A stretch of DNA of 50,184 nt, filler included, from Sphacelaria rigidula (lineage: Eukaryota), in the NCBI GenBank assembly GCA_964200075.2. It is 3 parts of 3 records of this genome, joined end to end, with 100 filler letters (N's around TTAATTAATTAA, not from the genome) between each part and the next. Parts side by side here need not be neighbours in the genome. Positions count along the whole stretch, not along the records: positions 16,765 to 33,425 come from CAXNAA020001286.1; 2 more parts are not named here. The stretch is one strand, 5' to 3'. The notes beneath the pieces are model-generated. The model ran no database searches. It worked only from the letters and a program-made list of their open reading frames with translations, and was not told the DNA's origin. Shown here in pieces: positions 1-50,184 of the stretch. The translations under genes and the position numbers were made by a program. The stretch's first letter is position 1. Every line of letters starts with the position of its first letter.

Positions 1-232
1 GGCTGTCAAACGAGCACCTACATACCTCAATGTCCCTCCTACAGTCTCTACAGGTGCTTTCAGAGCACTTGGCTTTCGTGCCAACGTAAACTACTTTTGT
101 TCTTGGCGCCAAAAATGAAGAGGAGGAATAGCAACGGGGGGGGCGCAGATACGCGGAAATAATGCCCCCGTTGTGCGTTTGAGGACGTTTCGTCGAGATG
201 AATTGCAGAGACAAATCCAAGCGCTTTCTTAC

Positions 233-350
233 CTAGGAAGCTGGCGCTGGCAGCGAGACCTTTCTCCACACTGCCCAGGTTGAAGGTGTTCGCTACAGCT
301 TCCAGAACGAAGGACACAATCAACACCTCGATAGCGTCCACGCCACAGCC
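233..350 (-). CDS. Internal exon of an MFS transporter (SV2/SVOP/NiaP-like), TM1-TM2 region
   Basis: Minus-strand exon bounded by a CAG acceptor (353-351) and a GTAAGA donor (232-227). It translates GCGVDAIEVLIVSFVLEAVANTFNLGSVEKGLAASASFLG, matching the D-A-x-E...S-F TM1 and FxG TM2 pattern of SV2-like MFS proteins. Flanking exons were not identified. Confidence 0.75.
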
Positions 351-1047
351 CTGACAACGTGGTGACGATGCAAAAAGATGGCAATACGTGAGTGTCGGGG
401 GTTACCCGAGTCGGATTTTGTGCTCCTTTTCACCGCGAGGGGACTCCGATGGATACAAGCACGTACGGGCATGAATTTATTGAGGCACAGTCGCTGTCAT
501 TTGACACGCTGATTTGCACGAGTGCCCTTCACTTCATCGTTGGCACCCTACATTCAACCTCCGCCCTTTCCCGTCCTCGAGACGAGTCTGTAAGTTCGAG
601 CGACGTACCCATGTGTTCCTTGGTACTAGGAGAGTACTATGCTATTGCGCATTGGATCATGACTATCAGCATCGCCAAAGCCCGCCAGTTTTCAAGGGAT
701 GTTGATCATTTTCCGGAACTGACGCACATCCTCACATTTTGATTTTCGCGAGACCAAAAAAGACATGTTTCCGATCGAGATTCCAACCCGCCAACGTCGT
801 CCAAAGTACTGTAGTATTGATGAACAGTACCAGCCTGACAGAGGGCGGGGAAGGGTTATCGCCGTACCGAGATATCAATTCATTATTTGTCTCTGACGGC
901 TCCAGTGCAGTCAGGTGTCATTTTGCTGTCGACGTCTGAAAGGCCATAATTTCGTCTTCAATAGATTTTAGGGTATTATCAATTCTACAGTATATCATTC
1001 AACATTTTCGTCAAATGCCTTTTCCTGCAGACAGGAGTAATTAATTT

Positions 1048-1750
1048 GGGAAATATGCACAAAAGGGTACACCCTGGTGCTTTTGGAACAAAAAGGGCTA
1101 CGCATTTTTCGCTTCGGGGCGCAGCGCTGCACGCGGGCTGAACACCTCGAAAACACGTCCTAGAGCCTCAGCCCCAAGCCCACGGTGTCTGGGCAGCATG
1201 CCCGACCACTTATTTTCATTTTCGTAAGTGTTACCAGCCTGAACTATGGCGCCGAAAATGAGAGCCTGTGAGAGTACCCTTTTTTGTAAACAAACCAGGA
1301 GGATACACCCTGCCTTCTGCTTTAAAATGATTTCTTACCCTTTTTTGTTTACCGGTTTACCCTTTTTTGTGAAGCGGTGACCGTACAGCCGGCTCAGCAG
1401 AAGATACACGCCGAGCAGTCGCAGCCATAACCATTTCGGTCAAATCACCCTCCCACCAAAATAAAGGCCGAAACCCCACGACGAAGAGAGTGTACCCCCT
1501 GCTATAGCTGGCACGAGGACCCGGAAGATCCAACGATGCATACAGGGTGCTTGTGTGTCGGAGCTCACAAAGATCCAACGAACATGCGTCAACATCTTGC
1601 CGACACACACGCCCGCACGACGTCACGTGGTGACAATGTCAGACTGTTGCGGGATCTGCGATTTGCGGCTCGGAAACAAGTATAGGCACCGACCGGATTC
1701 CAGATCGGAGGAAGAACGCCTGAATCGAATGGGATAAACTGTACAATCGA
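1048..1750 (+). repeat. Left terminal inverted repeat arm (~700 bp)
   Basis: 1048-1392 pairs with 8559-8906 (~88% identity); 1414-1750 pairs with 2361-2698 (~95%). Confidence 0.9.
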
Positions 1751-1834
1751 TGTACAATTTCACGGTATTTTGCCGAACAGTGAGACCTGAATAATGACTA
1801 TGGCCTGCAACTCATGAAGAAAAAACAAATCTAT

Positions 1835-1937
1835 GTTGTTGTTGTTGTTGTTGTTGTCGTCTTCACATTAAAAACCGTTCCAATATCTGCGCGGTACATT
1901 TGTACGGGGCATCTGATGCGGACGCCTTCCGTGGTCA
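1835..1937 (-). mobile_element. Short non-LTR retroposon 3' end (SINE or 5'-truncated LINE) with (CAA)n tail
   Basis: The reverse complement TGACCACGGAAGGCGTCCGCATCAGATGC...AATGTGAAGACGA(CAA)n is homologous to 13897-13997. Confidence 0.7.
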
Positions 1938-2360
1938 CAGGCTAGCAAAAAGACAAAAACAACAAGATAGATCTAGGTTAAAAGTGACAAAACGCGATAC
2001 AAGCAAAACAGGGATAGATAATAAAGAGGGAAAAGAACACATATGGCTAAACTCAGAAGATCCGGTGCCGCAGGTGGCCATCCGGACTTCAGGGAGTGGC
2101 ACCCGGGTTTCCAACTCGACGCGTGAGGTCCAATTAGAAATGAACATGGGGTCCGACCACGGGCGAGACTCAAGGCCCCATGTTCCATGAACATAATTTA
2201 AGTTGTGCCCAATTTTTTGTCCATCCTATATTTTAGGGTCCAACTCTAAAAAATGTGGTGAGGATGGGCCTGCAAATTACAAGCCCGCTTCAAGGCTGGC
2301 CCAGCTCGTAGTGCTAGTCTAGAAGGAACATTAATGCAACAGCGAGGATCGGAGGACATT

Positions 2361-2712
2361 CGATTGTACAGTTTATCCCATTCGATTCAGGCGTTCTTCT
2401 TCCGATCTGGAATCCGGTCGGTGCCTATACTTGTTCCCGAGCCGCAAATCGCAGATCCCGCAACAGTCTGACATTGTCACCACGTGACGCCGTGCGGGCG
2501 TGTGTGTCGGCAAGATGTTGACACATGTTCGTTGGATCTTTGTGAGCCCCGGCACACAAGCGCCCTGTATGCATCGTTGGATCTTCCGAGTCCTCGTGCC
2601 AGCTATGGCAGGGGGCTACACTCTCTTCGTCGTTGGGTTTCGGCCTTTTTTTTTGGTGGGAGGGTGATTTAACCGAAATGGCTATGGCTGCGACTGCTTT
2701 TTTGCGAAGCCG
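2361..2712 (-). repeat. Inner part of the right TIR arm
   Basis: Reverse complement of ~1390-1750. The near-identical 60-aa ORFs at 1555-1737(+) and 2373-2555(-) reflect this symmetry. Confidence 0.9.
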
Positions 2713-2970
2713 TGTGACGAAAATACGCCGTTACGTTGAGTTGGTGGTGATGATATGAATAATGACTGGGGGCACGGAGATTTTGGAGGGATCTGGATAA
2801 TGACCGGGGACACGGAGATGGTATCCGCAGATCTAAAAAGCTCGTGCCCTGGAAGGTCACTCCGTTAATATGAGATGTTGTAAAGGTTGACAACTGGAAC
2901 TGAGACCAGTAAGACTGGGGAGTCCCTCAAAAGCAGTGATCCAGTACTTCTTCCACTGGCTGGCTTCACA
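2713..2970 (+). repeat. 5' LTR
   Basis: TGTGACGAAAATACG...GGCTTCACA; direct repeat of 8301-8558 with ~23 differences. Contains an internal 23-bp duplication (ATAATGACYGGGGRCACGGAGAT). Confidence 0.95.
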
Positions 2971-3276
2971 ATAGTGATATTAGTACTAGTGTTAGTGCTA
3001 GAAGCTTGCTGGAAAGGAACTCGGCGGAAGGAGTCTGGTAGCTGTGGAAACCTGATAACTTACGGACGCGTGGAGAGGGCTCCAGCTGAGGAGGCTGCAG
3101 AAACGCGGCTGGCCTGTGATCGATCCAGACTGGACTGGAGACTTGCTACAGCTGCGTGCAGCGGGAGTTTGGAAGCTCCTACAACTGTGTGGTGCGGCGA
3201 CGAAAAAAGGAAAGTGCAATTCGCGAAGGTCCGCTGGCCTGTAAAGGTTCGCAGGTAGCTGGTTACAGCTACAGCT

Positions 3277-4192
3277 ATGGCTACCGGCTCACGAGGTACG
3301 TCCACCGTGACAGCCGCGGTCATGCGGGAAGAGTTGCGACCTCCCCAATACGGGGACAGGTACTCAGAGAGTGCATCTCGTACTTTTTATACAAAATACT
3401 TAGAGTACAAAAAGCGTGTGGAGCACGCTAATGCAGTGGGTGCCGTGCGGCATCAGGTGGTGACAATGGATCAACAAGTGCCAACTCATGTACAGAGAGT
3501 GTTCGTTCGTTTGGAACATAATGAGAGCACGATCACCCCGCCGCAATTGGTTGCGGCGATCAAAAAGCATGCTGGGCATGTGGCGGGCGCCAAGGTGAAT
3601 CTGACCCAAGCGTCCGCTGACGTGGCGAAAGCTGTCGCCATGGATTATCCGCGGAAAACGATGCTAGAGCGGGTGGAGCCCATCTTGGCCAATTCGGAGA
3701 AGTACTTGACGGAAAATCCGAACGTGGAATAAATGTATCGTTCCCCCGATGATGAGTTCATTCCCGGCCCGGCAGCAGTAATCACTAAGGCTTTGGTGGA
3801 GGGGTTTGGCACCGGAGAAATTCAAGCAAGCCGTGCTTATCAAGCTGCGGCACCAAACAGGCTGGAAGGCCGACCCATACCTTGTGATGAGCACCGTCGT
3901 GGCCGAGGCCAAGGAGTGGCGGAACATAGAGGTGTTCGGCCAGTCGTCCACCTCTTCGCCGAGATCTTCGCGCCACCATGACTCGAAATCGGACGGTCGC
4001 GCCGCGAGTATCACTTGCCACCGCTGTGACCATGTCAGTAATTACGCGCGCGATTCCCCAACGTCTTCCGGTGGGGAGTCTGGGCAGTCTAGTGCCGCGC
4101 GCCATCAGCACCGTCAGCACAAGGGCAAAAGACGAGGTGATCGTGGTGGCGGCGGCGGATCCTCCGGCGATGGAGGGTCGCAGGCGAGCCCT

Positions 4193-4229
<37 letters not shown>

Positions 4230-4501
4230 GGCAGCGGCGTCAGCATGGGCCTGGCTCTGGGTCCGGCGCCGCCGTAGGTGCTGCTGCTCCGCAACGGGCG
4301 GTGCAGGTGGGCCCGACTTCTACAGAGTCGAACTCTGCGCCAGCGCCGGTGGTGGCGCCGGCGGCGACACCGGCAACAGCGCCAGGCGCGACGCTTGTTG
4401 ATGCGTTGGTCGGAGGTTCGCCAAATTCTTGGTTTGCTGGCTGGGGGGCGTACCCGCCGGCGGTGCCGTTTGAACCTGCCGGGGCGTCTTCGCCTGCGTA
4501 G
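3277..4501 (+). pseudogene. gag: gag (stops and frameshift) with degenerate zinc knuckle and poly-Gln
   Basis: ORFs 3277-3732, 3733-~3810 and 3806-4501 join through a stop and a frameshift. CHRCDHVSNYARDS is a decayed CX2CX4HX4C knuckle. Confidence 0.8.
4193..4228 (+). repeat. (CAG)12 microsatellite encoding poly-Gln in gag
   Basis: Seen directly in the sequence. Confidence 0.95.
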
Positions 4502-4561
4502 CTTGCGCAGCCGTGGCGTCCAGTGGGATAAGCAGCGCATCGGTCGGCGGAAGAAGCTCCC

Positions 4562-7500
4562 GTGGAGCTTGCCGACAGATACATGCCGGCGGAGTTATGT
4601 CTTCCGAATCAACGGCAGCGTGGAGCCATTGTGGTTCGGTCTGTGTTGGATTCTGGCGCCCATTTCACCAGTCTGACGGTGCAGATGGCTGAGATGCTGG
4701 AGCGACAACTCCTGGGTGTGCCGCTGCGCATCCCGTTTTCGCTCGGGACGCGGCAGGCAGTCACCGCGTCGGGTCGACCCGTATGAGCGGTTTAAGGACT
4801 CCATCAAGACGCGGATGTCTCCGCCTGGTCCGCACGTGGAGACGCCCGCCTTTTGGGGCAGTCGTCGCGTGAGCTTGTCGGTGGATGCTTTTCAGGAGGC
4901 TGGGGGGCAGGTGATCGAGGAGCGGGACGCGGCGGTGGAACGCTCAGTAGAGCGCGACCCGGACATGTTTATGGACCCGGCGGAAGAGGAGTCCGCTCGG
5001 AAGGTCGCGCTGGAGGAGAGCGTGACGGATGCTGTGGCGAAAGGCCTCAACGTCCCCAAAGCGGAACGCCTGCGCGGCACCTTGCATCCCCGCGTCAACG
5101 CGTTTCGTCGTGCGCTGGGAGGTGATCCCCCTGTGCGCGTGTAGCCCATGCGTGTTCAGCTGAAACCTGGGGCATCCGCGGTGAAGGCGAAGCCGCGGCG
5201 GTACGATCCGGTGAAGTCGAGCTGGTTGGCGTCGTGCATGGCGGCTATTTTGGCGCTTGGATTGGTAGTCCGGAATCTGCAGGCGGTATGGTCTAGCCCA
5301 GATATGTCGGTTCCCAAGAAAGACTCGTTTCGCCTGGTAAGCGACTACAAGGTCGTAAAATATCAGGTTGAGAAGTCGCCGGGGGTGAAGCACAATCAAG
5401 AGTCGGACATGCGTGATCTCTTGAGTGTTCGTGGTTTTTGGTAAGTTGAACCTCCTCCAAGGTTATTGGCAGATGCCGCTGGCGGAGGAGGCGCAGGAGA
5501 TTTTCACAATCACGACCCCGTTAGGCTTGTTTACCCCGAAGCGAGTGCCGCAAGGCGTGTTGAATGCCACGGCATATTTTCAAGGTATCATGACAGAACT
5601 GCTTATCGGCTTGAAATGCAAGATATGGGTGGATGATGTGCTTTTTTTCGCAGACACGAAAGACGAACTCTTGGACACGCTTGATGCTATCTTGGCTCGT
5701 TTGGAGAATGTCGGTTTGTTTGCGGCGGCGCACAAATGCACTTTCTTCGCTAGTGAACTCGTATGGTGTGGGAAAGGGTACTCACACGGACGCGTATCTC
5801 ATGACCCTATCGGATGGCAAGGTTTATCTGACATGCGGCGCCCGGAGACGGCCGCAGAACTCATGCAATTCATGCAGGCCGTGAATTGGCCGCGGACCTC
5901 GTTGCCGCGTATGGCAGAAACAGTAGCCCCCTTGCGTTTTTTCCTCGAAGAACTCATGGCGGATGCTGCGAGGCGGATGAAGCGTGTTGCAAAAAACCGC
6001 GCTCTTCCGCCTGCATCGTGGACGGGGGGCAGGTTGCAGGCGTGGGCGGCAGCGAAGGATCTGGTAGCTCACGTCGTGATGCTGTTGCACCCTCATCCTG
6101 ATCGTCAGGTGATAATGTTTCCGGGTGCATCTGAGAGTCATTGGGGTAGTTTCGTTACGCAGGTGCCTAAAGCGTAAATTCGATGACTCCTGCGGGTTGA
6201 AGGCATGACGCATGAGCCGCCGACGTCCCTCAGTGGTAATTTTGAGGGTCCGCAGTTGCGTTGGGCCACAATTGATGAGCAAGGTTTTGCTATCGTGAGC
6301 ACTTTTCGTCGTTTGGAACATCTTTTGTGGGATGGCGTGCACGATTACACGGATCACCGATATCTCGTGTATACTTTCAACCCGGAAGCGTGCGTTACGT
6401 CTGTGTCGAAAGAATTGGTACAACGTTTGGAGGGTCGGAAAGCTGTTTTTGGCCAATACCGTTACTCGATTTGCCGTATTTCGGATGATCGTAACGCGTG
6501 GGGGACTTGCTTTCGCGTTGGGCGAATATTACGGCTTTGCCTGTGCGCGCTGTGACTGTGTATGGTCCGTGTGAACCTGATGACTCGATGCGGTACAAAT
6601 CTTTTGTCCGCCAAGCGCAACGAAAATACCTTGGGGCCGAAGATATGGATGTGCAATCTTTCGAGTCGGACGTTGGTACTGTTATCTTGGACAATGAAGG
6701 TCTGTTTCGTGTGCATGTGCGTGGCCGAAATATTTAGGGGATTCCGAGTTCTGACAAGCAGTTGCAGGTACGTCTCATGATTTGCGCGCAAATGCGCGAC
6801 GCCGGGCATCATGGGGTGCAAGAGTTGTGTGTCTGGCATTTGCGCGCAAATGCGCGACGCCGGGCATCATGGGGTACAAGAGTTGTGTGTCTGGCATTTG
6901 CGCGCAAATGCGCGACGCCGGGCATCATGGGGTACAAGAGTTGTGTGTCTGGCAGGGGATAGAAACTCGTGCGCGCGAATTTGTCCGCCAGTGTCTTCAA
7001 TGTACTGACTCGAGGGCGGGCGATGTTGTTCCCGCCCGCTCGGCGAAACGGTCCATGGGACCACGCTGAATGAAGTCGTTCATTTTGACTTCTTGTACGT
7101 GGGCGAGAGTGGCCCGCTAGCTTCGCAGGGTTTGTCGGGGGGAGCTGGGTTTCGATGCATTTTGGTAATCATGGATGATTTGAGCAACTTTGTGACTCTG
7201 GAACCAGTAGCAGTATGTACTGCTGAATCGACCGCTGCATCTTTGTTGAACTGGTGCAAACCTTTGGGGGTGCCGCGTGTGTCGGTGAGTGATGTCGCCA
7301 CGCATTTCAAGAACGCGATCTTGGCCCGATTGAGAGAGACTTTACGCGTTGATCAACAGTTTGCGGTAGCGTTTTCTCCGTGGTCTAAAGGCACGTGTGA
7401 ACGCATGGTCAAGGAAGTAGTTCGTGCTCTTCGCTCTTTTCTTCTCGAGCAGCGTAGAGCGGTTTCCGAGTGGGTGAACGTGTTGCCGGCGGTGCAATGG

Positions 7501-8220
7501 GCGCTTAATACAGCGTATCGTCGTCGTTACGATAGTACACCGTACCACGTGATGTTTGGTCGTACCCCTCGGACGTCTTTCTCGGTGCTGGCGTCTTCGT
7601 CGGTGGGGGAATGGAAGTGTGATGTTCTGGACGATGTTCACATTAAGCGTGCATTGTGAGGAGTTGTGGATTTGCAAGAACGTTTCCACGTTCAAGTGCA
7701 GGAACGTGTTGCCGCTGAACGTGCGCGTAGACGTGAGGGGTCCTCGTCGGGGCTGGAGCTGCCGAATTTTGAGGTAGGCGACTATATCTTGTATGCACGC
7801 GTGCGTTGTCCGAGTGTTACGCCAAAGTTGATGGCGACGTGGACTGAACCATGGAGAGTGGTTGGTGCTCACCACCCGCACGTGTTTGAGATTCAGAACA
7901 TTGTTTTAGGTCGTGTTTAGACCGCCCATGTAGCTCGTTTGCGTTTTTATGCAGACTCGCAGCTTAATGTTACGGCTGACGTTAAGGATGTGTTCCAGCA
8001 TGCTTCCAGTAAGGGGTAATTTCAGATGGCTGGTATTGTCCGAGTGGCATCGTTCGTCGATCCTGTTGTTCGACTGGGTTGGTTTCGAAGGTGAGGAGCG
8101 TACGTGGGAGCCTTTCAAGGATATTTGTGAAGCCGCTCCGGAATTTCTTACGAAAGAGTTGCGTAAATTGCGCGTGACTCGCGCCATTGCTGCTCGCATT
8201 ACGAGTGAGTTTGTATTTAG
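4562..8220 (+). pseudogene. pol: pol: aspartic protease, RT, RNase H, integrase and chromodomain (multiple lesions)
   Basis: VLDSGA (protease); LNLLQGYWQ, PQGVLNA and WVDD (RT); FPGASESHWG and YTDH (RNase H); ILVIMDDLS, SDVATHF and GTCERMV (integrase); DWVGFEGEERTWEPF (chromodomain). Confidence 0.92.
6780..6953 (+). repeat. Tandem triplication of a 58-bp unit in the integrase zinc-finger region
   Basis: ATTTGCGCGCAAATGCGCGACGCCGGGCATCATGGGGTRCAAGAGTTGTGTGTCTGGC starts at 6780, 6838 and 6896. Confidence 0.95.
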
Positions 8221-8300
8221 CTATGACTTACTCATCGTTTTGGCGTTTCCTCTGTTTCAAGCTTGTTGATCGATTTTCGTCTAGCGCGCTTTGGGGGTGC

Positions 8301-8558
8301 TGTGACGAAAATACGCCGTTACGTTGAGTTGGTAGTAATAGTATGAATAATGACTGGGGGCACGGAGATTCTGGAGGGTTCTGGATAATGACCGGGGACA
8401 CGGAGATGGTATCTGCAGGTCTAAAAAGCTGGTGCCCTGGACGGCCACTCCGATAATATGAGATGTTGTGAAGGCTGACAACTGGAAGTGAGACCAGTGA
8501 GGCTGGGGAGTCCCTCAACAGCAGTGCTGCGGCACTTCTTCCACTGGCTGGCGTCACA
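8301..8558 (+). repeat. 3' LTR
   Basis: TGTGACG...CGTCACA terminal inverted repeat; ~91% identical to the 5' LTR. Confidence 0.95.
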
Positions 8559-8562
8559 GCCG

Positions 8563-8906
8563 GGTGCGCGGTCACCACTTCACAAAAACGGGTAAGCCGG
8601 TAAACAAAAAAGGGTAAGATATAACTTTTGAACAGAAGGCAGAGTGTACCCTCCTGGTTTGTTTACAAAAACGGGTACTCTCACAGGCTCTCATTTTCGG
8701 CGCCATAGTTCAGGCTAGTAACACATATGAAAATGAAAAAAAAATGGTGGGGCGTGCTGCCCAGACCCCTTGGGCGTGGAGCTGAGGCGCTAGAACGTGT
8801 TTTCGAGGTGTTCAGCCTGCGTGCAGCGCTGCGCCCCAAACCGAAAAGTTTGTAGCCCTTTTTTGTTCCAAAAGCACAAGGGTATGCCCTTTTGTGTATA
8901 TTGCCC
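8563..8906 (-). repeat. Outer part of the right TIR arm
   Basis: Reverse complement of 1048-1388. Confidence 0.9.
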
Positions 8907-9497
8907 AATTCATTTTGCTGTCCACATCTGAGAGGCAACCTTTTCGTCTTTACTTGGTTTTGGAGCACTTTTTTTTCTGATGTCATTTCGTTCTCTGACG
9001 AAGAAGTCTCATCAAAATGGCAACCAACATTGTGGCGGGGATCGATCTCCTGCCTTTGGGTTCTCGAAATGTATACCGAAATAGTTTGAAAACGAAAGCC
9101 ATTTCGGATAGTTTGTTTCTGTTGAGAGGAAGTAGGTATGGCTGCAAGCACCCAATCATGTGGTGTACTCGTGTGTTGATGGTCACCGGAGGCACGATGG
9201 CGGAGAGAAGTATCCTCGCTCGTATCCTTCGTGCGTCTTCGTTCGGCGATTCCCAATCGCTAGAGATTTTGGAATAATGTTACCACCACATACCCAATTT
9301 GCTAGCCCTTTCCTTGGCACAAGCACCGCAGGCCGTCAGTTGAACAGCCCCTAAGAAAGAGATAGGGTTACCGAACCTTGACGGATGTACTCATGTCTTC
9401 TATGTCGCGTAATTAGCGCAAACATACGCGAGGAGCACACGGGACTGTCAGCCTCACGAGCTGGTTCACTCTCATCACCCAGAAAACACTCATCGAC

Positions 9498-9779
9498 AAA
9501 ACCTCACGCCGTTTGAAGGAGTTAGACCCTGAAATTTTGCACAGCTACTCCATGGGTAGTTACGCAACTTTCGAAGAACGAGGTTTCTTCACTTCTTGAC
9601 TTTTTCACCGTTTTTCGGGATTCCCTATTTTTTCGGGAAAACATCGATCCAATCAGACCCCCGTAAAAACGGTTAAAACAAGGAATAAACAAATTCGTTC
9701 TTCAAAAGTTGCGTAATCATCCATAGAACATTTGTGTACAATTGTAGGGTCTAACTCATCAAAACGACGTGAAGTTTTT
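9498..9779. repeat. Imperfect inverted repeat (~120-bp arms) of a dispersed module
   Basis: 9498-9620 pairs with ~9660-9779. The same AAAGTTGCGTAAT...GGxTCTAACTC...AACGRCGTG module recurs at ~15633-15755 and partially at ~2232-2262. Confidence 0.8.
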
Positions 9780-9973
9780 CGCTTCTGTGCGACATTTCTT
9801 AGCGTACCGCGGTGAAACCGCAAACTACTTGATTTTTGTACCAAAACGGCGTTTTCGGGCCTTCTTTGACGTGAACATGAAAATTTGAGCATGAGTTGAT
9901 GGAGTTTCGCGACGAAATTTCGTGGGGCCTTTCCTTGGGTTATACGGCGACAAATCGTGAGCGAAATAGTAAA

Positions 9974-12900
9974 CAGTGGGGGGCTCTCAGAAGTGCCGGT
10001 TGAATAGTGGCAACGACCTATATAATGACGCTAAAATCTCTGGGCAAAGCCAGAGCTCGCAGTAGTGCCGCCCAGCACTACTGACAGGTGACCCTCAGTA
10101 GTGCCGGTTTGAACGGTTTTGTACCCTCAACAATGCCGGTTCCGGACACACTCACGCACGCCTTACGCCCCACCAACCGAGCACCAGTAGGGGTACAGCA
10201 GGATACGTGCTGGTGCAGACCTTGCAACGCAGGGACACAACATGCCTTGTGCGGAAGGTGAACTGTGCCTGGTGCAGGCCACGACGCCAGAAGGCCGTCA
10301 TGGCCACGGTTGCCAGGGGACATGTGACGGGAGGCTCCACGGTATTTGCGGCAGCATGTTTGACGACAGCAAAATGCACCGCATCTGCAGCAAGTGACTT
10401 CAAAAAAAGGGCAAGCGCACAAAGGTTTCATCCGAGGGTGCTGGACCGGGGTAGTCTACCAGCAGACGCGCGAAAACAGGGAGTGAAGGAGCGTCTCGCG
10501 CCCGGCTCACCATCAAGCAGAAGATGGAGGTCGTGAGGCTCCTGGACCAGCGCGTTTCTCACGAAGAGATCGCTGATCGCTTCGGGTGCGCAGCACGGAC
10601 GGTTCGCAAGATCAAGGCCGAGCGGGAGAAGGTGGAGAAGGAGGCTGCCACAGCAGGCAGAGACGATATGAAAACCGCACGCCAAGGAGACTTTCCCCAG
10701 GTGGGCTACACTGCACTGGCGGCCCCCAGCCTTCTTATTGTTTTTCAAATCGTTTTTTTGGGCTCTGTTTTTTTCATACTGTACAGCAGTGTATGTCTTC
10801 TACTCGTACGTACCTCGGGTCGCCGTACTCGTACACGTTTACTTATCTGGTACTTTTTTAAACAAGACAACCTGGTATTTTTATCTCCGTTTTTGAGGCA
10901 AAAACAAGCTGGAGTAAAAATTATGTGACACTTTCTACAAAACAGTCCAATCTGTACTGCTGCTTTAGGTAATGAATCGAACATATTTCCAGGGCATGAC
11001 ATTTACAACTACAGTAGCATCCTGCACACGCATCGTTTTACTCGTTGGATGAAGCACCCGCCGAGTGGAATGAATTTCAACACCCTCCTGATAAAAAATT
11101 ACAGGTACAATATTATACTTGTACATGTACTGTACTGTAGGTCAACCAAAAAGTAGGTCTGCAACTCAAGTGCAGTAGGTACACATTTCGATTTCTGTTC
11201 GGGGCACAAAACAACTGTACCTCTGCGAGAGATGTGGATGATTGTTCTCGACGGCGCAGTAGTGTATCGCAACAAATATTTTCTTCAATCTACACAATGA
11301 TTTCTCGCCGTTTGGCTCCCAATCATTTGCTGTTTCTTCCCATCAGGTGGATGAAATAGCTCTGGACCTATTCGACAAGGCCAGGAAGGCACCGATCTCC
11401 GTCACGCGCGACGTCACCCGTAGCTTCGGCCGCTCAGCCAAGACCACCCTGCTCAACGACGCAACAATCTCTGCAGATCTCCGGGAGAAGCTCAACGATT
11501 TCAAGGCCGGCGAGAGGTGGGCCCAGAACTTCGTGACACGCAATGGACTATACAGCTCGAAACGTTTTGGTGAAGCTGGCAGCGTGGACACCGAAGCCAT
11601 GAAAGACAAGATCGAAGAAATTAAGGACCTTTGCGCGAAGTTCCCGGCTAATAGCATCTTTAATGTCGACGAGACAGGCATTCGGTGGAAGGTTATACCC
11701 AGGCGCACGTGCCTTTCCAGCTCTGAGAACCAGAAGACAGCGCGGGGCTCCGAGGGCATGACATCCAAGAATCGTTTGTCTGCCACCGTTTGCTGCAACG
11801 CCGATGGTACAGCAAAGGTGGACCTGGCCATGATAGGAAAGTCGAGGGAACCCCGTTGCCTCCGCGGCGTAGAGTGCGCTCTTCCCTACTTCTCAAAGGC
11901 GAATGCATGGTCTGATACCGCGTCGTTCCTCAAGTGGTGGCGGGAGGTCTTCCTAACCTTTGTTCGGCGTTTTACGCACGAACCTGTTCTGCTGCTGATG
12001 GACGGCTGCTCGTCGCACGCGGAGTTGGTGGATGATCGCGGGCAGGTGACCGTCAAGACTTACCCGCCGGGCTGCACAAGCGTACACCAGCCCATGGACC
12101 AGGGGATCATCGCCAAGTTGAAGCTAATGTAAGGGGAAGAGCTACTCGATGTGAAGGCATCGAAAATGTTGGTGGCTGACACACTTCGCGCTCAGGCCGA
12201 GAAGCGCAAAATGAAGGCCGAAACAGTGGGGCCGGCGGAGGGGCATCACCCTCACGTGCGGGACGCCGCTGAACTTCTCAAGAAAGGATGGGCCAGCGTT
12301 TTTGCTCGGGGCATCGCCAGGTAAGGTTTGATCATGTCATGTTCCTGTTCGTGCCAGCGTTTTGAGTGTGCAGCAATGCGCACACCTTCGTGTTCACTGT
12401 ACGCTTTGTTTTTTTACTTCAGTATTGGAAGCCAGTGATTGCCACAAGATCAAGTTTTTCTTCGCTGCTGTCGGCCATCTTTTCTTAACGCACTTGTTCT
12501 ACGTTTCCCTCCCCTCTCCGTGCCTCCTACTGCTCAGGTATTTTGTCAAAGCCAACACGCTCCCGTTGCCGATGGAAGCTGAGCTCACCCAAGCCCACGG
12601 AAAAGCGCGGGACAGTGTCGTCGACCCCGACGTGAAGGCTCTCACGGACGCCGTCAACGCGTTAAGTACGAGCGTGCACAGCGCGCACCAGCAGGGTTGC
12701 CACGTCCAACACGAAGAGATCTGTGACATGTTGGCGAACCTAGACATTACACCAGGACAGCCTGCCGACCGGGAAGTCATGAAAGCCGTTCAGGTTTGGG
12801 GAACCGTGGAGGATGAGGATGACGTGGTAGAGGCCATGCGAACGGACGCGGCGGAGGAACTCACAGTCCTCTTGGACGGGACAGCCAATGGTTGGGACTC

Positions 12901-13882
12901 GGAGGAGGAGCAAGAGGAGGACGAGGAGGATGACGACGAGAGCACGGGGAGCGGGAATGGTGCCCCACCGCCCTAGAGTGAACTCTCGTCTCACTTCGAC
13001 ATCCTGGAGAGGGCAGCGCAGGACAGTGGGAATGCAAACGCAGCCTTGTACCTGTCCAAAGCAAGGGTGGAGATGATTGCAGCGTATGCCAACAAGCGAA
13101 CGCGCCAAGCAGACTTGAGAGAGTTTTTGCCGACGGAATGAGGAGGGAGATGCGGGGGCTAATGCAAGTCATGGATGGTTTTTTTGGTAGTTGCTTTACT
13201 GATGTTGTTTTCTATCGGATAGCCCGTAGCATCTACGCCCGAGCACAGCCACAGGAGAAGTGGTGTCTAGTTTGCTGCATCGGTGTGTTTTGTTTTCGAG
13301 GTCGTTTGTTTCTCTCTTTCCTTGTCTCGGTAGCCGGTAAGAAGTGAAAGGGGGTGTGGTTCATTCTTTCTCGCTCACCCCTTTTGGTGGGCGGTGTACT
13401 CTTTCGTGAGTTTTTTTCCACACCAGATGCCGCACCTTCATAGTTGCGTTGGGCGCAGATCTGTCCTTGTTTTTTTGTCGGGAAGGTCTTTCGGCATGAG
13501 CAACTTTTGTGACCGTACTGCTGCTGTTGTGCTAGGAGGGAAGGAAATGATCAACCTCTGAACAGGATCAATCGAGTTGAATGTGAAGAACAAAAAAATA
13601 TCGAGTTTAGTTCTGCTACCCCGTGACCTTACGTGACGTATCCTATCGAAACCCCTTGAAACAAAGGTCCTCGTCCGTTTTGTGCTTCCGTTGGTCCCAC
13701 AAAGGGCAAGCGTAGTACTGTACGAACGGACGGTGGTCGGTAGTGCCAGAACTGGCACTACTGAGGTATTCAGAGCCCTCAATTGCACCTGTTTTGGCAC
13801 TTTTCAGAGTAGTGCCGGGCTCTCTGAGTAGTGCCGGTGTCCGTGGTGGGCACATACCGGCACTACTGAGAGCCCCCCGCTG
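9974..13882 (+). mobile_element. pogo/Tigger-like (Tc1/mariner superfamily) DNA transposon, full length
   Basis: 27-bp TIRs CAGTGGGGGGCTCTCAGAAGTGCCGGT / CAGCGGGGGGCTCTCAGTAGTGCCGGT. Right flank is TA (left flank AA). Subterminal AGTAGTGCCG repeats. Encloses a transposase gene. Confidence 0.93.
10455..13141 (+). pseudogene. Three-exon pogo transposase (CENP-B-type HTHs plus DD31D domain) with two premature stops
   Basis: Exons ~10455-10700, 11347-12320 and 12538-13141 have in-phase GT-AG introns. Motifs: RLTIKQKMEVV HTH, NVDETG, LLMDGCSSH, HQPMDQG. Stops at 12130 (TAA) and 12974 (TAG). C-terminus QADLREFL. Confidence 0.9.
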
Positions 13883-13896
13883 TAAATATATAGAAT

Positions 13897-13997
13897 TGAC
13901 TGCGGAAGGCGTCCGCATCAGATGCTCAGTACCAATGTACCGCGCAAATATCGAAACGGTATTTAATGTGAAAACAACAACAACAACAACAACAACA
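13897..13997 (+). mobile_element. Short non-LTR retroposon 3' end with (CAA)n tail and 7-bp TSD
   Basis: TSD ATAGAAT (13890-13896, 13998-14004); stem-loop GCGGA-aggcg-TCCGC; (CAA)n tail; homologous to 1835-1937. Confidence 0.78.
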
Positions 13998-14408
13998 ATA
14001 GAATATTTCGAACTCACGAGCGTCAAGCATACTTTGTGACGATGCGTCCACGAAATTCAATGCTAATTTTGGTGTGAAAGTTCCGCCGCACCCGCCCCGG
14101 GAGATGACTGTTCGGGCCAATGTCAACGCTAGGAGTCCGGTTCGCGGATTCGTGCTACAGTTTGTTTGGGGTACACAAGCGTTCGCGACCGTTCGAACGG
14201 ACCCATGATCGCGGTGGTCCTGCAATGTTTCCGGCGATTTATACCGGAATGAGTGTGTAATGTCAACACCCGCCTGCACCCGCCCGCACAGGAGTTTCTC
14301 ACAATGGATATATATATATATATATTGGAATGATGCTAGTAGTACATGTAAGTTTGGCATCTATATAAGATTAAATCTGGCAAACTCGTCCCGCGATGTG
14401 CGTTTTTT

Positions 14409-14610
14409 ATGTAGCGGAGAGTAAGTATCTGACAGTGCACGACGGCGGTATGGGTTCGAACCCTCTTTCGGCTACATGTTTTTTGCTCGTAGTGCGTCAG
14501 TAGAACACTTTTTCTTCAGACCGGGAGTCGAGTTCGAGTCCTGGGTGGGGTATTTTTTCCCTGCTGGTGGTCCCGTACAAGAACACAGTTTTTCTACACC
14601 GGGAGTCGAT
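14409..14610 (+). repeat. Tandem tRNA-like (A-box/B-box) units ending in oligo-T; possible SINE heads or tRNA pseudogenes
   Basis: A-box-like TAGCGGAG (14412), B-box GGTTCGAACCC (14453), then T6. A second unit has B-box GAGTTCGAGTCC (14530) and T6. A third partial unit shares ACCGGGAGTCGA. No complete cloverleaf. Confidence 0.45.
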
Positions 14611-15276
14611 TTATTTTGTCTTCCAGTGCAATCACCGCACTTTCTCTTATCATACATACCCGCGGTCCTATTCCTCATCGCCTCGCACATTTTGTCCCTA
14701 TCATCATATTATCCCTTCCAACTTCCATCAACCAACATCGTCTTCTCTGTAAACAAACACAATAACCTCGAAGGCATCGGTGCGAGTAGAAGGAATACTA
14801 CAGTCGTGCTGCGGTCTTTTTCCTATGCACTTTTCCTCATCGTTCCACCCGCAATCCAGTACTATTTCTCGCGTCTTATTTCTTTCGTATGATTGGTTGA
14901 TTGTCGCACTTTAACTGGCCACCCATGGCTCCAGCCGTGGTCGCATGATGGACGTACCCAAGAAAAGCAAAACTAAAACACTCGTTCAAGAAAACGAAGG
15001 AGCAGAGAAAAGTCGAACAGAATAAGACGTAAATATATATATATATATATATAAGAAAAATAATTTTAAAAATCAGCAGAAGCAAAGCACAGAAAGAGAT
15101 GGCCGACCTGAAAAAAAAAGCAGAAAAAAATGGAACAAAAGAATTAAAAGATGGAAACAGTACAAGGGATTCAGGGCAGCAGACTAGATACAGACACACA
15201 CCAGTGGGCACCGCAGAGCCACCGACTGAGGACATAATCAGCAACCTACACAACATGAAATTGTTACCAATATTTA

Positions 15277-15521
15277 TTTTTCACGAGAGCTTGGGAAGGC
15301 AAGGAATCCGGGACCCTCCATGAAGACGGGCGGGACCGGGGCGCTCTACCATCTTAGATACCCACTTTTGCACGTCGTTCATACCCGCAATCCTGCAGGA
15401 GTTTACGTGTGTTTTTGTTTAATATTCAAAATGAACATTTCGAGAGAGGATCCATTTTTACGAGGGCTTGGCAAGGCAAGAGTACCGAGACCCTCGAAAA
15501 AGACGGACGGGTCCGGAGCGC
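15277..15521 (+). repeat. Diverged ~67-bp direct repeat pair
   Basis: TTTTTCACGAGAGCTTGGGAAGGCAAGG...GGGACCGGGGCGC (~15277) versus TTTTTACGAGGGCTTGGCAAGGCAAG...GGGTCCGGAGCGC (~15455). Confidence 0.7.
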
Positions 15522-15800
15522 AGCCCCGGGTCCCGTGCGGCTTGTATATACGAAGTATACATATATCGTAGTGCCGGTTTTCCGGGGTCCCAGAATGGAG
15601 ACTACTTCGAAAACATGGATCCCGTCGGATAACCCGAAAAACGGTGAAAAACTCAATAAGGGAAAAAATATCGTCCATAGAAAGTTGCGTAATGATACAT
15701 AGCAGATGTGTGCAAAATTCCAGGATCTAACTCCTAACAACGGCGTGGAGGTTTGCGCGTTTGTGGAGGATGTGGGCTTGAAACGTGCAACTCCCAACTA

Positions 15801-16289
15801 GAGTGCGGGGCTCTCAGTAGTGCCGGTATGTACCCACCACGGACACCGGCACTACTCAGAGAGCCCGGCACTACTCTGAAAAGTGCCAAAACAGGTGCAA
15901 TTGAGGGCTCTGAATACCTCAGTAATGCCGGTTAGCCAAACATGCTGCCGCAAATACCGTGGAGCCTCCCGCCACATGTCCCCTGGCAACCGTGGCCATG
16001 ACGGCCTTCTGGCGTCGTGGCCTGCACCAGGCACAGTTCACCTTCGGCACAAGGCATGCTGTGTCCCTACGTTGCAAGGTCTGCACCAGCACGCACCCTG
16101 CTGTACCCCTACTGGTGCTTGGTTGGTGGGGGGCAAGGCGTGCGTGAGTGTGTCCGGAACCGGCACTGTTGAGGGTACAAAACCGTTCAAACCGGCACTA
16201 CGGCGAGCTCTGGCTGTGCCCGGAGATTCTACCGGCATAATATAGGTCGTTGGCACCATTTAACCAGCACTACTGAGAGCCCTCCACTG
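15801..16289 (-). mobile_element. MITE: internal-deletion derivative of the pogo family at 9974-13882
   Basis: TA flanks (15799-15800, 16290-16291) and the same TIRs. It consists of the reverse complement of ~13750-13882 joined to the reverse complement of 9974-~10363. Confidence 0.93.
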
Positions 16290-16664
16290 TACTTGGTTCA
16301 AGTGGGGAAACGTCTTTTCGGGTGAATTTTATGTCGAGGCAAGAAAGACTGTATGAGGTTTTCGAGTCCAGCAAACTTTGTAAATGTGTTACTTGGACTA
16401 TCCCGGAACGCATCATATTATTTTTGCTGTTTTAGGGTCTTCTGTACCGCCTTCCGGAGGTTTTCATACTGGGACTTCCGGAAGCCGATAGAGAACGGAG
16501 AAATCATCAGATTTTGTCATAAATACATTTTTTCCATTATTTGGAGCATCAATAACTACGGATCTGCCAAGTTTGAGGGCGATCTGAGCTTTTCTACAAC
16601 AGATATAGGGGACACCGTCACGATGCTCCCTGGGTCTTTCGGGCGGATCATTAGTGGAATTTAG

Positions 16665-16763
16665 NNNNNNNNNNNNNNNNNNNNNNNNNNNNNNNNNNNN
16701 NNNNNNNNTTAATTAATTAANNNNNNNNNNNNNNNNNNNNNNNNNNNNNNNNNNNNNNNNNNN
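16665..16763. other. Artificial contig linker (N-run, TTAATTAATTAA, N-run)
   Basis: A six-frame-stop 12-mer embedded in Ns. Confidence 0.95.
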
Positions 16764-18240
16764 NCCCGGTTTGTAAGGGTGCCAGGTCCATGGTCTTTTA
16801 TAGACCTTTGGCTGCCATGACCTCGGTCCCCCCCCCCCCCCCTCTCAATCTCACGTTGGCGCCACTCGTACTCATTTTCTGGGCTTTTGTATCATATCTG
16901 AAGGCCGTAGCCCCGACCTCAACAAGGTTTCCGCACTTGCCGACAAGCCCATGCCACAAGATGTTTCTCAATTCTACTCCTTGTTGGAGGAATGAGTTAC
17001 CGTACTGCCGTTGGTACTGGCGAAACCTGACCGAAACAGCGAAACCCCTCATTACCCCTATCAGGATTTTTTGTAGTTATTGTTCACGTCGTCGGAAATG
17101 GCATGAACATGACGTAGCCTGCTCGAAACCCTGTCACGACCTCCGATCTTGGTCTTCCCCGACTCGAAAGCTTTTGATTTCACACGGATTTCTCCGAAAT
17201 TAGGTTCGACTTCACGTTGGATCAACATCAGGAGGATGCTGCTAGTGTTCGCCCCATCGTATATCTAAGTCCGACCCGCAACGGAACGAACAAAGCTGCA
17301 CGGTCACAGAACAAGAGGCGGATACAGTCGATTTCTCTGTCAATATTTGTATGACATCCTGTTTGTGATTCATACGGATCATAAGTCCCTGGATAGACTC
17401 GCTAGTGGCGGGACACAACGCAAGGGCATAACGGTGATTCGAAATCCCGTCGTCTTACAACTTCAAGCTGAGATACCGAGCGGAAACTCAAGGTGAAAAT
17501 GCCGACGTGTTATCTAGATTGCTCGCATCGGCCACCCCCATCGGTGGTTAATGGTCACACGACTAAGGCAAGCAACAAATGAGTACGCCCCCCCATCAAC
17601 CGATCGGCCATGGGGCGCATTATGGATCCCACCGAAGACATCATATGTTTCATTAGCACAGGTGGTCTCCACGACCTCTACACACCACTTGCCACGTTCA
17701 CGGTTTAACGCGCCGGCGTTTGGCACCGGTGGGGCGACGAACTGCTGCTCACGCATCAGCATGACGCAGTTTGCAACCTCGATCGTTGCACTCAGCCTGA
17801 AGTGGATTGCCTGCGAACACCGTGTCCATCACCACTTCCGCGCAACTAGCCAACGCGCAGTTTTGCACAAGCCGTAGAAACGTCCTCGACTGACTTCGTC
17901 CCGCCAAATCTCTCACGAGATTCAATTTTGAGTACAAATCGTGTACGACCGGCCGCCGAGACCTTATTCCTCCTACCCCGGTGCCTGAATCCGTTGTCAC
18001 TCACAAGTCCCTCACGGTCTCGGGCCATCAAATGATACGTGACCGAGGTGGTCCATTCACGATCATGTACCATACATATTGGAAGGGTACTGTGCGTGTC
18101 ACATGGGAATGCGAAGTTGACTTGCGTCACCTTCGACGAGAAATATTGCTGTATTGGGTAGGACATGCCGTGCAACACCGTCCCATGGATGAGGACGCAG
18201 ATCTATGCGCAAGGGAGCGTCGGCACGAGAACTGACGCGG
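16764..18240 (+). pseudogene. Highly degenerate, deleted Ty3/gypsy pol remnant (RT, RNase H, integrase C-terminus and chromodomain), related to the element at 19763-33425
   Basis: Broken frames give HFLGFCIISEGRSPDLNKVSAL (RT), VRPIVYLS, IHTDHKSL and NADVLSRL (RNase H), and SGHQMIRDRGGPFTIMYHTYWKG...TWECEVDL...ILLYW (chromodomain). Confidence 0.8.
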
Positions 18241-18508
18241 GGGCACTCCACACCACGTCGATGTTAAGTGATGCTACGGTAGGGGTAGCACACAAATATT
18301 TTCTGAGGATAGAATCGTTGGGAGCCCTTTATCTCATCCAAACACGACTTATGAAAATATTCGAGAGTTCGCCAGGATTACTATTCCAATGCTCTGAGAA
18401 TACCCCGAATTAATCTGCAAACGGGGATGCCCTGACCCATATTCTTGTGCTTCTAGAATCATTAGGAACCCCTGAACCAGACAACACTTCGCGAAAAAAA
18501 GTGCACCC

Positions 18509-18732
18509 CTACCGTAGCATAGCTCTGTTGTGGAGGACGGCTTTATCGATATCGCCCTCGTCATGAAGCTGGAGACACCAGGACCCGCGGCGGACGGTCG
18601 GCACCTCGGGATGATGGGCGTCGTCCAGACAGATTCTGAGATGGGGCGAGTCATCCAGTGAATAATAAGTAGGACTCGTCGGGTGCAGGGTCAGCCAGAT
18701 GAAGTTTTACCAGTCACCACAGCGAGTCCGAG
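18509..18732 (-). pseudogene. Inverted fragment of the post-chromodomain C-terminal domain of the same Ty3/gypsy family
   Basis: Minus strand reads SDSLW*LVKLHLADPAPDESY, then a frameshift, then LDDSPHLRICL...RRGSWCLQLH. This is homologous to SDNLWWSGQ...YIVRYIDD...RGSWCLQRL at 20920-21095. Confidence 0.75.
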
Positions 18733-18802
18733 AGGGAGAGGAGGAGGGGGGGGGGATACTCATGATCTTGTATGCCGTGGTCATATTACAATTGACCTTG
18801 CA

Positions 18803-19322
18803 TCCCTACAAAGCCGGGACGGAGCACGCCGGGCTTTCGCCGGGCCAGGCTCGTAATCAATCACCAAGCGCGGAGCGCCGTGATGTGTTCGGCGAGTCGC
18901 ATGAAGAGTGAAGTGCCTCCTCCTAAGATTGTTTGGCCTGAGCGTACTGATTATTTTGCATCTAGATAATTGCCTCCAATGAGTTGCTTCATTTCCTGGT
19001 ATTGCTACTTCCACAGATAGCTATGGCTTACACACTGCCTCATGGGTGTCTCACCATTTAAACACTACGTAGCATGATCATCCCCATTGAGTGGAATTGA
19101 GGTTCTCCCACCCTGCACAAGATTAGCTCGACCATCATGGTTACCGTGATGAAAAACGCACAAAAGCAAAACAAAAATGGTCTCCTGGTTGCCTAGCTTA
19201 CGCAGTGAGTGGCGCGTTGTCCAGCGTCAATACCAAGCGACGCCAACCCCGTAGGGACCGTAGGGATCCGTCCCTACAAAGCCGGGACGGAGCACGTCGG
19301 GTTGCCGCCGGGCGAGGCTAGT
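18803..19322 (+). repeat. Two ~52-bp copies of a hairpin-rich, Helitron-like 3' terminus
   Basis: TCCCTACAAAGCCGGGACGGAGCACGYCGGG...CGCCGGGC-AGGCTCG|T (18803-18854) and ...AGGCTAG|T (19271-19322). Confidence 0.55.
18921..19073 (+). repeat. Dispersed repeat fragment, homologous to 33527-33673
   Basis: Shared CAATGAGTTGCTT...CTGGTAT...CCTCATGGGTGTC...AAACACTACGTAGC. Confidence 0.75.
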
Positions 19323-19762
19323 CTACGATAGGGGGTCGGGGGGGGGGGTTGCTTTTACGAAAAACAGAGCTAACTAGTGTGTCAGGCGATCCAACACGCT
19401 GCCGGTGCGCTTGTTCTTAGGGTTGAAACGATGTCAGTCACCACGAATGAGCGTTATTTATCGGTAACAAGCGCGTTTGAAGAACCGTTGCTGCTTTGAA
19501 CGACGATCTGAAGTGGAATTTCGTGGAAGAAATGGTCTGAAAGTATCATACATATGGCGTGTGCGCGCAATTATATCTTCAGTTCGTTGGCAATTTATAA
19601 TTGCATTTGCCTTCTGACAAAGGTAGACTCATAAGTGGGCTTCGGGAACTGCAATGACACGGAGGTCCATGAATTAAAGCTTCAAATGGAAGACGAGGAC
19701 TCATTAAGTGCACGCAAATACTCAACCAACTAAAGAAAAAGCCTTGAGACACACAACCAACG

Positions 19763-20242
19763 TGTATTGAAGAGCTGTAGTGCTATATTGCAAGGACACA
19801 GCTTGCAACCCAGGGCACAAGCTTACGAGGCAAGCGCACAACCGTCAGGCTGCTACAGCTTGCAGATGCTGCACACGGACTCAGCAACCAAATGTTAGAC
19901 AAGTGTTTCACGCGATGGTTCTTAACTTCTCCTTGATTGTCGTGTTTCTAACTCCAGTATCCAATCAATCAATCCAACCCAAATATGTCTCACCGATGCT
20001 CAGACTTCTTTCTGCTAGGAAGCAGGCGTGGAGCAGTAGATAGTGAGAAGGGTAGGCGAGCCAGATCTGCTGGAGCCGATCTGGCTGTCGCCATCTCTTA
20101 CCATATACAAGCTCATATTCGTACTCGACCAACTCTGAACAAACCTGCAGTCTTGGCTACCGAAACATCAGAAAGCACATAGCCAGACTCGACAAAGGGT
20201 CTGAAGCGGCATGACAACAGGCTTACATGCGTCTTCATGACA
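19763..20242 (-). repeat. 3' LTR (~480 bp; inner boundary inferred)
   Basis: Imperfect terminal inverted repeat TGTATTGAAGA / TCTTCATGACA. The adjacent minus-strand GGGTGGGTTAG resembles a PPT. Confidence 0.65.
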
Positions 20243-20849
20243 CTAACCCACCCAGACAAACCTTTATTACAGCTGCGAGGATTTATCCTCAACGCAGCGA
20301 AAACGAAGGTTTTTCATTACTCGTAAAGTCATGAGCGGCTAATAAAGCATACCTAAAGGAACACTCCCGTAACCAACACTCCCGTACCAACAATCCTGTA
20401 CCCACTCCCACACCTCAAAAGAAGGGAAGCATAGACTGCTTCGAGGAGCATAAAAAACTGCTCCGAAACGCGGAAGCACAAACTGCTTCTGCGTACTAGC
20501 GATCAACGAAGAAGCACAAATTGCTTCGGCGTCCTCGCAAAATTTAAGAGGGGAAAACAGGGAGGTACAACAGGGAGCAGAGCTCCAACCTGGGGGAATT
20601 TAAAGGTGCTAAAAACTGCAAGATCGGAAATCTGATAATCGCTGATCCCGCGAGATCGAGCGCCAGTTGAAGGGGATACTATAGCTCCAGTAGTCGTAGG
20701 TAGTAGTTGTCTCCGTAATCTTGATCGTCGTCCGATGTAGGTCGCGCTGTTGTTGTGCCGTAGAAGAGGATCCTGGTGGAGAAGGGAGGGCAGACAATGC
20801 TTACGAAAAAAATGGGGGTGGGGCAACAGTCGCGACAAAGAAGCGTGGT

Positions 20850-23800
20850 TCAAAGCGGGGCATGGACGTCGTGGGTGTGGTCGATGTTGCGCTGGAGACC
20901 GCGGCGAAGTCCTTTGGACTTGAGGCGCTGGAGACACCAGGATCCGCGCGATGCAGATGGGCTGGTGGTGTATAGTGCTGGCCGAAGCCTGAGCTGTATG
21001 GGCCCAGGGTCATCGATGTAGCGCACAATGTATGTGTCGGCCGAAACCAGGCTAGCGGGGTGGGTCTGACCCGACCACCAGAGGTTGTCGCTGCCTTTGG
21101 ACCAAAGGTAGCTGCCCTTGGGCAGGAGTTGCTGGTTCGCGAAGACCTTCGTCTTTCAAGTCTTGGTGTGTACAAGTTCGTAACCATCGGCGACGAAGCG
21201 TAGTCCCTGATTGCGGCGAAGTTCGCGGGCTGCTGCGCCACGGCGCATGTTGCGATATTTCTTGTTGTCAGCAAGATGCTGATCTTGGGATTGCGTCCAG
21301 TAAAGGAGGATTGCACGGCGGTGCAATTACAGGTCGGGTTCGCGTTCCCAAGACGCTCTCCGAAGACCGTGTCAGTGTGTCTTATACATGACAGCGATCT
21401 TGCCTCCTCGACCACGGGTTATCTGGTGGCCGGAAATGGAGGGCACGGTCAATCGAAGGGGCTGTTCCGTCACGTCGTCGATTGTAACGTGGTAGGGCGG
21501 GGACTTGGTCGAGTAGCTGTTGAGAACATACTGTGTGAGTCCGGCAGGCAGGTACTTGGGTATGTCACTTGTGTCATGCGGGTTCGTGCAAGGTTTACAT
21601 CTGTGCACGGAGACGCGGGGCTTGGTGTCCTTGCCCTGGAAGTCGCGAGGCAAGTCGAGATAGAGTAGTTTGTCATCAATGGGTTTTCCATCCGGTGATG
21701 ATGGCGATGGTCCGATTGTCAGGATCTTGAATGGCCCTGTCCAATTGAGGGATAATTTTGTCTTCAAAATCGTTTCGTTGGCTGCCTTGCTGGTGCCTTG
21801 GCGGATGGTCGACAAACTGTTGTAGATCCGGACCCAATCACCAACTTTCCAGTTAGGGCGTTTGTGCATGAGGTTGTAGAGAGCAGTGTTAGATCTCTCT
21901 AGGCGCGAGGCGTTGATAGCGTGTTGTTCGCACACGAGGGTGAACGCTTTGCGTTGTCGTGCATGCGCTCGCTCGTTGTAGGATATCTGATCCTGATCCA
22001 ATCCTTGGTGGCCGTCGAACGTGTGTCGCTCAAACACGGTGATAGGCAGCCGAGGGTAACGTCCAAGATGAAGTTCGTTCGGAGAAAGGCCTGTGGCGGC
22101 ATTAACCGAGTTGTTGTAGGACAACATGATGTACGAGAGATGTAGGTCCCAGTCATTTTGGCAGTCATTGACAACCATAGAGAGCATCTGGGCCATGGTG
22201 TGATTGACTCTTTCGGTAAATCGTTACCGTTCGGGTGGTGGGCGCTCGTGGCAATTTTGCGGATGCCCAGAAGCTTTTAAAGCTCATCAGAGAGGCCTGA
22301 GCAAGATTGCTGACCATTGTTTGAAAGTGGTCGCTTTGGACAACCGTAGTGCTTAATGTAATCGCGGACCAGTATGTCGGTCGTTCCGGCGGCAGTGAAA
22401 TCTGCGGCGGTTACCGCGTACATGGACGCGTGGCGGCTAAAGCGGTCAGCGAAGAGTAAGATGTAGGTGTTGCCGCGACCCGTGGTCGGTAGAGGGCCAA
22501 AGGAGTCGAAGTACACAAGGTGGCCGGGCTCGTCGGGGAGTCCCATAGAGATGACGGGCCAGCGTACTGTCTGTTGTGAAGTTTTTCCGGCTTGGCATTT
22601 AAAGCATCGCCGAATCAAGAAGCGGGTTGAAATTTCCATGCCTACCCATCAGTAGAAGCGTTCCAAGAGCGCGAGGGTGCGGGTGACGCCAAGGTGACAT
22701 TACAAGTCTATGTGGCAGCCTTTCATGACCCGGGGGCGCATTAATAATGGCACGTATGTGCGCATTGGTTCATCATTGAGTAGTCGAGCGGTGCGTCCCG
22801 TAGTCGAGGCGGCAATTGCGCCCATCAAAGGCATGGGCCGACGTACGAGTAGTTGCACACCCTCATCCGTAGTAAAAAGGGTGCCTTGACGCACGAGCTC
22901 GTATACGTCAGAAATAACTGGTGGTGGCCGTGTGCCAACCGGGGCCAGAAGTGTGGACGGAAAAGGGACTGGACAGTCGCGTTGTAAGTACCGGATGGCT
23001 GCGCGACATAGCGGTTCTGCGTTTTGTTCGCGAGCCCAATCGCGGTGGGAGTAGCTGGCGAGAAACTCGCGTTGTTGACCTTCCGCTGGCGAGCCGACCA
23101 AACATGGTAGGGCAGGCGGCAGGGGAATAGGCGACGGGGCAGAAATGCCGACGTCAATATCTGTCCTGGGAGCAGGAGACGAGTCGTCAGTTCCGTGCTC
23201 GGGGGCAAGAGATGTTTGCGGTACCGTTATGGGCGGCGGTGCTGTATCAGTGCGCGGCGAAGATTGTCCGCGGCTCGTGGCGCACTGTGCAGAAGTTTTC
23301 GCGGAGCTTTGCGTGTTGCTCCGTGGAACTTGTGCTGGGTGGCTCATATAGGTTGCAGGTGTTGTTGGTGGCGGCGGGGCACTCGGTGTGGTGCGGGCGG
23401 CAGACCGGGAGCGTGTGTTGTCGGAGATAAGGTGGGTGACTAGAGGTGTCTCCGCGAAGAGTTTCGCGCGAGTACCGAAAGTGCGAAAGTCGACAAAATC
23501 GGAGGTAGTGGGCTTTAACCCAGCCAAGACGGCGTCATATGGTAGAGGGCGAGGTCCTCCCATATGCATACCGGTTTCCGGGCACTGGAGTTCGAGGGCG
23601 TAAACCGGCGTTGAAAACGTCTAATCGCGTGAATTCCGGGTTCATCGGATTCCGTTTAACGGCAAGCCGGGCTGGAATCTGCGGCCGTAGGCGGCAGAGG
23701 TAGACAGGAAAGAAGATCAGCGTTCTCGTTGTTTTTGATTGGACAGTGCTTAATGGTGTACTGGTATTAGTGGTGTACTGGTATGCTGTTAGAAACTCTA

Positions 23801-26205
23801 ACCATCGCTGTACACACAAGGGTTATGTTCGCTGACCTTGGCGAGTTGTGCAAGTGCTCTGTGATCCGTATAGATCTCGAAGGGCACGTGAAACAGATAT
23901 TGTCGAAGGTGCTTAATGGCCCAAGTGATTACTCCGCCTTCCAGTTCTAGCGGGCTCCGATTGGCCTCGTTGGGCAGGGTAGCGCGGCTGATATAAAGGA
24001 TGGGTCGGACGGAGTCATCAACCTGAGGTTGGTTCAAAACTCCTCCAAATCCGTTTGTGCTGGCGTCAGTGTCGAGTTGGAAAAGGCGAGAGCTATCTTG
24101 TACTGCCTCCCAATCAGGAAAGCAAAGTACGGGCTTTTCGGTAAGCGTTTTGAGTAATGCACGGGTGATATTCTCCATTTCGGTTGTGAAAGAAAACACG
24201 GCTGCTTTCTTGAGTAGCTCAGTAAGGGGGCGAATCCGTTTAGATAAATTCGGCAAATTTGCGGTAGTAGGATAGCCCGCCCAACAATGAGCGAAGTTGA
24301 GAAATGTTAGTTGGCCTCGGCAAATCAGTCATCGGCTTGACTTTGTTCGTATCTGGATGCAAGCCTGCCGGCGAAATGGAATGCCCCAAGAAATCCAAGT
24401 CAGTCGCACCAAGGTGAGCTTTGGATGAAGACAGTTTCAAATCGTGCGTGCGTAGGTTAGAGAGAAATTCTGGTAGAGTTGATATATGTGCAATAGGTGA
24501 GACATCGAAAGCGATAGCGTCATCCAGGTACATGATGTGCTCGAGGCCCTCGGTGACGTATTGCATTAAGCGTTGAAAGCATCCCGGGGCAGTGGCGGCG
24601 CCTCGTGGCATTCGAAGCCACTCATAGAGCCCGAACGAGGTACAAAAGGCCGTCAGTGGGACTGTGTCAGGGTGTATAGCATTCTGGAAAAACCCAGAAG
24701 CGAGGTCGAAGGTGCTGAATATTTTGCCTTCGCCTAAGGAGTCGAAAACTTCATCAATGCGGGGAATTGGAAGTTTACCGACTACAGTGACGCGGTTCAA
24801 CCGTTGATAGTTCACGGTTATACGTATGTTTCCATCATTTTGGGGGACGACCACAAAGGGCGAGGCCCAAGGAGATTAGGAATGTTGTTTTAACCCCGCT
24901 CCCAGATACGCCTCCAACATGGTGTTAACGTTTTTGGTAAGATTCGGGTTTGTTCAGTATAGCCGAGAAGAAATCGGCGAGACACCGGGTTGGAGGGTAA
25001 CCTCAAAGGGCAGTGTTTTGCAATGCCCAAGATCCGTCTTGGATCGGGAAAATCGGTCTTGGTACTGTAGCAGAACATCACTGGGTTCTCTGTTGACTGC
25101 CGGTTCCCAGCCGGGCCCATGAAGGTCAAAATTGATGTCGCGCATGTGTGGCGGCCGTTGGTTCCACATGTGCAAGAAGCTGTTCCGAGAATCTGGTGAT
25201 GACCGTTGAAACGCTTCAGCAGGAGGATCGGGATTTGACTGGACATGTTCCACGGTGTGGGCCTGGGGTGGAGTCGCAGAGGCGAGGTCGAAATAGGGTC
25301 CATCGACACAATGGACTGACTCCGCCGGAGATGTGGCGTTTGGCGCGGCAGGCTCTGTGACGCACGTCTAGAGTGGGATGTGCATCAGGGGAGCAGCGGC
25401 GATTCCTAAAACATCGCCGGGTTCCAAGTTAGCATGACCCGTAAGAGGGAGGAGTTGTTGTCCCACCGGCACAAAATGTTCTGTGTCGGCTGGTGCGCCA
25501 ATACGGGGTAACATTTCGGCAAGATAACGGCCCGTAAGTGCTGGCATGCCATTTCGGCGAACTAGTGCAACTTCAAGAAGTTGGGGGTCGTCGGAGAGTG
25601 TTATACCCACGCTACCGTTATATCGTAGATGATAAGCAGCTCCGGTTACTTGAGGGTTCTTCTGATAAGCCAGGGCGCCGTGGAGAGTACCGAAGTGCTC
25701 GAGGTTGAATTCTCCACGCGGCGTGGAATGTGGCGTTAGTGGTGGAAGCGTGCGGTAGGTGCGTTTATTAAACCGCATATAGCTATCTCTGCCCAATAAT
25801 ATGGCGTGATGCATTGTGCTGTCGGGGACAATGTATGCCCAGACTGCCAGGCTGGCAGATCGAGTGGTGTTGTGAAAAACTGTACACTGAGACGTACGGA
25901 TTTACGTGTCGTCAGTGGCGCGGCAGAATCCCCAAAACCGCCCCACACGCAAGGTTTGGTGGGGTTTCGCAAGCTGCAGTAGCAGCGCCAGTCTTTTTCA
26001 TGTGTTTCCACGTTGATTCTCGAATAAATGTTTGCGGGCCGCCGCTGTCCAACAAGGATACGCATTTCGTAGGCGTGATAGCGTTCGGACCGGAATGGAT
26101 CGCAACGTGAGTAGTGAAAGCGGCCTGATCTACAGACACTTTACCGCCGACAAGATCCGGACCGTGTTCCGGCAAGGTAAACTGGTCAGGATCAGCGGGG
26201 CTCAC
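20850..26205 (-). pseudogene. pol: pol: protease, RT, RNase H, integrase, chromodomain and an extra C-terminal domain
   Basis: LLDSGGPQTFI (protease); FDLASGFFQ, WLRMPRG and YLDD (RT); DTDASTNG, LELE and YTDH (RNase H); CFKC, DSFGPLP and DRFSR (integrase); NWTGPF; YKTH*HG...SWEREPDL (chromodomain). Many stops and frameshifts. Confidence 0.93.
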
Positions 26206-27008
26206 CGCAAAAACGCACGGTGGATGATCCGCCGGTGGGTCAGATGTCTCACCAGAGAAGGGGGTGGACGGTATATTATTTCTAGGTGTGACACGGTCAT
26301 TGGTGATTTCGTGAATGATCGTCTTTGGTTGACAGGGAACACCGTCGAAGGGGGATCCAGAATGTGCGGGGCTGGAATCGTCGATTGGAGAAGTAGTGCC
26401 GTCAGAGTTATGTGATTTTGTTTCTTCCGGGATACTTGATAGAGCCGTCGAAGTTAAAGTCGTCGCATTTTGGAGAGATTGAGGTCGAGGATATAAGTCG
26501 AAAGAGGTGTACGTAATGATGCGCGCGCGTCCTTGAGGGCATGCTTACGGGGAACTTCCAAAACATTTGGGGATGAAACCACAACTGCGTCCAGTTGCGT
26601 GGATGCGGTCAGCATCGGGGCATGACGGAGCGAAACTTGTGGGCTGCTTTCCGTAGGCAAGCTTGGCTGTTGGGGCATAGCCGAAGACATGTTGGGGTGG
26701 TTGTAGTAAAACCGGCCGAAGGTAGGTCCGTGCGTGTTGAAAATCGCGGGGAAGGAGCTCGATCCAACTGATCGGGAATTACATGATCCGATGTGGTCAA
26801 GTTCAAATCAGCAACAACACTTGGGTCAGCTGGAAAAGGCTTGCTACTACCTGTGCGTGCGGTCGCTGAGGGAAGCCTCTGCCTCAGGGACTGGCGGTTG
26901 GCTTCCCACACCTCAGACTTATACTCGGCACTGAAGGACCAAGTTCAAAGCCGGGTGTAGATCTGAGTCGCGGGGTGACACAACTGTTACGCGGTGTGTG
27001 GATGAGGG

Positions 27009-27177
27009 AAGACGGGGATCGATATGAACGGCCGTCAGTTGCACTCCTACATAGTGCCAGGAGAGCCGGGCGGACAATCTTAGTCGCAGGCTCTGCGGAC
27101 TGTGTTGAAAATTGTGTGGAGGTTGGAGACGGGGGTCGATATGAACGGCCGTCAGTTACGCTCCTGGATAGTGCCGG
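27009..27177. repeat. ~50-bp direct repeat pair between gag and protease
   Basis: AGACGGGGRTCGATATGAACGGCCGTCAGTT...ATAGTGCC at ~27010 and ~27127. Confidence 0.85.
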
Positions 27178-27285
27178 GGGAGTAGAGTGAGCAATTTTTG
27201 ACACGAACTCCGCGGGCTGTGTTGAGAAAGTCTTCGCTCGTGCTATTGGCGGCGTGGAAGACCGAAGAATGCCGGCGTCCGCACG

Positions 27286-30200
27286 TCATGGGTCTAAGTG
27301 ATCCGTAGTGAAGGTACCAGGGTTTCTGGTGTTGGGATTAGAGCTCTGTGTCGGTCCCGTGTCTCCCAGCGGAACGTTTGTTGTCGCGAGAATTTTGATC
27401 GTTCTGGCGAGGGCTTCCGTGATTGTTGTTTTGTCGGCGACCGCGATTAGAGCTTTTGTGCCACGTTGGTTCGAATTGTTACGGTAATTTCGATTAGGTG
27501 GACGGTAGTCGCGCATGCGCTTTTGCCATCGGCGCCACGCGGGTTCATTGCCCTGCAATTCAGGGTTCATGAGATCAAAGGCATTGATGTATGGACTGTC
27601 GCAGTCGCGCATGCTGTGGCCTTGAACACTACAGTTGATGCAACTGTTGGCATGACTGCTGAAGTCATTGCGTCTAGCGGAAGACGAAAGAAGTGGGTTC
27701 CACAAATGGGGGTTATCGGCTATGAATGTCGTTGTTGAAGTCATATAAACATCATCCCAAATTTCCTCGGGAAACGGTCAACCATCAAAACTTGCGCTAA
27801 ATGCATCTCTGGTACCCTGAACATGGATAAGTGAACCGGCGACCGAGTCGGGGGTCCATGAAGCGCGAGACGAGCTCGAATTCTTGCCGCGAGTCCCTTG
27901 GGCATGAGCGGAGGACACAACCGTAGGTTGTGAACGCACAGACGTAGAAGGTTTGCCACGTATGGCAGGCGTTAGATTACCCTCTTGGTGTACAAAAGCA
28001 GACCACATAGTATCAACGGAGGCGTAAGGCAACTCGCGATGCGCCAAGACACCCGGAAACAACGACGGCATCAGAGCCGGACACTGTTGAGCAACGCTAT
28101 AGCGAACATAAGTCTGACACATTGCGTCGCTCGGTCCGTTCTGGCGTCCGACACCCGTCGTACCCAAAACCAAAAGCTTGAATTCGCGGAGATAATCCGC
28201 GAATGGGGACGTCAGAGGCGACAGCAAAAGAACTCAGCCTCTGGATGGCACTGGCTTGGTCACTTTTATCGAAGAACCGATCAAACGCCTCTCCAATTCA
28301 GAGAGTAATACCGGGCCTGTCTTCCCCTTGGCTCGGCCCGGGTCCATCTTGGCGAGGAAGCCGTCGAGAATCTGCGTTAAAGAAGCAGCGAGGTCGGGAG
28401 AGCGGCGGCTGATCAATCGATGCATTGCTTTGTGCAAGGGAGTCTGTCAGCCCTATACCCAGTCGGAATCTTCGAAACGTTGTGTGCCAGTCACATCCAC
28501 CAAGTGAAGAATGTTACAAACAGTACGGCGGATGGACGTGATAAGGGCAGAAGTAAACTGGCCCGAATCTTCGTTATCCGCAGCAGGCATGGTTTTGATG
28601 TGCCAGAGGTTTTTCACATCCATCTGAATATATTGTCCCTGCATTGTAGCTACTCAGGCAGACTCAGCTCTATCGGAAGCTGCTTTTTTGCTAGCTTCGG
28701 AACGTTCTTTGTTAGCCGCAGCGGTTGCTAAGACGCGGGCTGCAGTAGAAGACAAAGGACGGCCAGGTGTGTCCGTATCGGATAAACCTAAAATGCGAGC
28801 CGAAACATCAGCCAATTTAGGAATCACTTGCTTGGGGGTCGCCGAACCCGAGGGGGGAAGGTCTGTGTCAGACCGGTTCCGGCCAGTTGCGGATGAACCG
28901 GAAGAGTTACCTCCGGGGTTTTTGCGGTGCGGTTTGCGCGGCGGGCGGCTTGGTCCGGAACCGCCCGAACAGGATCCCCCACCGCCATGGCGGCGGTGTG
29001 AATTCCCTCCATCGTTGCCGTCGTCATCGCGCCTGCGATTCTTCTTCTGGCCCCAGCAATTGGATGTTACGGGAGTCCATCCATCTTCATCTTCGTCTCC
29101 GCCGATGGTGGCGCCGGGATGAGTGTTGTAGGCGGCGCGAAGCGCCGCAAAAAGTTGGATGACCGCGGCAACGTAAGTGTGGCGGTCCCGGTGATTGCCA
29201 ATGGTTGTCTGCAGAACCAGTTGGTCCAAGATGAGCACCGGGACGCCTTCTTCGGGGATGAAGCCGTTCTGGTCGACGTAAACCCCCACAGCATAAAACA
29301 TTCACTGTGAGATCAGGGCCCATGCGTCACGGGAGCAATGAAGGTGATTTCGGCGTTCGAAGGGACCGGTATAGGTGGCCACGGGACGAGAAAGCCACGC
29401 TCATTCGTGGGACACCAGTTGCAAGTCTTGTGCAGAAACGGCATTCGCCACCGAGCTAACTCCATGCGGTGGCGGTGTCGGAGGCGTCGTGGGGGCGGCA
29501 GCGGACGACGTCCTGTCGGACTTACGTGGAATGACGTAAGTCGATCTGTTGAGCGTTGGCAGGCGGGCTCTGAGCAAGTGTTTGGCGAAAGGCGGAGAGG
29601 CTTGATGGTCGGATAAGCGCGCCACCGACGAGTCCGCTTCTTGAGCCGTCCGCCGGACATGGTCTTCGAGCTCGCGGACCCGTCTCTGGGCCGCCATGGC
29701 TGCAGTACGGCCCTCCTGCAGCGCTCGTTACGCCGCCGTGCTCGTGGATTGAGCATGGGAGGCCTGCCGATGAAGGTCCTTGAGCTTTTCTACGTGATCC
29801 TCCAGAAGGAGGCGGGCAGTGGCGGCGTCAGCGTCGCGTTGCTGATCAAGGATGTGTTGTGCTAAAGCAGGCGCCTGTGATGCATAGTCATCAATCAGCT
29901 GGAGCTGTTCCGCACGGGGTCAGTTTGTGAACAGCCTTGAAAGTAGGTCAGTCGGGCAGCGCTCGTCGCCGAGCGGAGGGAGAACCTCCACGGATGGGGG
30001 CGGGCGCACGGGGGCAGTGGTAGAAGCACTATCGGCGTCCGTGTCAACGACCGACGGAGCGGCGGCGGTTAAAGGAGCAGCGGCCACGGTAGCAGTACAG
30101 TAGCTACAGTGGTTGCGGCAGTGGTTGCTGCGGGAACGCCAGAGGGCTCAGTGGTGCTCTTGGCGAGAGCGGCAGCGGATCTTGTAGTGTCCATGGTTGA

Positions 30201-31670
30201 TAGTTGTTGCTCGAGTTCTGTCAAGCGTTGTTGAAGAGAACGAATAATCGCAGCATAGGAGCGGGACGGTGGATTGCGGTCAGTGCGGGGTCGTCGGTTT
30301 TGCGATGAGGTGCGGCCGGACCCTTCAATGGAGGAGTCCAGAGCCGGTGACATGTCTGAAAATATGTTTTGGATATCATCAGCATATACAGTGTTATCAT
30401 TGCGTACATGACGGCGGTGTGACAGATGCGGAGCAGGAGAGGTGCGCGAGGGTGCATGATCGGTGTTTTTCGAGCGCGAGTGAACGCGCGAAGAACTTGA
30501 TCTGTGCCGCAAGGCATCCTCGTGAGCACGTTCACGGTTAGCATTCACCGGGCGCTTCTGAGCGCGCGATGGATTTCAACTGTGACGTGAACTACCGTCA
30601 TAAGTGTAACCATAAGTGACGTTCTTCGGGCGTGTAGAAACGCGCGATGAATTCAAGCTTTGCTGGGCGTTGCCTTTAGAACTGCCAGAGTGGGAGACGT
30701 GGTCGTGACCAAGTCTCGGTGTGCGGCGCCGATCAGAAGCGCGAGTAAGACTCTGGTGTGACGTTGAGGAAGGGCTGGACTCATGTTCATTGAATTTGTC
30801 ATGAGTGACGAACGGAGAGCGCGATAACGCCGAAGGGGGCGCCAAACGTACGGGTTTGAGCGTGGCAAGTGCAGAATAATCATTGAATTGCACGTGAGCA
30901 GACGCCGATTGATGTTGGAGCGTGGCGTGGCAAAAAACCGTAAATGCCTCGATGAGAGCTGGCGCTGGCGAGGGCGACGACGCCGATGAGGTACGATGCA
31001 GAGTTTGCATGGTAGTATGCATGCCCGCAACTGCCGGTCCGACATTGGACTGCGCAGTAGGGCGCACGGGACTATCGAGAGTCGTGCGAAGGGGGTCCGT
31101 AACGGAAGCAGCCCGTGTGACCAAGTCCCTTGCTCCAGAAGCGATACGCTTCGTCGGGATAGAATCGTCTCGAGAGTTGTCAGCCGTCAAGCGACGGGGT
31201 GCCACGGTTGAAGCAACCGTTACAGGGCCAAGCTGGACACGTGGATCCAGGGGCAACGGCTCAGCTGGGGGCACAATCCTGACTCCGGATTCAACATTGG
31301 AATTCGGAAGAACAGAACGCAGCGGGGGGGGTGCAACGGAATCCACCGTTATGGGTTCACTTACATGTTCGTCAGGAACCTATGACTCAGCCGGCTGCAC
31401 TACCTTGTTCTCTGAGTCCGAGTCGGAACGTGAGAGAACAGGTCTCCGCGTCAAAGTCTTGTCTTCAAGCCTTGAAGAACGGGCATCGCTCGAAGGTTGG
31501 TCTTCAGATCCCGAAGATCGAACAGCGCTCGCATACGTGCGGCGATGAGTTGAAGGTGACGTGACACTCATCTTAAAAGATTTCGAACCGCCAGTAGTTT
31601 GACTCCAGGTCCGACGAAGCGATTGGTTTCCCGATTGGGGGGAAGAGCCAGCGTTATTTCTGTGCGACAT
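27286..31670 (-). pseudogene. gag: Very long gag-like ORF1 (fragmented) with CCHC zinc knuckle
   Basis: Chain of minus-strand ORFs starting MSHRNNAG (31670); capsid-like PFADYLREFKLL; CINCSVQGHSMRDC fits CX2CX4HX4C (~27600-27645). Confidence 0.75.
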
Positions 31671-33297
31671 GATAGTCGGACGCACTTGTGTGCTTAAATA
31701 GGCAGGGGCAGTGTGTCAGATCTGCGGGCTCTAGGTAAAGGAGCGTGACACCAAGAGATGCTACGTGCAAAGGCCGAAGCTTGTATCCGGAAATACGGGA
31801 GAATGAAGCCTAATAGCGCCTGAGGGGACCGTGGGACCTGATTTACTTGAGTAATATATTCAAGCAAATTGCTTTATGTAACAGCTATGTCCGGGGTCTG
31901 GTTAATACAACTTTATTCAAGTTGTTGCGGTGATAGCTATCAACGGAGCTCGGGATTGCGCACAGAAGAAGTCTTCGAAGAAAAGCGAAGACCGGGTTGT
32001 CTGTAGCAGCGTTGGTACGTGAAAGTTGTACAACTTACACGTGTTCCGGGTGTGGCGTCACGGGCAGACTCTAACTGTATTATCCCGGTACATGCTGAGG
32101 GACGACTGGCGGTGTGCAATGAAGATGTATATATATATATTTCAAATGAACACGAAAATTGTGCAGCGTGAGGCAGCACAAAAGCTTTTACAAACCTTGA
32201 GATGTAGACCGCGAAATCGGACTGCGTAGTGCAGGGCGAAGGCTTGTGACACAACGGAGTTGAGGCAATGTATGTATGTGGAACAAAGGTGACGTGGTGC
32301 ACAACAGGGGCAACGCTGAGAGCGAGTGCCGAAAAATTGTAGTGCATAGGCAAGGGGAACTGTTTTCGAGTGCTGTCTGTTCAAATGAGTACGTAACGTG
32401 GGTTTGAAATGTTTCAACGGGTATTATCGCAACGAAACCGGCTCGGAACAATAAATTTATTCGTTCGAGAGGGGGTCAAAGGAGAAAGAGTTCACAGTTC
32501 GTCGTGCTGTGTATTGTTACTTGCCACGGTGATGTACCGCGTTGCTCTACGGATGTGCGAAGTACAGAAGAGGACAACAACAAAAAAGTAGCTACAAGCA
32601 ACGAAGTTAAAGAGCCGGAACGGGTCCAAATCTCGTGTACAGATGTCCGTGGTCACTTTGTGGGAGCACGGGTTGTACTTGTTCAGTAATTTCGTGAAGG
32701 AAAGAGACAACGGTCGCGTACATTCGAGACTGAAAATAAGAGCAGCAGAGTGCTGACTTGGCAGGAAGCTCAGGTCAGGGACAGCGGCTGACTATGAACA
32801 ACAGTGCGCCTTGTTCACTGGTGTTCTGTACAAACCTGTAGTAGGAGACTTCTCCTGGCAGAAGGGAAGGGGTCAACAAGACCAAATACGCGAGCCAACG
32901 ATGGCGTGGCGCGTGATCGTGCCGGACTGAATCACCAAGGGATTTACGTCGTGCAGTCGGAACTTACACCGTGCGACGTTGTGCGGGTGTATATGTCCAA
33001 AATGACAGCAAGGCGAAAATAGCAAGCGGTGCGCGTTGACCCAACGTAGCACAAGATGTGCAGTCAAGCGCTGCGGCAAGTCGCAAGTAGCAGGGCACGA
33101 ATACTCTTTACCAAGGGACACACAGGGTAGAAGCTTGCAGAAGCTACTGACTATCGAGACGCGATAGGTTCGACTATTTACTGTACCGAAGAAAAAACAC
33201 GAGGAGGCAAAAATGATCACGAAGCTGGGGTCACGCAGCTCGACGGGCAGGGATACAAATCGGTATCAAGAAGGAAACGCAATTGCAAAAGAAGAAG

Positions 33298-33315
33298 CTC
33301 CTCAGTCGAACGCCA
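33298..33315 (-). promoter_or_regulatory. Putative primer-binding site
   Basis: TGGCGTTCGACTGAGGAG begins 1 nt after the LTR-terminal CA and is complementary to a tRNA-like 3' end (...CCUCAGUCGAACGCCA). The tRNA was not identified. Confidence 0.6.
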
Positions 33316-33316
33316 A

Positions 33317-33425
33317 TGTAATGGAAAGCTGTAGTGCTATATTGCAAGGACACAGCTTGCAACCCAGGGCACAAGCTTACGAGGCAAGCGCACAACCGTC
33401 AGGCTGCTACAGCTTGCAGATGCTG
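33317..33425 (-). repeat. Partial 5' LTR
   Basis: 33327-33425 is identical to 19773-19871; the first 10 bp show 3 mismatches. Confidence 0.9.
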
Positions 33426-33525
33426 NNNNNNNNNNNNNNNNNNNNNNNNNNNNNNNNNNNNNNNNNNNNTTAATTAATTAANNNNNNNNNNNNNNNNNNN
33501 NNNNNNNNNNNNNNNNNNNNNNNNN
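33426..33525. other. Artificial contig linker
   Basis: N-run with a central TTAATTAATTAA. Confidence 0.95.
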
Positions 33526-34602
33526 TCCTGCAAAGCTTGTTCGGCCCGAAGTGTACTGGTTATCTTGCATTCGGATGACAGCCTACAATGAGTTGCTTTA
33601 CTTTCTGGTATCGCCACTTTCAGAGACAGCCACAGCTTCCACCCTACCTCATGGGTGTCAAACACTACGTAGCTGCGTAGGGGGGGATATCACGGCATCA
33701 GCAATTCAATCCATAACCAACGCCTTTGACCTAGAAATAGCGAAGGTTCCTTCCTGTCCTCTGGGAACAGAAAAAAAAAACTGTACAAGTCGTCAGAGCA
33801 TGGTCCCAGACCAGCATCCATTGACGGCGAAACCATAATGACGAACCCGTGCAACGATGCAGCCAGATAGCAGCATCACTGCACCCTTCGGTATCGTAAA
33901 TCGAGCCTGGATATGCATATTGACTGCCCTGGATAGTGCGGCACAGTACAGTACCGTACCGTGCCTTACAGGGTACTGTATTATTGAACTGCCTTATGTA
34001 CAATACTACAGTTGTAGTAGTAACGTATCGCCGAGTTACACGGGAGGTCTTGATGCAAGAAGTATCGTGGTAACGTTGGCCAAAGCACAATATTGCCGTT
34101 CCAAACATGCCTTCGAAATGCCTGACCTGTTGCTGGGCAATTTTAAGGCGACCGTGAAGCTCTCGATGGGCCATAGCGATGTTCCCCCTCCTCCTCGGAT
34201 GCCTTCCACCTCTGTAGTATATCCTCGGGAGATGAGAACGCTGTCACATTCGTATATTCAACAGCATACCCGCGATCAAGAATGAAAAAAGAGTACTTGA
34301 AACCTGGATAATTAATCAGGCGTTCAGTCATAGGATAGCGCACACCAATCTTCTCGCGGAGATTCACGCGGGGACTACTGTAGCACGTTTCCCTGATGAA
34401 TATCTACGTATAAATATGAATAAACGCAGACTGAAGATGACAGAAAAATAACACTCCCTACGAAGTTGGCAAATGACGTCTGTATGCTGTCCTGTATGCA
34501 GCGCCGGTCGCGGCGAACACATGTGCAGTTGGGGCCACCCACATATAACGCTGCCACAGAAGAAGGCAGTCACGAGTCAGTTTAATCCGCAAGAGCAAGA
34601 CG

Positions 34603-34970
34603 ATGCCACGGGAAGTAGATGCCCTTCTCTTCCTGAGTGCTGTGGCCACCCTATTTGGCGATAGCACACCGTTTTTCCTTGCTCCACCGTACATAACACC
34701 CCGCACTCTGAGTCGCAACAATAGAAGCAATATATTGAAGAGGGCACCTGTCGCCGCCAGTGGCGATACGGGATTATTCACCACGAGGCGGAGCATCCCG
34801 ACAGTGTTGATGGTGAAGGATGACGAGGCGGAAGCGGAGGGGACAGTGTTGGGTGGATTTCAGGATGTTTGTACAAACGAGGATGGGAAGACACCTCTGT
34901 GGCACCGGTTGGCGTTCAAAAACAGCGCGAGGATCAAGCCTGGAGACGTCCTACCGGATGTACTTGTGCG
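34603..34970 (+). CDS. PRXII: Peroxiredoxin exon 1 (signal and transit peptide)
   Basis: ATG at 34603; hydrophobic [11 protein letters not shown] followed by STP-FFLAP and an Arg/Ser/Thr-rich stretch; donor GTAAGT at 34971. Confidence 0.8.
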
Positions 34971-37900
34971 GTAAGTTTTTGCGAATAGCCTGCTTGGTTT
35001 CTGGAGATGGAGGCAGAGGAAGCAGGGCTCCCCGTCCGAGTGTTCTCGACCTGCTTATGGATCGTCCGATGTTTTTGGTGGTGTAGGAAAAGTAGATCAC
35101 TGCAAGGGTCAGGTGGATTAGTAAAGACGTAGTTGAAAAACGTGGTGGTACGCACTGAGAATAGGATGTGTTGCACCTCGGCGCAAGTCCAAGGAGAGTG
35201 CCAAGCAGTGACGCACAGCTAATAAACACAGCTTGCAGTTGCAGTAAATCAGGTTGGGCCAGCGAATCTACAGGAAACATGCCGCCTGTGCGCGCTGGCT
35301 TTGCACACATTTACCGGACACGCAGAACAGTGCACGACGCTACAGTAGTCATCTACTGGCACTCTCAGCACGGTAGTATGTGCCTCTTCAACTGTGCAGA
35401 TCTGCAGCGCAATCCAGCAGGTGCAAGATCAACTGCCATTGTACCACTGACTTCCAATCTCTGGAGCAGCACCATGCTTGACCGCAGGAACTTTTTGGAT
35501 AGTACCGTGCTGTACCTACGCACGAGTGTTCTCGTCATTACACCGCATCGCACTCTCATTTTTGACGTCAATATACCTTCCTCAGGCGACTAAGGACAGA
35601 CGGCTCGGTGGAGTCATTGAGCTTGAAGGACTTGTTCGGGGGGAAGAAGGGGGTGCTAGTGGGAGTGCCCGGCGCCTTCACGCCTACGTGCTCCCAGGTT
35701 CATTTGCCGGGCTTCGTGGAAAAGGCATCTCAGTTGGCGGCTGTGGTGAGTGTCTGGATGCCTTGTTTCACGCAAGTAGATTCTTCCAACGTATGAACAA
35801 CGGCCTCTTGTTCACGAGACGTTTATCAACGTCAAGTTGCTCTTCTTCCAACTTCTAACTTTTCAACGATCTGTGACGCAAATTCCAAACCCCCGTGTGG
35901 TTTGTGTGTTGGTGTTATGCCGTGTCTTGGACCGTGACTTAGGACATCGGTTTTCGATTGAAAACGTGCGGTGGAAAACAGGAAACGTAATCTGATGGGC
36001 CGTGATTTCAACCATATTCAAAATTAACGACGATGGTTGAAATCACGATCTATCAGATCGGGATTTTTGTTTTTCACCGCACAATTCCCAGCAAAAATTA
36101 ATGTGCTAAGGCCACCTCTAACGGGAGCCGTTTAAAATTCCCGTCGGAAACTGCCTCTTGGGCCCTTCTCCGCCGATTTACGCCCGATAAGAGGGCTAGA
36201 CGGATGTTGCTGTGTTGCGTCAAAAGAAAAAAAAAGTCAAATGTGTGCCGATTTTCGCGTACAAGAGTCATCGTATAAAATATCAGCTTAGAGGATCCCC
36301 AAAGTAGGTATAATCCATACGAGCCAGGAGCTCCTTGGGAAGGACCCACGACCCAACACGCGGCATATCTGAAAAGCTATGTTTGTTGCTGGAGTGTCGG
36401 CGCAAGTTGTAGGCTGAAAACGTGATTATGTGCCGCATTCGGTGGTGTGCATGGTGGTGAAAAGCTATGTTTGTTGCTGGATTGTCGGCGCAAGTTGTAG
36501 GCTGGAAACGTGATTATGTGCCGCATTCGGTGGTGTGCATGGTGTTGCTCGATACGGGTGCCTTGGGGGCCCCATGGTACGCCGATAGTTGGCGGCCACG
36601 GTTCGCGTTCCCACCCGTCACCACGCCTAGTGTGTAGTATGTGGACTGTGCAATCCGTCCGAAAAAGAAGCATCTCAATCGCTTTCAGCACGAATGAGAA
36701 CGTATCATAGTTTGCATGCATGCCTGGCGGCGCAGCTGGTGGCTTTCAAATTTGAAATCTCGGTCTCGACCACTATAAAGTGCAGTATAATTGCCGATGC
36801 AATGTACTGTCTGTACTGCATTTGACAGTACCGTAATACTGCGTGACCGCGTCTGATATGCGGCGTAACCAAAGTGTAACCGCATCTCATGTCCATTTGG
36901 ATACTTTCCCACGGTAAAGTGCTGATTTTCAGAGGAACTTGGCTTGTGGATTTCTCGCCTGCGTCTGCGCGTTCCCTCATGAAACTTTGCACACCGGTCG
37001 GACACACCACAGGCAGCATATGTGCCAAGCACCCGCACGATCGGGCTCCGCACAAATTACTAACATGGCCACAATCAATTCAGGGGGATGCCGTCGATGT
37101 ACCCTCAAAGCGGCTATCCCGCAGTCCAGACTTCCTGCATTAGAGGTGAATACATACATGCACGCGCAGGTCTACTAAGTGCAACATCTGGAGCGGTTGG
37201 GTGGCCGATATTGTAGCAAACTGACGCCGTTCTATATTGACCATCGGTAGTGTACCGATCGGCATATTGTCTGTATAGGTGCGCAGTTCACGACGCACGG
37301 CCCTACGCGCGCTGTAGACGCTGAAAGGGGCTAAAACTTCGGCCATATGTTATGAGAACCATAGTCAACAGTCTCACCTCATTATCTCTGGTGCTGCGCG
37401 TTGCGGCAGTGCGCACTAGAGGGGAAAGCGATCAAATTCTGATCCAAAAAAATGTTTTTTTTTCTTTTGGCGCAACACTGGTTGACGCTTGGAATGACTT
37501 GCTCTACTCGTTGAGACCGTTTCTGGGCAACTTTACATTTCCCGCTGGCCGCACTTTTGTTTTTGGCTAAATGAGGCCAAACACGGATTTTCAGTAAAAA
37601 ACGGTCACTTGATCAAATTTTCCCCCTGTTTTTTTATCGCTTGACCGTTTTTTGTTGAAAATCCGAGTTTGGCGAAGAATGAAAGGGCGGCCAGCGGGAA
37701 ATGCAAAGTTACCCTGGAACGGCCTCAATGAGTAGAGCAAGTCATTCCAAGGCGTCAATATCAGCCTAGCCCTCTCTTCAGGCGTAAAACGGCGGAGAGG
37801 GGCCACGAAGGCGTTGTTGTAAACAGGAATTTTGAACGCTCCCCATGAAAGTCGGGCTAATACACCGCCTTATTAGGGCGTGTCTTGTTGGCACTTTTTT

Positions 37901-40900
37901 TTTCGATCTGATAGGTTCACCGCATTTATGTTCCCAGAAGGCTTCAACTCAAAATTGTTATCAGCGGTGCGCGGAGAAGAGTAGGTCGAGGTAAAAAACA
38001 ATCGTTTTCGATCGAAATCATGCGGTCGAAAGGCACGAAGTGGCACTTAACTCCTATCTTACAGTCCACCACGCCAGATAACACCTGTTCACGGGACCAT
38101 GCAAACTCCATCCAAGTCATTCTCAGTTACCACCGCAACCCTGCAGCATGGAGCACGAGTTGAGCACAGGGATAGATACACTGCAGAGGTCGGGTCGAAA
38201 ACTTGCGCATCTTCTCCCATGGGTAGGGATTAGCCACGGAACCGCGTGGTACGGTGGGCAACCGAGTTGCGTGTACGCTCATGGACAGTGCAGGCAGTAC
38301 AAAGCTGCACGTTGCTGAAGTCCTTTTCACGTCGCATTGTCAGCAGAGGGAACTGATAGTCCTGGGCTGTCTGCACTGCACGTTGCCCGCTTCTCTTTTA
38401 TATCCTCCGGTACGAAACACGCACACACTTACTCAAGACACTGCTTGCAAGCAGTGCAGACAGGGTAGACTGTCTGTACTGTACACGAGTGACCATGTAC
38501 CGTTTCACAGATTTCACTCTCATTTCGATCGAGAGGTTGAAAATCCATCTGGACCCAACTGCATCAAAACCAGAAATTTTCGCCCAAATCGATTCCACCG
38601 CCCCATTTTTTCGATCGAAAAATAAAGGGCCAAGACACACCCTTATCGAGACTCAAAAATGAGCGACCAAACAGAAGCAACAAAAGCAGTATGTTGATTG
38701 TGCGCCGCGATACGCCCCCCCCCCCCCCCCACCAAAAAATAGATGCGCGGGCCCCGCCCCTCCCACACCGAACCACCGAAGCAGCCAAATAACAGATGCG
38801 NNNNNNNNNNCCTTATAGAAACTTAAAAATACGCGACCAAACAAAAGAAACAAAAGCAGTATGTTGTTTGTGCGCCGCGACACCCCCCCCCCCCCCCCTA
38901 CAAGGAAATGAAGCTGCTGCCCCTTCCCCCCTCAAATGGTTCGAATTTATCGGTCTATTCGACTCTTCGCTTTGGGCTGTCCACCATGAGAGGCAACATG
39001 AACCAACGGCGCGATTGCCCTTGCTGTAGTACACAGCCCAAACCTGAGGCGCAAGCTCACGTGAACTTCTGAGACCAACTTATTATACCCTGATTTATTC
39101 AAAATTGGGGAAACTCAAATTCGCAATCTCAAAATCGGGGGGACCGTCTTATGGTACAGACAGCAGTATCACAGAGTTGTGAAACAGTTCTGTACACAGA
39201 CGGTCATTTTCTGCATGAGGGTGGTACTGCGTACTCGATCGTGCATGAAGGCGAAGACCAGGCAGGTGGTGAATAATTCTTCGAGTACAGTGTCATACCT
39301 TGGTACCCTAGGGCAATACAGTGCAGGACACTCCATCAGTTCAGTACATGATAATGCCGTGTGGTAGTATATGATGGCACAGTCGGTATTGCGAAAACAG
39401 CCAACAGTGCGCGAGCAGAGTTCAGTAGCGCAGTAGTGTCGTACATCACTCCTCAAGTACAGCGACAGCAGACCAGGAGAGTACAGCACCGTTCGTTATA
39501 GTGATACATGTCGCAGCGCAGCCCAGCATGAAAAATTACCATCGCCGCAGGCTACGACACCAGCGCTTGTTATCCGCTTGTCAAACCCCGTGTGAAGCGG
39601 CTTCAGCAGGCACGCCCTGCGCTGTCACGAGACTGTCTTCTGCTGCGGTTGCAAAAGTATCAAACGCCTTGTGTACCCTACCACTGTACGTCAAAGCACG
39701 CACCTTACGTAAAAAAAATCGGGCGAAACCGTCGTGAGATTGTAATACACCGATTTTTTGTCCCCCGGTTTGGTCCAAGTCGGGGTCCAAAGAATGCGTT
39801 CCCCCATTTTTTTTCTCCCGATGCTCGAAAAATCGAGATTGGTCACTGCCGTAAAATATGGTTCGACTCCACAGTCCCAGCATAGACAGCGAATACCTCA
39901 AGCCGTAACTACTCATCAACCATGTACGACGTTTCTAGCTCGGGGGAAAATGGTTGAAACTGAATGTGATACGGTTATATCTGGCAGACGATCGCCACAT
40001 AACATACCGACAAACGTTAAATACGCTGTAGGAAGTTTCGGAAACACAAAACCGGCCGGAAAAACTCAGGGTTAGAGTTTAGAAGTTAGAATGTAAAGCC
40101 AGGATATGAAGGATTCCCCCTTTTCAACCCTGAACACTCAACCCTGACAAGAGACGTGGGCAGCAACGCAGGGTTAATTTGAAACTGAATTTTTTCAAGT
40201 AAACCCTGACTTGCCGGACATCCCAAAGCGTTGGTGCCCAACTGACGGTTAGGAAACGGAAGTGGACACACCGCTCATAACGACCAAGGTCAAAGAACAC
40301 ACCCGTCGTACACATATCGTGAGTGGGGTGATGGCAGATGCCGTGAACGCCCGCGACAGCGCTGGTGATGGCAGCTCGTTCACGAGGGTCACCTAAGACT
40401 ACGAGGAAGACTTGCAGGCGAACGGAGGAGCCGAGACACCAGTGGATCTGGCTTATCATAACGCGGAAGGGCGGGAATCGGCCGCTCAAGCAGCCGCTAC
40501 AAGAACTTGACGAAATGGACACCCAACGTGAAGCTTGAGTTAGCTCGCGCAGGTATACCACCGTTGGGTGGCCATTTTGTCGAAGTCCTCGTAGCGGCTG
40601 CATGAGTGGCCCACTTCCGCCCTTCCGCGTTATCGTTAGCCAGGTTGCGAAGTGTCTACCCTCCCCCGTTCGCCTCCACGCAGCTAGGAGTACTGCGTCG
40701 TGAACATTTATCGACAATCAACGTACAGTACGTTCTCAAGATATGCATACACACCTACACACACAGGCATGTGTATACTTGTACTACAGACAGCACAGTA
40801 TAAAGCACTTGCTACACAGTACAGAAGTGTCTACAGACAGAGCAACAGTACAGGTCTCAACTGTCGCAACTTGTACTAGTGCTGTACCACACACCGACAG

Positions 40901-43900
40901 GTGCAGGAGTTGTCACTGACTAGCGGGCGCCGAGGTGCACTGCCTGTGAGCCCAACGCAGTGTACTGTGCCGGGTTCGTACCCGGAGGCTGTGTTGACGA
41001 TACTGCTGTCGCGTATTCAACGGTACGGGGACAGCGCGAGCAATTATAGTCATGCTACGATAGGACGGGGGGTATTTTGGGCCGTTGCTTCCACGAGAAT
41101 TATCTTCGAATCATCATTGTAAGCAGCAACGATTGTCCGAACGTGCGTGTTACCGCTACATGGGGCTCATTCATACTGCTTGACGCCGTTTTACCCAAAT
41201 ACAAGCGCACGGCGAGTGTGTCGGGTTGTCCGAAACACTTATGAGTCCCTTCTCCTGAAATCAAACACCCAACCTATCGTAGCGCGGCTCTGTACATGCT
41301 CTTCTGCACTGTAGGGGTAGCACCGCAAGGATGGGCAGGCGCAGAGTACAAACGCAAAACAGCGCGGCGCGACTTTAACCTCAAGTCATGACAGCGACCA
41401 CGTGGCAGTCAAAATAAAAAATACTGAACGCTGAAAAGTTGGCTACGTTCCACACCTATGCAGTTAGAAAAAAAAAAAAGCGAACTTGGCTCTAATGACC
41501 CCCTCGTGAGCAATTTTTCTAGTATACACACGGTTGGCCCTCTCCCAACAGCGAAGGGATATGACATGAAACAAACAACATTGTCCATGTGCTGTACAGA
41601 TGAGCAAGAGCAAGAGCTAGCACTATGCGTGCTGCACTTGTGCTGTGGGTGGCTTGTGTGGGTTGCTTGCGTTGGGTTGTGTCGGTGTAGTGTGTTAACG
41701 TGTTTCTCTCACGCCGGTTATGTTTTCCAGACCTGTTTCCGACTGTACTGTGTCAAGTGCCGAAAGAAACACCATTCTTCCATCAATTTATGTTGTCGTG
41801 AGAAGGCAAGCTGCCTCGCTCGCTTTTTTCTTCGCCCTTTTGTTCTTGCCTCGTAATATGGGCCCCAGGCCCCTCTTGTGTAGTCTGAACAAATCTCTCG
41901 GATAATACCCAATTTTGGCGATTCAGAGCCCAAGTTTGACCAGAAAAGGAGATCGGATGGATCGAATTACCTGAAAAATACTTGGCTTTACTCTCCGCGA
42001 AGATTCCAGAGCATGTTTCCGGTCTTTCGTGCGCTCAGTTTGACTCTTGACCGGACTCGCGATTCCTCACACCATTTTCCCGCGAGCTCCTGTTTTTGTG
42101 GGAGAAACTTGAAGCAGATATCGATTTGTATGATAAGATCGCTAGTCCGGCTAAAACTCGCACTAGACATTCGGAAGATCAGAAATGTTGGGAACTGCTC
42201 TACAATCCTGCCGGAGCGTGCACCAGGTCGCTATGAGGTGGCGCAATCCGCCAAGCCACCTTTTGGAGCAGTATTCGGCGCCGAGTCGCCAAAATAGGCA
42301 TTTCTTCAGTAATACTTTCTCATGACTGCATAAAGAGGGCGCAAAAATGTTGGACTTGAGGATTACTTGTAGATTCGCCATGTTGGAAAAAACGTAATCT
42401 TGTAGTTTCATGCAATGGACACTTTTCTCAGCGAATTCACCAACACCATCATGCGGCGATTTTTCTCTAATGACATGCGACCCCCCATCGACGCTCACCG
42501 ACAACTCGAACCACAGAGCAGCAGTCCGGGCAGACCCTGTCGTATTTTGTACAACACCCACACCCCACACGTGTAGGCATGCCAGTTGGAGGAGGGGGGG
42601 CTGCGGTGTGTTGTGGTCGTAACTCCTGGCTCTTGAAAAAATTGACGACCGGGTACGTTATGCCTCGGTGGTGAGACAGACCCATCCTGGTACGGAAATG
42701 AAAGGTTTTCTCGTACGGCGCTTGGCCTGTTCGAGATGTAGGGGAAGTGGCTCGTGATACACCCCTTGATTTCAGGCCTGCGGTCACAGTCCACGAGCAC
42801 TGTCCCTCACTGGCACGTCCTACAAAGACATTCAAGTCTCAGTACATGCGCCCACAGAGTCTGCTCCGATTGCTGCTCTCTTGTGTAGCTCGAACTATCA
42901 GTCGATGCGAATATGTGCTGTGCTGTGCTGTGCTGGGTATGCTGAAGCGACACGATGTTGTGGGCGTCGGAGAATTGACGAGATACATCCCCCACGCCGC
43001 ATCGAAAACACATGTCTGATTGTGGCGAATCGGAAGTTACAAGAACGCAACCTGGTCTTGACCTTGGAAGTGTACCTTATTTAGAACCGAAAGGTCGGAC
43101 GATAACATTACATTGCCGTGGCGTGGATACCCCGTAGATCAACCGCGATGTACGTACCCCCCGTTGAATCACGCTCCTCACGAAACCGTACAGCCCATCT
43201 CGAATTATTTGAGGCGGGGGATACCATCCACTGTCGATATATTATGATGAACACGCAGCGCGCGAGCGGCAGTAGCTATCGCATTTGAAAGAGGTAACGC
43301 CTCTGAGGTTTTCGCCGGAGTCGCGCCTGACTGAGAGTCAAGTTTTGTGTCACCTGCAAAAAGCACGAGACAATTTAAAGCGACGAACTCGATGAGGCAC
43401 GTAGTCGCCGAAATGATGTTAACATGGTTGTACAACCTCTACACGAGTCACACGTCCCAAGGGGACTGCACAAACGGGGTATGGAGTGTTTCTTCAACCG
43501 GACGCAGCGAATTGACCTACATCACTGTACACACCGGAGGACATTGTGAATTATGACCTTCCGGCACGCGAATAGCACCATACCAGCAGCCATATCATTC
43601 AAGCCCCGAAATCGAGCCCATCACCTCATTAATTGATTCAATATCAGCTGATCGGCGTGTCATCCTTGCCGCAGCTGTTTGATTCACGGCCGGTGCCCGT
43701 ATCTCCGAAACTCGGGATATTGACGTCTATTGGTGCCACTCTTGGAGAGCAAGTGAAGCGGTCTCAGTGGGTGCTGTTTGCGTATTAATAGGCAAACTGG
43801 CCAAGGGTGTATGTGTGCGTTGAGCAGAACATGCTGCCTGAATACCCACTTGGATCAACTGAAAACAAGCACGATGCTTTTGCCACAGCCTGCGTTTTTT

Positions 43901-45861
43901 GGCAGTTTCAAGCTTCCTGAACCTCGTGCTAGATGTGCGTTGGAATATGTTTCCGTCTAGTCTGTTGGACCAGAGTGACTTGATGTTGATGGTGGCGTAC
44001 TTTGACGCTGGTAGTGTGTCGATGAGACTCCCTTCCTTGTTGACAGTCAGTACAGTACTTGGTTGTGGTGCGCACGAGCTGTACTAGTGTTAATCCCACT
44101 ATCCTTCGCTGTGATACTGTATTCGTAAGACTCTTCAACTTCCGCTACGTCGTTTAGTTCACGGTATGAAAGACATCGCGCCAATACTTTCTACATGGAC
44201 CGATAATGCTAGCCCATGATGAGCCATCGTGACGTGTGTTCCTTCGGTGTCTCGGATGACGGTAATACGTAGCGGGATAGATTTGTGCATCCCATGTCAG
44301 CACAGCGATATCCAGCAAGTAGTGCACAGTGGTACGGCCATTACCGACGCCAATTCAAACGTTGTCCTTGTCCTGAATTTTGACATGATATCCAAGTGCA
44401 GCCAACGTGTCTCATTCACGAAGGTTTCTAGGTATGAACTCTCAAAACATATCGGAATAGAATTGTAATGATTCCAAGACCACGGGCTGCGCCTCCGTTA
44501 CGCAAAGAGCGGTGTGGTACAAGAGAGACAGATCTTCGCAACATCATCATATCGTGCTGGCCCACGCAGGGGAGAGCGTGATGAAACACCCAATCGGCAA
44601 CAACATCGCCTTCCCTTATCCCACTGCACCACAGTCTGCCCCCAAAAGGTCAACAAAAGGTGCCCGTCTCGTGGAATACCGTGGTGTGCAAATATTTTCC
44701 GTTTTTTTTTTGAGCTAGGTGCCCGAGTTTACCCCCGATGGATTTGTGGTTCAAGCATGGAGAATGAGGCCGCAGTAGACAAGAGATGAATCCAAACACA
44801 AACTGCGGAAGCGTTGGATTCAAAGGGCGCTCGAGAAAACAGCAGAGCTCGCCAACTTTGTTTTGCTCATGAACGACCAGCTCGACATCTACGCCAACAA
44901 AATTAACCTTTGCTTCACACAGCACAGTATGTCCACAACTGGAAGATGGCAAAAGGCATCGAGCTGATATGCTGACTGGAAAGAAACGTCGAGATTGTGA
45001 GACGAGCCGATACAATGAAACTGGGTTACTGCCGTCCACAACTTCTGGTTGATTGCAACACGACAGGGAGCTGAGGTGGTGGCATTCATTAGCGTCAACG
45101 ACGTGTATGTAATGAGGGCATGGGAGGAAGACCAGAGCACCAAGGGGAAAGTGTGCATGCTTTCAGACGGCAACGGAGAGCTCTCGGCAGCGGTCAGTTC
45201 ATCCCGTCGTTTTGTCGAACAGAGTAACCGCGTAGCCGCTCGTATTGATATATGGTACATGTTATTATTGAGCTCATCTGAGGTATCAAAGCTTTTTTTC
45301 TATGTTTTTGGTGTTTTTGGTGGATCGTGTGATGGCTGTTGAACAACTCTGATGTTGACCGGGTATTCGTTCCGTTGCTGCTGTGCTGCGCAGCGGAAAC
45401 ATATCGAAGTGGCGGGTGACTACTTCGTCGCTCACCTTTACGGTACAGTTTACCAACCAACGAACAGTGATGCGCTTTTGATGAAAACGTTCGTCGTGAT
45501 CTAATACCGCATCGCACAACACCTCCCCACCACCATCATCTCCGCACGGCCTCCGCAACGTACTCCTGCCAAGCAGCTGGGAATGATGATAGACCTAAGC
45601 GCGAACGGAATGAGTCTGCGTTGCCGGCGATTCATGTTGGTGGCAGAGGCGGGTAAAGTCACGCACGTGGCAGTCAGCGAGGGGCCGGGCCTGGGCGGCG
45701 TGTCTGCCAGGGCGGCAGAGAGGGCGGTGGCCGCGACGCAAGCAGAGACGCCTGAAGAAATGAAGGAGTTGCACGCGGAGTTGGAGAGGGAGCTAGAAAG
45801 TAGGGCAGCGGCGGCGGCAGTGGCCGCGGAGGCTGCGGGTGAGGGGACTGTTTACCTGTAG
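34603..45861 (+). CDS. PRXII: Type II peroxiredoxin (Prx5/AHP1/PrxII subfamily), probably plastid-targeted; join(34603..34970,35586..35745,45067..45192,45577..45861), 312 aa
   Basis: Four exons with GT-AG junctions keep the frame (368+160+126+285 = 939 nt). Motifs: [58 protein letters not shown]. Confidence 0.9.
35586..35745 (+). CDS. PRXII: Peroxiredoxin exon 2 (peroxidatic Cys)
   Basis: Acceptor [19 protein letters not shown]; donor GTGAGT. Confidence 0.92.
35966..36082. repeat. Intronic inverted repeat (~50-bp arms)
   Basis: GTGCGGTGGAAAAC...CGTGATTTCAACCAT pairs with ATGGTTGAAATCACG...GTTTTTCACCGCAC. Confidence 0.85.
36370..36544 (+). repeat. Tandem duplication, 88-bp period
   Basis: TGAAAAGCTATGTTTGTTGCTGG...GGTGGTGTGCATGGTG at 36370 and 36458. 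Confidence 0.92.
37482..37758. repeat. Intronic inverted repeat (~120-bp arms, ~34-nt loop)
   Basis: TTGGAATGACTTGCTCTACTC...AAAAAACGGTCA pairs with TGACCGTTTTTT...GAGTAGAGCAAGTCATTCCAA. Confidence 0.9.
38642..38898 (+). repeat. Diverged tandem repeat with poly-C tracts spanning a 10-N gap
   Basis: CCTTAT...GCGACCAAACA...AACAAAAGCAGTATGTTG...TGTGCGCCGCGA(C)n at 38642 and 38811. Confidence 0.8.
40416..40675. repeat. Intronic GC-rich fold-back (~113-bp arms, 33-nt loop)
   Basis: 40416-40528 pairs with 40562-40675 at ~80%; perfect core ATAACGCGGAAGGGCGG. Confidence 0.9.
45067..45192 (+). CDS. PRXII: Peroxiredoxin exon 3
   Basis: Acceptor [48 protein letters not shown]; donor GTCAGT. Confidence 0.92.
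45577..45861 (+). CDS. PRXII: Peroxiredoxin exon 4 with C-terminal extension
   Basis: Acceptor [41 protein letters not shown]...; stop TAG at 45859. Confidence 0.88.
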   Translation: MGMMIDLSANGMSLRCRRFMLVAEAGKVTHVAVSEGPGLGGVSARAAERAVAATQAETPEEMKELHAELERELESRAAAAAVAAEAAGEGTVYL

Positions 45862-48800
45862 GGAAGGCGGGCCAGTGCACGAAACGTCTCTGCCCTCCCG
45901 GTAAGACGCTTACATTCCGCTTGCATGCTCCAGCTGCTGCTCATGGGCGCGATGGTGATTGTGGGGATACATAGTGGCACTTCTCGTGTTTTGTTGAGAT
46001 GTAGCGTAATGAAACGGAATATCTGGCGTTATCTGCGTGTCCCCTGGGCAAGGAGGGAGGTTACTTGGCCAACATCGAGTCTCACTCCGTTCGGCGTTAT
46101 TGGATGCATGTGTGTATCTATCCTTCAGCACAAATCACCAGAATAGTCATGTTTTCTTGTGCTGGCTTGCACCGTAGCGACTAGGCCACTAAACTCCCGA
46201 GACTTGGGAAGGTACTACGAGTACCGCCTCGGGTTACAGTTAGAGGTGAGCGGTGCTACTCTACCCACGAGAGCGGTACAGAAAGTTTGGACGCATGTAT
46301 TTGGGTCAGCGACGACTAATCCCTCGATTAGGGGGTTCAACTGGGCTGGCATGAATACACCGAATCGTTAATGTCAGGATCGCACAAACAACGTGATGAT
46401 TGATGGGGAAAATGATCGATTTATTGCCCTGTAGGAATTATTGTCTTGGTAAGATTTATGGCTTTGGATGCTGCGTCTTGTGCGTCGCACTGCCCCCCTC
46501 CCCCCAACCCACTATGAGCTGGGCCGGCCGAGAAAACCAGTGTGTCAGTTGGTCGTATTTTGAACGGCACCGAGTGAGAGCAGGCTAAGAAGAATGTCTT
46601 GACTCGTGGGGGCAGTCAGTCACGCGCAGACATCGGGTTCGAGAAATCACCAGGCTGGTGTCTTGAAACCCGCGTCTCCATTTTTGCACTTTTTTTGTAT
46701 CAGGTTTTCGTGTCGACTTGTGTAGAAAATTCTCATCCAAACAGTTTTTCCGAATTCGCCGAAACTTCGTCCTGTAAAACACCGCAGGCGAAAGTAAAGG
46801 GGTAAGAGTCTAATTCCGCAATTCATTTCCGTTCGAAAGTTCTGGCCGACACCCTACGTTGGATGTTGTATTGATTGATTGTATGCAGAGCGATCGTGGT
46901 GGGAATATCTGCTAATATCACTTCGCCTAGGGCAAAGTTTTGAGTCGGAACCTGGTGGTGTACGTGTACGTGATTTGATTCGCGTGGTACTCGCTGACTG
47001 ATCCCGGCGCCCGCTGAAATTTGATGTTGAGAGTTTTCGTCACGAGACACGATAAACCACTTGGTTGGTCGTCGCCGAAAATACGAAGCAGGAAAGTTCA
47101 AGGGGGGTCGGAAGCTGCCGGTGAGTACTACGCAAACCACCTTTCAAAAAGTCGGTTCCTCTGTCTGATAATGGCGCTCAAGCTGTTGACTGAACCAGCT
47201 TAGATGCGAAGTAGGCAGTGGAGTACTTAAGGTTTGGTGTTCACGTGCACCTAGGTAACGACTAATCAATGAAATGATGGTCCTAGATCACTGTTCGATC
47301 AAAACTGCCCGCGCGCGAAGAACGAACGAGGGGCTGCAATTGTTCGCTCGACCCTTGTACCGTTTTTCCTGGCGGTGCTAATCGCTCCTTCTATCGCTCC
47401 CCTGTCTGTATTGGCCCTTGTGTTGCCTTGTAGGGTCGAAAGGTGGAAAACGACGGAAGACTGGAAAGAGGCGAAACGTTGGGAAACGACCAAACGAGCC
47501 AAAGTCCATAGCTGAGGAAGAAGAGGGCTGGAGCCCCTTGTCCATCTTCCAATAATTTTGATTTTGTTTTTGTTTGGCGTGGTGTCGCGTGCATGGAACG
47601 GGCTTGGATTTCCGCGACCAGTTGTGCAATACGACGGCCCTTTTGCTGTTGTCCTTGGAATGACCATCTGTCTTGATGTGTACGTGCGTGACGGTTGCCA
47701 GGACGACGACTTCCACTGTGTTAGCTGTGTGTATACGAGGGGCTCGCATGTACAGTACGTCCGTCCTGGTGCCACCCACGCCTGTGTTGTTGGTGTTGTA
47801 ATTTAACACCGCTCAGGAGTGAAGTCTTGTTTGGGAATTATTAATATTTATAGGTGGCTGTGCTGCTGTGCTCGATTCTCGTATAGATGTCGTGCTGTCT
47901 GTTTTTAATTTTTTTACATGTGTTTGCGTTCCAGTGTGTGAGCTGCACTTGCCTGCTGTTGGATAGACGGGCGGCGTTGTTGTTGGTCCTCGTCATTCCG
48001 CGCTGTGTACAAGGATGCCGTGTCGTGCGGCCACCATGGCAACAGTACTGCGAGTGCAATATGGCTCATGCTGTGCTTTTTCGAGGCGGATCTTGTCTAC
48101 TGACTGTAGATGCTGGCCAATACATGACGGTAGACCGCATGATACTTGGCGGTCACGTGCATCTTGTGTCGATACAATGTCTCTGGACGAAACAAACATA
48201 TCTCGGTGCGCATACTTGGACGTGTACACTGCAGGACTGCCGTTCACCTCAGTAGTCCAGTCTAGTCTGGTTCAATCTAGTGTAGTACTGTCTTGGGGAT
48301 AGGGACGAATGGTAGACTTATCGAACCCTTCGGCGGCACACGTGGACTATGAGTTTTGGAAGTCGATTTCATATTCCACTTGAACACTCGATCATTTCGT
48401 GTTTAATGCTGTTGTCGTTGATGATTCGGGCTGTGTCGTATCGAATTGTTTTCGTGTCGAGAACGTGTGGTCGAATCGAATTCGCTCATTTCTGATTCGT
48501 CCACGCTTTTTATTTTCTCAGATGCTCAAGAACATGAGTACCGTGGACGTCTCACGTACGAGCAAATTGGATTCCACCGTACGTTTTCGCGTCGAAAACA
48601 ATTTGACGAGACACGGCTTCATTGTGCACGCTTGAGGGCTAGTATCGGGCGGACATTAAACAGAGCAACTGCAATTGATGGAGAAATAGTCACTCCATTT
48701 GTTCGCGGAGTAACCGCCCATTTCTCAATCAGTAGCACCGCGTTCGCGAATTTGCTGTTCTTGCTTCAGTTTCAACCACTCGACAAGTACTCTGAGTATA

Positions 48801-50184
48801 GTGCAGTGGACACGGCAGTCAGTCCCTGCCTCATCAGAAACGCGGCACAGTAATCGTACAGAACAGCAGAAACAATGAATGGATCTCATGTGTGGCCACG
48901 GCGTGTGGTGTGGCTTGTCAAACGCGACGCCTGTGGAGTGGCCGCTTGCAAGCAAAGTTTGGTTGGTGCTTTTGTCATGATAGGTTTCGGAGCCAAGTAC
49001 TGTATATACTGTAAACTGTACAATACTATTCGACCCTTGGTTTTGAGATAACTTTAACATGGTTTCGCGAGTATAGTATCATAAGGTCATCGGCCACTGC
49101 GGCCACCGCAAGTAGAGTCGACAACTAGATAACAAACGGCCAAAGAAAAGGTACCCGCAGTGATGATTGGCCACATTTAGGTACAGCGGTTAGCTAGCGA
49201 GATTCCACATCCGCACGGAAGAACGGAAAAGGGAGGAAGGGCAGATAACTAAAATCGGCAATTTTTTGGACGAAGAAAAACGCAAATACACTCAATGCTC
49301 TAATTCAGATAATTGAGGTCATGACCCACATCATCCGGACCAAGTATATCTTCCCGTTTGGTGCTACAGTATAGTAAATGACTTCACTACGTCGCGAGAC
49401 GCCAAAGGTCGCCCCTAGATCGATCGCTGAAATTGTGCGCAAAACAGTGAGAAATGTTGCGTGGCATGGTGGTACGTCATATAAACCAGAGACTCAGGAC
49501 CTCGGAATACACGGTACGGTATACTTTCTGTGTCATCGCTGGGGGTTCTTCCCGGAAGGAGAAAACGGCTTCTCACGTGTAGACTCGGGCTTGTCCAGGT
49601 TTATGCTGGAAAGTCAACCAGCGCCATGTTCCGAAATAGATTGCCCTGTGCCCAGGGTGCTTCCAACTCCATTTATTTCGGTGTTTGTTACGTTGCCATC
49701 TCGGATTTCGGCGGTGGAACCGGAGCGGTCTGGGCTGGGCCCTTGTTAGAAGTGGCTCCAAAATGAAGGTCTGCCGCACGCACCCGGGGTATGGTGATGT
49801 GTCATTGCACGGAAGCGTCAAGTTGCATTGAAGCATAATTTGTGTTCGTGTCATCGCCGTCGCCCTACGTTTGCAAGGGCCTGCAGCAGGCCGGCGCTGA
49901 GACGCGATCCCTTCCCCGGCAAATTCCCGCTAGGTCGTTCCGCACCGGTCCCAGCCACCACCATGCCTGTTTTCAAGTACACGTACACGACTTGCTTTCC
50001 GGTATGCTGTAGACTATAAGTTGCGAGCTGCTGTTTCTCGGGCAGACAGGAGACAGCGTCAAGCATCAAGCAGCTGCACGCTAGGCCGAGGGGCCCCATA
50101 TCGGGAAATGACGGCACCCCCCCCCCCCCCCCCCCCCCCCCCCGCCCCCCACCCAGGCCTCGGCCGGGCGGGGGCCCAGAGGGG

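Follow-up and report, generated by a model that had tools for sequence, protein, structure and literature searches.

The window analysed here is a stretch of 50,184 nucleotides from Sphacelaria rigidula in which three pieces are joined by N/TTAATTAATTAA spacers; the module described below lies wholly within piece 2 (16765-33425). The locus is the 3' end of the pol of a dead, brown-alga-type Ty3/gypsy LTR retrotransposon. Its integrase extends past the GPY/F region into a conserved module of some 190 residues, in which a chromodomain is followed by a helical linker rich in arginine and then by a barrel of the Tudor-like kind (Table 1). Using tblastn, the element was found to be colinear with residues 24-1834 of P0155 and 402-2170 of P0190, two relatives with a complete Pol, 1848 and 2184 amino acids long, respectively. 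Pfam domains follow each other in the full-length relatives in the order RT, RNase H, Integrase_H2C2, rve. Both the order of RT, RNase H and integrase and the Ty3-type homology of the integrase (H2C2, DDE core, GPY/F) place the element in Ty3/gypsy (Metaviridae). The integrase changes frame at about 22223-22277, downstream of which positions 299-751 of profile A3 match the window element with an E-value of 2.3e-202; against the PDB, the same profile retrieved the Ty3 Gag-Pol integrase (1.1e-35) and the PFV integrase (about 2e-19). No LTR pair was detected around 20850-27300 by self-blastn, including at word size 7, in this decayed copy on a piece bounded by 16765 and 33425. Judged from its sequence, the window copy is non-functional, because the module holds three stops, the integrase is frameshifted and no LTR pair was found. 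The earlier note had set the integrase against chromoviral ones; for this element, the term chromoviral can be kept in a functional sense only, as the chromodomain-bearing Gypsy lineages of Ectocarpus are described as unrelated to chromoviruses or Chronos (PMC12477816, cited throughout from the accessible part of its text, as is PMC3350952).

Table 1 Features of the element and of related relics in the window
Feature	Position	Strand	Basis and remarks
Pol-homologous body of decayed Ty3/gypsy element	20853..26265	-	Several frameshifts and stops; colinear tblastn with full-length relatives
Reverse transcriptase	24240..24875	-	Pfam RVT_1, E=9.1e-19
RNase H	23798..24328	-	Pfam RT_RNaseH, 3.7e-22; RT_RNaseH_2, 1.3e-18
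Integrase zinc-binding region and catalytic core	22223..23320	-	Profile A3 positions 21-297, E=6.4e-108
Integrase C-terminal region with GPF (GPY/F-type) motif WTGPFKIL	21465..22220	-	Translation; within A3 match 299-751
Chromodomain (P0001 residues about 254-312)	21288..21464	-	Broken by in-frame stops TGA 21374-21372 and TAA 21329-21327; aligns to chromodomain of relatives
Linker with conserved Arg-rich helix (YRNMRRGAAARELRR), short strand and second helix	21129..21287	-	In-frame stop TGA 21158-21156
Tudor-like five-stranded barrel (LLPKGSYLW ... GSWCLQ)	20925..21128	-	Homologues, profile, fold, dN/dS
Brief C-terminal tail of lower conservation, with the final stop	20850..20924	-	Translation
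Another relic of this family, with extensive deletions	16816..18243	+	tblastn with P0155, P0174 and P0001
Relic of C-terminal half of Tudor-like domain	18512..18658	-	A3 positions 700-748, E=5.9e-6; tblastn with P0174, 6e-5

Translation of the minus strand from 22223 to 20850 yielded a single frame with three internal stops and a terminal TGA at 20852-20850. The prolongation of the integrase frame by 174 codons with three stops, as proposed in the earlier note, was recovered with the same count upon re-translation (21374 to 20853, minus strand), and the three peptide stretches quoted there were all found as transcribed. Alignments revealed that each of the three stop columns is occupied by a sense residue in intact relatives. 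When the last 101 codons (21155-20853) were used as a query, 203 representative protein clusters were matched at a threshold of E<=1e-3, of which 56 also passed E<=1e-10, the best match having an E-value of 2e-29 and 62% identity.

The earlier note had held that intact members stopping right after the chromodomain would argue against a second domain; instead, integrase, chromodomain, linker and Tudor-like domain follow each other uninterrupted at the C-terminus in 22 of 34 long relatives, and the Tudor-like match ends there 0 to 26 residues short of the C-terminus. In a cluster of 197 members sharing at least 90% identity, an uninterrupted integrase-to-Tudor span ending at most 1 residue from the C-terminus was present in 5 of the 14 further members listed. 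Pairwise identity among 17 uninterrupted sequences was 0.65 for the integrase tail, 0.64 for the chromodomain, 0.46 for the linker, 0.53 for the Tudor-like domain and 0.34 for the tail. Residues D219, P223, W244 and L246 of the Tudor region are invariant, and W190, W198, W199, G201, R216, P221, L228, Y233 and C245 are nearly so. A comparison of the intact loci L001 and L002 gave dN/dS values of 0.10 (integrase tail), 0.11 (chromodomain), 0.27 (linker) and 0.09 (Tudor-like domain), all of them approximate as dS was saturated. These values agree with the earlier call of conserved coding sequence, and the module is under purifying selection. Relatives with a named source belong to Ectocarpus sp. 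CCAP 1310/34 and to Undaria, which fits the guess that the host is a brown alga. An N-terminal NADAR (YbiA-type) domain occurs in P0174 of Ectocarpus sp. CCAP 1310/34 (1.9e-40) and in P0190 (3.6e-48), each of which also has the chromodomain and the Tudor-like domain; it is absent from P0155, and none was found in the decayed window copy.

All statements on folds are based on the AlphaFold model of the intact relative P0005, not on the low-confidence model of the window's own tail. Over residues 71-260, its pLDDT ranges from 87 to 98 in means of 10-residue blocks, except for one linker block with a value of 78. The module is predicted to contain a chromodomain fold and a Tudor fold. As anticipated, the first of the two extra domains is modelled as a chromodomain: three strands (78-88, 94-102 and 109-112) form a sheet followed by a C-terminal helix (113-128), at a pLDDT of about 87-96. 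Upon re-scoring of the Foldseek matches by VIA, every one of the best 50 rows was a chromo or a chromoshadow domain, with Z values of 7.7-8.6, and the chromodomain of HP1 (1kna) could be superimposed with a Z of 8.0 and an rmsd of 1.1 Å over 50 residues. Profile matches to the chromodomains of Swi6 and MPP8 were obtained with E-values of 0.006-0.012. The gathering score of Pfam PF00385 was not reached, the best score being 17.1 bits (P0014) against a cut-off of 25.1, with nothing in the window's own pieces; sub-threshold Chromo matches were present in 8 of 86 members (best E 0.0051). In the alignment with MPP8, with the residues that we take to form its cage marked, the tryptophan of the WKG sequence, equivalent to W45, is kept, while no aromatic residue stands at the first or the third position, leaving one of three. 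The earlier note was right about the loss of the first cage aromatic and wrong in limiting the loss to that residue, as the third is missing too. The chromodomain cage has been described as consisting of Y24, W45 and Y48 (PMC3350952).

The linker is modelled with helices at 139-156 and 171-178 (pLDDT about 78-97). Its arginine pattern is strongly conserved: across 26 sequences R155 is invariant, and R145, A149 and R151 are nearly invariant. It is followed by a barrel with strands at 188-192, 198-206, 212-217, 223-227 and 244-249, modelled with a pLDDT of 94-98. Foldseek matched the P0005 model to the PHF1 and PHF19 Tudor domains with a probability of 1.00 and TM-scores, normalised to the target, of 0.60-0.66; superposition gave an rmsd of 1.7-2.8 Å over 43-51 columns at 27-30% identity. 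All Foldseek E-values were above 1e-3, those for the P0005 model being 0.015-0.07. The A1 profile, searched against the PDB, likewise had PHF19 and PHF1 Tudors as its best 9 of 13 matches (best E 0.0047), and a language-model search led to clusters of Tudor, Agenet and 53BP1 proteins with scores of 0.80-0.87. Pfam searches of the window pieces and of the relatives gave no Tudor, PWWP, Agenet or Chromo match at the gathering score; sub-threshold matches among 86 members were to SH3_VIII-1_N (10), Agenet (6), PWWP (2) and Tudor_2 (1). AlphaFold modelling of the window's own 101-residue tail, using 56 sequences, reached a pLDDT of 63.7, and the Foldseek rows obtained with it were Tudors at E>=0.17. 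In an unbiased VIA search with this weak model, no row reached a Z of 5, and Tudor chains were mixed with RimM, KOW and SH3 barrels. On the A1 profile and the Foldseek matches of the AlphaFold model, the assignment of the second domain to the Royal family proposed in the earlier note is upheld: it is predicted to be a Tudor-like barrel with the PHF1 and PHF19 Tudors as its nearest matches.

The PHF1 Tudor cage is formed by W41, Y47, F65 and F71, and a three-aromatic cage, that of MTF2, already binds weakly (PMC7492083). In the HMM alignment, W41 is replaced by a small residue, Y47 by tryptophan and F65 by phenylalanine or tyrosine, while the equivalent of F71 is a conserved proline, a position extrapolated by counting two residues past the printed alignment, such that two of four positions are aromatic. 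The equivalent of PHF1 D67 is an invariant aspartate. Because the cage is incomplete at these PHF1 positions, the idea that the second domain might supply methyl-lysine binding is put forward as a hypothesis.

A second member of the family has left traces nearby. The plus-strand relic consists of an RT/RNase H fragment (16816-17536) and a fragment of chromodomain and linker (17975-18243), in which the chromodomain at 18014-18190 was matched by the family profile with an E-value of 1.4e-19. The earlier note had described a diverged relative at 18509-18732; the minus-strand part listed in Table 1 is borne out by the profile, whereas upstream of 18658 the sequence is in another frame and gave no score. 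This Tudor-like relic is inverted relative to the adjoining chromodomain relic, and the two are thus not one colinear second copy.

Several known systems resemble the window family in part. Chromoviruses (MAGGY and the Tf1-type group I, as well as the plant group II) also carry a chromodomain at the C-terminus of integrase, for which a part in the targeting of integration has been either demonstrated or suggested. They end in a single chromodomain, whereas the window family has a chromodomain and a Tudor-like domain. Its cage state, with the equivalent of W45 alone kept, matches the description of group II, the chromodomains of which have been identified only in plants (PMC3350952). The chromodomain of the fungal MAGGY element is directed to heterochromatin by H3K9me2/3 (PMC3350952). 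The brown-algal lineages are placed outside the chromovirus and Chronos clades (PMC12477816). Among these, the NADAR-bearing lineage IV of Ectocarpus (Gypsy-12_Ec32) likewise has a putative C-terminal chromodomain fused to integrase; judged from domain content, it is the one the window family is like, although the accessible text of PMC12477816 mentions the chromodomain alone and no second Tudor-like domain. Gypsy-10_Ec32, in turn, is like the window family in that its integrase, also that of a brown-algal Gypsy element, has a domain of the Tudor superfamily at the C-terminus, but it belongs, by its description in that paper rather than by sequence, to a separate lineage that lacks a chromodomain (PMC12477816). 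A Tudor-carrying Gypsy element of Ectocarpus was therefore already in print in 2025, which lowers the novelty of the present one; the combination of chromodomain and Tudor in one Pol is not reported in the accessible text of that paper (PMC12477816).

The Tudors of the Polycomb-like proteins PHF1, PHF19 and MTF2 are the best profile and structural match, with the equivalents of Y47, F65 and D67 conserved. They differ in that the W41 and F71 equivalents of the window family are non-aromatic, that some 16 residues are inserted between strands 4 and 5, and that the context is a retrotransposon Pol instead of a PRC2 accessory protein, at 27-30% identity over about 45 residues. A functional parallel is offered by LEDGF/p75, the PWWP domain of which tethers HIV-1 integrase, such that a Royal-family reader directs integration to a histone methyl mark. 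LEDGF/p75 is a host reader acting in trans, whereas the reader-like domains of the window family are part of the integrase itself.

The explanation that we prefer, and consider reasonably probable as a whole, is that of a brown-alga-type Ty3/gypsy integrase with a chromodomain-linker-Tudor module that tethers it to nucleosomes and steers insertion. The module would travel into the intasome on integrase and tether it to nucleosomes, by which new copies would enter a preferred chromatin state. That it helps to decide the insertion sites of new copies is probable by analogy, because the MAGGY chromodomain is reported to work in this way. Ectocarpus is reported to lack H3K27me3 and H3K9me1/2/3 and to have negligible 5mC, while H3K79me2 and H4K20me3 are associated with its repeats (PMC12477816). 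As both cages are incomplete and methylation of H3K9 and H3K27 is reported to be absent from Ectocarpus, the ligand is probably not H3K9me3. The most likely mode would be the recognition of another methyl mark (H3K36me3, H4K20me3 or H3K79me2), or a mode in which the two barrels and the basic helix jointly contact the nucleosome. A more specific and rather doubtful version would have a two-headed nucleosome reader, combining a re-shaped, Trp-rich Tudor pocket with a cage-poor chromodomain, read one or more brown-algal marks and steer integration in cis; candidates would be, for instance, H3K36me3 and the repeat-borne H4K20me3 and H3K79me2, singly or combined.

The C-terminal tail is real coding sequence, far beyond chance, because of the 203 homologous clusters, the uninterrupted ORFs in relatives, the dN/dS of about 0.09 and the confident fold. 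The same evidence rules out a non-coding 3' UTR or LTR with a frame open by chance, a reading in line with the three stops in the window copy and the missing Pfam match, the probability of which is practically negligible. The C-terminal domains of retroviral and Ty3-type integrases are SH3/Tudor-like barrels, and RSV and MMTV integrases were among the low-probability Foldseek rows, which would fit a misreading of the integrase's own SH3-like (GPY/F) module as a second domain. These rows have probabilities of 0.18-0.28 and an rmsd of 16-23 Å, however, and the WTGPFKIL motif at about 21700-21760 lies upstream of the chromodomain, with the Tudor-like barrel some 100 residues downstream; this very improbable reading is ruled out by the order of the domains.

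Two other readings carry more weight. The second barrel could be a Tudor/SH3-like fold put to another use, such as binding of DNA, RNA, a host protein or, with the Arg-rich helix, the nucleosome acidic patch; integration may still be steered in that case, without histone-mark reading by an aromatic cage. This is possible, though we would not expect it. It is consistent with the two of four PHF1 cage positions that are aromatic (F71 being extrapolated), with the weak binding reported for incomplete cages (PMC7492083), with the invariant or nearly invariant linker arginines and with the nucleic-acid-binding RimM, KOW and EF-P barrels, which fell within Z 1 of the Tudor rows in the weak-model search. 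Yet the closest solved structures found by Foldseek with the confident model are methyl-lysine-reading Tudors (27-30% identity), the invariant aspartate corresponds to PHF1 D67, a residue in contact with the methyl-ammonium, and W190, W198 and W244, invariant or nearly so, might fill out a cage from elsewhere in the domain. Somewhat less probable still is that the domain is the very Tudor already published for Gypsy-10_Ec32 of Ectocarpus, the upstream chromodomain having been overlooked: a C-terminal Tudor (cd20401) is indeed reported for that element, with a homologue in Tribonema (PMC12477816). The same source, however, sets the Tudor lineage apart from three chromodomain lineages and assigns NADAR to a chromodomain lineage exemplified by Gypsy-12_Ec32 (PMC12477816). 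As NADAR, chromodomain and Tudor-like domain occur together in P0174 and P0190, the window family probably falls into the NADAR/chromodomain lineage, and no paper describing a single Pol with the two domains was found in full-text literature searches.

The fusion of a chromodomain to integrase is the textbook example of how a mobile element picks its landing site by reading chromatin, and the marks that such domains usually read, namely H3K9me, H3K27me3 and 5mC, are reported to be missing from brown algae (PMC12477816). A widespread and selected two-domain module would offer a handle on the marks of brown-algal repeat chromatin and on how retrotransposons find safe sites. It would add a tandem of chromodomain and Tudor to the integrase-reader fusions, of which single readers alone were found described in the literature searched. 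If the two-headed version were true, such a reader would have evolved where chromatin is without H3K9 and H3K27 methylation. It would then be an inbuilt equivalent of the tethering of integrase by LEDGF/p75, and could be used as a natural probe of a stramenopile heterochromatin code that is otherwise unknown.

Further searches concerned the distribution of the family. The BFVD viral structure library gave no match at E<=0.001, with no module-bearing retro-element among the matches listed, and the N-terminal part of P0016, which is unrelated, matched nothing but itself when used as a query. P0067 and P0116 were considered as cellular repeat proteins with the domain and rejected, their matches being made up of numerous weak stretches, each with an E-value of 0.0035 to about 3. 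Both are bacterial-type repeat proteins. A sequencing-run search, in which no RNA run was listed, returned 11 matching runs with shares of 0.06-0.35, including 'algae metagenome' and 'marine sediment metagenome', and a metagenome scan with alignment A3 yielded 4 loci.

The minus-strand surroundings of the module are a decayed Ty3/gypsy Pol (see table), in which window positions 26265-20880 are colinear with full-length relatives (residues 24-1834 of the Pol protein P0155 and 402-2170 of P0190). The integrase of the window copy is frameshifted, and self-comparison of the window DNA found no LTR pair around the element. The window consists of three joined pieces of ~16.66 kb each, separated by N/TTAATTAATTAA spacers, so that features of different pieces have no genomic neighbourhood; the two-barrel integrase module lies wholly within the middle piece. 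As the earlier note had proposed, the integrase frame goes on past the ORF end through three stops: exactly those three are present in the translation, which also contains all the peptide stretches of the integrase tail quoted there. The first stop sits on the column of the chromodomain WKG tryptophan. The GPF motif (WTGPFKIL) of the integrase's own C-terminal region is found upstream of the chromodomain, and both later barrels are thus additional to that region; this rules out that the second barrel is the integrase's own C-terminal domain. A Pro/Ser/Thr-rich ORF separates RNase H from the integrase zinc-binding region, and full-length relatives have a comparably long spacer between RNase H and H2C2 (in P0155, RNase H ends at 825 and H2C2 starts at 1199). 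A tandem direct repeat is located upstream of the Pol-homologous region.

Features of the window, with strand and basis of assignment
Feature	Positions	Strand	Basis
RT	24875-24240	minus	Pfam
RNase H	24328-23798	minus	Pfam
Integrase zinc-binding region and core	23320-22223	minus	Family profile, E 6e-108
Integrase tail and extra module	22220-20862	minus	Family profile, E 2e-202
Integrase C-terminal frame	22223 to terminal stop 20852-20850	minus	Translation
In-frame stops of the module	21374-21372, 21329-21327, 21158-21156	minus	Translation
Linker helix between the barrels	21215-21259	minus	
Pro/Ser/Thr-rich ORF, ~300 residues	22700-23620	minus	
Tandem direct repeat, ~117 bp, 77% identity	26995-27228		
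Second family relic	16816-18243	plus	
Tudor-like remnant of second relic	18512-18658	minus	
RT and integrase fragments, distant Gypsy-type element (piece 1)	5037-5952, 7150-7788	plus	
109-bp repeat, 97% identity	19763-19871, 33317-33425		
Weaker repeat	18918-19073, 33526-33673		
Spacers	16665-16764, 33426-33525		

The fold of the module was modelled with AlphaFold2 on the intact relative P0005 using an 86-sequence alignment (mean pLDDT 79.6; block means of 87-98 over residues 71-260, except for one linker block at 78). P0005 is 44 % identical to the 101-aa tail of the window copy in the alignment of the Tudor-like domain and 48 % identical in the matched stretch. In the model, its residues 78-128 fold into three strands and one helix. 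When the 1000 best Foldseek chains were compared again with VIA, every one of the best 50 rows was a chromo or chromoshadow domain (Z 7.7-8.6), with HP1 (1kna) superimposing at an rmsd of 1.1 Å over 50 residues at 28 % identity; the first extra domain thus folds as a chromodomain, as the earlier note had read it. The family profile matched the Swi6 and MPP8 chromodomains at E 0.006-0.012. The Pfam chromodomain threshold was not reached: the best match, in the intact homologue P0014, scored 17.1 bits (cut-off 25.1), and sub-threshold Chromo matches occurred in 8 of 86 members. Alignment with MPP8 leaves the WKG tryptophan as the only cage residue kept. The first cage aromatic is absent, as had been claimed, and the third is absent too (the residues at positions 1 and 3, numbered Y24 and Y48 in PMC3350952, are nonaromatic). 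The same cage state is described in PMC3350952 for "group II" retrotransposon chromodomains.

Residues 188-249 of P0005 form five strands (pLDDT 94-98), the fourth and fifth being separated by an insertion of ~16 residues; the modelled barrel is preceded by a short strand and a helix and followed by a helix. The best Foldseek matches in the PDB were the Tudor domains of PHF19 and PHF1 (probability 1.00; TM(target) 0.60-0.66, rmsd 1.7-2.8 Å over 43-51 columns, 27-30 % identity), at E-values of 0.015-0.05 and none at or below 1e-3; the MPP8 chromodomain appeared as a separate row covering the first domain. A profile of the Tudor-like domain, searched against all PDB sequences without any structure input, gave 13 matches at E ≤ 10, the nine best being PHF19/PHF1 Tudor domains (best E 0.0047). 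The tail of the window copy itself gave a weaker model (pLDDT 63.7), for which Tudors headed the Foldseek list (TDRD3, PHF1, PHF19, SND1; E ≥ 0.17). A Foldseek-independent search with this model retrieved Spindlin-4 (Z 4.9) and the BAHCC1, TDRD3, UHRF1, and SETDB1 Tudors, intermixed with other small barrels and with nothing at Z ≥ 5. Language-model neighbours were also of the Tudor type, at low scores. The predicted fold of the second domain is that of the Tudor/Royal family, in agreement with the earlier note, and the profile matches are suggestive, not decisive, of common descent with PCL-type Tudors. In the linker helix between the barrels, R145, R151, and R155 (P0005 numbering) are invariant or nearly so; one might speculate that they offer additional binding to DNA or to the acidic patch.

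A HMMER search of 1.84 billion representative proteins with just the last 101 codons matched 203 at E ≤ 1e-3, 56 of them at E ≤ 1e-10 (best 2e-29, 62 % identity). Among the 150 tail matches listed, mostly short fragments, 32 also contained some of the chromodomain/linker segment and five the integrase tail. Two proteins, P0067 and P0116, were set aside as bacterial-type repeat proteins with weak repeated stretches only. A word-based search with P0014 yielded 34 longer relatives. Intact family members do not stop right after the chromodomain: integrase, chromodomain, linker, and second domain were all present in 22 of the 34, among them Pol proteins 1618-1848 aa long, and the second-domain match ended 0 to 26 residues short of the C-terminus, at most 14 short in all but one of the 22. 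Three others end inside or just past the chromodomain and nine before it. The P0166 cluster groups 197 proteins (≥90 % identity), whose contigs reach 2.4 Mb; five of the 14 further members listed have an unbroken integrase-to-Tudor span that stops at most one residue short of the C-terminus. The relative P0196 is an internal-deletion derivative in which residues 1-720 of the 2184-aa Pol P0190, NADAR included, are joined to the last 116, the Tudor-like domain; deleted copies retain the 3' coding end. P0016, P0030, and P0101 carry a C-terminal Tudor-like domain (P0101 a chromodomain as well) after 430-730 N-terminal residues unrelated to Pol. These N-terminal parts are Ser/Arg-rich and coiled-coil-like, with 23 % identity between P0016 and P0030 over 350 aa; they could be gag-like pieces left in deletion derivatives, or else represent a further carrier for the module.

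Across 17 uninterrupted sequences (136 pairs), mean pairwise identity is highest in the integrase tail (0.65) and the chromodomain (0.64), followed by the second domain (0.53), the linker (0.46), and the tail (0.34). For L001 and L002, two intact diverged loci with DNA from a metagenome scan, Nei-Gojobori dN/dS was 0.10 in the integrase tail, 0.11 in the chromodomain, 0.27 in the linker, and 0.09 in the second domain, values that are rough owing to saturation at synonymous sites (pS about 0.7). L003, which is almost identical to L002 but has one stop, is too similar to it to be informative, and the frameshifted L004 was excluded. Nonsynonymous change has nonetheless clearly been held back, and the tail is genuine, conserved coding sequence.

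A conserved, selected two-barrel module is fused to the integrase. It would enter the pre-integration complex together with the integrase and, by analogy with the MAGGY chromodomain, whose targeting is reported to proceed via H3K9me2/3 (PMC3350952), could bind nucleosomes and so bias the landing sites of new copies. Ectocarpus is reported to lack H3K27me3 and H3K9me1/2/3 and to have negligible 5mC, its repeats carrying H3K79me2 and H4K20me3 (PMC12477816); the usual chromodomain ligand is therefore probably absent, which fits a stripped chromodomain cage and a gained second reader. The leading alternative is that the barrel has a ligand other than methyl-lysine. In PHF1 the cage consists of W41, Y47, F65, and F71, supported by D67 and S69, and the three-aromatic cage of MTF2 is reported to bind weakly (PMC7492083). 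HMMER alignment to PHF1 puts a near-invariant W at Y47, F (Y in the window copy) at F65, and an invariant D at D67; W41 is replaced by a small residue (A/G/S), S69 by P, and F71, by extrapolation two residues past the end of the alignment, by a conserved proline. Two of the four aromatic positions, Y47 and F65, are kept if the extrapolated proline at F71 is counted as a loss. Near-invariant tryptophans occupy the "leucyl patch" positions L38 and L46 of PHF1, and W244 of strand 5 is invariant; these might line an alternative pocket. In piece 2, fragments of at least two copies of the family lie within 10 kb of sequence, a weak hint compatible with insertion into repeat-rich chromatin that passive accumulation explains equally well.

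Named relatives include proteins of Ectocarpus sp. CCAP 1310/34 and one with an Undaria label. P0174 (Ectocarpus) and P0190 have the order N-terminal NADAR, RT, RNase H, integrase, chromodomain, and Tudor-like domain; domain searches found no NADAR in P0155 or the window copy. Four Gypsy lineages are described in Ectocarpus, three with putative C-terminal chromodomains, one of which (Gypsy-12_Ec32) also has an N-terminal NADAR; a separate lineage with a C-terminal Tudor, Gypsy-10_Ec32, is presented as the first report of a Tudor domain in a TE (PMC12477816, Genome Biol 2025). Royal-family readers fused to brown-algal integrases are thus already known. The main-text and supplementary passages of that paper that were covered make no mention of a chromodomain and a Tudor in one Pol; a 2025 brown-algal centromere preprint mentions chromodomains only ("Tudor" occurs 0 times), and full-text searches on Tudor, chromodomain, and integrase with Gypsy/retrotransposon, or on NADAR, Gypsy, and chromodomain, retrieved no other report. 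The tandem chromodomain and Tudor-like module in a NADAR-type lineage appears unreported so far, and it is unlikely that its second domain is the published Gypsy-10_Ec32 Tudor.

A second, heavily deleted relic of the family in piece 2 consists of an RT/RNase H fragment followed by chromodomain and linker, the integrase missing. Of the diverged relative that the earlier note placed at 18509-18732, the Tudor-like remnant at 18512-18658 is supported; its strand is opposite to that of the adjoining chromodomain relic, pointing to a local inversion or a pair of nested fragments. The Gypsy-type fragments of piece 1 belong to a different, more distant element (RT 25-30 % identical to that of the window family; integrase profile match E=8e-14). 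The second copy of the 109-bp repeat runs up to the very last base of piece 2, and that of the weaker repeat lies at the start of piece 3.
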